From NCBI GenBank assembly GCA_963674755.2, contig CAXXVS010000001.1, positions 1 to 64,000 of the forward strand: a stretch of 64,000 nt of DNA, in the 5' to 3' direction. Every line of letters begins with the position of its first letter. Within the stretch, counting starts at the first letter, position 1. The notes beneath the pieces were generated by a model. It was not told where the DNA came from and made no database searches. It was given only the letters and a program-made list of their open reading frames with translations. Position numbers and translations under genes: made by a program. Source of the DNA: Desulfobacterales bacterium (GTDB taxonomy: Bacteria; Desulfobacterota; Desulfobacteria; Desulfobacterales; UBA5852). Shown here piece by piece: positions 1-64,000 of the stretch.

Positions 1-498
1 GTAGCAGATGCAGCCCTGGAAATGCTTGCCGTATTCCTTGATCTTGGGCACGACGGTCTGGAAGTTGCGGTAGTCGTTCAAGGCATCGAAGGTGCGGAAG
101 ATGTCCATGCCGTTTTCGCAGGCCCGGTCCATGAAGGCGTTGGCCACGTCGTCGGCGTAGTTGCGGTAGCCCACCAGGTTCTGGGCCCGCAGGAGCATGG
201 AAAAAGGCGTTTTCTTGAAATAGCGCTTCAGGGTGCGGATGCGCTCCCAGGGATCTTCGTTGAGGAAACGGTGCATGGTATCGAAGGTGGCCCCGCCCCA
301 GGTTTCGACGGCCCAGAAGCCGACTTCGTCCATCTTTTCCGCCACGGGGATCATATCTTCGGTGCGCCCCCGGGTGGCGAACAGCGACTGGTGGCCGTCG
401 CGCAGGGTCAGGTCCATTACTTTGACGGGATTTTCCGCCGCCGGCCGCTCCGGGCTGTAATTCATGTCGGTCATTTTGAGTACGGTGTGCTCGCTCAT
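1..498 (-). CDS. Pyruvate carboxylase subunit B / transcarboxylase 5S / OadA-family carboxyltransferase (5' part only, runs off the window)
   Basis: Not in the ORF track. Manual minus-strand translation from ATG 498 (RBS GGAGAAGG) gives MSEHTVLKMTD...MDLTLRDGHQSLFATR...ETWGGATFD...EDPWERIR...MLLRAQNLVGYRNYADD...DIFRTFDALND, the hallmark motifs of this family. Confidence 0.92.
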   Translation of the reverse strand, partial: MSEHTVLKMTDMNYSPERPAAENPVKVMDLTLRDGHQSLFATRGRTEDMIPVAEKMDEVGFWAVETWGGATFDTMHRFLNEDPWERIRTLKRYFKKTPFSMLLRAQNLVGYRNYADDVANAFMDRACENGMDIFRTFDALNDYRNFQTVVPKIKEYGKHFQGCICY

Positions 499-566
499 GA
501 AACCTTCTCCTTGATCATGTATAAAAAGCAAATTTGCGGTTATTGGTAAATTGTCAGGCGCCACCC

Positions 567-785
567 TTAAAAGCGATGGAAGGCCTTAAGCTGCATCATA
601 TTGCCCATCTGCATAAGGGTTTGGCGGCCACTGAGGCCCCACAGGTTGGCCGCGGGGGCCGGGGCCGGCGCTTTAGCCGCGGCGGCGCCCCCCGGGGCGG
701 CTTGCATGCACAGCGCCTCTTCTTCGGATTTGATGTAAGCGGTCACCGCCGCGATGGCTGCCGCCATTTTTTTCTTCTGATCCAT
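567..785 (-). CDS. Small (72 aa) putative acyl-CoA carboxylase/transcarboxylase accessory subunit (epsilon/delta-like)
   Basis: MDQKKKMAAAIAAVTAY, an Ala/Pro linker, then NLWGLSGR. Lies between the two carboxyltransferase genes. No biotinylation MKM motif. Confidence 0.6.
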   Translation of the reverse strand: MDQKKKMAAAIAAVTAYIKSEEEALCMQAAPGGAAAAKAPAPAPAANLWGLSGRQTLMQMGNMMQLKAFHRF

Positions 786-845
786 GGGTTCTCCATTCCA
801 TAGGTTGGCGTGCTGACCGAAGGGGCAACACGCGATCCGCAAGCG

Positions 846-2399
846 CTACATCGGGATGTTGCCGTGTTTCTTGGCCGGGCGCAGTTCGCGTTTGGTGCAC
901 AGGGCCTCCAGGGCATCGATCAGGCGCGGCCGGGTTTCACTGGGCACGATGACGGCATCAATATACCCCCGGTGGGCCGCACAGTAAGGATTGGAAAAGA
1001 GATCTTCGTACTCCTTGATCTTTTCCGCCCGTTTGGCCTTGGAGTCAGCCGCCTCTTTAATGGCTTTGCGATGGATGATGTTGGCGGCTCCGGCGGCCCC
1101 CATGACGGCAATCTCCGCCGAAGGCCAGGCAAAGGCCATATCCGCTCCCAGGTCTTTGGAGCACATGGCCAGGTAGGAGCCGCCGTAGTCTTTGCGGGTC
1201 ACGAGGAGAAGCTTGGGCACCGTGGCTTCGGAATAGCACCACAGCAGTTTGGCCCCGTGGCGGATGATGCCGCCCCACTCCTGGTTGCTGCCCGGCAGGT
1301 AGCCCGGGACGTCGGCAATGGTCAACATCGGGATGTTGAAGGCATCGCAGAAGCGGATGAAGCGGGTGGCCTTGTCGGAGGCATTGATGTCCAGGCAGCC
1401 GGCCATCACGTTGGGCTGATTGGCGATGATGCCGATGGTGCGGCCGTTCAAGCGGGCCAAGCACACCAAAATATTGGCGGCAAAATATTCGTGGGGCTCG
1501 AAGATCTCACCGTTATCCACGATGGCCCGGATGACGTCCTTCATGTCATAGGACTGGTTGGGGTTGTCCGGGATGATGGTGTCCAGCTCCGGCGCCTTGC
1601 GGCGGGGGTCGTCGCCGGTTTCCACCAGGGGCGGATCCTCCATGTTGTTGGACGGCAGGTAGGCGAGCATCTCCCGGATGCGTGCGATGCAGTCCTCGTC
1701 GTTTTCAGCCGCAAAATGGGCTACGCCGCTTTTTTCATTGTGGGTCATGGCACCGCCCAGGTCTTCGAAAGAGATCTCTTCGCCGGTAACGGATTTGATC
1801 ACTTCCGGGCCGGTGATGAACATGTAGCTGGTGTTCTTCACCATGAAGATCCAGTCCGTCATGGCCGGCGAATAAACGGCACCGCCGGCCGTGGGGCCCA
1901 TGATGGCCGAAATCTGGGGGATGACCCCCGAGGCCGCGGAGTTGCGGAAAAAGATCTGGCCGTAACCCGAGAGGGCGTCCACCCCTTCCTGGATGCGGGC
2001 GCCGCCGGAGTCGTTCATCCCCACAAACGGGGCGCCGGCTTTCAGGGCCAGATCCATCACTTTGCAGATTTTTTTAGCGTGCATCTCTCCCAGGCTCCCG
2101 GCCCGGGAGGTGAAATCCTGGGCAAAGGCAAAGACGGTGCGTCCGTTCACCTGGCCATGACCCGTGATCACGCCGTCGGAGGGAATCGCGACCTTCTCCA
2201 TGCCAAAATTGGTGCAGCGATGGGTGACGAACATGTCGATTTCCCTGAACGTGCCGGGATCGAAGAGCACGTTCAGCCGTTCGCGGGCGGTCAGCTTGCC
2301 TTTTTCTTTGTGTTTGGCGACGGCTTTATCACCGCCCATCCCAAGGATTTGCTTCTCTTTCTCCTTGAGAGCCTTGATTCGGTCTTCCGTAACCCCCAT
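846..2399 (-). CDS. Acyl-CoA carboxyltransferase (propionyl-CoA carboxylase beta / methylmalonyl-CoA carboxyltransferase 12S family)
   Basis: GKLTARER, DSGGARIQEG, GPTAGGAVYSP, DVPGYLPG and KKHGNIP motifs. Start MGVTEDR after RBS GGAGAAAGG. Confidence 0.93.
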   Translation of the reverse strand: MGVTEDRIKALKEKEKQILGMGGDKAVAKHKEKGKLTARERLNVLFDPGTFREIDMFVTHRCTNFGMEKVAIPSDGVITGHGQVNGRTVFAFAQDFTSRAGSLGEMHAKKICKVMDLALKAGAPFVGMNDSGGARIQEGVDALSGYGQIFFRNSAASGVIPQISAIMGPTAGGAVYSPAMTDWIFMVKNTSYMFITGPEVIKSVTGEEISFEDLGGAMTHNEKSGVAHFAAENDEDCIARIREMLAYLPSNNMEDPPLVETGDDPRRKAPELDTIIPDNPNQSYDMKDVIRAIVDNGEIFEPHEYFAANILVCLARLNGRTIGIIANQPNVMAGCLDINASDKATRFIRFCDAFNIPMLTIADVPGYLPGSNQEWGGIIRHGAKLLWCYSEATVPKLLLVTRKDYGGSYLAMCSKDLGADMAFAWPSAEIAVMGAAGAANIIHRKAIKEAADSKAKRAEKIKEYEDLFSNPYCAAHRGYIDAVIVPSETRPRLIDALEALCTKRELRPAKKHGNIPM

Positions 2400-2541
2400 T
2401 TGACGTTTCCTTTCTCCCGCCGGTAAATGCTCGCGCAAACGGGCACCATTCCAGTAATCGAGACGTTATTTAATGGTACGGTTTATTTTTAAGCGGCCAT
2501 ATAAAATAGCACTCAGTAACTAAAGCGAAATCACTTAGATC

Positions 2542-3534
2542 CTAGAGAGGTTTGGGGTTGTCAAGGAAAAAAAGGAGTTCGCCGGCCGCCACCGTAGGCG
2601 ACAGGTCTCCCCTGGCCACTGCTTGCCGATATTTGGGAAACTGCCGGCGAATCTCCGGATGACGCAAAAACCGTTCGCGCAGTCCGTCGTCCACCAGGGC
2701 CTGCATCCAATCCAGGGCTTGAGCGCGCCTTTTGATGTCGAATTCCCCGGAAGCCTGCATCCTCTGGCGGTGATCGAGAACCGTTTCCCACACGGTATTC
2801 ACCCCTTCCAGGGACAAGGCACTGCAGGTCAGCACCGGCGGCTGCCAGTTGGGGGACACCGGGGAGAGCAGATGCAGGGCCGAGGCATAGGCCCTTGCCG
2901 CTCGACGGGCTTTGTCGATGTTGTCACCGTCGGCCTTGGTAATGGCGATGGCATCGGCAAGCTCCAGAACCCCCTTTTTGATACCCTGGAGTTCATCGCC
3001 GGCGCCCGCCAGCATCAGCACCAGGAAGAAATCCACCATGGAGGCCACCGTGGTTTCCGACTGGCCCACGCCGACGGTTTCCACAATCATGACGTCAAAT
3101 CCGGCCGCCTCGCAAGCGATCATGGTTTCTCGGGTTTTGCGTCCTACCCCGCCCAGCGTGCCGCCGGACGGGCTGGGGCGGATGAAGGCCTCCGCCTGGA
3201 TCGAAAGCTGCTCCATGCGGGTTTTGTCCGCCATGATGCTGCCGCCGCTACGGGTGGAGCTGGGATCCACGGCCAGAACGGCCACCTTGTGTCCCTGACG
3301 GATCAAGGCCATTCCGAGGCTTTCGATAAAGGTGCTTTTACCGACCCCGGGCACACCGGTAATACCCACACGCACCGCTTTTCCAGAATGGGGCAGGAGC
3401 TGGTCCAGGATGACGCGGGCCATGTCCTTATGGCGGTCGAGGGCGCTTTCGATCAGGGTGATGGTTTTGGAAAGCATGCGGCGATCCCCCTGCAGGACGC
3501 CCTCCACGTAGCTGTCGGGTGCAGCCTGATTCAC
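2542..3534 (-). CDS. meaB: Methylmalonyl-CoA mutase-associated GTPase MeaB/ArgK
   Basis: GITGVPGVGKST, AVDPSS, ETVGVGQSE and GAGDELQGIKKG motifs. Directly downstream of the mutase. Confidence 0.95.
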   Translation of the reverse strand: MNQAAPDSYVEGVLQGDRRMLSKTITLIESALDRHKDMARVILDQLLPHSGKAVRVGITGVPGVGKSTFIESLGMALIRQGHKVAVLAVDPSSTRSGGSIMADKTRMEQLSIQAEAFIRPSPSGGTLGGVGRKTRETMIACEAAGFDVMIVETVGVGQSETTVASMVDFFLVLMLAGAGDELQGIKKGVLELADAIAITKADGDNIDKARRAARAYASALHLLSPVSPNWQPPVLTCSALSLEGVNTVWETVLDHRQRMQASGEFDIKRRAQALDWMQALVDDGLRERFLRHPEIRRQFPKYRQAVARGDLSPTVAAGELLFFLDNPKPL

Positions 3535-3536
3535 GT

Positions 3537-5660
3537 TTAGGCCCCCAGCGTCTTGAGCAGCTTGTTGGCCGAGTCCGTAATCGGCGTGCCCGGCCCGAAG
3601 ATGCCGGAGACGCCCTGCTCCTGTAAAAAGCCATAGTCTTTGGGGGGGATGACCCCGCCCACGAAGACGAGAATGTCTTCACCGCCGAGCTTTTTCAGTT
3701 CCTGGATCAGTTCGGGCACCAGGGCTTTATGGCCTGCGGCTAGACTGGAAGCGCCCACCATGTGGACATCGTTTTCAATGGCCATCTTGGCGGCTTCCTG
3801 GGGCGTCTGGAACATGGGGCTGATGTCCACGTCGAATCCCAGGTCGGCCAGGGCGGTGGCCACGACTTTGATGCCCCGGTCATGGCCGTCCTGGCCCATT
3901 TTGGTGAGCAGAATGCGGGGCCGGCGGCCCTGATTTTCGGCAAACGCTTCGGTGCGTTTGCGCAGGGAGGCGATGATTTCGCTGTCCCCGAACTCGGCGG
4001 CATAGACGTCGGAAATACATTGGGTCGTGGCCACGTAGCGGCCGAAGACCTTCTCGATGGCATCCGATACTTCACCCACCGTGGCCCGTGCCCGGATTGC
4101 AGGAATGCAGGCAGCCATGAGGTTTTCACCCTTTTCGGCGGCCTGGGAGACGGCTTGCAGACAGCGCTCCACCGCGGCGCTGTCGCGCTCCGCCTTGAGC
4201 TTTTCCAGACGGGCGATCTGCTCGTCGCGGACGGCACTGGATACCTCCAGCACATCCAGCGGCGTCTCGTCGGCCAGTTGGAACTTATTCACGCCGACGA
4301 TGACGTCCAGCCCCTGGTCGATGCGGGCCTGGCGACGGGCGGCCGATTCTTCGATGCGCATCTTGGGCATGCCTGTTTCGATGGCCTTGGCCATGCCGCC
4401 CAGGTTTTCCACCTCGGCGATGATTTTTTCCGCTTCCCGGTAGAGGCTGGCCGTCAGCGCTTCCACGTAATAGGAGCCGGCCATGGGGTCGATAACATGA
4501 CAGACCTGGCTTTCGTGCTGAACGACCAGCTGTGTATTGCGAGCGATGCGGGCCGATGTGTCGGTGGGAAGCCCCACGGCCTCGTCGAAGGAGTTCGTGT
4601 GCAGGGACTGGGTGCCCCCCAGAACAGCCGACATGCATTCCAGGGTGGTGCGGATAATGTTGTTGTAGGGATCCTGTTCGGTCAGACTCCAGCCCGAGGT
4701 CTGGCAGTGGGTCCGCAGCATGCTGGACTTGGGGTTTTGGGGATTGAACTGGCTCATCAGCTTGTGCCACAGAAAGCGGGCCGCCCGCAGCATGGCGATT
4801 TCCATAAAAAAGTTCATCCCGATGCCGAAGAAAAAGGACAAGCGCGGGGCGAAGGCGTCGATATCCATGCCGGATTTGAGGGCGGTTTTGACATATTCGA
4901 GACCGTCGGCCAGGGTAAAGGCCAGCTGGAGCAATGAATTGGCGCCGGCCTCCATCATGTGGTAGCCGCTGATGCTGACGGTGTTGAATTTGGGCATGTT
5001 CTGGGAGCAGTAGGCAATGATGTCGGAGACGATGCGCATGGAGGGCACCGGCGGGTAGATGTAGGTATTGCGGGTCAGGAATTCCTTCAGAATGTCGTTT
5101 TGAATGGTGCCGGCGAGCTGTTCCTGCTTGACGCCCTGTTCCTCGGCCGCCACGATGTAGCCTGCCATGATCGGCAAGACCGCCCCGTTCATGGTCATGG
5201 AAACGGACATCTGGTCGAGGGGGATCTGGTCGAAGAGCACTTTCATGTCCTCCACCGAATCGATGGCCACTCCAGCCTTGCCCACATCCCCGGAAACCCG
5301 CGGGTGATCGGAATCGTAGCCGCGATGGGTGGCCAGATCGAAGGCCACCGAGAGGCCGCGCTGCCCGGCCGCCAGATTGCGCCGGTAAAAGGCATTGGAT
5401 TCCTTGGCGGTGGAGAAGCCGGCATATTGGCGAATGGTCCAGGGGCGGCCGGCGTACATGGTGGCCATGGGGCCGCGCACATAGGGCTCCATGCCCGGCA
5501 GGGTGTTCACATGCTCCATGTTCTCCAGGTCTTCAGCCGTATACAGGGGCTTGACGGGGATGCCCTCCGGTGTGTCCCAGATGAGGGTGTCGACGGAATT
5601 GCCCTTCATCTGCTTTTCCGCCAGTTCTTTCCATCGAGTCAGTTCGGGATGTTCTGCCAT
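3537..5660 (-). CDS. scpA: Methylmalonyl-CoA mutase, single-chain, AdoCbl-dependent
   Basis: [44 protein letters not shown] and the B12-binding GQDGHDRG motif. Start MAEHPEL after RBS AGGAGGAG. Confidence 0.96.
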
Positions 5661-5730
5661 GATCCACTCCTCCTGATAATGATGATCCATAAGGCCGCTA
5701 GCGATGCGTTCTGATATCAAATGATCACGC

Positions 5731-6375
5731 TCATGGGCATGGATGGCGGTTGGAACCGTCCTCCGGGCGGGCGATGGCCCGCCAAACCATGTCGAAAAGC
5801 ACCTGGGATTGACCCGCCAGGCCTTCCTGCTGCCCCCGGGATACCCACATGAAAAAAGCGCGCTGGACGCTGCCCAGCATGAAATCCAACAGGATGCCGG
5901 CCCGCACGCAGGGATTGAGAATCCCCTCGGCCTGGCCTTTTTTCAACACTTCCAGATACAAATTGATCATACGTTTTTGCCGGAAGGTGCGATCCGACAT
6001 CCAGGTCTGCATGGGCAAGGTCATAAATAGAATTTTGCCCAAGCCTTCGTGCCGTTCGTAATAATCCAGCTGCAGCCAGTAGACCTTGCGCATCTTCTCT
6101 TTGAGATCTTCGATGCCCTGCAAGTGATCGATGATGCGTTCGGTCAGCTTCCCCAGCCAGATATCGACGAAGCTGAACAAAAGGCGCTCTTTGCTGCCGT
6201 AATGCTTATAAATGGTGGTAAAACTGACCCCGGCGCGGCGGGCCACATCCCGGATATTGGCCTTATGAAAATCGGACTGGGAAAAGATTTCCAGTACCGC
6301 TTTCTCAAGCCTGGCGTGCACCTCCGGACGGAGCTCGGAGACGCCGCGGTCGTCGTCTGGGGTTGGCTGAAACAA
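5731..6375 (-). CDS. TetR/AcrR-family transcriptional regulator
   Basis: N-terminal HTH ([27 protein letters not shown]). Exact start uncertain, possibly GTG near 6342. Confidence 0.9.
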
Positions 6376-6617
6376 GGGGGTTTTCCGTTGGCTTTCCGAT
6401 TCAGGTTCGATCCATTAGGAAAAACCGGTTATCGAAAAAATAATATAATGATTACAACTACAAAAATCGTTTCAGTGAATAAAGAGCATCTAAAAATGAA
6501 CGCTTGTTACCCCTTCAGGCCTTAAAAAAATCCCAACCGGCTGTCAAGGATATAATAGGGGCTCCAATCACAGCCGTAGAGATGATCAGCGATCATTCCG
6601 ATGGCGTTATACCGCTG

Positions 6618-7019
6618 TTACCGTTCGCAGAGTTCCACTAGAACACCGTTGGTCGCCTTGGGGTGCAAAAAAGCGATCTTGGCGCCGCCGGCCCCCATAC
6701 GCGGCTTCTCGTCGATCAGCCGGACACCCTTGGCCTTGAGTTCCTCAAGGGCGGCTTCGATATCGGCAACCCGAAAGGCAACGTGCTGGATGCCCGGCCC
6801 TTTTTTTTCGATGTATTTGGCTACCGGGCCATCCGGGCTGGTGGATTCCAACAGCTCGACTTCACTTTCACCCACCGGGAAAAAAGCGGTGGTCACTTTT
6901 TGCGCCTCGACCGTTTCGGCACCTTCAAAGGCGAGGCCAAGGATGTCGGACCAGAAGCCCTTGCCCTCATCGATACTGTTGACGGCAATACCCAAATGGT
7001 CGATTTTGAGAATCTGCAT
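6618..7019 (-). CDS. mce: Methylmalonyl-CoA epimerase
   Basis: IDHLGIAV, EVELLE, GIQHVAFRV and AFLHPKATNGVLVELCE (VOC family), in mutase context. Confidence 0.95.
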   Translation of the reverse strand: MQILKIDHLGIAVNSIDEGKGFWSDILGLAFEGAETVEAQKVTTAFFPVGESEVELLESTSPDGPVAKYIEKKGPGIQHVAFRVADIEAALEELKAKGVRLIDEKPRMGAGGAKIAFLHPKATNGVLVELCER

Positions 7020-7133
7020 ACCTTCTCCTTTCCTGGATCACATTAATCACCCGAAGAAATAAGCAATATCCATGCCCTTGATTGCTTGGATCATGTGCAG
7101 CGATCGCGGGTGGACGCTGGGGGCGGGGAAACA

Positions 7134-7173
7134 GATAGCTGGTACAAAACCCTATGGGTTCATACCAGCTATC
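7134..7173 (-). terminator. Intergenic hairpin downstream of prpE (possible terminator or mRNA stabiliser)
   Basis: Perfect 11-bp inverted repeat GATAGCTGGTA...TACCAGCTATC with inner AACCC/GGGTT pairing. U-tract is weak. Confidence 0.4.
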
Positions 7174-7240
7174 GTTGTCGGTGTCCATCAGGGTTGCAGG
7201 TTATGTGCCTCGCTGGGCCGGAAAAGCACCCGCGGGCTAA

Positions 7241-9145
7241 TTACTTCCTCGATCCCGCCAGCCCAATTGTGTTGAGCGCATTCTCGATTTCCCCCAGGAT
7301 GGTGGGGTCGTCGATGGTGGCCGGCACGTTATAGTCCTTGTTGTCGGCAATTTTTTGGATCGTGCCGCGCAGGATTTTGCCGGAGCGTGTCTTGGGGAGC
7401 CGTTTGACCACCGTGGCCGTCTTGAAGGCCGCCACCGGGCCGATACGGTCACGCACCATTTGGACGACTTCTTTTACAATGTCCTCTTCGCCGCGGGTCA
7501 CCCCGGCGTTAAGCACCAGAAAACCGACGGGGATCTGGCCTTTGAGATTGTCTTCCACGCCGAGCACGGCGCATTCCGCCACATCCGGATGATCCGCCAG
7601 GACTTCCTCCATGGCGCCTGTGGACAACCGGTGTCCGGCCACATTGATGATGTCGTCCGTGCGGGACATTACGTAAGCATATCCGTCCGCATCGATGTAG
7701 CCGGCGTCGGCGGTTTTATAGTAGCCCGGGAACTCTTCAAGGTAGGCTTCCTTGTAGCGCTCGTCGGCTTTGTACAGGGTGGGCAAGGTGCCTGGCGGCA
7801 GGGGCAGTTTGACCACCAGCGCGCCGATCTCACCTGGCGCCATCTGCTTGCAGTCGGCGTCCACCACCTGCAGGTCCCATCCGGGGGCGGCCTTGGTGGG
7901 GGAGCCGTATTTCACCGGAAACTGATGCAGGCCCATGCAGTTGGCCGCAATCGCCCATCCGGTCTCGGTCTGCCACCAGTGGTCGATCACCGGCACCTTT
8001 AAATTACGTTCCGACCACGTGATGGTATCGGGATCGGAGCGCTCCCCCGCCAGGAACAGGTATTTGAAGTTGGACAGGTCGTATTGTTTGATCAGGTCGC
8101 CTTTGGGGTCGTCGCGCTTGATGGCCCGAAACGCCGTGGGGGCCGTGAACAGCGAGCGTACACCATGTTGGGAGATGACCCGCCAGAAGACGCCGGCATC
8201 CGGCGTTCCCACGGGCTTGCCCTCGAACAGGATCGTGGTGCAGCCCTTGAACAGGGGACCGTAGACGATGTAGGAGTGGCCCACCACCCAGCCCACGTCG
8301 CTGGCAGCCCAGTATACATCGCCAGCATCCACGTCGTAGATGGCTTTCATGGTCCACTTCAAGGCCACCATGTGGCCGCCATTGTCGCGGACCACCCCCT
8401 TGGGCTGGCCGGTGGTACCAGAGGTGTAGAGGATGTAGAGGGGGTCCGTAGCCGCCACCGGGACGCAGTCTTGGGGCTGGGCGGCCGCCATGGCCTCGTT
8501 CCAGTCCACGTCGCGACCCTCTATCATGGAGGCCGTCTCCATGGGGCGTTGCAGGATGACGCATTTTTCCGGTTTGGAGCTTGAAAGCTCGATGGCCTTG
8601 TCCAGCAGCGGTTTGTAGGCGATGACCTTTTTGACCTCGATGCCGCAGGAGGCTGTCACGATCACCTTCGGTTTGGCGTCGTCGATGCGGGTGGCCAACT
8701 CCTTGGCCGCAAAGCCGCCGAAAACCACCGAGTGGATGGCTCCCAATCGTGCGCAGGCCAGCATGGCGATGGCGGCCTCCGGGATCATGGGCATATAAAC
8801 GATGACCCGGTCGCCCTTGGTGACGCCCTGGTTGACGAGGACGCCGGCGAATTTGGCGACTTCGTCCCGCAGTTGGAGATAGGTATATTTCCTGATCGTG
8901 TCGGTGACCGGGCTGTCATAGATCAGCGCATCCTGGCCGCCACGCCCGTTTTCGACGTGAATATCCAGGGCGTTGTAGCAGGTATTGCATACGCCACCGG
9001 TAAACCAGCGGTAGAACGGCTTGTTGGAGTCATCCAGAACCTTGTCCCATTTCTTGTACCAATGGCAGTCCTCGGCCGCTTCGCCCCAGAAGGCTTCCGG
9101 GTCGTTGATGGATTTTGCGTAAGCTTCATCATACAGATTGGTCAT
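7241..9145 (-). CDS. prpE: Propionyl-CoA synthetase (AMP-forming acyl-CoA synthetase)
   Basis: YILYTSGTTGQPKGV, SDVGWVVGHSYIVYGPL, DHWWQTETG and LPKTRSGKILR motifs, in propionate-pathway context. Confidence 0.88.
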   Translation of the reverse strand: MTNLYDEAYAKSINDPEAFWGEAAEDCHWYKKWDKVLDDSNKPFYRWFTGGVCNTCYNALDIHVENGRGGQDALIYDSPVTDTIRKYTYLQLRDEVAKFAGVLVNQGVTKGDRVIVYMPMIPEAAIAMLACARLGAIHSVVFGGFAAKELATRIDDAKPKVIVTASCGIEVKKVIAYKPLLDKAIELSSSKPEKCVILQRPMETASMIEGRDVDWNEAMAAAQPQDCVPVAATDPLYILYTSGTTGQPKGVVRDNGGHMVALKWTMKAIYDVDAGDVYWAASDVGWVVGHSYIVYGPLFKGCTTILFEGKPVGTPDAGVFWRVISQHGVRSLFTAPTAFRAIKRDDPKGDLIKQYDLSNFKYLFLAGERSDPDTITWSERNLKVPVIDHWWQTETGWAIAANCMGLHQFPVKYGSPTKAAPGWDLQVVDADCKQMAPGEIGALVVKLPLPPGTLPTLYKADERYKEAYLEEFPGYYKTADAGYIDADGYAYVMSRTDDIINVAGHRLSTGAMEEVLADHPDVAECAVLGVEDNLKGQIPVGFLVLNAGVTRGEEDIVKEVVQMVRDRIGPVAAFKTATVVKRLPKTRSGKILRGTIQKIADNKDYNVPATIDDPTILGEIENALNTIGLAGSRK

Positions 9146-9274
9146 GGATTGCGTTCCTTTCTGTTTCTTATCCGAGTTGCCGAAAACACCCCGTGCAGCG
9201 GAAACACCATGGTTCGGCCAAGCGTCAAGGTTGCATGGTCGGGGCGTTGTGCCCGGATTAGCGGACCTTCGCCG

Positions 9275-9898
<624 letters not shown>

Positions 9899-10086
9899 CC
9901 TCCCAAGATTCAATTTGTTATAGGCTATGGAGCTTATCATCTTGCGGGATGTGTCCTCGGATTATCCCGCTCTCGAAGCGCCGTTCCTGCTTTCGGCCGG
10001 TCTCCCTGGATAGCGCCACCTCCTTTCACGGCCGATTGCGGAAGAGCTTAACACAAGGTGCCCTCCGCACAGGATGCCCATGGCAG

Positions 10087-10102
10087 TGCAACTCATATGC
10101 CA
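10087..10102 (-). promoter_or_regulatory. Sigma54 (-24/-12) promoter for satP-prpE
   Basis: Minus strand TGGCAT-ATGAG-TTGCA matches TGGCAC-N5-TTGCW with exact spacing. An AT-rich tract and an enhancer-binding protein gene lie upstream. Confidence 0.8.
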
Positions 10103-10190
10103 TAAAATTTATGGTTTAGAAAGTCTTTAAAAGACTAATATATAGATAATGGTTAAATAGGAATATTGAATATGAATAAAATTCATTAAT

Positions 10191-10286
10191 GAGTCAAAAA
10201 AGTCCCATTCTATGGCATAAAAACATAAAACTAATTAATATTAAAAGGAATATATGTATAGCGACATAAATGCCCCATTATGGGGC
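10191..10286. promoter_or_regulatory. Candidate upstream activator sites for the sigma54 enhancer-binding protein
   Basis: Two related imperfect 16-bp palindromes, GAGTCA-AAAA-AGTCCC (10191-10206) and GCGACA-TAAA-TGCCCC (10261-10276), both followed by ATT, plus GCCCCAT-T-ATGGGGC. They lie about 90-180 bp upstream of the -24 box. Confidence 0.45.
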
Positions 10287-10288
10287 GT

Positions 10289-12223
10289 TTACAGCCCGTG
10301 GGCTTTCATTTTCCGGAAGAGCGTTCGCCGGTCAATGCCCAAAACGGAAGCGGCCCGGGCCCGATGCCATTGGTGCGCATGGAGTACTTGAATAAGATAC
10401 TGCTTCTCGTAATGGGCCATGGCCGCCGGCAAGGACATAGCGGTATCCATCACAGCAGGCGGTGTGACGGTTTCAGCGGAGGGTGGGGTCGGCGCGGCTT
10501 CAGTGGATTCCAAGGAGTTCAGGGTAATGAACCGATGAACCGTATTCTGCAATTCCCTGACATTACCGGGCCAGTCCCGCTTCATCATGGCCTGGAGCGC
10601 ATGTTCGGGCATGATGGGTACGGTGTCGGCATCGCTCAAGGATTGGAGAAAATGCTGGATCAGAAGTGGGATATCCTCCCGGCGGGAGCGCAAAGGGGGC
10701 AGCTGAATGGGAATGATATGAATTCGATAGAAGAAGTCCTCCCTTAAATGGCCCTTGCGGACCTCTTCGGTCAGGTTGCGGTTGGTGGCAGCCACAATGC
10801 GAACGTCGGGAACAATTCGCTCGCTGCTCCCAATAGGGCTATAGCCGCCGCCTTCGATGGCACGTAACAGCTTGACCTGGAGGTTGGGATTGATTTCGCC
10901 GATTTCGTCCAAAAAAAGCGTGCCGCCGTCGGCTTCAGCCAGGAAGCCGGGCTTATCCTTGTGGGCACCGGTAAAGGCGCCTCTTTTATGGCCGAAGAAT
11001 TCACTTTCCAGCAAGGTTTCGGGTATGGCCCCGCAGTTGACCGTTACGAAGGCCCCTTGACTGCGATCGCTCAACTCGTGAATGGTCTGGGCCACGAGTT
11101 CCTTTCCGGTGCCTGATTCACCATAGATGATGACATTGGCATTGGAGGCGGCCGCCTTGAGAATGACCTGATAAACCTCATGCATGGGTTGACTTTTTCC
11201 GATGATGCGGCCGAAGCGCCCCACATCTTTCAGCGTAGAGCGCAACCGCAAGTTCTCCTGGCGCAATTGCGCTTCGCTGGCCCGCAAGCCCTCCTCGGCT
11301 TTGCGAATGGCCGTAAGATCGAACAGAATTCCACGCAGCCCCAGGGATGCGCCGGCGCGCAGAATCGGACTGGCATACACCATGGCGGGAAACAGGGTTT
11401 GATCTTTGCGTCGCACGACGGCTTCAAATTCGACAGGGTCTTTGCCGGACAGGGTCCGCTGCATGGCCAAAGCGACCTGGGAGCGGGTTTCAACGCTGAA
11501 GATGTCCAAGGCAGACATCCGATCGACCAGGTGCTTATCGCCCCCGGTCAAAATTTCGCGGCCGTAGCGGTTGACGAAAGTGAAGTGTTGGCGGGCGTCG
11601 GTTTCAAAAACCGGCTGTGGTAGAAGATCGGTAAGTTCCCTGAACTTTTGCTCCTGACTGCGCAGAGCTTTTTCGGCCTGTTCGCGCTGGGCGATTTCCT
11701 TTTGGAGCTGGCGATTGGAGGTTTCCAGTTCCCGGGTGCGTTCCAGCAGGTCGGCCGTTCGACGGTCGATTTCCGTTTCCAGGTGCTGCCGGTAGCGTTG
11801 GTTTTCCTGCCGCAGGCGGGATCGTTCCAAGGTATTCTGAATGGCATGTTCCAGAACGGCCATGTCGAGGATGGGTTTGGTGACGAAATCATGGGCGCCG
11901 GCCCTCAGGGCCTCGATGGCGTCCTGCAGCACGCCTGTCCCCGATACGACGATGACCGGTGTGTCGGCGGCTTCTTTCTGCAGGGTTTCCAGAAAGGCCA
12001 GGCCATCCATCTCCGGCATGCGCAAATCGAGCAGGATCAGATCCGGCGTCTGTTCGCGAAATAACATCAAGCCTGCTTTGCCGTCCCCCGCCTGCAAAAC
12101 CGTAAAACCGCTGTCTTCGAGATACGAGGCGATACTGTCGCGGATAACGGGTTCGTCGTCGATGGCCAGGATTTTCACTGGACGATGTGCCGAAGACGGC
12201 ATGGGCAATCGCGGTTTTCGCAT
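10289..12223 (-). CDS. Sigma54-dependent response regulator (REC - coiled coil - PAS - AAA+ - Fis HTH)
   Basis: AIDDE and LLDLRMPEMDG receiver motifs, GESGTGKE, intact GAFTGA, LFLDEIG, WPGNVREL and a C-terminal LGIDRRTLFRK HTH. Start uncertain (12223 or 12202). Confidence 0.93.
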   Translation of the reverse strand: MRKPRLPMPSSAHRPVKILAIDDEPVIRDSIASYLEDSGFTVLQAGDGKAGLMLFREQTPDLILLDLRMPEMDGLAFLETLQKEAADTPVIVVSGTGVLQDAIEALRAGAHDFVTKPILDMAVLEHAIQNTLERSRLRQENQRYRQHLETEIDRRTADLLERTRELETSNRQLQKEIAQREQAEKALRSQEQKFRELTDLLPQPVFETDARQHFTFVNRYGREILTGGDKHLVDRMSALDIFSVETRSQVALAMQRTLSGKDPVEFEAVVRRKDQTLFPAMVYASPILRAGASLGLRGILFDLTAIRKAEEGLRASEAQLRQENLRLRSTLKDVGRFGRIIGKSQPMHEVYQVILKAAASNANVIIYGESGTGKELVAQTIHELSDRSQGAFVTVNCGAIPETLLESEFFGHKRGAFTGAHKDKPGFLAEADGGTLFLDEIGEINPNLQVKLLRAIEGGGYSPIGSSERIVPDVRIVAATNRNLTEEVRKGHLREDFFYRIHIIPIQLPPLRSRREDIPLLIQHFLQSLSDADTVPIMPEHALQAMMKRDWPGNVRELQNTVHRFITLNSLESTEAAPTPPSAETVTPPAVMDTAMSLPAAMAHYEKQYLIQVLHAHQWHRARAASVLGIDRRTLFRKMKAHGL

Positions 12224-12236
12224 GCCAAGACCTTTT

Positions 12237-15005
12237 CTATGCGCTGTCTGTCGGAGCCGTGCGGTTCTCAAGCGGCAGTCGCAAGATGAACCGCGCCCCC
12301 TGCCCGGGGGTGGAGTCCACTGTCATGGTGCCCTGGTGATGGCTGGTAATGATAAAATAGGACACCGACAAGCCCAAGCCGGTTCCCACCCCAACGTCCT
12401 TGGTGGTGAAGAAGGGCTCGAAAACCCGTTTGCGGGTTTCTTCGTCCATGCCGGGTCCGTTGTCCTCCACTTCGATGCGCAGGTACTGACGCTCCTGGCG
12501 CAACCGCAGGGTAATGCGGGGAGGAGCCTCAGGCGACCGGTCGGGGCCGAAGGCCTGGGAAGCGTTGCGCAACAGGTTCAACACCACCTGGCCGATTTCA
12601 GTGGCGACACAGGGCACCAGCGGCAGGCGCTCCTCGAAGTCGCGTAGGATTTGGATTTCGCGGAAATCATGCTTCTTGCGCAGATCGTAATCATGCGCCG
12701 CCAAAGCTACCGTTTTGTCCAACAAGGCGTCGAGGGCAGTGGGCGCCATGCGGGCATCGCTGGGACGGCTGAAATGCAGCATGTCGGATACCGTAATGCT
12801 GGCGCGTTCCCCGGATTGGCGGATGCCTTCGATAAATCGGAGGATGCCGCGTTCTTCCAGGTAGCGGCGGATTTGAACCAGGTCCACACCCAGCTGGTCT
12901 GCCACCGCATTATTTTTTCCCAGCGACGGTTCAATGCGTCGCACGATGTTCTGGGCGCTTTGCAGGATGCCGCTCAGGGGATTGTTGATTTCATGGGCCA
13001 TGCCGGCGGCTAGGCCGCCCACCGAGAGCATTTTTTCAGTCTGCACCATGGTGTCTTCCATGCGGACCCGGGCGGTGACGTCATCTACCCGAATGACGGC
13101 TCCCTCCATGGCTTCGATATCCAAAGGATAGATCATGATGTCGGCAAAACGGATTTGGTCGCCCTTCGAGTAGGCGACTTTCTCCGCCTGACGCACGGTA
13201 CGTTTACGGATGGCTTCGTGAACCATGCCGCTGAAGGGTTTCAGAAGGGAGTAAACCCGCCCCAGGTTCTGGTGGCGGGCTTCGCGGCTTGAGACACCCG
13301 TGGCTTTTTCCGCCTCGCGGTTCCACTGGGTGACCCGGCACCACCGATCGACCCCCACGAGCACGGAAGGCATGGAATCGATAATGCTGGCCAGATAGTG
13401 CTGCAGACGTACCATTTCCAGTTCCGCCGTGCGCGCGGCAGTGACGTCGTTGCCGATGCACAGGCTCCCCACGAGTTCGCCGCGGGCATCGCGGATCGCC
13501 CGGTTGGTCCATGAAATCCAGGCGTGCTCGCCGTTGCGGCGGATGGCCTCGGTTTCGAAACCGGGATGGTTTTCGGGACTGGTGTAGATCAATTGCGTCT
13601 CGGCGGTCAGCTGGCGCCCGCTGCTGTCAACCGCTGGAATCAGCGTGCCCAGGAAGGGGCGGCCCAAGATGTCCTTCTCATCGTGCCCAAAGAAACGCTG
13701 CGCAAATTCATTGAAGAAGGTAATCTCCCCGTTGGTGGAAAGGCGCAAAATAATGCTGTTGGCATTTTCCACAAGCTCGCGATATTTGGCTTCGCTTTCG
13801 CGGATCGCCTCCTCGGCCCGCTCCCGTTCGTGGATTTCACTTTCGAGGCTGTTGCTGTAAGCCTCGAGGCGTTCCATAAACTGGTTGAAATAGTTGGCCA
13901 AACGGCCGATTTCATCCCGGGAGCGGCGTTGCATGCGGACCCGATAGTTGCCGGCGGCCCCGGACGAGAAATGATGCATGAGTTCCTTGAGGGGCGTCGT
14001 TATGGAGTTGCTGATGGCCAGGGTCAGCGGCAAAACGATGATAAAGGACATGAGCACTGTAGCCAGCACCAGCCGGTGCATCGTCGTTAGCGGGGCGTAG
14101 AATTCGTCGAGGTAGCTGGAGGAGGCCACGATCCAGTGGTATTCTGGAATGTGATTGAAGATCACGAGTTTGTCGCGAGCCTTGTGTTCCCCGGGGTTTT
14201 CCCAGGAATAGGTGATCTTGCCGCTTTTGCGCTGGCAAATTTCACGCACGAATTCACGGCCGTTACGGTCCTTGGCGTAAAGATAATTGCCGCTAACCTG
14301 GGGGTGCAGCACCATATTGCCCTGTTCGTCGATGACGTAAGAATAGCCGGTCTTGCCAAATTGCAGGGAGAGAATGCTGTCGCGAAAGTCTTCGACATTC
14401 ACCAGTTCACGGAATTCTTCACGATAGGAGGAAACGGAGATAATCCAGTCCCAGGGTTCGAAATAGGTCATGTAAAGCGCCTTGGGACGGGTGTGGGTTT
14501 CGCCGGGGTTCTTCCAGTCGTATTCCAAATAGCCTTCCTTGCGCGCCATTTGCTCGCGAATGAAAGCGAATTCGGATAAGTCGGCCCCGATCAATTCCTT
14601 TTTGGGGTGCACGTCGATGATGCCGTTGCTGTCCAGACAATAGATGTAGCCCGTGGTGCCGATGGGTTGGCTCAGGATGATTTCGGCCACCCGGCGCCGG
14701 GCTTCTTCCTCGGAAAGATCCCCGGCCAGGGCGCGCCGATGGAAATGGGCAGCAATATCGCGGTTCTTTTCGGCAACCGCCCGGAGATGGTTTTTGATGG
14801 AGGTGGCCGCCGAGGTCCGCACCATGTTGAGAATGGTCGTGGTGGTGTTTTGCAGCTCACTCTGGATGTTGGCTTCCAGGGTCTGCCGGACCATAGAATA
14901 AATCACGAAGCTGCCCAGAGTGATGCACAGGATGAAGACGGCTGAGTAGCCGGCCAGCAGCTTATGCTGGATGCGCAAATCCCGAAAGGATTGGAGCAGT
15001 TGCAT
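12237..15005 (-). CDS. Sensor histidine kinase (TM - tandem Cache_2-like - TM - HAMP - PAS - PAS - HisKA - HATPase)
   Basis: Two GY(I/S)Y...HP...Y(D/S)W(K/E)NPGE...K repeats, DEIGRLA HAMP, AHEINNPL H-box, NLLRNA, DNGPGM and GTGLGL. Confidence 0.92.
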   Translation of the reverse strand: MQLLQSFRDLRIQHKLLAGYSAVFILCITLGSFVIYSMVRQTLEANIQSELQNTTTTILNMVRTSAATSIKNHLRAVAEKNRDIAAHFHRRALAGDLSEEEARRRVAEIILSQPIGTTGYIYCLDSNGIIDVHPKKELIGADLSEFAFIREQMARKEGYLEYDWKNPGETHTRPKALYMTYFEPWDWIISVSSYREEFRELVNVEDFRDSILSLQFGKTGYSYVIDEQGNMVLHPQVSGNYLYAKDRNGREFVREICQRKSGKITYSWENPGEHKARDKLVIFNHIPEYHWIVASSSYLDEFYAPLTTMHRLVLATVLMSFIIVLPLTLAISNSITTPLKELMHHFSSGAAGNYRVRMQRRSRDEIGRLANYFNQFMERLEAYSNSLESEIHERERAEEAIRESEAKYRELVENANSIILRLSTNGEITFFNEFAQRFFGHDEKDILGRPFLGTLIPAVDSSGRQLTAETQLIYTSPENHPGFETEAIRRNGEHAWISWTNRAIRDARGELVGSLCIGNDVTAARTAELEMVRLQHYLASIIDSMPSVLVGVDRWCRVTQWNREAEKATGVSSREARHQNLGRVYSLLKPFSGMVHEAIRKRTVRQAEKVAYSKGDQIRFADIMIYPLDIEAMEGAVIRVDDVTARVRMEDTMVQTEKMLSVGGLAAGMAHEINNPLSGILQSAQNIVRRIEPSLGKNNAVADQLGVDLVQIRRYLEERGILRFIEGIRQSGERASITVSDMLHFSRPSDARMAPTALDALLDKTVALAAHDYDLRKKHDFREIQILRDFEERLPLVPCVATEIGQVVLNLLRNASQAFGPDRSPEAPPRITLRLRQERQYLRIEVEDNGPGMDEETRKRVFEPFFTTKDVGVGTGLGLSVSYFIITSHHQGTMTVDSTPGQGARFILRLPLENRTAPTDSA

Positions 15006-15100
15006 GGGGGCGCCTCTCTGTATTGCTTGCAACGGGGGCTGCAATGGCGGCCGTTGCCATCCGCCGAGCCGGGAACCCGCCGTTGCGGGCGGGTCGCGGC

Positions 15101-16279
15101 TTAGCGGAAACGCGCCATCACCCGCTTGAATCCCGGCAGCGCCTTGACGATGGTGTCATCGTCGACGCAGAATGCGATCCGGAAATGCCCCGGGCCGTTG
15201 AACCCGCTGCCCGGCACGACCAGAATAAGTTCTTCCTGAAGGGCCTGCACAAACTTCACATCATCGGGGATGGGCGTTCGGGGGAAGAGATAAAAGGTGC
15301 CGGGCGGTGTCGTAAAGTCATAGCCGGCCTCGGCCAGCCCCTGGCACAGAAGATCGCGTTTGTGTTGGTAAAGGGCCACATCGACGCTGGAGCCCTGCAA
15401 ACAGGCAATGATTTTTTGCATCAGAGCGGGGGCATTGACGAAGCCCAGGATCCGGTTGGCCAGGGCCATGCCGCCCATAACGGTATCGTGGTAATCGGCG
15501 GCCGGGTTGACCGCCGCAAAACCGATGCGCTCACCCGGTATGGAGATGTCCTTGGAATAAGAGGTGCCGATGATACTATTGTTGTAGCAGGCGAAAATGC
15601 TCGGAACCGGGTGGCCGTCAAAAACGATTTTGCGGTACGGCTCGTCGGAAAGCAGGTAAAGCGTGCGGTTGAGCTGGACGCTTTTCCGCTGCAGCAATTC
15701 CCCAAGCGCCTGAAGGCTTTCCCGGCTGTAGATTTGTCCCGTGGGGTTATTCGGGGAGTTGATCAGCACCACTTTGGTCTTGGCCGTAAGGGCGTTTTCC
15801 ATGGCCTCGAGATCCAGGGTGAAATCCGGATGGGTGGGCACGGTTTTCAGAACGCCGCCGTGGTTGTCGGCATAAAAGCCATACTCCACAAAACAGGGAA
15901 TGGGGGTCAGCACTTCGTCGCCGGGGTCGAGAAGGGTTTTCAAGGCCACGTTGAGGGCGCCCGAAGCGCCGCAGGTCATGATGATATCGCCCTCCCCCAC
16001 ATCGACGCCTTGCTCCTCGGAGACATAGCGGGCTACCGCCTGACGGACATGGGGATAACCCGTGTTGGGCATGTAGCCGTGCTCGCCGCAGCAGGTACAG
16101 GCGGTTTCATTAAGCAGTTTCTCGAAACACTCGGGGGCGGGTACATTGGGGTTGCCTAGGCTGAAGTCGAACACGTTTTGCGCCCCGTGCAAGGCCTTGA
16201 GGCGGGTCCCTTCTTCGAACATTTTGCGAATCCAGGATGAGCGCTGGATGATGGTTTCAATCTTTTTGGCGATGGTCAT
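15101..16279 (-). CDS. PLP-dependent class I/II aminotransferase (aspartate aminotransferase-like)
   Basis: FSLGNP, NSPNNPTG, SDEPY and SYSKDISIPGERIG motifs. Confidence 0.92.
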   Translation of the reverse strand: MTIAKKIETIIQRSSWIRKMFEEGTRLKALHGAQNVFDFSLGNPNVPAPECFEKLLNETACTCCGEHGYMPNTGYPHVRQAVARYVSEEQGVDVGEGDIIMTCGASGALNVALKTLLDPGDEVLTPIPCFVEYGFYADNHGGVLKTVPTHPDFTLDLEAMENALTAKTKVVLINSPNNPTGQIYSRESLQALGELLQRKSVQLNRTLYLLSDEPYRKIVFDGHPVPSIFACYNNSIIGTSYSKDISIPGERIGFAAVNPAADYHDTVMGGMALANRILGFVNAPALMQKIIACLQGSSVDVALYQHKRDLLCQGLAEAGYDFTTPPGTFYLFPRTPIPDDVKFVQALQEELILVVPGSGFNGPGHFRIAFCVDDDTIVKALPGFKRVMARFR

Positions 16280-16292
16280 CGTAATTTCCCGT

Positions 16293-16470
16293 TGGCTGGC
16301 AGGCCGGTCGATAAGGCGCATCTTTCGGCTCAGGTGGGCGTTCTCATGATTTGAGAATCCTCGACGTCGCCAAAGCCGCGCTACGCTGGCTCTCCTACGG
16401 CTACGCCGTCGGTTCCCAAATCGCGGCGGTCTTGGCCTGAACCGAAATCTACCCTGTCTGGATCAGCCTA
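16293..16470. repeat. Palindromic intergenic repeat, copy A (MITE/REP-like)
   Basis: Nested inverted repeats TTTCGGCTCAGG/CCTGAACCGAAA and GATTTGAGAATC/GGTTCCCAAATC. Shares GCATCTTTCGG, GGCGTT, GAATCCTCG, CTTGGCC-GAACC-AAA and TCTGGA blocks with 59201-59338. Confidence 0.7.
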
Positions 16471-16513
16471 ATTTATTAAACCCAGTTGATCGCTTTTGTA
16501 AAAAGCTTTAAGG

Positions 16514-16732
16514 CTAAACGCCTTCGACGGCGGTCACTTCGGGGACTTCCCGTTTGAGCAGCTTTTCGATGCCGTTTTTAAGCGTCATCTGGGACATGGG
16601 GCAGCCGGCGCAGGCACCCTTGAGACGGACCTTGACGATGCCGCCTTCAACCGCCACCAATTCTACATCCCCGCCGTCGGCTTGAAGCGAAGGGCGGATT
16701 TTATCCAGAACTTCTTTCACTTTTTCCTGCAT
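16514..16732 (-). CDS. NifU/NfuA C-terminal-domain Fe-S carrier protein
   Basis: [15 protein letters not shown]...[18 protein letters not shown] (CxxC). Confidence 0.93.
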
Positions 16733-16807
16733 GGTGGTGTCTCCCGTTGTTGTTTGGCCACCTGTTCTAACCCGGGACGCGGACGTGGACCTGCGGTGGC
16801 AATCCCA

Positions 16808-17959
<1,152 letters not shown>

Positions 17960-17974
17960 TTATGGGGTTGAGGT

Positions 17975-19036
17975 TCAGGCGATTAACATCCCGTCTCCGT
18001 AGCTGAAAAAGCGATAGCGCCGTCGGATCGCTTCGCCGTAGGCGGCCAGGATGGCTTCACGGCCGGCAAAGGCCGACACCAGCATCAGCAGGGTGGACTG
18101 GGGCAGATGGAAATTGGTGATCATGGCATCCACCAGACGAAAGCGGTAGCCGGGATAGATGTAGAGGTCGTTCTGGCCTTCCATGGCCCGGAGCCGGCCG
18201 TCCGGGCCGGCCGTATATTCCAGGGTGCGTACGCTGGTGGTGCCCACGGCTACGATTCGCCCGCCCTGGGCCCGATGACGGTTGATGGCTTCGGCCACCC
18301 GGGGGGCGATACGGAAGTATTCGGCATGCATGCGGTGGTCACGAATGTCCGCCACCCGGACCGGCACAAAGGTGCCGTAGCCTACATGCAGCGTGAGGGC
18401 CGCCACCGGGATGCCGCGCTGCTCCAAGGCGCCCATGAGGGCCGGCGTGAAATGCAGACCGGCGGTGGGGGCGGCTACGGCACCGTTCTCCGTCGCATAG
18501 ACGGTCTGGTAATCTTCCCGATCACTGGGTGTTGCCGCGGGGTCGGGACGCTTGATATAGGGTGGCAGGGGCATGACGCCGATCCGTTCCAGGACGGCGG
18601 TAAACGGCCCGCGGCTGGTAAACTTCAGGGTATGGCGTTCCTCGTCGGAGGCCAGGATTTCTGCCGAGAGGTCCTCACCGAAATGCAGCCGGGTTCCCGG
18701 GGCGGGCTTTTTAGAAGCCTTGATCAGACAGGCGCTGACAAAGGCCCCCTCGGTCGTGAGGCGTCGCAGACCGCCGGGATAGTCCAGAATAAGAATTTCC
18801 ACTTTCCCGCCGCTGGCTTTCCGGCCGAAAAGCCGGAGCGGCACCACCCGGGTATTGTTTACCACGACGAGATCCCGGGGGGTCAGCAAGGCTGGCAGAT
18901 CGTTAAAGCGATGGTGGCGAAGCGCCCCGGTCTGGCGGTCCATGACCATCAGGCGGGCCTGATCGCGGTGGGAGGCCGGGTGTTGGGCAATCCGATCCGG
19001 GGGCAGGGGGTAGTCGTAGTCGTCGAGGGCAAACAT
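17975..19036 (-). CDS. queA: S-adenosylmethionine:tRNA ribosyltransferase-isomerase
   Basis: PLPPYI, YQTVYA, GAVAAPTAGLHF, TLHVGYGTF, TNFHLPQSTL and YRFFSYGD. Confidence 0.97.
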   Translation of the reverse strand: MFALDDYDYPLPPDRIAQHPASHRDQARLMVMDRQTGALRHHRFNDLPALLTPRDLVVVNNTRVVPLRLFGRKASGGKVEILILDYPGGLRRLTTEGAFVSACLIKASKKPAPGTRLHFGEDLSAEILASDEERHTLKFTSRGPFTAVLERIGVMPLPPYIKRPDPAATPSDREDYQTVYATENGAVAAPTAGLHFTPALMGALEQRGIPVAALTLHVGYGTFVPVRVADIRDHRMHAEYFRIAPRVAEAINRHRAQGGRIVAVGTTSVRTLEYTAGPDGRLRAMEGQNDLYIYPGYRFRLVDAMITNFHLPQSTLLMLVSAFAGREAILAAYGEAIRRRYRFFSYGDGMLIA

Positions 19037-19042
19037 GGGCGT

Positions 19043-19231
19043 TTATCCCGCTTTGCCCATATAAGTCAGTGCCAGTCCGATGACCATCAGGACCAGCCCC
19101 ATACGCCGCAGGGTGCCATCGGACACGGCCTGGATCTGCTGCAACCAGGTCTTCATTTTGGCGGGAACGGCGAAATAGGGCAGCCCCTCGATGATCATCA
19201 CCATACCGATTACACTTAAAAAAAATTTCAT
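19043..19231 (-). CDS. DUF2065 (YjeT-like) small membrane protein
   Basis: GMVMIIEGLPYFAVP...LRRMGLVLMVIG pattern. Confidence 0.8.
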   Translation of the reverse strand: MKFFLSVIGMVMIIEGLPYFAVPAKMKTWLQQIQAVSDGTLRRMGLVLMVIGLALTYMGKAG

Positions 19232-19667
19232 GGGACACCGCTTCCTCTGAGGTTCCATCCTGTGCGGCCTTCGGGGGGGCGACTATAGACTGTCCAAGAC
19301 GCCCTTGTCAAAAAGAAAGCCCGTAGATCAAGGGTGGATTTACCTGGCCGACGCGATCCACTAAGCCCGGGCACCGTTCCATCCCCAAACCCGCCATCGC
19401 CCGGGCGCTATGGATGCCATCGCCAAGCTTGCGCCCGGACTTGGGGCCGCGGATGCTCCCGGGTCGTTCACGGCCGGGGATGATTGGCCGGCATAGTGAT
19501 TGTTGCCCCCGGACAGTGCTTGCAGGGGCGCTGGGGGTAAATGGGGCTTGTCAACGCGATGCTAAAAGGTGTAGCAACTTTCAGATAGGTTTCCGGTAGT
19601 TGACGCAGGCCTTTCTATCCCCATTTTTTATGGAACCACACGGCACCGCGACCGCAGGAGCATCGTT

Positions 19668-22184
19668 ATGGCCAAACCGCCGCCTTCCATCGTGAAACGC
19701 TCCATTTATTCGTGGATCATGGGTCCCAACACCAAGCTGCAGCTGGTGGTGCTGGTGCTGATTGCCGTGACCGTGTTTGCCCGGGTGCTGCCCCTGGAGA
19801 TGCAGAAGCGCATCGTCAATGAGGCTATCCGGCTGCGCCAGGTCGATCTGCTGATTCGCTATTGCACGATTTACCTGGTATCCGTGCTGGTCGCCAGCGG
19901 TCTTAAATATCTGATCACCATCCTGCAAGTGATGATCAGCCAGCGCACCCTGACCCGTATGCGCAAGGATCTGTTTGCGCATATTATTTCCCTGCCCTTG
20001 GGTTTTTTCCGCAATACCCAACCCGGACTGGTGGTGTCCTCCCTGGTTTCCGAGCTGACGCTGCCGTCCAATTTCGTGGGGATGGCCGTAGCGGTGCCGG
20101 TCATCAACCTGCTGACCCTGGTGGCGTTTGCCGGCTATCTTTTTTATCTCAACGCCTGGCTGGCCGCCCTGTCCCTGTCGATCTATCCGGCGGTCGTGTT
20201 CCTGGTGCCTCTGCTCCAGCGCAGGGCCAACCAGGCCAACAAGGAACGGGTGGATGTCACCCGCGATCTTTCCGATCGGGTCCAGGAGACCATTTCCGGC
20301 ATCCATGAAGTCCACGGCAATGCGGCCTACGCGATCGAGAATGCCAAGATCGGCCGCATTGCCGATCAGCTCTACCGCATCCGTTTGCGCTGGGATTTCT
20401 TCCGGGCCAGCATCAAGGTGTCCAATAATTTCTTTATCAGCCTGGGCCCCTTTCTCATTTTTATCCTGGGGGGCTATCTGACCATCCAGGGGCGACTGGA
20501 ACTGGGCGCCCTGGTGGCCTTCCTCTCGGCCCAGGAAAAGCTTTACGATCCCTGGAAGGAACTGATCGAGTTCTTCCAGGCCTACCAGGACGGCAGCGTC
20601 ACCTACGAGAAGACCATGCGCTATTTCGACAGCGAGCCCGAGTTTGCCCTGGCGCCCTCCGACCGTGCACCCTACCAGCTCGAAGGCAACGTGGATGTCA
20701 AAAACCTTAGCTTCATTACCGGTGACGGCATCCGGCTGCTGGACCGCATTTCTTTTGATCTCAAGGCCGGTCAGCACGTGGCGCTGGTGGGGTTTTCCGG
20801 CAGCGGCAAAAGTACCCTGGCTTTGTGCGTGGGACAGCTCTATGATTACACGGACGGACAAGTATTGCTGGGCAACGCCGAAGTCCGCGAGTTGACCAAA
20901 AAGGATATGGCCTGGAACATGGGATTCGTCTCCCAGACGCCTTTTATTTTCGACGGCACGATCCAGGAAAACCTGCTCTATTCCTGCCGTGCGGCCGATG
21001 ACAATACCCCGGCAGCCGCCGAACAGTTCCGGCCGTCCCTGGAGGACATGATCGAGGTTCTGCACCAGACCGGGATTTTTGTCGACACCCTGCGTTTCGG
21101 GCTGAACGCGATGCTCGATGCGGACCGCGACAGCACGCTCGTGGAACAGCTGGTCAAGGTGCGCCGAAATTTCCGCCGGCAGTTCGGTGAGACGCTGTCG
21201 GGATTTGTGGAGTTTTTTGACGAGGACCGCTACCTCTATCATTCCAGTGTGGCTGCCAATCTGCTGTTTGGCACCTCCAAACGCAGGGACTTCAAGACAG
21301 CGAAGCTTGCTGAGAATCCCTATTTCATTGCCTTTCTGGAAAAGGCCGACCTCAAGCGCCCCCTGATGGAGCTGGGCGCCGATCTGGCGCGACAAACCGT
21401 GGACATCTTGGGCAATCTACCCCCTGACAAGGTGTTTTACGAGCAAAGCCCCATCGCTCCGGAGGAACTCGACGATTTCAAACTGCTGGCCCAGCAGACA
21501 CGGCGTCGCAAGCTGCATCAGTTGACCTCCGATGAACGCCACAAGCTGCTGGGGCTGGCCCTAAGGTTTATTCCCGGACGGCACAAGATGGTTTCCTTCC
21601 CCGATCTTCTGGAACGGCTGATTCTGGAAGGACGCTTCCTGTTCAAGAATCAGATCATCGAGGATTATCCGGGGGCATTTGCCTTTTACGACGAGGGGGA
21701 ATATATTTTTTCACAGACGATCCAGAACAATATTTTCTTCGGCAAGCCCAAAACCACCAGCGCCAAGGCGCAGGATCATATCGTCCAGAACATTATTCAG
21801 CTGCTGATCGAAGAAGACCTTCTGGAAACGATCGTCGGGATCGGCATGCAGTTCCAGGTGGGCAGCAAGGGGGATAAGCTCTCCGGGGGACAGCGTCAGA
21901 AGCTGGCGATTGCGCGGGTTTTTCTCAAATCACCGCGTCTGCTGATCATGGATGAGGCCACTTCCGCGCTGGATAACAATTCCCAGGCCCGCATCCAAAA
22001 TTTCCTGGACCGGCGTTTGAAAGGCAAGACGACCGTGATTGCGGTGGTGCATCGGCTGGACATCATCAAAGACTATGACAAGGTGGCGGTGATGAAAGCC
22101 GGCAAGTTGATCGAAATGGGTACCTATGAAGAATTGATGGACCGAAAAGGAGCACTCCATGGACTCATCCACGGAAAAAAATAG
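19668..22184 (+). CDS. Type IV ABC exporter (TMD + NBD) with a large insertion inside the NBD
   Basis: N-terminal hydrophobic helices, Walker A GFSGSGKST and Q-loop VSQTP. LSGGQRQ, LLIMDEATSALD and VVHRL occur only about 300 aa later. RBS AGGAG. Confidence 0.9.
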   Translation: MAKPPPSIVKRSIYSWIMGPNTKLQLVVLVLIAVTVFARVLPLEMQKRIVNEAIRLRQVDLLIRYCTIYLVSVLVASGLKYLITILQVMISQRTLTRMRKDLFAHIISLPLGFFRNTQPGLVVSSLVSELTLPSNFVGMAVAVPVINLLTLVAFAGYLFYLNAWLAALSLSIYPAVVFLVPLLQRRANQANKERVDVTRDLSDRVQETISGIHEVHGNAAYAIENAKIGRIADQLYRIRLRWDFFRASIKVSNNFFISLGPFLIFILGGYLTIQGRLELGALVAFLSAQEKLYDPWKELIEFFQAYQDGSVTYEKTMRYFDSEPEFALAPSDRAPYQLEGNVDVKNLSFITGDGIRLLDRISFDLKAGQHVALVGFSGSGKSTLALCVGQLYDYTDGQVLLGNAEVRELTKKDMAWNMGFVSQTPFIFDGTIQENLLYSCRAADDNTPAAAEQFRPSLEDMIEVLHQTGIFVDTLRFGLNAMLDADRDSTLVEQLVKVRRNFRRQFGETLSGFVEFFDEDRYLYHSSVAANLLFGTSKRRDFKTAKLAENPYFIAFLEKADLKRPLMELGADLARQTVDILGNLPPDKVFYEQSPIAPEELDDFKLLAQQTRRRKLHQLTSDERHKLLGLALRFIPGRHKMVSFPDLLERLILEGRFLFKNQIIEDYPGAFAFYDEGEYIFSQTIQNNIFFGKPKTTSAKAQDHIVQNIIQLLIEEDLLETIVGIGMQFQVGSKGDKLSGGQRQKLAIARVFLKSPRLLIMDEATSALDNNSQARIQNFLDRRLKGKTTVIAVVHRLDIIKDYDKVAVMKAGKLIEMGTYEELMDRKGALHGLIHGKK

Positions 22185-22686
22185 TGCCGGCGGCACATGC
22201 GAATTCCAGCAGAATCTTGAAATTCTGCGACAGACGCAATTTTTTGCAGGCCTTCCGATGGAGACCCTGAAGGTGTTTGCATATCTATGCACCCGTGAAT
22301 CATTTGCCGCCCAGGACTGTCTCTATGACAAGGATGACGATGACGGCCAGGCCTTCTACATCCTTAGCGGTCAACTGGTGCTGGTGCATGACACCGACGG
22401 GGGGGAGGCCGTAATACGGGATTTTGGGCCCGGCGACTTTATCGGCGGACTGGCTCTGCTGGCACCCATGCGACGGCTTTTCGCCCTCAAGGCCGGGCAG
22501 GCAACCGATTGTCTCGTGCTCAGCCGGGAGAAGTTCGCCAAGGCGATCGGCCAATTCCCGGAACTGATCCCCAGGGTTTTCAAGTCGATGGCCGACAGCA
22601 TCCGCGATTGGGACCAGCAGCGCCTCTTTGAAGCGACGGAAAAAGGATTATCATTGAAGGACATGGTCGGTATCAGTGCAATCTGA
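22159..22686 (+). CDS. Stand-alone cyclic-nucleotide-binding (Crp N-terminal-like) domain protein
   Basis: LRQTQFFAGL...FYILSGQL...FGPGDFIGGLALL..MRR..LKA...CLVLSREKF. No obvious C-terminal HTH. Overlaps the end of the ABC exporter. Confidence 0.8.
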   Translation: MDSSTEKNSAGGTCEFQQNLEILRQTQFFAGLPMETLKVFAYLCTRESFAAQDCLYDKDDDDGQAFYILSGQLVLVHDTDGGEAVIRDFGPGDFIGGLALLAPMRRLFALKAGQATDCLVLSREKFAKAIGQFPELIPRVFKSMADSIRDWDQQRLFEATEKGLSLKDMVGISAI

Positions 22687-22727
22687 TGCATTTCTCCCAA
22701 CCTGATGACGCTGGCTATACGAAACCG

Positions 22728-23138
22728 ATGGGAACCTTATCATTTGAATTAAAAAACCAGCTGTCTGAACTGGATAAGCTCTGTGACCATCTCAGGCAGT
22801 TCTGCCAGGACTGTGGCGTTTCCAAGCGACAGACTTTCGAGATCAACCTGGCATTGGATGAGCTGTTTACCAACATCATTTCCCACGGTTTTGAAGATGA
22901 TGCCGAGCATCATGTCAATGTCACCTGTAAAAACGAAGACGGCGTACTCAAGATTACCATCGAGGATGACGGCATCCCCTTCAATCCGGCGGCGGCTCCC
23001 CATCCGAATTTGAAGTGTGCCTTCAAGGATCGGGAGATCGGCGGCCTGGGAATTCATCTGATTCGATCCTACATGGACTGTATCGAATACAGTCGACGCG
23101 GCGGGAAGAATATTCTTATCCTGACCAAGACGCTCTGA
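22728..23138 (+). CDS. RsbW/SpoIIAB-like anti-sigma factor / Ser kinase (HATPase_c_2)
   Basis: LALDELFTNIISHG, IEDDGIPFNP and GGLGIHLIR. Alternative start at 22686. Confidence 0.9.
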   Translation: MGTLSFELKNQLSELDKLCDHLRQFCQDCGVSKRQTFEINLALDELFTNIISHGFEDDAEHHVNVTCKNEDGVLKITIEDDGIPFNPAAAPHPNLKCAFKDREIGGLGIHLIRSYMDCIEYSRRGGKNILILTKTL

Positions 23139-23206
23139 CGGGCGGCCTGGGAAGGCGGATATGGTTCAGCAGGCCTGCAGGAAGGCCATCGTCGAAGGAG
23201 GAAAGT

Positions 23207-23539
23207 ATGGACATTACCGAAACCAAACATGATAACTATAGTATTTTTAAGCTCAACGGCCGGCTGGATTCGAACACGGCTACGGGTTTCGAGCAAAAGC
23301 TTTTCGAGTGCATTGAAAACGGAACCCAGCGGCTGATATTGGATTTCCAGGATCTGGACTACATTTCCAGCGCCGGCCTGCGGGTCATCCTCAAGGCCAC
23401 CAAAAATCTGAAAAATTCCCAGGGGAAACTGGTTCTCTGCGCCATGCAGGATTATGTCAAGGAAGTCTTTGAGATATCCGGTTTCGATTCCTTTCTGCCC
23501 ATTACAGCCACCCTGGATGATGCGCTCAGGTCGGTATGA
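23207..23539 (+). CDS. STAS-domain anti-sigma factor antagonist (RsbV/SpoIIAA-like)
   Basis: GRLD...LDFQDLDYISSAGLRV with the phospho-acceptor Ser, and VFEISGF. RBS AAGGAGGA before ATG 23207. Confidence 0.92.
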   Translation: MDITETKHDNYSIFKLNGRLDSNTATGFEQKLFECIENGTQRLILDFQDLDYISSAGLRVILKATKNLKNSQGKLVLCAMQDYVKEVFEISGFDSFLPITATLDDALRSV

Positions 23540-23612
23540 ACCGAATTCCCCATCGGTCGGCCGTCAACCCACTCCGCGTTTGCCGTTAATGCCCTGTTGC
23601 GCCTATCCGGCG

Positions 23613-24023
23613 CTAACCGCCGCCGTTTTGATGCCCCGCCCGTGCCGGTGCCATCCCGATGATGCCCCGCCGTCCCAGTTCCCGCAGGAAGCGGGTCACG
23701 GCGGCTTCGGCTTCTTTGGGATGCACCCGGGTTTGGCGGGCAAATTGACTGGCAATCGCCTGAACGGAGCGCTTCCCATCGATCAACTCCCAGGTGCGGG
23801 TCCCCAGTTCATCCAACTCCAGTTGGCGGGCAGGCGGTGTGGTCGACGCCGCCCCAAACCGTTTGGCCAGTTCGGCGATCCATGGCTTGACCACGAGCGG
23901 ATAGCGCAAGCGGATGACGCCGGCTGCGGTGCGATGGGCGCTTACGGCCTCGCTTTTTACCGGGATACAGGCCAGGGCCTCATTCCTGGAAAGGGCGGGC
24001 CTCTTCTTTTTGAACAATCCCAT
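23613..24023 (-). CDS. PqqD/RRE-like peptide-binding domain protein
   Basis: LELDELGTRTWELIDGKRSVQAIA...FLRELGRRGII is the PqqD winged-helix pattern. Probable start MGLFKKK at 24023. Confidence 0.78.
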   Translation of the reverse strand: MGLFKKKRPALSRNEALACIPVKSEAVSAHRTAAGVIRLRYPLVVKPWIAELAKRFGAASTTPPARQLELDELGTRTWELIDGKRSVQAIASQFARQTRVHPKEAEAAVTRFLRELGRRGIIGMAPARAGHQNGGG

Positions 24024-24903
24024 AGGAACGGCATATCCTCTCGAAGGTTGCCTGGTCGGCCAAGCCCTCCACCCGCACGGCCAGGATGCGGTTGGCCCGG
24101 GAGCGGTGCCAGATACGTAACGCGTTGAGGGAATCGGGCGCCGACCGTCGCCAGAGCGCGCGCAGGCCCCTTCGCAGGTCTTTGACGCGCCATTGCCATT
24201 CGACCGTGTCCTCCACATATCGATAGGCTTCCATGGCAGCGGCCGGCGGGAGCAAGCCCATTTTCCCCGCCAGCCGTTTCAGATCCCCACCGCATCCGGC
24301 AAGCATCACATCGGCCGGACTCCAGCGCAACAGGGTCACACCTTCCCCTGAATGGTCGAAGCGCAGGGAGAAACGGCCGGCCTCGAACTGAAACTGCCGG
24401 AGCGTAAAGCGTTTGGGCAGGGTGGCGCGGATATCGTAGACGGCCAAGGACGGATCGGCATCCGGCCCATGGTCCCGGAAGGTCTTCAGCACCAGGGCCG
24501 CACTGCAAGAGACACCCTCGCCGTGGTCATAAAATTGGATCAGGGTGGCGCGGCGGCGGTTCCGGCAGAAATGGACGAGCCCCTGGCCTCCCACCCGGGG
24601 GCCCTGCCAGCTGAAGGCGCCCACCTGGGCGTCGGGTGGAAAGGCCGGCCATTCGGGCGGCATTGGCATCGGTTGCAGGGATGGGACGCCTTTGTTACGG
24701 CCCATCCGGGCCAGCTGCTTCAGGTGACGCGGCAGTGAAAAATGGCCCCGGATGACAGCGGTCTTCAATTCCATCACCGGACGGGATCGATATTCCAGTA
24801 AGGCATAGCCAGCTCCCAGAACACCGGTTTCCCACGCCGCCGGAATCCGCATGGCAATGCCGCACCAGGCAAAGGGTTGCGTAGCGCCTGGGCGACAACT
24901 CAT
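23980..24903 (-). CDS. Hypothetical cytoplasmic protein
   Basis: 307 aa ORF, co-oriented with the operon and overlapping the PqqD-like gene start. No signal peptide or TM segment evident. Confidence 0.7.
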   Translation of the reverse strand: MSCRPGATQPFAWCGIAMRIPAAWETGVLGAGYALLEYRSRPVMELKTAVIRGHFSLPRHLKQLARMGRNKGVPSLQPMPMPPEWPAFPPDAQVGAFSWQGPRVGGQGLVHFCRNRRRATLIQFYDHGEGVSCSAALVLKTFRDHGPDADPSLAVYDIRATLPKRFTLRQFQFEAGRFSLRFDHSGEGVTLLRWSPADVMLAGCGGDLKRLAGKMGLLPPAAAMEAYRYVEDTVEWQWRVKDLRRGLRALWRRSAPDSLNALRIWHRSRANRILAVRVEGLADQATFERICRSYGIVQKEEARPFQE

Positions 24904-25053
24904 GCCCGCTCCGCTCTAAACGGCAACGGGATGCGGTTCGCAAACAACCGACCAGGCGTTTTCCGGCGGATGAATCTGTTGGCCGCACAGTCTGTCCGCA
25001 TACGGGTATGTGGGGTGCTATCTTCCAGGCGGATCGGCATTCTGCGGTACCGT

Positions 25054-25674
25054 TTATTGCGGGAGAAAGCGTTGCCAGTCTTTCTTCGTCATGGATCTCA
25101 GGGGTGGCAAGCGATCCCCGGGGGCTGTTTTTTCAGGGGGCTGACGGTCGAGATCGCATTGACGCTCTTCGTCTATGGCACTCAGTTGGGTGAGCTTGAT
25201 GGAATTGCCGAATTTTTCCTCTTCATCCCGATCATTATGGCTCAGATGAAGGGTGATCTTTTGGCCGTCCGCATCGATGAAAGACCATTTCCAATCAATG
25301 ACGATATGGAAGGGGTCGCCCTCGTAGGAGGTGGGTTTCCCGAAGCGTCGCTCCACACGGGCCAGCAGCGCATCGTAGAAGGCACGGCTGGCGTCGGCGT
25401 ATTTCAGTTTAATCCGTACGATGGTGCCGGGATGGGCACAGTCGCCATAAGCGATCAAGCCGCCTTTGAATCCGGGCTGGGGGGCGATTTCCACTTCCCG
25501 CAGGTATTCCTGGTAGCGCAGCGGGAGAGCCGTATCCATGAGGAGGCGGTCGCGTAGGGAAGCGATGTTCTGGCCGAGGGTGAAGCCCGCCACAGTATGG
25601 GGAACGTCGCCGGCCTGGCTGGGGGCGGCCACGAGTGTAATGAAAATGGCAAGAATGATGGCCAGAGGTTTCAT
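25054..25674 (-). CDS. Exported hypothetical protein
   Basis: Sec-type signal MKPLAIILAIFITLVAAPSQA, RBS GAGGGGG, hydrophilic mature region. Confidence 0.8.
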   Translation of the reverse strand: MKPLAIILAIFITLVAAPSQAGDVPHTVAGFTLGQNIASLRDRLLMDTALPLRYQEYLREVEIAPQPGFKGGLIAYGDCAHPGTIVRIKLKYADASRAFYDALLARVERRFGKPTSYEGDPFHIVIDWKWSFIDADGQKITLHLSHNDRDEEEKFGNSIKLTQLSAIDEERQCDLDRQPPEKTAPGDRLPPLRSMTKKDWQRFLPQ

Positions 25675-25732
25675 AATTTCCCCCTCATGTGGATGCGGAC
25701 GGATTCGCACGAGCGGTATACCCGCGTCTTTC

Positions 25733-27694
25733 TCAATATGCCAATCGCTGCAAGGATTTCAAGATCAGGGTGAACCCCATGGCGAACATACCCGTGAGTC
25801 CCATGCCGCATGAAAAGCCAGCCAAAAGCACCGGCGCATACTGCCGCCACATGGTCCCGTAACGCTTTAAAAAGAAAAAGCGTCCCAGGAGCGCGCCCGC
25901 CACCTCCAGAATCAGGCCATGGGGGGCACTTTGCCCCAGGCCGCGCACTACCCCGTAAATCAGCAGAATCGGGAGCCCCAGCAGGGTCAATATCATGTAG
26001 GTGACCACACCGAACCCGAAACCCGACAACAGGGAGGAGGCGCTGAGGGCCTGGAAAAAAAGGGAGTTGCCTTCGAGGGTCGCGGTCTGCATGAGCAGGG
26101 TGTTCAGGGCCTGCAGATGCCAGAGCTGCTGGGCATAGGGATAGCTGCCCGAGGGGATCGGGGCCAGGCGCCATATGAACTGGGAAAACAGCAGGCTGGC
26201 GGTCATCACCACCGGGAACACCACGATTTCGGCCTTGATAATGCCGCGGATGCTGGTTCCGGTCAGTTCGATCTGCCTGAAATTCACTGTCGCTTCCCCA
26301 TAATTGTGGATGGGGATGGGGGCGTACCAGATTTCGATGCCCTGGTAGCCGAAAAATTTGGCGCCGGCAATAAAGCTGGCCTCCCGGATGAGGGGCAGGC
26401 TGACAAATTGACCGGCAATGCCCTCCATGCGGGCCGTGATATAGGATACGATGGGGGTGTAAACGAATCCGTAGCAGACAAAGAAAATCCACGGAAAGCT
26501 GGGCACGAGCCACAGGCAAAGACCGATATAGGACAGGGTGGAGAAGACATAGATGCCGATGGAGATCCAGAAATTGAAATCCCCGCGGCCGGGGGGCGGA
26601 TTGAAAAGATCCTTCAGCGATCCGCGGCTCTGGGAGGCCTCCCGCTGGAAGGACTTGATGACATGCCAGATGCCGATGGCGGCAATGGCCAATCCCAACC
26701 CGATACCGAAGCTCATGTAAAAATCGAAATTGTTGGCAAAGATGGTATCGACGGTCCCCATGCCCGGATGCCAGCGGTGCAGGATGCCGTGCCGGAAGAG
26801 AATCGGGTTGGCCACAAAGGTGACGAGCAAGCCCAACAGCCCCCCCATGACCGCCCAGAACGGCAGCACCATCCCGACGAAAAGCAGCCCCAGGTCCAAT
26901 TGAATACCGGTGGCCACGGCCGGTAGAACATCTTCGGTGTGGAGGGTCAGATCGATCCAGGGGATGGGGATCAGCCGGATGGGCTGGGTGAACAATAAGG
27001 CCGAGACGGTGGGCAGCAGGACATAAATGGCGCCGAACAACAGCCCGATCATGCCCCCGATGGAGAAGACCCGCCATTTCCAGCCGGTTTTGCGGTCCTC
27101 GGTGGATTCGGCCAGGGCCATGGTGCCCAGGGCGCCCACGGGCGCCATGGGGAACGGCAGTTTTTCCACGTCCGAGGTGATGCGGTAGAGGGCATAGCCC
27201 AGACCGAACTGATCGATGCGCTGGATGATCTGGGCCCCGATCAGCAGCAGAATGGGGATCAGCCAGTCGCGATGAAAAAAGGTGCGCTCGACCAGGGAAT
27301 CCGAATTGACGGCCGGGGCGACCCAGTGGGGGATGAATTCGGTCAGACCGAGCATACGGGCGGCATCGGACTGAACGATGTATTGATTCCAGAGGAGCCC
27401 CTGAAAAGGGGACGCCATGGCCGCACCGGCCATGTAATAGAGCAGGAAGATTTCCTGCTGCTTGAGTTCGGTATAGGAGCGTTTGGCGATTTCCGCGAAA
27501 AGGATGATGGTCACCCAGCGGGCGGCCGGTCCGATGCCGCTGCCGATGACCAGTTGCAGGTACATGCTGCCCGGCATCATCAGGAAGCCGATGAAGATCG
27601 CCCCGACGACGGTCTTCCAGTCGAACCCCTCCTCGAAGTGGGTGGGGGGTTTGAGCAGATCCCGATACTCTTTGAGTTCCTTATCTTCGTACAT
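25733..27694 (-). CDS. Polytopic membrane protein, OPT-like putative peptide transporter
   Basis: Many hydrophobic helices, N-terminal FDWKTVVGAIFIG and an EKLPFP motif reminiscent of OPT transporters. Probable start MYEDKEL. Confidence 0.7.
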   Translation of the reverse strand: MYEDKELKEYRDLLKPPTHFEEGFDWKTVVGAIFIGFLMMPGSMYLQLVIGSGIGPAARWVTIILFAEIAKRSYTELKQQEIFLLYYMAGAAMASPFQGLLWNQYIVQSDAARMLGLTEFIPHWVAPAVNSDSLVERTFFHRDWLIPILLLIGAQIIQRIDQFGLGYALYRITSDVEKLPFPMAPVGALGTMALAESTEDRKTGWKWRVFSIGGMIGLLFGAIYVLLPTVSALLFTQPIRLIPIPWIDLTLHTEDVLPAVATGIQLDLGLLFVGMVLPFWAVMGGLLGLLVTFVANPILFRHGILHRWHPGMGTVDTIFANNFDFYMSFGIGLGLAIAAIGIWHVIKSFQREASQSRGSLKDLFNPPPGRGDFNFWISIGIYVFSTLSYIGLCLWLVPSFPWIFFVCYGFVYTPIVSYITARMEGIAGQFVSLPLIREASFIAGAKFFGYQGIEIWYAPIPIHNYGEATVNFRQIELTGTSIRGIIKAEIVVFPVVMTASLLFSQFIWRLAPIPSGSYPYAQQLWHLQALNTLLMQTATLEGNSLFFQALSASSLLSGFGFGVVTYMILTLLGLPILLIYGVVRGLGQSAPHGLILEVAGALLGRFFFLKRYGTMWRQYAPVLLAGFSCGMGLTGMFAMGFTLILKSLQRLAY

Positions 27695-27713
27695 CTTGAC
27701 GATCCGATCCGGA

Positions 27714-29714
27714 TTAGGAGGGCAGCACCTGGTAGCTGGCATCGGAAAAGAGTCCGACCAGGGCCCAGATACCCCCCATCAGGAAATCACCCACAATCAG
27801 TCCGATAAAGAGATAGCGGATCTTTCGAAACAAGAGCACCCCGCCGTAACGCATGCACAGGGCATTGCATAGCCAACCGATAAAAAAACTGAACCAGAGA
27901 ATGCGCATGGCCGAGCTGTAGCAGGTCAGGTAGCCGATGGGATGCAGTGGCCACCAGTAAAAACGGTGGTAGCCGAAAACGAGCAGCAGCATGAACACCG
28001 CTCCGGCCAACGCGAACATGCGAACCCAGTGGCTCGTCAGGGGCGGATTTTCGATCAGCGTTACGATATTCTCATAGGTATTCAAGGTGGTTCCGCTGGC
28101 CCAGTCCAGGCCGAGCTCGCGGATGCCATAGCGATAGGACAGGGCCAGCATGGCTGTGAAAGAGATGATCACACCGAGCATCAGGGCGATGGCGATGGTG
28201 GTGATGACGCGGCGATGCTGCTGGATTTTTTCGGTGATCCGGGCGGCATGCACGAGAGAGGGCATGAGGGATTCCCGCAGGTCGAGAAAAAGGGCCTTCT
28301 GAACGACCCCGGCCATGAAGATGCCGCCCGCTGAAAAGATACCCGCGCCGAAAAGGGTCATCACCCCGTCCAGGGGTGCGGCCGTCAGGGTGAAGTAGGC
28401 CAATCCGCCCTGGGTGATGATGCGGCTCGCCACCAGCATGAACATCAGAAAACTGAAGACGACCACGCCGGAGACCCACCAGCGCATGCCCAATCGGTGG
28501 AGCCAGAAAATGATCGCGGCCGTTCCGATCAGAAAGCCCCACCCTGCTATGCGGGAAGAAAACCACTCGGCCGGGGATGCCTGCGACGGTGCCCGCCCGA
28601 ACGTCTGGCGGCAGACATCCCTCAGATGATAGCGGGCCAGCCATATCAGAAACAGAAAGAAACTAAAGTAGGCTCCCACCATCTGCATTTCTTCGGGTCG
28701 GGCAAGGGTCGGGCCGAAGGTAATTCCCAGCGCGGCGGCCGGTATGTTGTACCCCATCACGGCCAGGACGCCGTAAAGCAGCCCGGCCAGGATGAAAAAG
28801 ACCCAGAAGGAGAAGGATATCTGGCGCGTGGTCAGAAAGGCAAATCCGATAAAGGCCGGATAGATATAAATCTTGAGTTTGTAGAAACCGGAAAAAAAAC
28901 CGTATTTGGGGAAATAGGGACCGGCCAGAATAAGGGTGGGAATCTGGGGCACGGCCGGATAATAGAAATTCAGTCCGTTGACCAAGTGAAGCACGGTCGG
29001 TATCAAAAGCCCCACCAGTAGGTAGCGGTTGCGCAGAAACGGGCCCATGGTACCCTGGGAATAGGCCTCCTCCATTACCAGCGGGACCCGCAGGAGGGGG
29101 AAGTTCATGCGTTCGTTGCGCAGCCACTGTTTGCTGAGAAGATTGACCAGGCAGATCATGACGCCGTAACACAAAAGGACGAAGGTCCCCCAGGACAGCA
29201 GCGGGGGTAGCCACACCTTCCAGGGTATCGCACGCAGCACCGCCAGCCACCCCATGCGCCGCCCGCCCGGCAGCCCGTTGTAAAGCGCGTTCACCGCCTC
29301 CGGGCTGCGGGGAAACCAATCGGCCGGCAGGAGGGGGTCGAGGATGTCGGCCCAGCGGTTTTCCGGGGTCGCGAAATGAAAAGGGGCTGTCAGATTGATG
29401 AAAAAGGTGCGCACGAGCCCCGTGTAGGCGATACCTGAGACGAGGACCATCAGGATCCATACAAACAGCAGCTCCTTGCCGTTCAACCAGGGCGGGCGTT
29501 TCATGAGCCGTCCGGCGCCGGCCATGATCAGGGCGAGCCAGAAAAAAATGAAAAAGGGCGCCAAAGGGAAATGGCCGCCCCCCAAGGGGGTGGCCTGCCG
29601 GAAGGCATTGTTGAACGGGGTCAGGACGCAGATGCCGCCGGCCAGCAGCAGCCCCAGCAGGATGGCGCGCGGCCGCAGGGAGGAAGACGTTGTGGACGAC
29701 ATCGGCTTTTCCAT
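27714..29714 (-). CDS. Polytopic membrane protein (resembles DUF6785/DUF6784 family, possibly OPT-related)
   Basis: RAILLGLLL, W...ERMNFPL and WWPLHPIGY...FFIGW...RYGG...LFIGLIVGDF patterns, many TM helices. Confidence 0.7.
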   Translation of the reverse strand: MEKPMSSTTSSSLRPRAILLGLLLAGGICVLTPFNNAFRQATPLGGGHFPLAPFFIFFWLALIMAGAGRLMKRPPWLNGKELLFVWILMVLVSGIAYTGLVRTFFINLTAPFHFATPENRWADILDPLLPADWFPRSPEAVNALYNGLPGGRRMGWLAVLRAIPWKVWLPPLLSWGTFVLLCYGVMICLVNLLSKQWLRNERMNFPLLRVPLVMEEAYSQGTMGPFLRNRYLLVGLLIPTVLHLVNGLNFYYPAVPQIPTLILAGPYFPKYGFFSGFYKLKIYIYPAFIGFAFLTTRQISFSFWVFFILAGLLYGVLAVMGYNIPAAALGITFGPTLARPEEMQMVGAYFSFFLFLIWLARYHLRDVCRQTFGRAPSQASPAEWFSSRIAGWGFLIGTAAIIFWLHRLGMRWWVSGVVVFSFLMFMLVASRIITQGGLAYFTLTAAPLDGVMTLFGAGIFSAGGIFMAGVVQKALFLDLRESLMPSLVHAARITEKIQQHRRVITTIAIALMLGVIISFTAMLALSYRYGIRELGLDWASGTTLNTYENIVTLIENPPLTSHWVRMFALAGAVFMLLLVFGYHRFYWWPLHPIGYLTCYSSAMRILWFSFFIGWLCNALCMRYGGVLLFRKIRYLFIGLIVGDFLMGGIWALVGLFSDASYQVLPS

Positions 29715-29736
29715 AGGTGTTTCGAATTCAGGTTCT

Positions 29737-32700
29737 TCAGGTATATGCCGGCCCGGGCGCTGCTCCAGCGGTTTTGGCCGCCGTGGCCTTTTCCAATTCC
29801 TCTTCGTAGTGGGCCAGGGCCCACCCGTCCATGGATCGCCAGATTAAGAGCTGCTTGCGCAGGTTGTTGACAAAGGCCTTGTTGATGCGGCCCCAGGCGT
29901 TGACTTCGCCGGTCTTGCGCGTAAGACGGACCCGGATTTCCAGAAACCCGGAGTCCTCTTCAGCCGGGCAGAACAGAATCTCGACGTTTTGCATGATGCC
30001 GAAATCAAAGGGTGCCAGCCAGACGAGCGAGGACAGTTTAAAGCAGGCGGATACGGGGTCTGCGCTCGCTTCCGCGGCCCGTCCGCCGGCGCCGTCCAGG
30101 TTAAAATCGAACGCTATCTCACCGGTTGAGAAAAGTCCATGGGAAACGTCCTGATGCTCCGCGAAGTGGCTCAACAGAAAGCCCCCCAGGCTTTTCAGTT
30201 CGTTCTGCTTGATGAGAAAGGGCAGGGTAATTTCAAGCACGCTTTGCTCGGCATGGGGCATGCGCCATGACCGGTTGACGTCCGGGATGGCAATCTTGGC
30301 CGCCACGCGTGCCGGGTAAATGACGGAAATCAACACCACCAGAATAACCAGAATCATGGCGGCCACGCCGGCCAGTGAAGAATAGTTCACGGTAATCCCG
30401 GACCACATGGCGGTCTCGGCGAACAGCTTGGCGGTGGACTGGGCCACCAGGTAGCCCAGGACGACACTCAACACGGCGAAAGCCATGGCCTCGGCAATAA
30501 ATAAAAAAGCCACATGGGAGGGGGCCAGTCCCACCGAGGTGTAAATGCCGATTTCCCGGCGTCTTTCGTAGACACTGCCGATCATGGTGTTCAAGACGAT
30601 GAAAATGGAGATCACCAGGGGGATGAAAATGTTCGGCACCCCGCTGTATTGGATGGTGTCGCTGGAATGGTAGAGAAAGGTTCCGCCGGTTTCGCCGCTG
30701 AACAGCTCCAGGCTGAAACGATCCGTCAGCCGGCGAGCGGTCTGGCGGGTATTCGCATTGCCCGCCGGGACAAGGGCTACGGCCTTCAACCGGCCGCCGA
30801 TGGCTTGCAGGGCCCGGTAGGGCAGATAGATGGTCAGATCTCCGGCCGTATGCTGGTAGCGGCTTTGAAAGGTTTCCACGTCTTCCCCTGATTCGAGGGC
30901 TTCCATTTCGATTTCGGTCAGCTCGGCGGAGACCTCGCCGGGAAATGTCACGGGTGTCAGCGGTTCGCCGTCCAGATCCGTGAGGCTGTCCACCCGGCGG
31001 CCGTCGATGATCCCCATCACCTTGTAGCGGGCGCCCCAGAGACGGACTTCGGCATGATCGAGGTCCTCCTTCCGGATGCCCAGATCGGCGGCCATGCGGC
31101 GCGGAATGATGACGGCGTGGTCGGTATCGTTCGTGAACCAGCGGCCGGCCACGAGCAAACGATCCAGCCCGGTGATGCGCCCCTCGCAGGCCGCCAGTCC
31201 GACCATTCCCTGGGCCACGAACACCTGGTCGGCATGCCGGACGGGGATGCGGACCACGCGGGTCCGGTCGTCGTTTTCGAGCCACACCCGCGGTCCCACG
31301 GTCACCGTAGCAAAGGTATCGGACAGCGTTCCCAACGCTTCCGCGGGGAGATCTTTCCAGTTGGGTGTTTTAAGGAGGAATCCGTGGTAGGGCACTTCCG
31401 CCCGGAACAGGATGCGGGCATGCAGGCGGGAGGATTTGACCGATGTAAAACTCATGATCGTGAAGGTCAGAATAATCAGGGTGATGCAGGTCAGGGCGGT
31501 CCGCAGGCGGCGGCGGCGCAGGTTGCTGACCCCCAGGAAAAAGGCCGCCACAAAGGCTTTCCAGCGGCTGATTTCTTCGGCCCCCTTGCGGGAGGCACGA
31601 TTCTGGAGCTGGGTCATTTCTTCTTCGAAGCGTAAAAAGATGATCAGGGTTACAATCAGGGACAGGCCCATGATGAAAAAGGCCAGGATGACCACCATGG
31701 GGCTGTAAGCCAGGTCAAAAGCCGGATGAACGTTATAGATGACCGCGATGAGGGCGATCAGCACGCCGCTGAACGCGATGATCCGCTTGTGGATGTTGCG
31801 GAAACCGAAAAGCAGGCGCTCCGCGCAGAAGGCAAAGGGCACGAACAGGGCGATGTAAAACAGGACGCCGAAAAGAACGTCGCGCTGGGTTTCTTCGACC
31901 TGATTGTAAACCCGGCTGGCCAGGGCCCATGAGCGGGTGGCTTCTTCCATGAAGCGGTCGTAGGTTTTTTCCGCCAGCGCGCGCCGGGCGTTTTCCAGGG
32001 CCGTGCGGCCCTCCTCCTCCAGGGTGCGCAGCTGTTCGTTATTGATGCCGTTTTGCTCCAGGCTTTGCAGCCGCGGATCAAGCAGACGCCACATGTCCTG
32101 GGCCGCATGAAATTCGGTGTGGTAGAGGCGGGGCCAATTTTCGACCAGGTAGCCGATGCCCTCGGAGCGCCGGGGTGTGGCGTTGGTGAGAATCAATTTT
32201 TTGTTCAGAACCGAATCCGAGAGGGTCAGTTTGAAGCGCGTCTCCGGTTCCAGGTAGAGGCTTGTGAGAATGGAAGCACGCGTATCGATACGGCTCCACC
32301 AATAGCGCAACGGTTGGGCTTCCAGGCGGCCGTCCAGCAGGTCGATTTTGGTCATATAGTGAAAGCTGCGGGGGGCCAGCAGATCGAATAGCGTGGTCTG
32401 GTGGCAGGCAAACATGATGAGATCGGTTTCCATCTGGTTGCGCTGCATTTTTACGCGATAGGCGCTTTTACCGGTGGCTTTTTTATCGATGGCCCACAGG
32501 GTTTGCCCGGTGGCGGGATCGAAACGGTACGCCTCCAGGATGACCTTGTCATAGACGAGCTTTTTGTCGGATAGGCCACGGAGTTCGAAGCGGCCCATCT
32601 GGTCGACCATGAGGTGGTACCGGGCCGGTCCCTGGAAGGCCAGAATCATCGTACCCGGCGCGGGGAGTTCGGCAAACAGCTCGCCGTGCCGGATGAACTT

Positions 32701-34647
32701 GGCGCGACCGGTCAGCGTGGAGAGCCCGTCGCGGGGGTATTCGTCGGAATGCAGGACCGGCTGGCCGGCCAGTTTATGCACCAGCGCGGATACCAGGCGA
32801 CTTTGCCGGGCGGCAAAGGACCAGTCGATTTTCCCCATCGTGTCCCAAGGGGTTCCCCAATGGTCGCGAATGTCATGGGTGGTCGCCAGGGAAATGCCGT
32901 GCAGGCCTGCCATGGCGCTGATTTCACCGCCCATCGGCGGGTGATCGGGAAGATAGCTCTGCCAGGATTTAATACGGCTGGGGCGCAGGCTGTCTTTAAA
33001 GAGGGACGGAAGCCCGTTCTCCGCTTCGACCGTGGCCGCACTCTCCCGGAGGACATCGGCCAGAACGCTGTAAGGGGCTGTCATGGCGCTGGCGCGCTGG
33101 GGCCGCAGGGCATAGTGCCAGCCCTGGTTGAAGGCGCCCAGGCCGTCGCCATGGCTTGACAGGTGGAGCGAAATCAGAATAGCCAGGTCGTGGTCGCGGA
33201 CCACCCGCCGGAAGGCCATGACGTCCTTGAGAAGAGTGAGTTGCTGGCGAGCGTCCGCGGCGACGGCCCTGGCTTGGGCGCGTGCCCCGGGAATCAGCCG
33301 GTCGAGCATCTCCCGCTCGGGGCTGCTCAGTGCGCTAAAACGGCTTTTCCAGCTCAACTGCCGCAGGAGCCGGCGCTGATCCGCCAGGGCCCGGATCGTA
33401 TGGTCTTCCTTGGAAGGATCCGCTTTCAAGCGAAGCCGCATCAGGCGGCGGGAAACCTGGTCGGATTCGGTCTTGATGGCATCGAGCATCGCCCTGACGA
33501 GGTCTTGGTCCGGGGTCTCATCCGCCAGGGCCGCCAGACGCAATTTTTGGGCTACTTTGTCGGCCAGTTTGGCATCATCGGATAACTGCTTGCGTTTGAT
33601 GATAAATTCTTTGGATTTGGCATGCAGGCTCCACACGGCCTCCCGCATCCCGGCCAGCCCCTGGGCGTGGCCGGCGGTGGCCAGCAGGAGCACCGCGCGG
33701 GACGGCGGGTGGTGTTTCAAATAACGGGCCAGCTCCAGGAGGGCGGCAATGCTGCCGGCTTCATCGGCCCCCGGTGAGACCCCTGCGACATAGGACGTGC
33801 TGTCGTAGAAGGCCTCCACCACGATGAGCTCCTCCCGCAGGGCGTCGTCCCGGCCCGGAACCAGGGCGTAGATGTTGTCGGCCAAGACGTTCTGCCAGGC
33901 AATCGGGGCAGTGAGATGCACCGCGCTGCGCAAGAGGCCCGGTGCCAAGGGATTGTCGCGGGCCAGATTGGCCTGCAGCGCTTCATAGGTCACCCAGAAC
34001 CGCGGGAAGTCGATGGGGGTCAATTCGTATTTTTCATAAAACAGCGGCCGCCGGGAGGCCCCCCGATCGATGTAAATCAAGGCCCGGGCACCCAGATTGG
34101 CGGCGTTCTGCCAGTTCTTGCCGGAGGTCATTTCCATGAGGACGATGGCATTGTGCACATCGAGGCCGTTGAAGTCGGCCAGGTTGCCAGGTCCGACATA
34201 GATCAGCGGCCCCCGGACGCCTTCGGGAGGAAGGGTGCCCGGCGAAATGCTATTGGCCAGCAGCGGCCGCAAGGGCAGGGGCGGCGTGTCGGAATCGAGG
34301 CGCAGGGTACTCCCGTGGTCCTGGCGGACAGGCACCTGCAGCCGGAAGCGTCCCACGGTGTCATAGCCTTGTTCCTGGAAGACCTGCTGGATGTAATCGG
34401 CGGCCTGGCGGGCGCCGTCGCTGCCCGTACGGCGGTCGCCGTAGGCGGACAGGATCCGGATGTCGTCGGTCAGCGCCGCTGGCCCGGCCGCCCCGGCGGG
34501 TTTGCCAGGAAGGAGCCACACCAGCAGCAAGGCCAGGCAGATGATGGCCGCTCCGCGATACAGAGAGGGCAACGGCAAGGGGTGCCGCTCTGCCGGCACG
34601 GCGCAGAGTTTCCGGGTCGGCAGAGCATGGGCGGATATACGCAGCAT
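29737..34647 (-). CDS. Giant FtsX/MacB-like ABC permease with N-terminal PA + M28-peptidase-like ectodomain
   Basis: Signal/TM segment, then RRTGSDG, GPLIYVG (PA) and PGADEAGSIAALLELAR (M28-like). Then a TM block, NLRRRRLRTALT, a MacB-like periplasmic region (LVAGRWF) and the FtsX motif SVYERRREIGIYTSVG. Start 34647 or 34671. Confidence 0.85.
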   Translation of the reverse strand: MLRISAHALPTRKLCAVPAERHPLPLPSLYRGAAIICLALLLVWLLPGKPAGAAGPAALTDDIRILSAYGDRRTGSDGARQAADYIQQVFQEQGYDTVGRFRLQVPVRQDHGSTLRLDSDTPPLPLRPLLANSISPGTLPPEGVRGPLIYVGPGNLADFNGLDVHNAIVLMEMTSGKNWQNAANLGARALIYIDRGASRRPLFYEKYELTPIDFPRFWVTYEALQANLARDNPLAPGLLRSAVHLTAPIAWQNVLADNIYALVPGRDDALREELIVVEAFYDSTSYVAGVSPGADEAGSIAALLELARYLKHHPPSRAVLLLATAGHAQGLAGMREAVWSLHAKSKEFIIKRKQLSDDAKLADKVAQKLRLAALADETPDQDLVRAMLDAIKTESDQVSRRLMRLRLKADPSKEDHTIRALADQRRLLRQLSWKSRFSALSSPEREMLDRLIPGARAQARAVAADARQQLTLLKDVMAFRRVVRDHDLAILISLHLSSHGDGLGAFNQGWHYALRPQRASAMTAPYSVLADVLRESAATVEAENGLPSLFKDSLRPSRIKSWQSYLPDHPPMGGEISAMAGLHGISLATTHDIRDHWGTPWDTMGKIDWSFAARQSRLVSALVHKLAGQPVLHSDEYPRDGLSTLTGRAKFIRHGELFAELPAPGTMILAFQGPARYHLMVDQMGRFELRGLSDKKLVYDKVILEAYRFDPATGQTLWAIDKKATGKSAYRVKMQRNQMETDLIMFACHQTTLFDLLAPRSFHYMTKIDLLDGRLEAQPLRYWWSRIDTRASILTSLYLEPETRFKLTLSDSVLNKKLILTNATPRRSEGIGYLVENWPRLYHTEFHAAQDMWRLLDPRLQSLEQNGINNEQLRTLEEEGRTALENARRALAEKTYDRFMEEATRSWALASRVYNQVEETQRDVLFGVLFYIALFVPFAFCAERLLFGFRNIHKRIIAFSGVLIALIAVIYNVHPAFDLAYSPMVVILAFFIMGLSLIVTLIIFLRFEEEMTQLQNRASRKGAEEISRWKAFVAAFFLGVSNLRRRRLRTALTCITLIILTFTIMSFTSVKSSRLHARILFRAEVPYHGFLLKTPNWKDLPAEALGTLSDTFATVTVGPRVWLENDDRTRVVRIPVRHADQVFVAQGMVGLAACEGRITGLDRLLVAGRWFTNDTDHAVIIPRRMAADLGIRKEDLDHAEVRLWGARYKVMGIIDGRRVDSLTDLDGEPLTPVTFPGEVSAELTEIEMEALESGEDVETFQSRYQHTAGDLTIYLPYRALQAIGGRLKAVALVPAGNANTRQTARRLTDRFSLELFSGETGGTFLYHSSDTIQYSGVPNIFIPLVISIFIVLNTMIGSVYERRREIGIYTSVGLAPSHVAFLFIAEAMAFAVLSVVLGYLVAQSTAKLFAETAMWSGITVNYSSLAGVAAMILVILVVLISVIYPARVAAKIAIPDVNRSWRMPHAEQSVLEITLPFLIKQNELKSLGGFLLSHFAEHQDVSHGLFSTGEIAFDFNLDGAGGRAAEASADPVSACFKLSSLVWLAPFDFGIMQNVEILFCPAEEDSGFLEIRVRLTRKTGEVNAWGRINKAFVNNLRKQLLIWRSMDGWALAHYEEELEKATAAKTAGAAPGPAYT

Positions 34648-34651
34648 GGGG

Positions 34652-35395
34652 TTAGGCTCCCGCCCGGGCATCGATGCGGCCCACGGAAATGGTCAATTCT
34701 TCCCGGCTTTCGATTTTATCGATTTGTCCGTCGCGGATCCAGACCACCTGATCCGAGACATTGAGCATCTTGATGTCGTGGGTGGCGGAAATAATGGTCA
34801 CGCCCCGTTCGTGGCTGAGATTTTTCAACAGGGTGATGATCTCTTCGCCCGTCGTCAGATCGAGGTTGCCGGTGGGCTCATCCGCCAGGATGATGGCAGG
34901 ATCGTTGGCCAGGGCCCGGGCCACGGCCACGCGTTGCTGCTGACCGCCCGAGAGTTCGAAAGGTTTGTGCTGAAAACGATCCGCCAGCCCCACCAGACCA
35001 AGCAGTTCCATGCCCTTCTCCACCGCCCGTTCGCTGCGCATGCCGGCAAAGGTCATGGGCAGGGTGACGTTTTCCAGGGCGGTCATGACCTGGATAATGT
35101 TGAACGTCTGGAAAATATAGCCGATCTTGCGGCACCGCAGCCAGGCCAGCTCGTAGGCATCGAGCTGGGAAATGTCCACCTCGTCGATGAACACTTTCCC
35201 GGTGGAAGGTTTGTCCAGCCCGCCGATCATGTTGAACAGGGTGCTTTTGCCGGATCCCGAAGGTCCCATGATGGAGATGTACTGGCCGGTGGGGATTTCG
35301 AGGGTGACACCCTTCAGCGCCTGGACGGTGACCTTGCCCATCTGAAACGTTTTGGTGACATTGGAAACGCGCACAATATTTTTGATGTTGGACAT
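34652..35395 (-). CDS. ABC ATP-binding protein, LolD/MacB family
   Basis: GPSGSGKST, IGYIFQTFN, LSGGQQQRVAVARAL, ILADEPTGNLD and ATHD. Start MSNIKN after RBS GGAAGGA. Confidence 0.94.
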   Translation of the reverse strand: MSNIKNIVRVSNVTKTFQMGKVTVQALKGVTLEIPTGQYISIMGPSGSGKSTLFNMIGGLDKPSTGKVFIDEVDISQLDAYELAWLRCRKIGYIFQTFNIIQVMTALENVTLPMTFAGMRSERAVEKGMELLGLVGLADRFQHKPFELSGGQQQRVAVARALANDPAIILADEPTGNLDLTTGEEIITLLKNLSHERGVTIISATHDIKMLNVSDQVVWIRDGQIDKIESREELTISVGRIDARAGA

Positions 35396-35457
35396 GGCGG
35401 TCCTTCCCTTAAGGGCGTGAAGGGGGGCGGCGCCGGACGGCAGGCGTCCGCCGGTCG

Positions 35458-36156
35458 TCAATGCTCCACACGCATGGCTTCCACCGGTTGCATACGGGCG
35501 GCCACGAAAGCCGGATAGAGAACACCCACAACGCTCAGCAGACACCCTACCCCGGTCGCCACAGCAATGGAAAGGACGATGTCCGCAGCCGACGGTGTGG
35601 TCAAGGCCTGGAGTCCGAAATGAAGCGTGTTGCTGGCGAGGGCAAACGCGGCCCCGGTCAGCGCACCGAGGCCGGCCCCGGCCAGGCCCTGCATGACCGC
35701 CTCCAAAAGGAACAGGCGAAGGATGAAGCGGTCCAGGGCCCCCAGGCATTTCATGGTGCCGATTTCCCGGAATCGTTCGGTGACGGCCATCAGCTGGGCG
35801 TTGACGATGCCCACCACACAGACCAGCAGTGAGAGCACGACGATCCAACGCTGCTTGGGGCTGCTGTCGGCCCGGGTGTCTTCCGGACCGAGGTCGTAGC
35901 CTGAGCGGATCAGGGCCTGCCGCAAGGTGGGGTCACCGGTGGACAGCAGCCCGTTGGCCACATCGGTGCCGACGGACACGAAACTCAGAAACGAAACCGC
36001 CAGCACCAGACTCATGGTGGTGATCAGGGAACGGAAGAAGCGCACCCGAATACTGTTGAAGGCAATTTCAAGCGATTTGCCCATGGGCAGAACGACCTGC
36101 CGATGAATGCGCGGCGTCTCACCCAGCGTGGCAATGGTCTCCTCGGACGTCGTCAT
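35458..36156 (-). CDS. Small FtsX-like ABC permease (minimal periplasmic domain)
   Basis: GIVNAQLMAVTERFREIGTMKCLGA...LFLLEA...YPAFVAARMQPVEAMR. Confidence 0.9.
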   Translation of the reverse strand: MTTSEETIATLGETPRIHRQVVLPMGKSLEIAFNSIRVRFFRSLITTMSLVLAVSFLSFVSVGTDVANGLLSTGDPTLRQALIRSGYDLGPEDTRADSSPKQRWIVVLSLLVCVVGIVNAQLMAVTERFREIGTMKCLGALDRFILRLFLLEAVMQGLAGAGLGALTGAAFALASNTLHFGLQALTTPSAADIVLSIAVATGVGCLLSVVGVLYPAFVAARMQPVEAMRVEH

Positions 36157-36202
36157 GGGCCTACCGAAGCTTTCTGCGCCCCACCCGCCGGGGGCGCCTT
36201 GA

Positions 36203-37792
36203 TCACGTCTTATTGATGCGATTTTCTCCGCGGGCATGCCGCGCCTGTCGATGCCTTTGCTTGCGCTGGTGGTCTTCCCAGTCGGATTTGATTTTGTGGG
36301 TGCGTACCCGATTGAAGCGTAGCGGTAGCAATTTTACAGCGATACCGTATTGCCGCAGCTGGCCGGCGGTGAACATTTCGGCCGTGACCGGCGGTGCGGA
36401 CGGACTGGCGGAGACCCAGGTCCGGATATAGGTCGGCCAATCATCGAACTTGTTCATATAGATAGTCATATTTTCGGGGTTGCCAATGGCCAGGCGGTCG
36501 TTGCAACCCTCGTACATATGAAAGTCGGGCACATGCAGGTAGTTCAGATCGAGGGTTGCCAGCGCGGGCAGCGGCGTCTCGAAAAGCAGGTCCGGACGGC
36601 CGCGCAGGACGACGTCGTAGCGGATGCCGTGTTCCTTTGCATAGGTCTGGCGCAGCCGGTTGCACATTTTCAGGCCGTAAAGCTGCTGGAGATAACCCTG
36701 CAGGCCGACTTTGAGCAGGCAGTCGCGGCCGTTTTGCAGGCCGCCTTCATCCAAGGGGTGATCGGCAACCACCCGGAGGACGGTCGGGTTCAACAGGGAT
36801 GCGAAACGGGCATCTTCATCCTCCGGAACATACATGAAAAGGTCGTAGCGGCCAAGGGGGGCGAGCAGATTCGTCCGAATCGAACGATAGGTCCGGTCAA
36901 GGCCGCAACAGCGCCCCGAGAGGCATACGGCGACCCGCGGGGAAGGCCCCACGGTGACGGCGGGCCGGGGTCTGATGGATTCCAGCTGCCGATGTTTGAT
37001 CAGCGGATGGTTCGTCCGCCAGTGCCGGGCAAGCTCGGATGGGGTGATACGATAGGAGCAATCTTTTTTACGCGGTTTTCCCGGTGCCGGCGTGGGGCTG
37101 TTGGGGGTTTCGGTATTCAGGGCCGGACGCAAGGCGTCCCTGAGAGCGGTGGCCAGAAAGGTGGTGGGAATCGACCAATATTTTTTACGCTGGAAATAAC
37201 CCCTGCGGCGGGCGTTGGTGGTGGTGACCAGATTACATTGAATCCGGTGGGGGTGATAGAGCAGGCTCGCCATATGATTGATGAGGTGCTGGGAGTAGAG
37301 CCAGGACTCGCTGTCAAACCCGGTGTAATAGGGCAGGAGAAACGAGAGGGTCTCCCGGTGGAAGGCGTTGAAAAGCCCGTCGATGTTGTGTCCGAGGTTG
37401 ACGGCGCAGCCCTTTTCGTAATGCTGCCAGTCGTAGCGCGTGTAGCCCACCGCTGGCTCCCACTCCAGAAGAAAACGCTCGAAGGTCCGAAAGGGGTTGC
37501 CGCTCAGGGAGATACCGAGTTGTCGGGCCAGGGCTGCGTCTTCCCGCACGACGCAGTCGTCATCCATGAAAATATAGTAGAGGTAGTCGTTACCCGTGGC
37601 GCGGGTGCGCTCCCGGGCTTCCCACAGCAGCCGGTTGCGTCCTTCGTTCCAGCTGGACCCCGGCAAATAAAGCGTGCCGCCCCGGGGGGCGGGGACCTGC
37701 CAGTTCAGCACGATCCGGTCGCAGGCCGGATCGGGGATTTCCGGGTAGGGAATGCCCGAGGCCGTCTGGATGAGATAGATGAACGGCTTCAT
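36203..37792 (-). CDS. Two-domain putative glycosyltransferase-like protein
   Basis: N-domain SWNEGRNRL...YYIFMDDD (GT-A-like DxD). C-domain VAVCLSG...YDVVLRGRPDL...NDRLAIG resembles an uncharacterised GT-like family. Pro-rich linker between them. Confidence 0.6.
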   Translation of the reverse strand: MKPFIYLIQTASGIPYPEIPDPACDRIVLNWQVPAPRGGTLYLPGSSWNEGRNRLLWEARERTRATGNDYLYYIFMDDDCVVREDAALARQLGISLSGNPFRTFERFLLEWEPAVGYTRYDWQHYEKGCAVNLGHNIDGLFNAFHRETLSFLLPYYTGFDSESWLYSQHLINHMASLLYHPHRIQCNLVTTTNARRRGYFQRKKYWSIPTTFLATALRDALRPALNTETPNSPTPAPGKPRKKDCSYRITPSELARHWRTNHPLIKHRQLESIRPRPAVTVGPSPRVAVCLSGRCCGLDRTYRSIRTNLLAPLGRYDLFMYVPEDEDARFASLLNPTVLRVVADHPLDEGGLQNGRDCLLKVGLQGYLQQLYGLKMCNRLRQTYAKEHGIRYDVVLRGRPDLLFETPLPALATLDLNYLHVPDFHMYEGCNDRLAIGNPENMTIYMNKFDDWPTYIRTWVSASPSAPPVTAEMFTAGQLRQYGIAVKLLPLRFNRVRTHKIKSDWEDHQRKQRHRQARHARGENRINKT

Positions 37793-37796
37793 CGGG

Positions 37797-38798
37797 TCAG
37801 TCCGCCTCCAGGGCGGCCGTGTCTTCCAACCAGGCCGTCAAAAGGTCGAGCTCCCTTTCCGGGACAAGGGCCGCCCGGGCCAGGTTTGCATAGACGGTAA
37901 AGAGATTGTCGCTGATGGAGGCCTCCGTCCGAACGTCTTCCTGCACCAAAGACATGATGCGTTCCGCTTCCATATAGAGGGGCAATTCGGAAGCAAAGTC
38001 GGCCTGCAAAACATGGGCATTGCGCGCCTGCCGGACGGTGGGGCCGGAAAAGCCCAGGTGATAGCCGGCGGCCCACAGGATGGGTTGGGCCACATAGCCC
38101 CGCAGGATGTCCGTGACCCGGAAATTCACATGGGCCGGCAGGTACATCAGGGGCAGCAGTTCCCGCCGGAAGGCGGTGTTTTGAGAGTTGAAGGGGGAGA
38201 AGGTGCCCGGCGGGAGCACCACCGGATCCCGCCGGGCAAACCGGCAGGGCCGGTTGACGGTGAGCCGGTAGATGGCGTCCACGTCCGGGTCGTCGTCGGC
38301 CAGGGCCTGCCAGATACCGATGCGCACCGGTTGGGCCGTCAAGGCCGCCGGGTCGATGGCGGATTCCGGGGCCGTGATGCGGGTCAACGGGAACCCCCGG
38401 GGCCAGATCGACTGACGGGTGAAAAGGCTGTAAATATTGACCGCCTCGCATCCGGCCGGAATCTGGGCATAGACGCCGTTGAATTCAGGAAAGGTCCAAG
38501 CCCCCTCCGGCAGGTTGTCGTCGTCGCTTTCGGCGACCAACGGCGTACCTTCCCGGGCGGCCAGCAGATAGCCGATCATCTTGCGGGCGTAATGGTTCCA
38601 GGGCAGTTCCGGGATGATCCGGAAGCCGAGGGTTTCCTGTTGGGCCGTGGAAACGAAGCGCACCCCGGGGCAGTGCCAGTCCCGGGGGGTTTTTAAATCG
38701 CCCACCACGAGCACGTCCCAGTCTTCCAGGGCCGCAAATTGCCTCACGGCCGGCGTGGGCGGATGGATGGATGTCAACACTACGGTGTTCTTCATCAT
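37797..38798 (-). CDS. STELLO/DUF288-like (GT75/RGP-related) putative glycosyltransferase
   Basis: VLTSIHPPT...WDVLVVGDLKTP.DW...LPWNHYARKMIGYL.A...ESDDDN, IWPRGFPL, DPDVDAIYRL, PFNSQNT and FRVTDILRGY. Confidence 0.78.
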   Translation of the reverse strand: MMKNTVVLTSIHPPTPAVRQFAALEDWDVLVVGDLKTPRDWHCPGVRFVSTAQQETLGFRIIPELPWNHYARKMIGYLLAAREGTPLVAESDDDNLPEGAWTFPEFNGVYAQIPAGCEAVNIYSLFTRQSIWPRGFPLTRITAPESAIDPAALTAQPVRIGIWQALADDDPDVDAIYRLTVNRPCRFARRDPVVLPPGTFSPFNSQNTAFRRELLPLMYLPAHVNFRVTDILRGYVAQPILWAAGYHLGFSGPTVRQARNAHVLQADFASELPLYMEAERIMSLVQEDVRTEASISDNLFTVYANLARAALVPERELDLLTAWLEDTAALEAD

Positions 38799-39574
38799 GG
38801 GATCAGGTCCCGCATATCCACGACGGTCAGGCGCGGATGCTGGCTCAGGATTTCCAGCAAGCGCTCCAGAAAAGCGAAGGCGGCCGCGTTCATGCGCTGA
38901 TGGTGAATCATGATGCCGCACCTGGGTCGGCTCAAGCCCTGGGTGAGGGCTTCTTTCAATCGCTGCCAGCCCACGGCGGCGGGGGCCCGGTCGGTATGCA
39001 AATCGACGCTGACCGGAAGATCAGGAAGCCCCGGCGGTGCGGGGGGGCGGCTGCCCCGGCTGCGTGAAACCGCCTTATAGCCCATTTCCTCCAATAGCGC
39101 CAAGGTGGTTTCCGAACAGCGGTTCCAGGGGGGCGTGAACAGAGGGGTCAGGCGCGTTCCCATAATGGCCGCCAGACGCTCCCGGCCGTGGGTGAGGTCG
39201 CGGGCCAGGATCTCGCGGGACCGGGACGGGCCGAATTCCTGCTTTTTCCCCTCGGATTCGTGATTCCGGTGGCGCCATCCGTGCTGGTGCCAGCACCAAC
39301 GGTCCGGCCGGTCGCCGCCCATGGCGCACAGGGCCTGCCAGCGCGGTGCCGTCAGCCAGGCGGGCACCACCGCCAGGGCCAGCGGCAGGGCGTGACGATT
39401 GAAGAGCTCCAGCAGGCGCGCTATCTGCCGGCCGGGAACGGCCACATCGTCGGCGCGGAAAAAGACGGCCGTGGACGCCGGGTGCGGCTGATCGGCTTCC
39501 TGGCAGCAGGCTGTCAGTTGAAGCGTCCAGTCGGGGGGCAACCCCTGCCACAGCGCCGCGGGAGCCTGCTTCAC
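38795..39574 (-). CDS. Polysaccharide deacetylase (NodB/CE4-like)
   Basis: FFRADD, HQHGWRH, FTPPWN and IMIHH motifs. GTG start overlaps the upstream TGA, RBS GGAGGTG. Confidence 0.82.
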   Translation of the reverse strand: MKQAPAALWQGLPPDWTLQLTACCQEADQPHPASTAVFFRADDVAVPGRQIARLLELFNRHALPLALAVVPAWLTAPRWQALCAMGGDRPDRWCWHQHGWRHRNHESEGKKQEFGPSRSREILARDLTHGRERLAAIMGTRLTPLFTPPWNRCSETTLALLEEMGYKAVSRSRGSRPPAPPGLPDLPVSVDLHTDRAPAAVGWQRLKEALTQGLSRPRCGIMIHHQRMNAAAFAFLERLLEILSQHPRLTVVDMRDLIP

Positions 39575-40743
39575 GACGCACCTCCGGTCGAGGTGGGACG
39601 GGTGATCCAGCGGGCGGTGTTGGCCGCCCCGCGGATGTCGACCGCGGATACGCCGCCCGCATGAGAAGACGCGAGACATTTTTGCAGCCGGTCGGCCAAA
39701 CGGGCCGGCGCGAAGTCCTGGTCTTCAATAATACCTAACAGGCCCCGCTCGGCCAGAAGCCGCGCCCGCAGGCTCTGTTCGCGATTTTGGGCAAAGGGAT
39801 GGACCAGGGCAGGGACCCCGGTGGCCAGAATCGCCATGCAGGTATTGTAACCGGCCATGCTGATGGAAAGATCCGCCGCCTGCAGCCAGGCCGGAAGATC
39901 CGCCGTAAAACGGTCGATGGCGGTCCGCTGATCGCATCGCCGGCGGAGCTGTTCGACCTCCGCTTCCGCCATGAAAGGTCCGGTAAAGACCTGCACCCGC
40001 AGGGACCGGTCTTGCGGCACATGCCGGACCGCCCGGGTGACGGCGTCCAGCAGGGGATAGCCCACCGCCCCGCTGCCGGCGCTGACCACCACGAGGGCAT
40101 GGTCGGAGTTAAAGCCCAGGGCACGTTTCCCGGCCCGGCGGTCCCCGGCCGGCGCGACCGGCGGTGCCACGAAACCGGTATAAACGACCGGAATGCGGAT
40201 GTCGGCCATACGACTGAAGGTGGCGTCCAGCCGGATAACGGCGGGGTCGGCATGGACCAGCAGGGCATCGAACCAGCGGTTGAGCGTCGCCAGGGCGCGG
40301 GCTTCGTGGCGGGCCTGGTCCGTCTTCTCGACGAGGATGTCGCGGACGCTGCAGACCACCTGGCAAGACGGCAGGCGGCCGTTGCGGATGCCCTCCAAGA
40401 GAGGATCCAGCTCCGCCCGGAAAGCCTTGCGGCCCAGGGGGTAGAGTTCGACCAGGAAGAGGTCCGGTTTTTCCTCGGTCAGCACCTGTTCCATAACGAT
40501 CCGCCGCTGCTCCCGGGTTTGGGCCACCGAAAAGGCGCCGCCGGCGTGCAGGTTTTGAAAGGTCGCGTCCATGGCAAGCTCCGGCAGCTGCACGCGCTTC
40601 ACATTCGGTGGCAGCATGGCCGGGGTTTCCGGACCGCCGGAGATCAGAACCACGGGGTCCGGATCCAGCGCCCGACAGATTTCCAGGGTCCGGAAGAAAT
40701 GCCCGATCCCGAGGACATGCTGGCAATAGATGGCGGTCTTCAT
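39571..40743 (-). CDS. GT-B glycosyltransferase with GT28-C-like domain (COG4671-like)
   Basis: YCQHVLGIGHFFR, CSVRDIL, SAGSGAVG, SMAGYNT and EQSLRA. Confidence 0.85.
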   Translation of the reverse strand: MKTAIYCQHVLGIGHFFRTLEICRALDPDPVVLISGGPETPAMLPPNVKRVQLPELAMDATFQNLHAGGAFSVAQTREQRRIVMEQVLTEEKPDLFLVELYPLGRKAFRAELDPLLEGIRNGRLPSCQVVCSVRDILVEKTDQARHEARALATLNRWFDALLVHADPAVIRLDATFSRMADIRIPVVYTGFVAPPVAPAGDRRAGKRALGFNSDHALVVVSAGSGAVGYPLLDAVTRAVRHVPQDRSLRVQVFTGPFMAEAEVEQLRRRCDQRTAIDRFTADLPAWLQAADLSISMAGYNTCMAILATGVPALVHPFAQNREQSLRARLLAERGLLGIIEDQDFAPARLADRLQKCLASSHAGGVSAVDIRGAANTARWITRPTSTGGAS

Positions 40744-41465
40744 TTAAGGCGCGCCCCCTCGGCCGCCGGCCGGGGTTCGAGGGCCAATGCGTTCATGTGT
40801 TCCAGCTCCAGGTCGTTGTCCCGCAAGACCAAGCGATGCAGGCAATAGGGCGCCATGCGTTCCACCGGCAGGCCGCAGTTTCGAAGGATGGCCAGGTGGT
40901 AGACAAGGCCTTTCATGAGGCCTTCATGGGTCACCACCAGCAGGCGCTGCCGGGGCCACTTCCGGCCCGCTTTCAGCAGCGCCCTGCGGGCCCGCGACAA
41001 GACATCGAGGTGCGATTCACCCCCGGGCGGGCAAAAGGACCAGCCGCGGGCCTCTTCCTGATGGAATCGTGCCCGGTGGCGGGTGCGAATGTCATCCATG
41101 GAACAGCCCGTCCAGGCGCCCCAGTCCTGCTCCCGCAAGCGATCATCGCTGCTCAGGGGCAGATGGAGGGTCTGGTTGATGCCGCGGGCCGTGGCGAGCG
41201 CCCGGCCGGTGTCACTGCTGAGCACCTGCTGAAGCGCGAGATCGGCCAGTTGCGGGCCCCAGCCGGTGGCCCACCGCTGGCCCTTTTCGGTCAGGGGCGA
41301 ATCGGCCTGCCCCTGAATGCGTCCGGCCGCGTTCCATTCGGTGGGGGCATGGCGCATGAGATAGAAGATCGTTTTCCGGTGTCGGGCCTGCGTCGCGTGC
41401 ATGGGGTTTCCGTTTTGGAGGTGTTCGTACAGGGCCGCCGATGGTGATACAGCGGTTGGCGTCAT
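40740..41465 (-). CDS. Histidine phosphatase (phosphoglycerate mutase superfamily)
   Basis: MRHAPTEWN, SSDTGRA, LREQDWGAWTG, PGGES and VTHEG. ATGA overlap with the upstream gene. Alternative start 41402. Confidence 0.88.
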   Translation of the reverse strand: MTPTAVSPSAALYEHLQNGNPMHATQARHRKTIFYLMRHAPTEWNAAGRIQGQADSPLTEKGQRWATGWGPQLADLALQQVLSSDTGRALATARGINQTLHLPLSSDDRLREQDWGAWTGCSMDDIRTRHRARFHQEEARGWSFCPPGGESHLDVLSRARRALLKAGRKWPRQRLLVVTHEGLMKGLVYHLAILRNCGLPVERMAPYCLHRLVLRDNDLELEHMNALALEPRPAAEGARLK

Positions 41466-42835
41466 TCACGTCGGGCGGCGCGGGCGTAATCCCGAAGGCC
41501 AGCGTGACGGCGAGGCCCGGGGGCGGGACGACAAGCGCCGCGGTTGCGGTGCGGTGAATCCACGACGCCGCCAGCGGCCTGAGCTTTGACAAGCTGGGCG
41601 CGATAGATCTGAATCAACCCCTGGATCAGCTTTACGTTGTCAAAGGCGGTCTGCACCCTGTGCCGACCAGCGTCAATGGCCCGCCGGCGCAGATCGCGAT
41701 CCGTCAGCGCCCGCATCATGGCGGCAGCCATTTGATCGGGGCGGCCGGGTTCCACCAGCAAACCGGTTTCCTCATGGTCGATGATTTCCGGAAGCGCCGA
41801 TATCCGGGTGGCCACCACCGGCACCCCCATGGCCAGGCTTTCCACCAGGACATTGGGGATGCCGTCCCGGTCGCCATTGGCGGCGATTTCACAGCCCAGG
41901 GCAAAGAGATCGGCCTGGCGGTAATGCTCCCGTACCACATTATGGGGCAGGGTGCCGAGCCAACGGGTGCGGTTGGAAAGCCCCAGGGCATTCACCAGCG
42001 CCAGAATTTTTTCGCGATCGTCCCCATCGCCGATCAGGGTGTAGTCGAAGGCCACACCCTTTTGCTTGAGGTGGGCCAGTGCCTTGAGGACGGTGGGCAG
42101 CCCCTTTTTCGGCGTAAGACGCGCGATGGAAAGGATGCGATAGGGTTCCGCCGGCGCCAGACGTGGGTGGGGATTGTCGAACAAGGTCAGATCGATGCCG
42201 TGGTAAAAGCAGTAAATGGGGGTGGCGCAGTCGTGCCCGAGGTTCAGGAGATAGCGGCGGTTGTATTCGGTGCAGGTCGCGACAAAGGCCGCCATGGCGA
42301 GTTTTTCACGCAGCTGCCGCGGATCGGAGGTATAGATATCCTTGGCATGGGCTGTAAAACTGAAGGGTCGGCCACTCAGCAGGCTGCTGAACATGGCGAC
42401 CGATGTGGGCGAATGGGCAAAATGGGCGTGCAGATGAACGATCCGGCTCCGGGCCAGTCCCGCATTGACCAGGTAGCCGGCCTGCAACAGATGCTTGAGG
42501 GTGGCGGATTTGCGCGTCCGGTGAAAACGCCGCAGGGCCAGGCCCAGGGCATGGGCATAGGCGGCGGGACGGCGGGCGGCCAGTTGCCCGTTGTGCCTGA
42601 GAAGCTGGGGCAGCCGCCGGCTGATAATGGTTTCGGGGAGGTAATCCACCCGGGCGCGGATTTCGTTGACGCTGGGGTGGCAAAAGGATTCCCGTGGGCG
42701 GCGCATGGAGAAGATATGGACCCTGATGCCCTGCCGCTCCAGGAGCCGGATTTCATTGGAGATGAAGGTCTCTGAAATACGCGGGTAGCCCTTGAGGACC
42801 AGACCGAGGACCGGTGGATCAGCAGGCGGCGGCAT
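41462..42835 (-). CDS. GT4 glycosyltransferase (WcaL-like)
   Basis: YPRISETFI.NEI, HLHAHFAH, SFTAHAKD, RLTPKKG and DGIPNVLVESLAMG. Confidence 0.9.
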   Translation of the reverse strand: MPPPADPPVLGLVLKGYPRISETFISNEIRLLERQGIRVHIFSMRRPRESFCHPSVNEIRARVDYLPETIISRRLPQLLRHNGQLAARRPAAYAHALGLALRRFHRTRKSATLKHLLQAGYLVNAGLARSRIVHLHAHFAHSPTSVAMFSSLLSGRPFSFTAHAKDIYTSDPRQLREKLAMAAFVATCTEYNRRYLLNLGHDCATPIYCFYHGIDLTLFDNPHPRLAPAEPYRILSIARLTPKKGLPTVLKALAHLKQKGVAFDYTLIGDGDDREKILALVNALGLSNRTRWLGTLPHNVVREHYRQADLFALGCEIAANGDRDGIPNVLVESLAMGVPVVATRISALPEIIDHEETGLLVEPGRPDQMAAAMMRALTDRDLRRRAIDAGRHRVQTAFDNVKLIQGLIQIYRAQLVKAQAAGGVVDSPHRNRGACRPAPGPRRHAGLRDYARAARRE

Positions 42836-44030
42836 TCTCACGGCTCCGGAAGGTCTGAATGCGGCGACGCATGCTGTCGATGCCGGTAAACCGAAAGCGC
42901 GCGAGGGCATCGTAATAGCTCTGGGGGTTTGCCAGAAGATGATCGATTTTGCCGCGCAGGGCATGGGCCGAAAGATCGTTCCAGGGGATATAGTCCACCA
43001 GACCTTGCTTTTTGAAGGCCCGGGCCCGGATCAGCTGCTCGGTGCGCGGTGTTTCCCGGGGAATGACCAGACAGAGCGTGCCTTGGCTGATGACTTCGCA
43101 CAGGGTGTTGTAGCCGCCCATGCTGATCACCAGATCGGCGGCGGCCATCAGTTTTTCCATCCGGCGGTAGAACATGAAGGTCTGCACGCCGGCTTTACGG
43201 GCCCGTTTGAATAGCCCGCCGCGTTCTCCCTTGGGCATAAAAGGGCCCGTGACCAGGACACTTTTGAAACCGTCTGCCAGGGGACGTTCTTCCAGCATGC
43301 TCAGGTAGGTGTCCATCAGGGCGAAACCGTCGCCCCCCCCGCCGGTGGTGACCACGATCAGTTTCTTGTCGGGGTCCACGCCCATTTCACGTCGTATCCT
43401 TTGGGCTTCCCGGTTGCTGGGTGTCTGCCGGGGGATGTAGCCGGTGAAGAGCATTTTACGACTGACGGGCTCCGGGATACCGTATTCGATGATGGGATCG
43501 TAGAAGTCCTGATTGCCGTAGATCCAGATTTCGCTGTAGAGCTTATCCAGATTTTCAAAGACGTTTTTTTTCCACCAGTCGCGGCGTACCGTTTCGGCAT
43601 CATCCATGATATCCCGCAGGCCTAGGATGGTGCGGGCATGGGGCAGGCAGCGCCGTATCCAGCGCAGGGTGGGCAGGACTTCCTTTTTCAGCCCGAGGGG
43701 TTCCTTGTCGACGATAAAAAGGTGGGGCTGAAAGGTTTTGGCGGTGGCCGTGATGATGTTTTTCCGAATATCGAGGGCGTGCCGGGGATTTATCTTGATG
43801 GAGAGCGGCCGATATTCTTCGTTGGTTTTCTTGATCATGCCCGGAATACGGACGAAGTCGATCTGCTCCGGGAAGCTAAACCGTCCCGCAATGGGCGAAC
43901 CGGTCAAAATCAGGATATTGATCCCGTCGCTGCACAACTGGGAGGCAATGGCCATGGTCCTCCGGATGTGCCCCAGGCCATAGGTGTCGTGGGAATACAT
44001 CAGAATGTTGAAGGTGCCGTTTTGCGCCAT
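42819..44030 (-). CDS. GT-B glycosyltransferase with GT28-C-like domain (COG4671-like), paralog of 39571-40743
   Basis: YSHDTYGLGHIRR, LGLRDIMD, TTGGGGDG, SMGGYNT and EQLIRA. Confidence 0.86.
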   Translation of the reverse strand: MAQNGTFNILMYSHDTYGLGHIRRTMAIASQLCSDGINILILTGSPIAGRFSFPEQIDFVRIPGMIKKTNEEYRPLSIKINPRHALDIRKNIITATAKTFQPHLFIVDKEPLGLKKEVLPTLRWIRRCLPHARTILGLRDIMDDAETVRRDWWKKNVFENLDKLYSEIWIYGNQDFYDPIIEYGIPEPVSRKMLFTGYIPRQTPSNREAQRIRREMGVDPDKKLIVVTTGGGGDGFALMDTYLSMLEERPLADGFKSVLVTGPFMPKGERGGLFKRARKAGVQTFMFYRRMEKLMAAADLVISMGGYNTLCEVISQGTLCLVIPRETPRTEQLIRARAFKKQGLVDYIPWNDLSAHALRGKIDHLLANPQSYYDALARFRFTGIDSMRRRIQTFRSRENAAAC

Positions 44031-44185
44031 GCCACCGACCATCGGGATCCCCGGGATTTGGAATGCTGCAAACAATTTCGGAGATCGCATCCCGGGTCAG
44101 GCGCTTCTCCGATGGGGTTTTTATTACCTGAAATGACAATGCATAGCAAGTATGAGATTGGACGGGCCCAATCATGCAAAACGCC

Positions 44186-44214
44186 TTGACGGTCCGCGGC
44201 AGTTGTTTCATTAT
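44186..44214 (+). promoter_or_regulatory. Candidate sigma70 promoter for gatB
   Basis: TTGACG-17 bp-CATTAT, about 95 bp upstream of the start codon. Confidence 0.45.
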
Positions 44215-44309
44215 ACCGCATTCCGGTTGCGGCTTGTCGGCCCTTTTCGCAGACGGCCCTTCGGGCGTTCACGATTGAATGGCAATTGTTACAGCAAGGA
44301 AACCACATC

Positions 44310-45746
44310 ATGGAATTCGAGCCGGTCATCGGGCTGGAAGTACACGCCCAGCTGAAAACCCAATCCAAGATTTTCTGCGGCTGTTCCACGGCTTTCGGGG
44401 CACCGCCCAACACTCACGTTTGTCCGGTCTGTCTGGGCATGCCGGGGGTGCTGCCGGTGCTCAACCGGGAGGTGTTGGCCTTCAGCCTGCGGATGGCCCT
44501 GGCCACCGGATGCCGCGTTAACCGGGAAAGCCGCTTCGCCCGCAAAAACTATTTCTACCCGGATTTGCCCAAAGGCTACCAGATCTCCCAGTACGAGCTG
44601 CCGGTGGCTGAACACGGGGAAATCCATATCGCCACCGAGGACGGCCGCACACGGCGGATCGGCATCACCCGTATTCACATGGAAGAAGATGCCGGCAAGC
44701 TCGTACACGATCCCGACCGGCCGGTGAGCCGGGTGGATTTGAACCGCACCGGCGTCCCTTTGATCGAAATCGTCAGCGAACCCGACCTGCGGACCCCCGA
44801 AGAAGCCGGCGCATACCTGCGCAAGCTGCGGGCCATTGTCCGCTACCTGGATATCTGCGACGGCAATCTGGAGGAGGGCAGTTTCCGCTGCGATGCCAAT
44901 ATCTCCATCCGGCCGGCCGGCACCGAACCGCTGGGCACGCGCACCGAGCTCAAAAACCTCAACTCCTTTCGCAACGTGGAAAAATCCATCGCCTATGAAA
45001 TCCAGCGCCAGAAGGAGTTGATCGCCGACGGCGGGGCCGTGGTCCAGGAAACCCGGTTGTGGGATCCCGAGCGCAGCCGCACCAGTGCCATGCGGGGCAA
45101 GGAAGAGGCCCACGACTACCGCTATTTCCCGGACCCCGATCTGCTGCCGGTGGTGGTGGACGAAGACTGGCTGGCATCCATCCGGCGGGATCTGCCTGAG
45201 CTGCCGGACGCCCGTCAGCAGCGGTTTTGCGCGCAGTACGGGTTATCGGATTATGACGCTGCCCGCCTGGCGGCGGAACGCGGTCTGGGGGATTACTTTG
45301 AAGCCTGTCTCGCCCATGCTCCGGCCGCCAAACCGGCGGCCAACTGGATTCTGGGAGAGCTTGCCGCCCGGTTGAACGCGGACAACCGGTCCATCGAACA
45401 ATCCCCGGTATCTCCCGAACATTTGGGCCGGCTGCTGACCCTGATCGCGGAAGACGTCATTTCCGGCAAGATTGCCAAAACCGTATTTGACGATATGGTC
45501 GCCAGTGGCCGTGGCCCCGAGGCCGTCGTCAAAGCCCGGGGCCTGGAGCAGGTCTCGGACACGGCCGAACTGGAAACCGTGGTGGCCCAGGTGCTGGCCG
45601 AGGCCCCCGACGAAGTGGCCGCCTACCGCCAGGGCAAAAAGAAATTGATGGGATTTTTCGTGGGGCAGGTCATGAAGGCGACTCGCGGTCAGGCCAACCC
45701 GCGCAAGGTCAATGAAATTCTCGCGGAAAAATTGCGTCTGGAATAG
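44310..45746 (+). CDS. gatB: Asp/Glu-tRNA amidotransferase subunit B
   Basis: [43 protein letters not shown] and YRYFPDPDL. Confidence 0.97.
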
Positions 45747-45768
45747 CGGTTGGGATGAGCGGCCCGAT

Positions 45769-48678
45769 CTAATCCGGGCGCGCGTCCTTTGGAATTTGAC
45801 GACGAAGGTTTTGCAATGTTTCATCATCCGGATTGTAGCGTAAACCCCACTTGATCACCTCCCGGAGCGCCTGGGCGTCCTCTTGCGTGGCGGCCAAGCG
45901 CAGGCGGATTTCTTCTTGGAAGGCCTCCGGAAAGGCGGGGTGGTAGAATTGCAGCCTCCGGAGGATCGTATACGCCTCCTGGGCACGGCCGTTTTGGGCC
46001 AATTGCGCCGCCAGACGCAGTCCGGCCGGGTAGTAGTACCGGGAATTAAAATCACGGTAGGCGGCCCACAAATAGTGCATCTCGGACTGACGATCCTGCC
46101 GTTCCCGTGCCCGTGCTGCCAGTTGAAAATCCTGATCGCCATTGCGGGTCAATTGGGCCAGTTCGTGCTGCATGCGCTTTGGATCCAACCCGGGCAAAAG
46201 CGACTGCAGCGCAGCATTGCGATCTTTGGCAAAAAAACGCTCGAGTTCGAAGAACAGGTTACGGGCTGGGCCGCTGTAAAGATCCTGGGGGATATGGTGT
46301 TCGAGCCAGACATTGTCGTCCGTGTTGACGCGGGTCGTGCCTTGCAGATAAGCGTCCACCTGACGGCCGGCCCCCATCAGAAAGGCCCCTAAATTGAACG
46401 GCGACAAAATATCCATGGATGCGAAATCGGCGTGCACCCGTGGCGAATCGAGGCGACGTATAAATGTCTCCCAATCCCGGGCAAGGGGCTCCCGGGAGGC
46501 AATCACGACAGCTTCCCCGAAAAAGGTGAAAATTGCGGTATGGGGGAAGACGGAATGTATGGAGTTCAAGATCGTTTTGAAGGAATCCTCCGATATCGCC
46601 ACCAGGGGAATCCACTGGCAGAAAACCCCCCCCGCGTTCAGACGCCGCGCGGCGACACGGTAAAAATCCTGCGAATAGAGATTGGCTGCCCCGGCCACAA
46701 AAGGGTGGATCGGATCGGCGGTAATGACATCATAGCCAAAGGGCTTATAGGTCAGGTGGCTGCGGCCGTCGAGGGTGAAAACGCGTGTCCGGCGGTCTTC
46801 CAACGGCTGGTGATTGATAAAGTCGAAATAGCGGGTGGCGTCGATAACCGCTGATTCGAGTTCGAACACGTCGACCTCTTTGACCTCAGGGTAGAGCAAT
46901 ACCGTGCCGGTGGTAATGCCGGTGCCGTACCCGATCACAGCCACCGTCTCGGGGCGACGCGCAAAAAGCAGGGGCAAATGCGCCAGAAACCGCAGGTGCA
47001 GACGGCCGTGGAATTCAGTCGTTGAAACCCAGTGGCCGGTCAGGTGCAGCGTCAGATTGCCGTCCTTGAATTTATTGGCCACCACGGCCACGCTGTTGTT
47101 GATACCCTCGTTGAACATCAAAAGACGGCCGAGGGACAAATCGGCACGTTTGCGTCCGGCCACCTTCTGGTCCGGCCCCACCATATCGGAGTACAGGCCG
47201 GCATTGAGGATCTGCTGATCGGCCGGTGGTGCGAGCAGCAGGATCAACAGCAGAACGCCCGCCAGGGCTCCGGTCCCTAACCCGCGTTCCCACAACCGCC
47301 TGGAACGGCACTGCAGCAGGAGGAACGCGGCCAACCCGGCCAGCAGCAGCGACATCACGACCAGCGAGGTCTTGACCCCCAGCGTGGGCAGCGCCCAGAA
47401 GCCCGTCATCAGACAGCCGCTCACGGCACCCAGGGTATTGCTGAAATACAGGCGTCCCACCGTATTTTCGGCATTGGCGGGACGGGTTCCGGGCCGTCGT
47501 TCATAGGCGCGGTTGATGACCGGGAAGAGCATGCCCAGCGGGACCGTGGCCGGCAAGATGAGCCAGGCGGACATCAGCGCCTGAACGAATAAGAGGCGCG
47601 GCATCGATCCCTCCGCCCCCAGGAGGCGATAGAGATCACCGTACCAGAGCGGCATGTCATTCAGGGCTATCAGGGGCAGCAGGGCGCCAAGGGCACAGGC
47701 GGCCAGGGTGCCGCCCGCCAGGAGACGGTCGTCCGTTGGGCGCCGAATCAGGAAACAGCCGGCCAGACTACCCCCGCCGATTCCGATCAGATATAGCATC
47801 AGCATGATCGAAAAGGCCTGCACCGAGGGGCCGATGATACGGGCCAGAATGCGGAACCAGACGACTTCCAGACCCAAGGCAGAAAGGCCTGAGAAGCCAA
47901 TGATGACAAGCGGCCATGAAAGAGTTCCCGTCTCCGCCGTAACCCTCGCTTTGGGCCGGGAGTGCTTGGATGTATCGAGGTGATTTGGTGCGGTGGCGCG
48001 ACGAAAGATTGCCAGAACCGTCAGCCCGATCAGCAAATCGATCAGACCGGTCAGAATACAGGTCCACAAGAGCCCCAATTGCGGTACCAGCAGAAAACCT
48101 GCCAGGAGGGTGCCCGTGACGGCGCCCAGGGTATTGATCCCATACAGCCGCCCTGCCAGACGGGCCAACTGGTTTGGGCGTCCGTCGGTCGAAGCGCCGA
48201 CCACCACGGGCAGGGTCATGCCCATGAGCGTTGCCGGCAACAGCATGAGCGCGAAGACGATCGCAAACCGTGCCGCTAAAAAGAAGCCGCTTTCGTAGTT
48301 TAGCTGGGTGTAAACAAGGGATAGCAGCGGCTGGGTGGTGCGAAATAAAGGAATGGAAACGATACCGCAGGCACCGATAATGAGTTGCAAACCGCCGTAA
48401 ACCCGGATGGATGCTCGGGTCCTGCGAAAATAGCGCGCCGCCAGAAGGGCTCCCAGGCCCAATCCCGCCATGAAGGCGGTGACCACAGTGGTTGCCGCGT
48501 AAATATCCACCCCCAGCAGGTAGGAAAGCTCCTTGGACCAGGCGACTTCCAGGGAGAGGCTGGTGGCCCCGGAAACAAAAAAGAAAAGCGTGATCAGCCC
48601 GGTATTTAGCGGCGAAACCTTTTCCGGAAGCGTTTTGCGGGATTTTTCGGATTGGAGTTTGGGGTGTTTGGCAGCCAT
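45769..48678 (-). CDS. Fused multi-TM membrane domain / spermidine-synthase-like SAM-binding protein with helical C-terminus
   Basis: Duplicated membrane repeat (SG..SL.LEV.W; G.LY..NTLGAV.G), then VAVIGYGTGIT, VFELE, DGR and YDVITADP. Confidence 0.85.
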   Translation of the reverse strand: MAAKHPKLQSEKSRKTLPEKVSPLNTGLITLFFFVSGATSLSLEVAWSKELSYLLGVDIYAATTVVTAFMAGLGLGALLAARYFRRTRASIRVYGGLQLIIGACGIVSIPLFRTTQPLLSLVYTQLNYESGFFLAARFAIVFALMLLPATLMGMTLPVVVGASTDGRPNQLARLAGRLYGINTLGAVTGTLLAGFLLVPQLGLLWTCILTGLIDLLIGLTVLAIFRRATAPNHLDTSKHSRPKARVTAETGTLSWPLVIIGFSGLSALGLEVVWFRILARIIGPSVQAFSIMLMLYLIGIGGGSLAGCFLIRRPTDDRLLAGGTLAACALGALLPLIALNDMPLWYGDLYRLLGAEGSMPRLLFVQALMSAWLILPATVPLGMLFPVINRAYERRPGTRPANAENTVGRLYFSNTLGAVSGCLMTGFWALPTLGVKTSLVVMSLLLAGLAAFLLLQCRSRRLWERGLGTGALAGVLLLILLLAPPADQQILNAGLYSDMVGPDQKVAGRKRADLSLGRLLMFNEGINNSVAVVANKFKDGNLTLHLTGHWVSTTEFHGRLHLRFLAHLPLLFARRPETVAVIGYGTGITTGTVLLYPEVKEVDVFELESAVIDATRYFDFINHQPLEDRRTRVFTLDGRSHLTYKPFGYDVITADPIHPFVAGAANLYSQDFYRVAARRLNAGGVFCQWIPLVAISEDSFKTILNSIHSVFPHTAIFTFFGEAVVIASREPLARDWETFIRRLDSPRVHADFASMDILSPFNLGAFLMGAGRQVDAYLQGTTRVNTDDNVWLEHHIPQDLYSGPARNLFFELERFFAKDRNAALQSLLPGLDPKRMQHELAQLTRNGDQDFQLAARARERQDRQSEMHYLWAAYRDFNSRYYYPAGLRLAAQLAQNGRAQEAYTILRRLQFYHPAFPEAFQEEIRLRLAATQEDAQALREVIKWGLRYNPDDETLQNLRRQIPKDARPD

Positions 48679-48779
48679 TGCGCTTTAGACCCTGTAATTC
48701 GGCTTGCGCGGCAGGCGGTCCCGTCGACAAGGATCGAAATCGCCTGATCGTAGGATACATAGTGTGTATAGCAGAAGAA

Positions 48780-48806
48780 AACCCGGGCGAGTAGCTCGCC
48801 CGGGTT
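48780..48806 (-). terminator. Rho-independent terminator of the porin gene
   Basis: AACCCGGGCGAG-loop-CTCGCCCGGGTT hairpin followed by TTCTTC on the minus strand. Two further hairpins at about 48810-48828 and 48843-48873. Confidence 0.7.
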
Positions 48807-48918
48807 GCAGCAGAGACCCTGCTCTGCAAGACTGCTTTCAGGTCATGCCGGAAAGCCGTGCCCTCCGGCATGATACCCGATCTTCAGGAATGTGGTATTC
48901 CTTTTTCTGCGTTGCGCC

Positions 48919-50388
48919 TTAGAAGCTCAGGCTCAGCTGGGCACCGAACTCGTAAGGATTCTCATTGTTGGTGCCATCGGTGGAGACGGCATCGCCGGCC
49001 CACAGGTAGGCGCCCACCAGATCCAGGTTCAGGCCTTCCACCACCTGATAGGTGACCCTGACATCCAGTTCGGTTCCGAGTTTGCTGGCAGATTTAAAAC
49101 CCGTGGGAGAGAGCGCATTGATGTAGAGCATATCGCTCTCACGCTCGGCATACCACAGGTCGGCACCGATTTTGAGTTTGTCCATGGGGTTGAAGCTTGC
49201 GCCGATGTTGGCGGCCCAGATGTTGTAGATCTTGTCGGCGGGGGAGCCGTTACAGGTGTAATAGTCGAAGATACCGTAGCCCAGGATTTCCGCCCAGTAG
49301 TAGGAGCCCAAGGGCGCCACGACGTTTTCGACATCACTGTCTTTAAGGAGAGGATTGGGTTGGTTCAGGTCATCGTCGCCCGGGCTGTAGAAGAACTGGC
49401 CATGCAGGTCGACCGGCCCCAGCATGACATTACCGCCGATGGCGGCCAGCCAGGCTTTGACGTCGACATCCTGACCCGAGGTTTCCAGCGTGCCGTCCTG
49501 GCCAAAGGCTGTCAACCAGAGACCGAAGGTGTCGTAGTCCATATCGAAATCGAAACCGTAGGTAACCATGTTCAGGCTGCCATACGTACCAGTAACCGAC
49601 GCCGGAGCGGTCACGGTGTCGAATGTACCGATGACAGCTTCGTTACCGGCAAGAGCGGTTCCATAGACAGCATCGACTTGGCCGCTGGTGCTCCAGGAGA
49701 CGGATGGTTTGAGGGAGATGTTCTCGTTGAAATAAATCCAGCCGGAAAGCGTCCAGGCATCCACGTCGGAGTTGTTGCCACCGTCTTCGCCGCCCTCATA
49801 GACTTTCAGCCAGGAGGCTGCCAGGCCGGCACCTTCCGTGATCGGCCAGCGGACGATAACACCGGCGTCGTCATCGGAGATGTAGAAGTCGCGGAACAGG
49901 CTGTAGGGCTGGACACCCACCGTCCAGTTGAGCGGCCCGGTGTTGAAGTCCGCATAGGAGTTCTTGATTTCGATGTTGGCGCCGTCAGCACCGGTTTCAC
50001 CGTAGCTGCGGTTGTTGCCGCTGGTGACGATCGCTTGGGGTGCGGTAAAGCCTATCGTGGCACCACCGGCATCATAGACGGGCACGCTGCCGACAACAGC
50101 CGCGCTGCGGCCGTTGCGGGACCAACCGGTACCGCTGCCCCAGGTGGCATCCATTTCGAACTTGTTGACGAGCTTGAGGTTGTCGTTGATCTTGGCGGTG
50201 TAGTAGAGGCGGGTACGGGTATCCACCAGGCGGTAGTTGCCCAGATCGTCTTTTTCGCCGTTGAAGTGGCCCATCTGATAGAAACGGGTCCGCCAGTAGC
50301 CGCCGAATTCGTTTTCCAGCGCGGCGGCCGGGACGGTAAAGGCCGCCACGAGCAGGACGGCCAATGCAAGAATCGCAAACTTTTTCAT
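48919..50388 (-). CDS. Outer-membrane beta-barrel porin (deltaproteobacterial major porin-like)
   Basis: Signal peptide MKKFAIL...PAAA, alternating aromatic beta strands, C-terminal ...GAQLSLSF, strong RBS AAGGAGG and strongly biased codons. Confidence 0.85.
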   Translation of the reverse strand: MKKFAILALAVLLVAAFTVPAAALENEFGGYWRTRFYQMGHFNGEKDDLGNYRLVDTRTRLYYTAKINDNLKLVNKFEMDATWGSGTGWSRNGRSAAVVGSVPVYDAGGATIGFTAPQAIVTSGNNRSYGETGADGANIEIKNSYADFNTGPLNWTVGVQPYSLFRDFYISDDDAGVIVRWPITEGAGLAASWLKVYEGGEDGGNNSDVDAWTLSGWIYFNENISLKPSVSWSTSGQVDAVYGTALAGNEAVIGTFDTVTAPASVTGTYGSLNMVTYGFDFDMDYDTFGLWLTAFGQDGTLETSGQDVDVKAWLAAIGGNVMLGPVDLHGQFFYSPGDDDLNQPNPLLKDSDVENVVAPLGSYYWAEILGYGIFDYYTCNGSPADKIYNIWAANIGASFNPMDKLKIGADLWYAERESDMLYINALSPTGFKSASKLGTELDVRVTYQVVEGLNLDLVGAYLWAGDAVSTDGTNNENPYEFGAQLSLSF

Positions 50389-50563
50389 TCGTTTTCCTCC
50401 TTAACGGATTGCCGGCGGTAACCAGCCGCCGACCAAATAACCTAACCTTAACCTAAAAACCTAACCTTGAACTTGCGTAAGCTAATCTTCAGACTGGCGT
50501 TTTTCCGTTCACCTCCCTTCCGCCGTGGACTGGTTCCGCGCGCAGAAACAGCGAAACGCTTTG

Positions 50564-50592
50564 TTTGTATCAACCAAATCCCGGCAAGTCAA
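50564..50592 (-). promoter_or_regulatory. Candidate sigma70 promoter for the porin
   Basis: Minus strand TTGACT-17 bp-TACAAA with an extended TG. Implies a ~170 nt 5' leader. Confidence 0.5.
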
Positions 50593-50694
50593 GGGTCAGC
50601 GCCATTTTAAAGGCGGATTGCGCGCAGGGCTGTCGAGGGGCAACCCATGAATGGCAGGGGGGCCCCGGAGGCTTGCGGCCTGGTTCAAAAGGGG

Positions 50695-50723
50695 TTGGAT
50701 TGCGGCCCCGCCGGTGGTATAAG
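50695..50723 (+). promoter_or_regulatory. Candidate sigma70 promoter for the FG-GAP gene
   Basis: TTGGAT-17 bp-TATAAG with an extended TG. Confidence 0.45.
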
Positions 50724-50860
50724 ACCCGCACAAGACATCAGACCGGGGCTGGCCCACGCCCTTTGCCGATAGCGATACGGATTTTAATCTGCGTCCGAAA
50801 AGCAGCATCGAGGGAATCGGCCGCCCGACGCATTATGACTGAAATGTCAGGAGACACTAC

Positions 50861-52561
50861 ATGATCGCAAGCCGTAACCGTTTATTAAACTGTTTGTTGC
50901 TGATAGCGCTGACGCTGGCCATGGCCCACCAGGTCCGGGCTGAAACCACCAAAGTCCTGATCGTGCCCTTCAGCATCCATTCGGACAAGGATCTGACCTT
51001 TTTGCGTAAAGGGATCACGGCCATGCTGTCCTCCCGCCTGACCGACCTGGGCAAAGTCGTGGTGATCGACGAGGCCTCGGTGGCGGAAATCATCAAAGGC
51101 CTGCCGACGCCCCTTACCCGGGAGGCCGCCGCGGAGGCCGGCCGCAAGGCCGGGGCCGACTATGTGGCCTTCGGCAGCCTGACGGTCTTCGGCAACAGCA
51201 TCAGCACGGACGCCCGCTTTCTGGAAGCCTCCACCGCCAGCCTGCTGGTGACCTTCAACGAGACAGGCCAGAACCAGGGCGACGTGATCGGCCAGATCAA
51301 CCATTTCGCCGAGGAGGTCAATACCCGCATTTTCGGACGTTCAAGCACGGCAACGGTTTCCGCAGCACCTTCACCTGCTCCTGCACCCGCGGCAACGGAT
51401 CCGGATCAGGCCAATCCCGAGAAGAAGATTTGGTCCGGTGGCGGTGGCATGCAGATTCGCGCCAGCAACCCGGATACTGCTGAAGCCGACGCCAGGCTCT
51501 GGCGCAGCCGCCGGTTTGCCATGAATATCGAGGGAGTGGCCATGGGGGATGTGGACGGCGACGGGGATGTCGAGATCGTCTTCGCCAGTGACAACCAGAT
51601 CGCGGTCTATCGTTACAAGGACGAAGGTTTTCTCAAGGTGGCGGAAATCGAACCGATGGCGCGCCTGGTCTGCCTGGGGGTGGACGTGGCGGATATCAAC
51701 GGCAACGGCCGGGCGGAGATTTTCATGACCGCCCGCTCGGATAATTATTTCCCCCACAGTTATGTGCTGGAATGGGACGGCGCCGCCTTTCAGACCATTT
51801 ACGATGCCCCTAACTGGTATTTCCGGGTGCTGTGGGACCCGCACAGCAAACGCCAAACCCTTTACGGCCAAAAGGGGAGCGCCCGGGAAGTCGTGGCCGG
51901 ACCGGTCTGGTCCATGGCATGGATCAACGGAGCCTACGAACCCCAGAACCACATTATCCTGCCCAAAGAGGCCAGCGTGTTCGGTTTTACCTGTGGCGAT
52001 CTGACCGGGGACGGTACGGCGGACACGATGGCCTTTGTTAAAAACAACCTCTTGCAGCTCTCCCTGATCGGGGGGCGGGAGGAGTGGACGAGTGCCGATA
52101 GTTACGGCGGCAAGTACACCTGGCTCATATCGCCGGACGAATTCAAGGAGGGCCAGCGGATGAGCCAAAACAGGGTCGATCCGCTGCCCGAACAGGTTTT
52201 TTACGTGCCCCAGCGGATTTTGCTGACGGATTTCGACCGGGACGGCCGCAATGAAGTGTTGGTGGTCACGAATGAGGATAGCACCGGAGGACTGATGTCC
52301 CGGATGCGCTCCTACCGCGAGGGCCGTTTCGAAAACCTGGCCTGGGACAACGTGGGGATGCGCACGGTGTGGCGGACCCGGAACTTTTCCGGCTACATCA
52401 GCGACTACAATATCGGTGATTTCAACAACGACGGCACGGAAGAGGTCGTGTTCGCCGTGGTGAAGAAATTCGGTGACCCGGCGACCGGCGAGTCCAAGAG
52501 CTATCTCGTCTCCTGGAATCCTTACCTGCAGAACGATCCCAACAAAGCCAAAGATGAGTGA
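50861..52561 (+). CDS. Exported FG-GAP/VCBS-repeat protein with N-terminal TolB-N/CsgG-like domain
   Basis: Signal peptide, and repeated GDVDGDGDVEI, ADINGNGRAEI, GDLTGDG, DFDRDGRNEV and GDFNNDGTEEV motifs. Confidence 0.85.
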   Translation: MIASRNRLLNCLLLIALTLAMAHQVRAETTKVLIVPFSIHSDKDLTFLRKGITAMLSSRLTDLGKVVVIDEASVAEIIKGLPTPLTREAAAEAGRKAGADYVAFGSLTVFGNSISTDARFLEASTASLLVTFNETGQNQGDVIGQINHFAEEVNTRIFGRSSTATVSAAPSPAPAPAATDPDQANPEKKIWSGGGGMQIRASNPDTAEADARLWRSRRFAMNIEGVAMGDVDGDGDVEIVFASDNQIAVYRYKDEGFLKVAEIEPMARLVCLGVDVADINGNGRAEIFMTARSDNYFPHSYVLEWDGAAFQTIYDAPNWYFRVLWDPHSKRQTLYGQKGSAREVVAGPVWSMAWINGAYEPQNHIILPKEASVFGFTCGDLTGDGTADTMAFVKNNLLQLSLIGGREEWTSADSYGGKYTWLISPDEFKEGQRMSQNRVDPLPEQVFYVPQRILLTDFDRDGRNEVLVVTNEDSTGGLMSRMRSYREGRFENLAWDNVGMRTVWRTRNFSGYISDYNIGDFNNDGTEEVVFAVVKKFGDPATGESKSYLVSWNPYLQNDPNKAKDE

Positions 52562-52593
52562 CAGGCTGACATGATATCGGCTTGCTCCTGACG

Positions 52594-52631
52594 CGCCCCG
52601 CCCGGCCTACATCCGGGCGGGGCGTTTTTTT
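52594..52631 (+). terminator. Rho-independent terminator
   Basis: CGCCCCGCCCGG-loop-CCGGGCGGGGCG followed by a T7 tract. Confidence 0.85.
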
Positions 52632-52661
52632 GGCCAAGGGCGCTGTTCGGCATGGGGGTGA

Positions 52662-54443
52662 TCAGGTCTGCCGGCCGAAGGCTTTCTCAAGCGCTCCCTC
52701 GGTCCATTGGATCCAGGTGGGACGTCCGTGGGGGCAGTGGGAAGGATTCTGGCATTCGTCCATCTGCTGCAGAAGCCGGCGGATCTGACGCGGATCCAAG
52801 GCCTGACGGGCCCGGATGGCCCCGTGGCAGGCCATGACTTTCACACTCTCATCCAGAATGGTTTCCGGTGCGGCCTGGCCGCCGCCAGCGAGCGCCTTTT
52901 CCAGAATTTCGCGGATGACCGGGCCGACCTCGCCGTTGATCAGCATGGCCGGGACGGCCTTCACGGCAAAGGTGGTGCCGCCAAAAGGCTCGATTTCGAA
53001 TCCCAAGGGGACCAGGGCCGCCCGCAATGCCTCCAGCAGGGTCGCCTCCCGGTGGCTCAGCTCGATCGTCTCCGGGATCAGAAGCCTTTGGGTGGCGGCG
53101 TTGGCCGTTGCCGTGCGCCGATGGAGCTGCTCGTAGAAGACCCGCTCGTGGGCGGCATGCTGGTCGATGAGCACCAGCCCCTCCTCGGATTCGCAGAGAA
53201 TATAGGTGCGGCGGAACTGGCCGATGACGTTCAGCCGGGCAAAGCGCCCTTGCCGCCAGAGTCCGGTCTGATCGCCTCCCGTCCTGTCGGTCCTCTGGGG
53301 AGGGCTGGCCGATGCGTCCCCCATCGGCCGGCCGGGTCGGATCGGTGGTGTCACGCCTGGCTGCGGCTGGAACCTGGGGCGGTTTTCGGCAATGGCCGTT
53401 TCCCCGGAAGGTGCGAAGGGACGCCGGGCGCTCCCCCCGGGCCGCTGCTGGCGGTCGGCCTGGTCCAGGGCCGCCGCCACGGCGCCGGCCACCAGTCCAT
53501 GAATTTCCCGTGACCGGACAAACCGCACTTCATGTTTGGTGGGATGCACATTGACATCCACCTGGTCGGCGGGCAACGCCAGACAGCATACCACCACCGG
53601 AAACTGCCCCTTCATGAGCCGCTGGCGGTAGCCCTGCATCACGGCGTGCAGCAGGGTGCGGTCCTTGACGGCGCGCCCGTTGACAAATAGATGCACCCCG
53701 CGGGAGGTGCTGCGGTTCACCCGGGGGGCGGCCGCCCAGCCATGGACCCGGGCCACCTCGTTTTCCAACTCAAGGGCATGAAGATCCGGCTGCAGAGCGC
53801 GCCCCAGCACATCGGCCACCCGGTCGATGCTGTCGGCGACGGCCGGCCAGCGGCGGATGGTCTTTCCGTTGTGAACCAGGTTGAAGTCGATTTCCGGATG
53901 GCCCAGGGCCTGGCTGGCCAGGCCGTCGCCGATGTGTCCCATCTCGGTGCTGACGGTTTTGAGAAATTTACGGCGGGCCGGGGTGTTGAAGAAGAGATCC
54001 TGAACCGTCACCAGAGTGCCGGGCGGGGCGCCGGCTTCGCCGACCTTGAGGATCCGGCCGCCTTCCACCCGGATGGCGGTGGCGGCCGCCTGTTCGGCCG
54101 TGCGGGATACCAGGGTCAGCCGGGAGACCGCGGCAATGCTGGGCAGGGCCTCACCGCGAAAGCCCAGGCTGCGGATGGCGAACAGGTCTTCATCCGTGGC
54201 GATCTTGCTGGTGGCGAAGCGCTCCAGGGCCAGCAGGGCGTCGTCGCGATCCATGCCGAGGCCGTCGTCCGCCACCCGGATCAGCCGTCGTCCACCGGCC
54301 TCGACCTCCACCACGATCCGGTGGCCGCGGGCGTCAATGGCGTTTTCCACCAATTCCTTCACCACCGAGGCCGGGCGTTCCACCACCTCCCCGGCGGCAA
54401 TCTTGTTGGAAAGGATATCTGGAAGAATACGAATGCGGGGCAT
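52662..54443 (-). CDS. mutL: DNA mismatch repair protein MutL
   Basis: IAAGEVVERPASVVKELVEN, GFRGEAL, DVNVHPTK and the endonuclease motifs DQHAAHER, ACH and CPHGRP. Confidence 0.97.
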   Translation of the reverse strand: MPRIRILPDILSNKIAAGEVVERPASVVKELVENAIDARGHRIVVEVEAGGRRLIRVADDGLGMDRDDALLALERFATSKIATDEDLFAIRSLGFRGEALPSIAAVSRLTLVSRTAEQAAATAIRVEGGRILKVGEAGAPPGTLVTVQDLFFNTPARRKFLKTVSTEMGHIGDGLASQALGHPEIDFNLVHNGKTIRRWPAVADSIDRVADVLGRALQPDLHALELENEVARVHGWAAAPRVNRSTSRGVHLFVNGRAVKDRTLLHAVMQGYRQRLMKGQFPVVVCCLALPADQVDVNVHPTKHEVRFVRSREIHGLVAGAVAAALDQADRQQRPGGSARRPFAPSGETAIAENRPRFQPQPGVTPPIRPGRPMGDASASPPQRTDRTGGDQTGLWRQGRFARLNVIGQFRRTYILCESEEGLVLIDQHAAHERVFYEQLHRRTATANAATQRLLIPETIELSHREATLLEALRAALVPLGFEIEPFGGTTFAVKAVPAMLINGEVGPVIREILEKALAGGGQAAPETILDESVKVMACHGAIRARQALDPRQIRRLLQQMDECQNPSHCPHGRPTWIQWTEGALEKAFGRQT

Positions 54444-54461
54444 AAAAAAAGACCAGTCAGG

Positions 54462-54607
54462 GACGGATTCGCAAAACGTTCGAGATCAAGGCGCGCAAAT
54501 CCCGGGGAATACCGCTAACGCGCGGCCCGGAGGGCGCCTACACCAGGTACGCCGCAGTAGCGAGGGGTGCCGCGCAACGCCGATATCGGGCGTTTTGCGG
54601 GTTTATC
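54462..54607. repeat. Palindromic intergenic repeat, copy C (MITE/REP-like)
   Basis: Imperfect ~26-bp terminal inverted repeats (GACGGATTCGCAAAACGTTCGAGATC / GATATCGGGCGTTTTGCGGGTTTATC) around an inner hairpin. The reverse strand has the GGCGTT...CCTCG...GCCTTG blocks of copies A and B. Confidence 0.7.
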
Positions 54608-54785
54608 AAAGTTCCTCTTTGACGAACTTGGAGAGAAATTCCACCTCCTGGGGTGAGAGGTTGAATTTGACGGCTGCCTGCTCCACCAATCGGCTGTCGT
54701 TCGCGCTGCTTCCGCTCTGGCGCTCTTCGGAAATCCACTTGACCGCCTTGCGGATCGCTTCGCCCTGGGGCTGGACCGTGCTCAT
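54606..54785 (-). CDS. Small hypothetical protein (59 aa, below the ORF-track cut-off)
   Basis: MSTVQPQGEAIRKAVKWISEERQSGSSANDSRLVEQAAVKFNLSPQEVEFLSKFVKEEL. RBS AAGGAG, typical codon usage, directly after gatA. Confidence 0.8.
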   Translation of the reverse strand: MSTVQPQGEAIRKAVKWISEERQSGSSANDSRLVEQAAVKFNLSPQEVEFLSKFVKEEL

Positions 54786-54797
54786 GGGCTTCTCCTT

Positions 54798-56258
<1,461 letters not shown>

Positions 56259-56358
56259 GCATTGGCTTCCTATCGCTGTGGACCGTGGAGCGTGCCCCCT
56301 CCGGCGGCCAGTGCGTTTCTTGTAAAACCCGTTTCAGGAAACTTTTCCGGCGGCGCGG

Positions 56359-56646
56359 TCACCCGATAACCCGGGGCACAAGGAAGGTTTCCTCGTCCCG
56401 TTCCGGTGCGTTGGCCAGAGCGGCCTCCCGGTCCAGGTGGGGGCGCCGTTCGTCCTGCCGCAAAGGCGTGGTCAGGGAGACGGCATGGGCCGTGGGGGCA
56501 ATCCCTTCGGTGTCGACCCGATTGAGGGTTTCCATATAGTTCAGAATGCCATCTAATTGTTGCGCCATCGTGTCGAGCACGTCGTCCGGCAGGTCCAAAC
56601 GGGCCAGGCCGGCCACGTGGCGTACTTCTTCTCGGGTAATACTCAT
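56359..56646 (-). CDS. gatC: Asp/Glu-tRNA amidotransferase subunit C
   Basis: ITREEVRHVAGLARL...LNRVDTEG...ALANAP...FLVPRVI. Confidence 0.95.
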   Translation of the reverse strand: MSITREEVRHVAGLARLDLPDDVLDTMAQQLDGILNYMETLNRVDTEGIAPTAHAVSLTTPLRQDERRPHLDREAALANAPERDEETFLVPRVIG

Positions 56647-56694
56647 GATAACAGGTCCCTGGTTGTATCGATGTTGTCGGGTTGGCCCGCTACT

Positions 56695-57444
56695 TTAGCG
56701 CGAGACCAGAATGGGTTGCAACCCCTTGGCTTCCAAAGCACGGATCGTCGCCCGGGCTGCCTGGCGATCGGCGAAGCGGCCCACCTGAACCCGGAACCAA
56801 CGGCCTTTTCCGGGAAGCGTTACCGCTGTTTGAAGCGCTTGATACCCTTCCCGCCGCAGACGGGCCACCATTTCGTCGGCCATCGTGGCATCCCGCAGGG
56901 AGGCGACCTGGAGAGTGAACGCCCCGGCGGAAGAAGGCGGTGCCGCGGCGGTGGATGCTTTCTGCTCCGGGGCCGGTTTGCGGACAGCGGCTTTGGCCGC
57001 CTTCGGCTGCAGTCCGGCCATGCGCCGTTTGATGGGAACATCGTCCGGGGCCGGGCCGGTATCGTCACTTTCCGGCGCGTCGGGCGGCGTGACAGCGGTC
57101 GGCTGGGGCGGCGAGCGTGCCAGGTTGGGATCAACGGTCACCTTGTCCCCCGACGCTTTCAACGCTTCATAAAAATCCAGGTCGGATTTGCTCTCGATGG
57201 CTTTGGAATAGTGTTCCAGCTGCTGGGCTTCCTGGTCTTGCACCTGGGCCCGCAGGGTCTGGAGATCCTGGCCGAGCTTTTTCATGTCGAAGCGCACCGG
57301 GGCGGTACCCCGCCCCACCAGGATCCCGAGGAAAAACGTCCAGGCGCAGGCCGCCAGAAACAGGGCCACACATCCCACAACACCCCGTCGGGAGAGCTGC
57401 CAGACGGGTTTGGGTTTCGGGGTGGTGGTTCGGGGTTTTGCCAT
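56695..57444 (-). CDS. SPOR-domain cell-division protein (FtsN/DedD-like)
   Basis: N-terminal TM (FFLGILVG), Pro/Ala linker and FTLQVASL...WFRVQVGRF. Follows argS. Confidence 0.88.
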   Translation of the reverse strand: MAKPRTTTPKPKPVWQLSRRGVVGCVALFLAACAWTFFLGILVGRGTAPVRFDMKKLGQDLQTLRAQVQDQEAQQLEHYSKAIESKSDLDFYEALKASGDKVTVDPNLARSPPQPTAVTPPDAPESDDTGPAPDDVPIKRRMAGLQPKAAKAAVRKPAPEQKASTAAAPPSSAGAFTLQVASLRDATMADEMVARLRREGYQALQTAVTLPGKGRWFRVQVGRFADRQAARATIRALEAKGLQPILVSR

Positions 57445-57510
57445 CTTGCTTGCCGGGTCGGATCGCCGGGAATAAGGCTTGCTGTCGGTATAAAGGGCTG
57501 CCGCTCTGGT

Positions 57511-59178
57511 TTACATACGCTCCGGGGCGGAAACCCCCAGCAGGGTCAGACCGTTGCGGATGACCTTTTGCACCGCCGTCACCAGGTAAAGGCGGCCCCG
57601 GGTGGCGATGGGATCTTCGGTCAAGACCCGCTGCCGGTTATAATAGGAATGAAACGCCCCCGCAAGGGTCATCAGATAAAAGGTTACCCGGTGGGGTTCC
57701 ATAAACCGGGCACTGGCATCGACGATTTCCGGAAAGCGGTTCAAGTGTTTGATCAGCTGAATGTCTTCCAGGGTCGTCAGGGTCGCGAGGGCCTCGGGAT
57801 CCAGAGAATCGCCGGCCGGTCGCTCGGCTTCGGCCTTGCGGCGGATGCTGGCGATGCGGGCGTGGACGTACTGGACATAGTAGACCGGGTTGTCGTTGGT
57901 TTTTTGCTTGGCCACTTCGAGATCGAAATCCAAGGGGCTGTCGTAGTGGCGGGTCAGAAAAAGGAAGCGGGCGGCATCGCGCCCCACTTCCCGGACCACG
58001 TCCTGCAGGGTCACGAACTCGCCGGCCCGGGTGGACATGGCCACCGGTTCGCCGCCGCGCAGCAGATTGACCAATTGCACCAAAATGACCTGGAAACGCT
58101 CGGGTGCCGTTCCGGTGGCTTCCACGGCCGCTTTCATGCGTGGGATGTAGCCATGGTGATCGGCGCCCCAGACATCGATCACCCGGTCGAATCCCCGTTC
58201 GAATTTTTCCTGGTGATAGGCGATGTCCGAGGCGAAATAGGTGGTGATGCCGTTGTTGCGCACCACCACCCGGTCTTTTTCATCGCCGAAGGCGGTGCTT
58301 GTAAACCACAGGGCGCCGTCTTTCTCGTAGACCAGCTTTTCCCCCCGCAGCTTGGCAATGCAGGCGTCCACGCGGCCGGAGTCATACAGGCTCTGCTCGC
58401 TGAACCACTGGTCGAAGGTTACGCCGAAGGCCGACAGGTCCTCCCGAATGCCTTCGATGATCAGGCCGGCGGCATAACGGGCACAGGCGGTGATGGCCTC
58501 CTCCTCGCTTTGGGCACGCAGCCGGTCGCCGTCGCGCTCTTTCAGGGATTTGGCCAGGTCCACAATGTAATCGCCCTGGTAGCAGGTTTCCGGAAAAGCC
58601 ACGGTTTCGCCGAATAATTCCCGGTAGCGCAGCAGCACGGACAGGCCCAGGGTCCTGATCTGGCGTCCGGAGTCATTGATATAGTATTCCCGCTGGATTT
58701 CGTAGCCGCTGAAGGCCAGGATGCGGGCCACGCTGTCGCCCACGGCCGCCCCCCGCCCATGGCCCACATGCAGCGGGCCGGTGGGGTTGGAGCTGACGAA
58801 TTCCACCTGGATTTTGCGGCCTTCGCCAAGGGCGGAGGACCCGTAGCGCTCGTCGGCCGCATGGATGGTCTCCAACACCGGCCACCAGGCATGCGGCGCG
58901 ATGGAGAAGTTGATAAACCCCGGTCCGGCGATGTCGACCTTTTGAATCCAGTCCGCGCTGCCTTCCAGATACGGCTTGAGAATTTCGGCGATCTTGCGGG
59001 GCGCCATTTTTTGGACCTTGGCCATGATCAGGGCCAGGTTGGTTGCAAAATCCCCATGGGCGTCATTTTTCGGTTCTTCGATATCGATTTCCGGGAAGGC
59101 CTCGGAGGGAAGCTGCCCGTCTGCGTAGGCCTGGCGTGCGGCCGTCCGGACAATATGCTGGAGTTTATCTTTCATCAT
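57511..59178 (-). CDS. argS: Arginine--tRNA ligase
   Basis: [31 protein letters not shown] and [13 protein letters not shown]. Confidence 0.97.
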
Positions 59179-59200
59179 GCGTCTGCAGGATCTCCCTATT

Positions 59201-59338
59201 GCCCATCCACAAATGGCATCTTTCGGTCCCGGCCGGCGTTTGCGCTCATTGGGAATCCTCGCCGTAGCGGGCTAGGCCTGCGGTTTCCCATTCGTTGCCG
59301 CCTTGGCCGGAACCAAAACCGACCATCTCTGGACGGAC
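59201..59338. repeat. Palindromic intergenic repeat, copy B (homologous to 16293-16470)
   Basis: Terminal arms GCCCATCCACAAATGG/CCATCTCTGGACGGAC, inner TTTCGGTCCCGGC/GCCGGAACCAAAA and TGGGAATC/GTTTCCCA. Blocks shared with copy A. Confidence 0.72.
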
Positions 59339-59574
59339 ACTTCATAGAATACAAACGGCGGACGCAGCACATTCGTTTGTCCGCCGCAGGGTTGGTTTTG
59401 GTTGCCGATGGGCATGGCTGCAGGCTGCCGGTCCGGCCATGCGGCTTCGGCAACCTGAAAAATTTCCTATCGCACAATTGCAGCGGCTTTTCAAGACATG
59501 GTTCGGCCAAGCGCGACCTGCTCTCGGGCGCCAATACCGCCTTGACAAGCCGATGGGCTTCCCATAGATAGGAG

Positions 59575-59738
59575 CGATCAAGGTGCCTATGGGCTCAATA
59601 GGGAATCCCGTGTGATTCGGGAGCGGTCCCGCCGCTGTAACCGGGGACGAACCCCGACAGTTCCACCGCCGCAGATATGTTGGGCGGGAAGGGTCGGGCG
59701 ATAGGATGATCCGGAAGCCAGAAGACCTGCCTTGGGAA
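59575..59738 (+). ncRNA. Cobalamin riboswitch
   Basis: AAGGTG...AATAGGGAA.CCCGTG.GATTCGGG.GCGG.CCCGCCGCTGTAA...CCAC...GGGAAGG...B12 box GAAGCCAGAAGACCTGCC, upstream of the cbiK operon. Confidence 0.93.
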
Positions 59739-59812
59739 ACGGGTTCTGCCTTTGCGGAGCGTCATCGACAGCGGCAGCCGGGATAGACATAGAGGGCCAA
59801 GTAAACGGGTGC

Positions 59813-59850
59813 AACCCTTCAAGCCGATTCGCTTGAAGGGTTTTTTTATT
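59813..59850 (+). terminator. Leader terminator (riboswitch expression platform)
   Basis: AACCCTTCAAGC-loop-GCTTGAAGGGTT followed by a T-tract, between the aptamer and the cbiK start. Confidence 0.8.
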
Positions 59851-59943
59851 GGCATGGTGAATGATGTCTTGAAATGGCCGACCGCGGAGCGCTTCAAAAA
59901 GGGATACCCTACTATCAACTTTTTTTAGCGAGGAGATTAAAAA

Positions 59944-60828
59944 ATGATGCAAAGAAGGTGGTTGGGAGTCGCCGCGGGACTGATGGTGGTATTGTTCATG
60001 GCGACCGCGGTTATGGCCAGTGCGGGGCACGGTGAAAAGCACCCCAAGAAGGTGGGCATTCTGCTGGTGGCTTTCGGTTCCAGTGAAGCATCGGCCCAGG
60101 TGTCCTTCGACAACATCGATCGCAAGGTCAAAGAAGCTTACCCAGGTATACCGGTGCGCTGGGCGTATACCTCCCACATCATCCGCAACAAGCTCGCCAA
60201 ACAGGGCAAAATGCTGGACTCTCCGGAAGTGGCCCTGGCCAAGATGCGGGATGAAAAGTTTACCCATGTGGCCGTGGCTTCCCTGCACACGATCCCAGGG
60301 GCCGAATACCACGATTTGCGGCGTTCCGTCGGTGCCTTCAAGGTAATGGGCGGTTTCGAACGGGTCATCCTGGCCTACCCTCTCATGGCCACCCAGGAGG
60401 ATATGGTGCGCGTTGTGGATGGCATCCTGGCCACCATCCCCAAGGAACGCAAAAAGGATGAGGCCGTCGTGCTGATGGGGCACGGCACCCATCATCCCTC
60501 CAATGCCTTTTACGCCGCCCTCATGTTCCAGCTCCAGCTCCGCGACCCCAACATCCTTGTGGGCACGGTGGAGGGCTACCCCGACCTGGATCTGATCCAG
60601 GAGCTGTTGCGCAAGAAGAAGATCAAGAAGCTCTATCTGATGCCCTTCATGTCCGTGGCTGGCGATCATGCCAAAAACGACATGGCCGGTGACGAGGACG
60701 ATTCATGGAAATCGATACTGACCAAAGCCGGATTCGAATGCGTGCCCGTGCTGAAGGGAACAGCCGAATACGATGAATTTGCCGATATCTGGGTCGACCA
60801 TGTCGGTGGCCCTTTGAGCCACTTCTAG
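59944..60828 (+). CDS. cbiK: Sirohydrochlorin cobaltochelatase, signal-peptide-bearing (CbiK-P type)
   Basis: ILLVAFGSS, AYTSHIIR, SLHTIPGAEY, LMGHGTHH, GTVEGYP and PFMSVAGDHAKNDMAG, with an N-terminal signal peptide. Confidence 0.92.
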   Translation: MMQRRWLGVAAGLMVVLFMATAVMASAGHGEKHPKKVGILLVAFGSSEASAQVSFDNIDRKVKEAYPGIPVRWAYTSHIIRNKLAKQGKMLDSPEVALAKMRDEKFTHVAVASLHTIPGAEYHDLRRSVGAFKVMGGFERVILAYPLMATQEDMVRVVDGILATIPKERKKDEAVVLMGHGTHHPSNAFYAALMFQLQLRDPNILVGTVEGYPDLDLIQELLRKKKIKKLYLMPFMSVAGDHAKNDMAGDEDDSWKSILTKAGFECVPVLKGTAEYDEFADIWVDHVGGPLSHF

Positions 60829-60865
60829 CCGGTTCCTGCTGTTTTCCGATGGCAACCGCGATCGG

Positions 60866-62041
60866 ATGACAGTAGGCGTCCATAAAAAGGAGACCGGTCG
60901 GGCCGGTTCGGCAAACGCTTGCCGGGTCGGCCCGATGCGATTGATGATGAACACCGCCCCGATACCCGGCCGAACCACCGCCCAGGAAATTGCGGGAGCC
61001 GCGGATGGCGCTGATCCCGGCCGTCCGGCAGGTTGGACGATGGCCGGCCTCATCGTTTTGTTGGCCGGCGCAGTGGTGGTCGCGGCCTCTTTGGGCTATG
61101 TTCGGCTGCCGTTTGCGGCCGTGGTCAAGATCATGGCGGCCCGCCTGCTGCACCAGCCCGATTGGCTGGAGGCCTTTAACCCGGTCTGGCCGGTGGTGGT
61201 TACCGAGGTGCGTCTGCCCCGCATTCTGTGCTCGGCCGTGGTGGGGGCCGGCCTGGCCATGTGCGGGGTTGTTTTCCAGGGCATCCTGCTCAACCCCCTG
61301 GCCGATCCCTACACGCTAGGTGTTTCGGCCGGGGCGGCCTTCGGGGCGGCCGTGGCCCTGCTGATCAATATCAGCCTGCTGGGCACCTTTTCAGTTCCGC
61401 TGTTTGCTTTTGCCGGTGCGGTGGCGACTTTGTTCGTGGTGATCTATCTGTCTTCCGACGGCAGTGGCTTTTCCTCCACCAACCTGATTCTATCCGGTAT
61501 CATCGTGGCTGCCATCCTTTCGGCCGGCCTCAGTTTCATCAAATACATGGCCGACGAGCAGGTGAGCGTGATCATCTTCTGGCTCATGGGCAGTTTTGCC
61601 GCCCGGACCTGGGCCGATGTGGGCCTGGTGGCATCCGCCGTAGGCCTGGGGACCGTCGCCTGCACCTATTTCGCGCGGGATTTGAATCTTTTGGCGCTGG
61701 GCGAACGGCCGGCGGCCTCCCTGGGCGTCGACTTCCGGCGGGTCACCCTGGTGTTGCTGGTCACGGCCTCCCTGGTGGCGGCGGTGTGCGTGGCCGTCTC
61801 CGGCATCATCGGGTTCGTGGGACTGCTGGTGCCTCACCTCATGCGCATGCTGGTGGGGCCGGACAACCGCCGCCTGTTGCCGGCCTCCCTGCTCAGCGGG
61901 GCGCTGCTCCTGCTGGCGGCCGACACCCTCACCCGGGCGATCCTGCCCGAGGAGATCCCCATCGGGGTGCTGACGGCCCTCGTGGGAGGGCCTTTTTTCT
62001 GTTACATCTTTCGGCGTCGTCAAAGGGAGCGGGCCCTATGA
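60866..62041 (+). CDS. FecCD/BtuC-family ABC permease
   Basis: RLPRI, FQGILLNPLADPYTLGVSAGA, GIIGFVGLLVPH and IPIGVLTALVGGPFF. True start may be downstream (about 60935-60947). Confidence 0.92.
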   Translation: MTVGVHKKETGRAGSANACRVGPMRLMMNTAPIPGRTTAQEIAGAADGADPGRPAGWTMAGLIVLLAGAVVVAASLGYVRLPFAAVVKIMAARLLHQPDWLEAFNPVWPVVVTEVRLPRILCSAVVGAGLAMCGVVFQGILLNPLADPYTLGVSAGAAFGAAVALLINISLLGTFSVPLFAFAGAVATLFVVIYLSSDGSGFSSTNLILSGIIVAAILSAGLSFIKYMADEQVSVIIFWLMGSFAARTWADVGLVASAVGLGTVACTYFARDLNLLALGERPAASLGVDFRRVTLVLLVTASLVAAVCVAVSGIIGFVGLLVPHLMRMLVGPDNRRLLPASLLSGALLLLAADTLTRAILPEEIPIGVLTALVGGPFFCYIFRRRQRERAL

Positions 62042-62826
62042 CCGCCGCCACCCCTTTATTCGAGGTGGCCGATCTGCAGTTTGGCTATGCGCGCGGCCCT
62101 GTTCTGGAAGGGGTGAGCTTCACCCTGACGGCCGGGTGCTTCTACGGTTTGCTGGGCCCCAACGGCTGCGGCAAAACCACGCTGCTGGATTTGCTGGCGG
62201 GTCTGAAGCGGCCTGCCAGTGGTCATATTCGCTTCCGGGGGCGCCCCCTCGATGCTTACGGCCGCCGGCAACTGGCCCGGGAGATCGCCCTCGTGCCCCA
62301 GAATTTTTACATCAATTTCCCGTTTGCCGTTCACGAGGTGGTCATGATGGGCCGCTATCCGCATCTCGGGCGCTTTGCCCGGCCCGGGGAGGAAGACCTC
62401 CGCCTCGTCCAGGAAGCCCTGGATGCGGCCAACATGGGCCGGTTGGCGAACCGGCCGGTAACCGCCCTGAGCGGGGGCGAGCGCCAGCGGGTGATTTTCG
62501 CCCGGGCCCTGGCCCAGAACACCGACATGCTCATGCTCGACGAGGCTACCTCCAATCTCGATATCCGGCATACCCTGGGGCTGCTCAGCCGCGCCCGGGA
62601 GCGGGTCCGTCAGGGACAGCTGACGGTCCTGGCCGTATTCCAGGATATCAACCTGGCGGCCCTGTATTGCGACGAACTTTTATTTCTCCAGGCGGGCGGT
62701 CTGGTCGCCCAGGGGCCGACCGACGATGTCCTGCGGGCAGATATCCTGGAGAAAGTCTACGGGGTTGACGGCCATATCCGGCCCCACGCGGAATACGGCC
62801 TGCCCCAGGTGGATTTCAGACGATGA
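62038..62826 (+). CDS. BtuD/FepC-family ABC ATP-binding protein
   Basis: Start MTAATPLF (ATGA overlap), GPNGCGKTT, LSGGERQR and LDEATSNLD. Confidence 0.92.
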   Translation: MTAATPLFEVADLQFGYARGPVLEGVSFTLTAGCFYGLLGPNGCGKTTLLDLLAGLKRPASGHIRFRGRPLDAYGRRQLAREIALVPQNFYINFPFAVHEVVMMGRYPHLGRFARPGEEDLRLVQEALDAANMGRLANRPVTALSGGERQRVIFARALAQNTDMLMLDEATSNLDIRHTLGLLSRARERVRQGQLTVLAVFQDINLAALYCDELLFLQAGGLVAQGPTDDVLRADILEKVYGVDGHIRPHAEYGLPQVDFRR

Positions 62827-63857
62827 AGCGGTTGCTTGCCATAACCTGTTGCCTGTTGGCGATCGCCGCTGCGGCCCTGGCCGCCGGTTCAAAGGGCGGG
62901 AGCGGTGGGCCCACCCTGACCCAGTTGACCGATGCGGCCGGACGGACGGTGTCTCTCGCCCAACCGTTTACCCGGATAATTTCCCTCTATGGCGCGCACA
63001 CCGAAAATCTGCTCGCCCTGGGGGCCGGCCGGGAGGTTATCGGCGTTACCCGGCACGATACCGAATTCCCAGCGGCGCAGGGCAAAGCGGTGTTTTCCTA
63101 CCATGACGGCCTGGAGCGCTTCCTGGCGGCCAATCCGGATCTGGTGCTGATCCGTCCCATGATCGATCGGGGCTATGCACCGTTGGTGGCGGGTCTGGAA
63201 AAGCACGGTATCACCGTGGTGTCCCTGCAGCCCGGCACGGTCGAAGAGATGATGACTTACTGGCGCATTTTGGGGGCACTGAGCGGCCGGCGGCTGCAGG
63301 CCGAGCGCATGGTCGCGGCCTTCCAGCAGGCCGTGGCCGATTTCCGGACCCTGGCAGCTCCCATCCGCCACCGGAAGCGGGTCTATTTCGAGGCCATCCA
63401 CAAACGCATGAAAACCTTTACCCCCGGCTCCATGCCGATTTTCGCCCTGGAAACGGCCGGCGGCATCAATATCGCGGCCGATGCCGATCAAGTGCGCACG
63501 ACCAATATTGCCTACTACGGCAAAGAGCGGCTTTTGAGCCGGGCCGCCGAAATCGATGTCTACCTGGCCCAGCGCGGCCCCATGAACCAGGCCACGCCGG
63601 CCTTGATCCGGGGCGAACCCGGCTTTGCAATCATCAAGGCGATCCGGGAAAACCAGGTGTTCATCATCGATGAAGCCATCGTGGCGCGTCCCACCTGGCG
63701 GCTGTTGCAAGGCATCCAGGCGATCGGCACGCTCCTCTACCCGGACCAGTTCGGCGCCAACGGGGCGCGTATCCTGCAAGCTGCCGAGGCCGCACGGGAG
63801 GCCGCCGGCGCAGCACCTTATTCAAATTCAAGCAAAGCGAAGGTCTCTTATGAATGA
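62823..63857 (+). CDS. BtuF/FecB-like periplasmic binding protein
   Basis: Signal peptide, TDAAGRTV...RIISL...TENL.ALG, and E.FLAANPDLV. Confidence 0.9.
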   Translation: MKRLLAITCCLLAIAAAALAAGSKGGSGGPTLTQLTDAAGRTVSLAQPFTRIISLYGAHTENLLALGAGREVIGVTRHDTEFPAAQGKAVFSYHDGLERFLAANPDLVLIRPMIDRGYAPLVAGLEKHGITVVSLQPGTVEEMMTYWRILGALSGRRLQAERMVAAFQQAVADFRTLAAPIRHRKRVYFEAIHKRMKTFTPGSMPIFALETAGGINIAADADQVRTTNIAYYGKERLLSRAAEIDVYLAQRGPMNQATPALIRGEPGFAIIKAIRENQVFIIDEAIVARPTWRLLQGIQAIGTLLYPDQFGANGARILQAAEAAREAAGAAPYSNSSKAKVSYE

Positions 63858-64000
63858 AAAATTAGGCAAACTTTACGGCATCGGGGTGGGTCCCGGCGAT
63901 CCGGATCTGCTGACCCTGAAGGCGGTCAAGGTGCTGCAACAGGTGTCGGTGGTCTTTACGGCGGCCTCTTCCAAGAACGACTACAGTCTCGCCCTGGAAA
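63850..64000 (+). CDS. cbiL: Precorrin-2/cobalt-factor II C20-methyltransferase (5' part only)
   Basis: MNEKLGKLYGIGVGPGDPDLLTLKAVKVL, in cobalamin operon context. Confidence 0.82.
   Translation, partial: MNEKLGKLYGIGVGPGDPDLLTLKAVKVLQQVSVVFTAASSKNDYSLALE

Follow-up and report, generated by a model that had tools for sequence, protein, structure and literature searches.

The window, a stretch of 64,000 nucleotides, carries a run of reverse-strand genes that includes a giant permease of 1644 residues, present in a single copy in the genome. The features of this region are as follows, with the parts of the giant permease given after the gene itself:

23613..24218 (-), small protein of the PqqD family (peptide-binding type; Pfam PqqD, E 2.5e-11), probably translated from a start further downstream than that of the ORF
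23980..24903 (-), conserved soluble protein of 307 aa, no known family
25054..25710 (-), predicted exported protein of no known family, present only near close relatives
25733..27742 (-), OPT-like polytopic membrane protein, assigned from Pfam OPT in relatives, co-occurrence and database names
27714..29714 (-), DUF6785/DUF6784 polytopic membrane protein, homologous to its OPT-like neighbour
29737..34671 (-), giant permease, 1644 aa: signal/TM, PA-M28 pseudo-peptidase, beta domains, helical bundle, three extra TMs, FtsX/MacB module, cytoplasmic tail
29797..30279 (-), C-terminal domain in the cytoplasm, conserved but matching no family
30292..31494 (-), type VII module (Pfam FtsX): TM1, periplasmic domain aa 1082-1340, TM2-4 (FtsX)
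31627..31878 (-), three extra transmembrane helices, aa 932-1015, from hydropathy
31882..32730 (-), remaining ectodomain: beta-rich domains aa 648-850 and three-helix bundle aa 852-930, from model secondary structure
32752..33192 (-), M28 core, second half, aa 494-640 (H503 at 33163-33165, E583 at 32923-32925, R602 at 32866-32868, W605-G606 at 32854-32859)
33193..33624 (-), helical insert aa 350-493 inside the M28 domain, from the model and relatives
33628..33888 (-), M28 core, first half, aa 262-348 (F288 at 33808-33810, D303-E304 at 33760-33765, H335-A336 at 33664-33669)
33907..34224 (-), PA (protease-associated) domain, about aa 150-255
34652..35398 (-), ABC ATPase of the LolD/MacB/FtsE class, adjoining the giant permease
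35458..36237 (-), small FtsX-type permease, from Pfam and profile matches

By its sequence, the C-terminal half of the giant permease is a MacB/Lol-type (type VII) permease served by a LolD-like ATPase, in agreement with the fusion to a MacB-like transporter described in an earlier note on this DNA. Pfam places an FtsX domain at aa 1349-1460 (E 1.6e-12), profiles match MacB, YtrF, LolC and LolF, and PF12704, which we take to be the MacB periplasmic domain, is precomputed in 16 of 120 listed homologues. The four FtsX-type transmembrane helices, with a periplasmic domain between TM1 and TM2, form the type VII layout common to MacB, LolCDE, FtsEX and YbbAP. The top matches of the ATPase are LolD, MacB and FtsE, all under their equivalog cut-offs and LolD the closest. 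The small FtsX-type permease, which is likely the second half of the motor, adjoins the ATPase in 11 of 12 loci, the twelfth ending at a contig end. LolCDE likewise combines two different permeases with a separate LolD-class ATPase. Unlike these known systems, the giant permease adds an 870-aa ectodomain, three extra transmembrane helices and a cytoplasmic tail, its second permease is minimal, and the operon is linked to OPT-like genes. The extra helices are conserved like the FtsX helices (identity 0.84 versus 0.86 in 60 relatives) and are predicted to be a partner-binding surface; the profile of the C-terminal domain has no match in the PDB. ATP-driven mechanotransmission to the periplasmic domains would be expected by analogy with the type VII family, as outlined in PMC5985334.

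The ectodomain has the M28 fold with a PA-like segment, as had been proposed. Pfam Peptidase_M28 matches aa 266-346 above its cut-off (E 8.6e-10), and Pfam PA matches aa 152-233 just under its own (E 5.6e-05), the best fold matches being PA-M28 proteins. The model of the PA-M28 region has a pLDDT of 95.7 and, in fold searches, superposes on the Aeromonas aminopeptidase with Z 27.6 and an rmsd of 2.5 A over 258 residues, and on the B. subtilis PA-M28 aminopeptidase with Z 28.3; the ESM Atlas returns M28-type clusters alone, at 0.91-0.93. With a profile made from the second half of the core, no M28 protein was retrieved. Between the two halves lies the 145-residue helical insert, the least conserved region (identity 0.43), which ranges from 14 to 769 aa in 58 relatives. 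The core itself is under constraint: its identity of 0.68/0.57 compares with 0.59 for the MacB-type periplasmic domain, which argues that the M28 domain is not decaying.

The catalytic residues are another matter. The canonical M28 zinc ligands are H97/D117/E152/D179/H256 (sites 1 to 5 in this order; Table 1 of PMC7522609). HMMER alignments place F288, E304 or a deletion, A336, H503 and G606 at these sites and H335 at the position of the general base E151; H503 is paired with D179 on the basis of the strand motif and of relatives that carry Asp at this position, rather than by structural alignment residue by residue. All five altered motifs singled out in the earlier note are present in the ORF at 29737-34671(-), inside 32830-33840: VEAFYDS (aa 285), PGADEAGS (aa 300), TAGHAQG (aa 332), LISLHLS (aa 499) and HWGTPWDT (aa 604). 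Its claim that metal ligands and catalytic glutamates are gone stands for sites 1, 3, 4 and 5 and for the general-base Glu, but site 2 is not cleanly lost: compared with active enzymes the D117 loop lacks one residue, yet it retains D303-E304. The structural motifs R80, D290 and T607-P608-x-D610 are retained.

These substitutions are conserved. In 121 close sequences, a set that counts the window protein as well as its copy in the database, F288, H335, H503 and E583 are each found in 121, G606 in 120 and E304 in 117; together with the domain identities, this rules out chance, sequencing error or local decay. H503 is clade-specific; most distant relatives have Asp there. None of 286 family sequences keeps four or five canonical-type ligands, the maximum being three of five, so normal M28 peptidase activity is very unlikely anywhere in the family, and an ordinary active M28 peptidase was dismissed. 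One canonical ligand is kept in 262 of the 286 when site 2 is read at 304; read at 303, one is kept in 149 and two in 129. An acid at the general-base position occurs once in 286. Site 1 is F (154) or Y (115) and site 3 mostly A (120) or F (91). Residues 503 and 606 define two pocket types, H/G in 137 sequences and D/D in 119, in both of which Glu583, Asp600 and Arg602 are also conserved; His335 is found in 273 of the 286. The type of the window protein forms one clade on a quick tree of the membrane region (SH-aLRT 92). With the fold kept, the catalytic set lost and the domain under selection, the ectodomain is a probable M28-fold pseudo-peptidase of the transferrin receptor and nicastrin kind. 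A Ser-His-Asp triad was also considered and dismissed, as serine stands at position 291 in only 54 of 83 diverse sequences.

Could an active site have been rebuilt from the replacement residues? E304, H335 and H503 could form a one-metal site, and E303/H335/D503/D606 are possible metal ligands in distant relatives; such a site might hydrolyse a cargo slowly, transfer it or cyclise it, with coupling to the ABC cycle. The near-invariance of E304, H335, H503 and E583 in the close set fits this, as do 60 distant metagenome proteins, which keep H335 in 58 of 58 aligned, D503 and R602 in 60 of 60 and D606 in 58 of 60. The candidate sets, however, vary between clades: the window trio is clade-specific and is lost in four of 12 intact operons, where full-length genes that retain their partners have H335 replaced (by Y, G, K and K). 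The three most changed of these four have also lost R602; at position 503, where it aligned, they have D or N. The E151H variant of the Aeromonas enzyme retains some activity by its title, which favours a rebuilt site. One-zinc M28 enzymes do exist, glutaminyl cyclase being an example (PMC7522609), but its set is Asp, Glu and His at sites 2, 3 and 5, and sites 3 and 5 here are A336 and G606. On this evidence we regard a rebuilt site as unlikely. The loss of activity in E151H is reportedly roughly 2000-fold.

Among known M28-fold proteins, the best matches by profile and structure are the PA-M28 aminopeptidases of Aneurinibacillus (AM-1, 2ek8) and B. subtilis (YwaD/BSAP, 6hc6) and the Aeromonas aminopeptidase (1amp), which have a like fold and PA insertion; the giant permease differs from them in its replaced zinc ligands and general base, shorter D117 loop, 145-aa insert and fusion to a membrane motor. 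M28-fold pseudo-enzymes acting as receptors are textbook knowledge in eukaryotes (transferrin receptor, nicastrin), and the analogy that had been drawn with these two holds unequally. Transferrin receptor 1, a non-catalytic binding ectodomain, shares the PA plus M28 fold and is the closest pseudo-enzyme by fold (Z 24.4; profile E 4e-09). It is a single-pass dimer that binds protein on its surface; its substitutions differ from those found here and it is not known to have an ABC or OPT partner, and we infer that catalysis was lost independently in the two. Nicastrin is a looser analogue, with a weak score (12.5 bits with a core-only profile against the PDB). In three fold searches, neither it nor nicalin appears in the lists of 50 matches, which in the wide search go down to Z 17.8; absence there does not exclude kinship.

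Nicalin, nicastrin and GPAA1 (complex Z 18.9) nonetheless resemble the giant permease in placing an M28 fold on a membrane complex, and the domain might similarly be a scaffold or gatekeeper for protein clients, the complex handling outbound envelope proteins or peptides. The core-only profile, built from 29 short-insert relatives, puts nicalin first in the PDB (39.6 bits, E 3.5e-09), ahead of YwaD (36.6) and the wild-type Aeromonas aminopeptidase (31.6); a loop after the YD motif is common to nicalin and the family, and PMC7505659 describes nicalin as a subunit of a membrane-protein biogenesis complex. The PqqD-type, peptide-binding gene, linked in 26 of 80 distant loci, is also compatible with protein clients. 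Yet the nicalin margin is 3 bits, and with the PA domain included the active aminopeptidases are far ahead (91 and 88 versus 31 bits). The loop deletion of the family is absent from the nicalin alignment, the partners of the eukaryotic proteins are different ones (TMEM147/NOMO, presenilin, transamidase), and the recurring neighbours include no translocon or protease gene. Kinship to nicalin is only a lead, and we consider a scaffold of this kind improbable.

The neighbouring genes bear on what the complex might handle. The most constant genomic partner of the giant permease is the OPT-like gene, which the earlier note did not mention. The full giant gene and the OPT-like gene occur in the same 11 of 201 genomes (counts taken among kin and hence not independent), and in 49 of the 66 distant loci that have enough sequence, an OPT-like gene begins no more than 1.5 kb downstream. 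Where distant loci include 6 kb on both sides, the OPT-like gene is present in 12 of 16, the ATPase in six and the small FtsX permease in four, so the ATP motor may not always belong to the unit, or may be encoded elsewhere. Pfam OPT (PF03169) is matched by five of 46 aligned members (best E 8.9e-10), the window copy having no match; its model has a pLDDT of 88.2, and its profile has no match in the PDB. The DUF6785 protein aligns with it over the N-terminal 200 columns (hhalign 91.6%, E 8e-07). OPT/YSL transporters (TC 2.A.67) are, like these partner proteins, polytopic proteins of about 650 aa, and peptidase genes or fusions occur beside them (PMC3061005). Known OPTs, however, are stand-alone proton-coupled carriers, whereas the two paralogues in this operon are linked to an ABC motor and an apparently inactive peptidase. 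The profile of the 307-aa protein has no match in the PDB. Neither MacA, TolC nor LolA is among the recurring neighbours. The system extends over sulfate reducers, Armatimonadota, Latescibacterota and Gemmatimonadota; a scan of a genome collection gave two loci, and a plasmid search gave no match. One metatranscriptome contains seven short, near-identical pieces over the operon at a depth of 2-3.4, which is not evidence of expression.

A different cargo is suggested by the genes for GT28, GT4, a histidine phosphatase and a deacetylase found upstream in the same orientation (38795-44090). A glycoconjugate of the envelope, the product of this glycosyltransferase block, might be extracted or exported in Lol or MacB style with the pseudo-peptidase as acceptor, and the closeness of the ATPase to LolD would suit such a role. 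A GT28-type gene adjoins the operon in six of 12 same-phylum loci and the deacetylase in a seventh, but none of the genes of the block is found in 80 distant metagenome loci, and the OPT and PqqD-type partners point to peptides instead. We think a glycoconjugate quite improbable.

We favour, as on balance somewhat probable, the reading that the PA-M28 domain, held outside the membrane by the type VII ABC permease, binds ligands without catalysis and so catches peptide-like cargo for the two OPT-like permeases. That pocket type switches between clades favours a binding pocket, since such retuning fits binding and is rare for catalytic residues. The pocket, comprising the aromatic residue at site 1, His335, residue 503, Glu583, Asp600 and Arg602, would bind a peptide or a peptide-metal chelate. 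As in MacB, cycling of the LolD-like ATPase would set the periplasmic portions of both FtsX subunits, giant and small, in motion, and this movement would release the cargo or pass it on. The three extra helices would dock the OPT-like pair, which would carry the cargo across the inner membrane, in the direction we prefer inwards, for the PqqD-like and 307-aa proteins to receive in the cytoplasm. Because the OPT-like gene is the most constant partner, the mechanism is likely to differ from the one earlier suggested. According to PMC5985334, MacB-type proteins perform work outside the cell and form no channel themselves; according to PMC3061005, prokaryotic OPT genes often adjoin peptidase genes and are predicted peptide importers.

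Some observations count against parts of this reading. For the binding head, these are the retention of His335 noted above and the engineered E151H Aeromonas enzyme, called 'functional' in its title (PDB 2anp). For import, the known type VII systems export, extract or relay signals rather than import. For the OPT partner, the assignment comes from the five Pfam-matched members of 46 and from database names.

A bolder version, possible but doubtful, is that this is a new transporter class, in which a type VII ABC motor with a pseudo-peptidase receptor is joined through the three extra helices to an OPT-fold carrier pair, ATP loading or driving the carriers; it would be kept across several phyla, with cargo specificity retuned by pocket swaps. 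A primary importer would then have incorporated the fold of a secondary carrier. The literature searched yielded no paper describing a pseudo-peptidase/ABC permease fusion or operon, and none for 'DUF6785'; the PA-M28/type VII/OPT-like machine was found to be widespread and, in that literature, undescribed. If the favoured reading is right, this is a bacterial M28 pseudo-enzyme receptor built into an ABC motor, and a type VII ABC serving OPT-like carriers would widen the role of mechanotransmission and offer a handle on prokaryotic OPT proteins, biochemically uncharacterised as of 2011 (PMC3061005). The soluble ectodomain is predicted with high confidence, which makes its function directly testable. 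The family proteins are labelled 'M28 family peptidase' in databases, and such labels probably inflate peptidase counts in sediment genomes.

The domain lies within a single open reading frame of 1644 residues (29737-34671, minus strand), present as a single genomic copy, in which Pfam identifies a PA domain (residues 152-233), a Peptidase_M28 domain (266-346) and an FtsX domain (1349-1460). Hydropathy indicates one N-terminal signal or anchor segment, a group of three helices spanning 932-1011, a single helix at 1060-1078 and a second group of three spanning 1348-1451, and from these positions residues 63-930 and 1082-1340 are predicted to lie outside the membrane. Named close relatives of this giant permease are from Desulfobacterales or Deltaproteobacteria and usually carry the database label 'M28 family peptidase'. 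An AlphaFold2 model of the ectodomain (residues 60-935, from a 64-sequence alignment; pLDDT 95.7, pTM 0.93) finds its best fold matches among active enzymes, the B. subtilis PA-M28 aminopeptidase (Z 28.3) and the Aeromonas aminopeptidase (Z 27.6, rmsd 2.5 Å, 258 residues), in keeping with the M28 fold and PA segment that the earlier note had read from sequence. Foldseek agrees, and a wider search of 48,161 representatives leaves the order unchanged; transferrin receptor scores Z 24.4 in it, GCPII 21.9 and a GPI transamidase chain 18.9. A helical insert (residues 350-493) interrupts the M28 core and varies from 14 to 769 residues among 58 relatives. Some relatives are giants of 2400-2670 aa with an insert of 500-770 aa in the M28 domain (L052:5390-13387, and loci L059, L060, L064, L065, L067, L075, L096 and L100), all at loci where a gene for the small FtsX permease was looked for and not found.

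The suggested likeness to transferrin receptor and nicastrin holds for the former, a pseudo-enzyme that the fold searches return, and poorly for the latter. A core-only profile from 29 short-insert relatives, compared with the PDB, places nicalin first (39.6 bits), followed by the E151H variant of the Aeromonas enzyme (37.5), YwaD (36.6), the wild-type Aeromonas aminopeptidase (31.6) and nicastrin (12.5); when the PA domain is included, active aminopeptidases lead at 91 and 88 bits versus 31. Pfam reports M28 in 28 of the 29 short-insert members and Nicastrin, weakly, in two.

Table 1 of PMC7522609 gives H97, D117, E152, D179 and H256 as the residues holding the two zincs of the Aeromonas aminopeptidase. 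First, HMMER aligns F288 with H97, H335-A336 with E151-E152 (E151 being the general base) and G606 with H256, and H503 is the probable D179 equivalent because the strand end that bears it carries Asp in distant relatives. Second, the D117 loop is one residue shorter in this family: HMMER leaves a gap at D117, and 266 of 274 matched sequences place the helix-starting Gly or Ser five residues after GA, compared with six in the Aeromonas enzyme. Third, the substitutions are nearly fixed in an alignment of 121 close sequences (the query and the best 120 of 383 hits). The reported loss of metal ligands and catalytic glutamates is thus confirmed. Across 83 diverse sequences (the query and 82 of 150 listed representatives, excluding 67 of less than 1100 aa and one that has a long extension at its N terminus), the H97 position is Y in 55, F in 15 and H in 4; position 304 is Q in 33, E in 18, S in 13 and A in 11; 335 is H in 76; 336 is F in 38, A in 9 and never E; 503 is D in 65 and H in 12; and 606 is D in 51, G in 23 and H in 1. 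In a pooled set of 356 sequences, which includes fragments and near-copies and over-represents close relatives, 286 span every site; none of these keeps four or five canonical-type ligands, three keep three and 262 keep one, and the general-base position is acidic in a single sequence. Given these counts, a canonical M28 peptidase is very unlikely. Divergent members with His at the H97 position (7 of 286) or the H256 position (P0257) retain three canonical ligands at most (P0205, P0254, P0257, P0228, L049, L024 and L095), and may represent steps of ligand loss.

The remodelled pocket is itself conserved, H335 being kept in 273 of the 286 sequences, E583 in 264, D600 in 274 and R602 in 277. It occurs in two types, F-D-E-H-A-H-G (as in the window) versus Y-E-x-H-F-D-D, and the former is one group on a membrane-region tree (83 rows, SH-aLRT 92; a quick tree with several long branches). 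A one-metal site formed by E304, H335 and H503 is possible because, in the Aeromonas geometry, all three would cluster close to the former second-zinc position; moreover, the engineered E151H enzyme is reportedly functional, going by PDB and paper titles. Nonetheless, one-metal catalysis at such a rebuilt site seems unlikely. The sequence evidence weighs against catalysis because the candidate ligands differ between pocket types, and because position 335 is Y, G, K or K in 4 of 12 full-length genes of the same phylum (loci L019-L022, in genomes G178, G042, G114 and G080) in which partner genes are kept: the ATPase and small FtsX genes still adjoin the giant gene, and the genome also has an OPT-like gene, 70-75% identical. 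This lineage has additional pocket changes beyond His335, with the giant gene still full length, and offers a natural test set for the role of the pocket. Judging by identity to 60 close relatives, the M28-fold domain is still under selection, because its core halves (0.68 and 0.57) compare with 0.59 for the MacB-type periplasmic domain and 0.43 for the insert; the three extra helices reach 0.84 and FtsX 0.86. That the domain is a protein-handling scaffold we consider about as unlikely, marginally behind one-metal catalysis.

The giant gene and its neighbors are arranged as follows.
36203-37792, 37797-38921, 38795-39679, 39571-40743, 40740-41465, 41462-42964 and 42819-44090, minus strand: glycosyltransferase block
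35458-36237, minus strand: FtsX permease, 259 aa (family profile match), upstream
34652-35398, minus strand: ATPase of the LolD/MacB/FtsE class (family profile match), upstream
29737-34671, minus strand: giant permease
27714-29714, minus strand: DUF6785/6784 protein, downstream
25733-27742, minus strand: 669-aa OPT-like membrane protein, downstream
25054-25710: predicted exported protein, 218 aa, without known family, downstream
23980-24903: 307-aa protein, downstream
PqqD-family protein, downstream

A profile of the full-length giant permease matches MacB, YtrF, LolC and LolF, which together with the FtsX domain and adjoining ATPase of the permease bears out its assignment as type VII (MacB-like). 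The 669-aa protein is homologous to DUF6785, has a Pfam OPT match in 5 of 46 aligned members, and belongs to a family in which some records (Armatimonadota and other phyla) are titled 'peptide transporter' or 'OPT/YSL family transporter'. Full-length giant and OPT-like genes occur in the identical 11 of 201 phylum genomes, the remaining matches being partial and weak. Among 80 distant metagenome loci (the best 80 of 525 confirmed), 58 have the OPT-like gene, 26 PqqD, 23 DUF6785, 23 an ATPase and 39 small FtsX, the last a loose count that may contain cross-hits to the giant protein; corrected for contig ends, the OPT-like gene lies within 1.5 kb downstream in 49 of 66. The 16 distant loci with 6 kb on each side have OPT-like in 12, PqqD in 9, the 307-aa family in 9, DUF6785 in 8, the ATPase in 6 and small FtsX in 4, and the remaining recurrent neighbors of distant loci are largely housekeeping genes. 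A small TPR protein directly precedes the giant gene or DUF6785 in 10 of the 80 (e.g. L056:1397-1936). OPT-like proteins of ~805 aa, ~140 residues over the usual length, occur at L055:8732-11146, L057, L076 and roughly ten others, and at three loci a cNMP-binding protein comes next. The exported protein was seen in 2 of 12 phylum loci, each with the pocket type found in the window, and in no locus of the distant 80; several of the 12 stop short of its position. Profile searches with the cytoplasmic tail (29797-30279) and the 307-aa protein gave no match; judged by eye, the former may have a START/SRPBCC-like fold and the latter a tandem PsbP/DcrB-like fold.

We lean towards a non-catalytic head that works together with the OPT-like pair. 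The old peptidase pocket would bind peptide-like cargo without cutting it, the ABC motor would release or present it, the OPT-like pair would move it inward, and the PqqD-like and 307-aa proteins would form the inside end of the route; we are less sure of import and of peptide-like cargo than of the non-catalytic head. MacB-type systems are described in PMC5985334 as coupling ATP binding to periplasmic-domain movement, with cargo not passing through the protein, and PMC3061005 describes prokaryotic OPT genes as often adjoining peptidases and predicts peptide import. The observation behind the earlier note is confirmed, then, and its interpretation as a receptor partly supported. Every component is a member of a known family, and full-text literature searches found no published account of an M28-FtsX fusion or of the operon; the proteins detected in a Fervidibacter paper include an M28 peptidase as well as an OPT transporter, which may or may not be this system.

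The block at 36350-44090 (minus strand), on the upstream side of the operon, encodes DUF7796, STELLO-like, polysaccharide deacetylase, two GT28-like, histidine phosphatase and GT4 proteins. Glycoconjugate export with this block seems the least probable of the alternatives: the block is linked in 6-7 of 12 phylum loci, with a GT28-type gene adjoining the operon in 6, but its genes occur in none of the 80 distant loci. Converging on the operon from the other side (19668-23539, plus strand) are genes for an MsbA-like ABC exporter whose ATPase domain is split and for cNMP-binding, anti-sigma-like and STAS-like proteins, and a homologue of the exporter is also close to the operon in locus L018.
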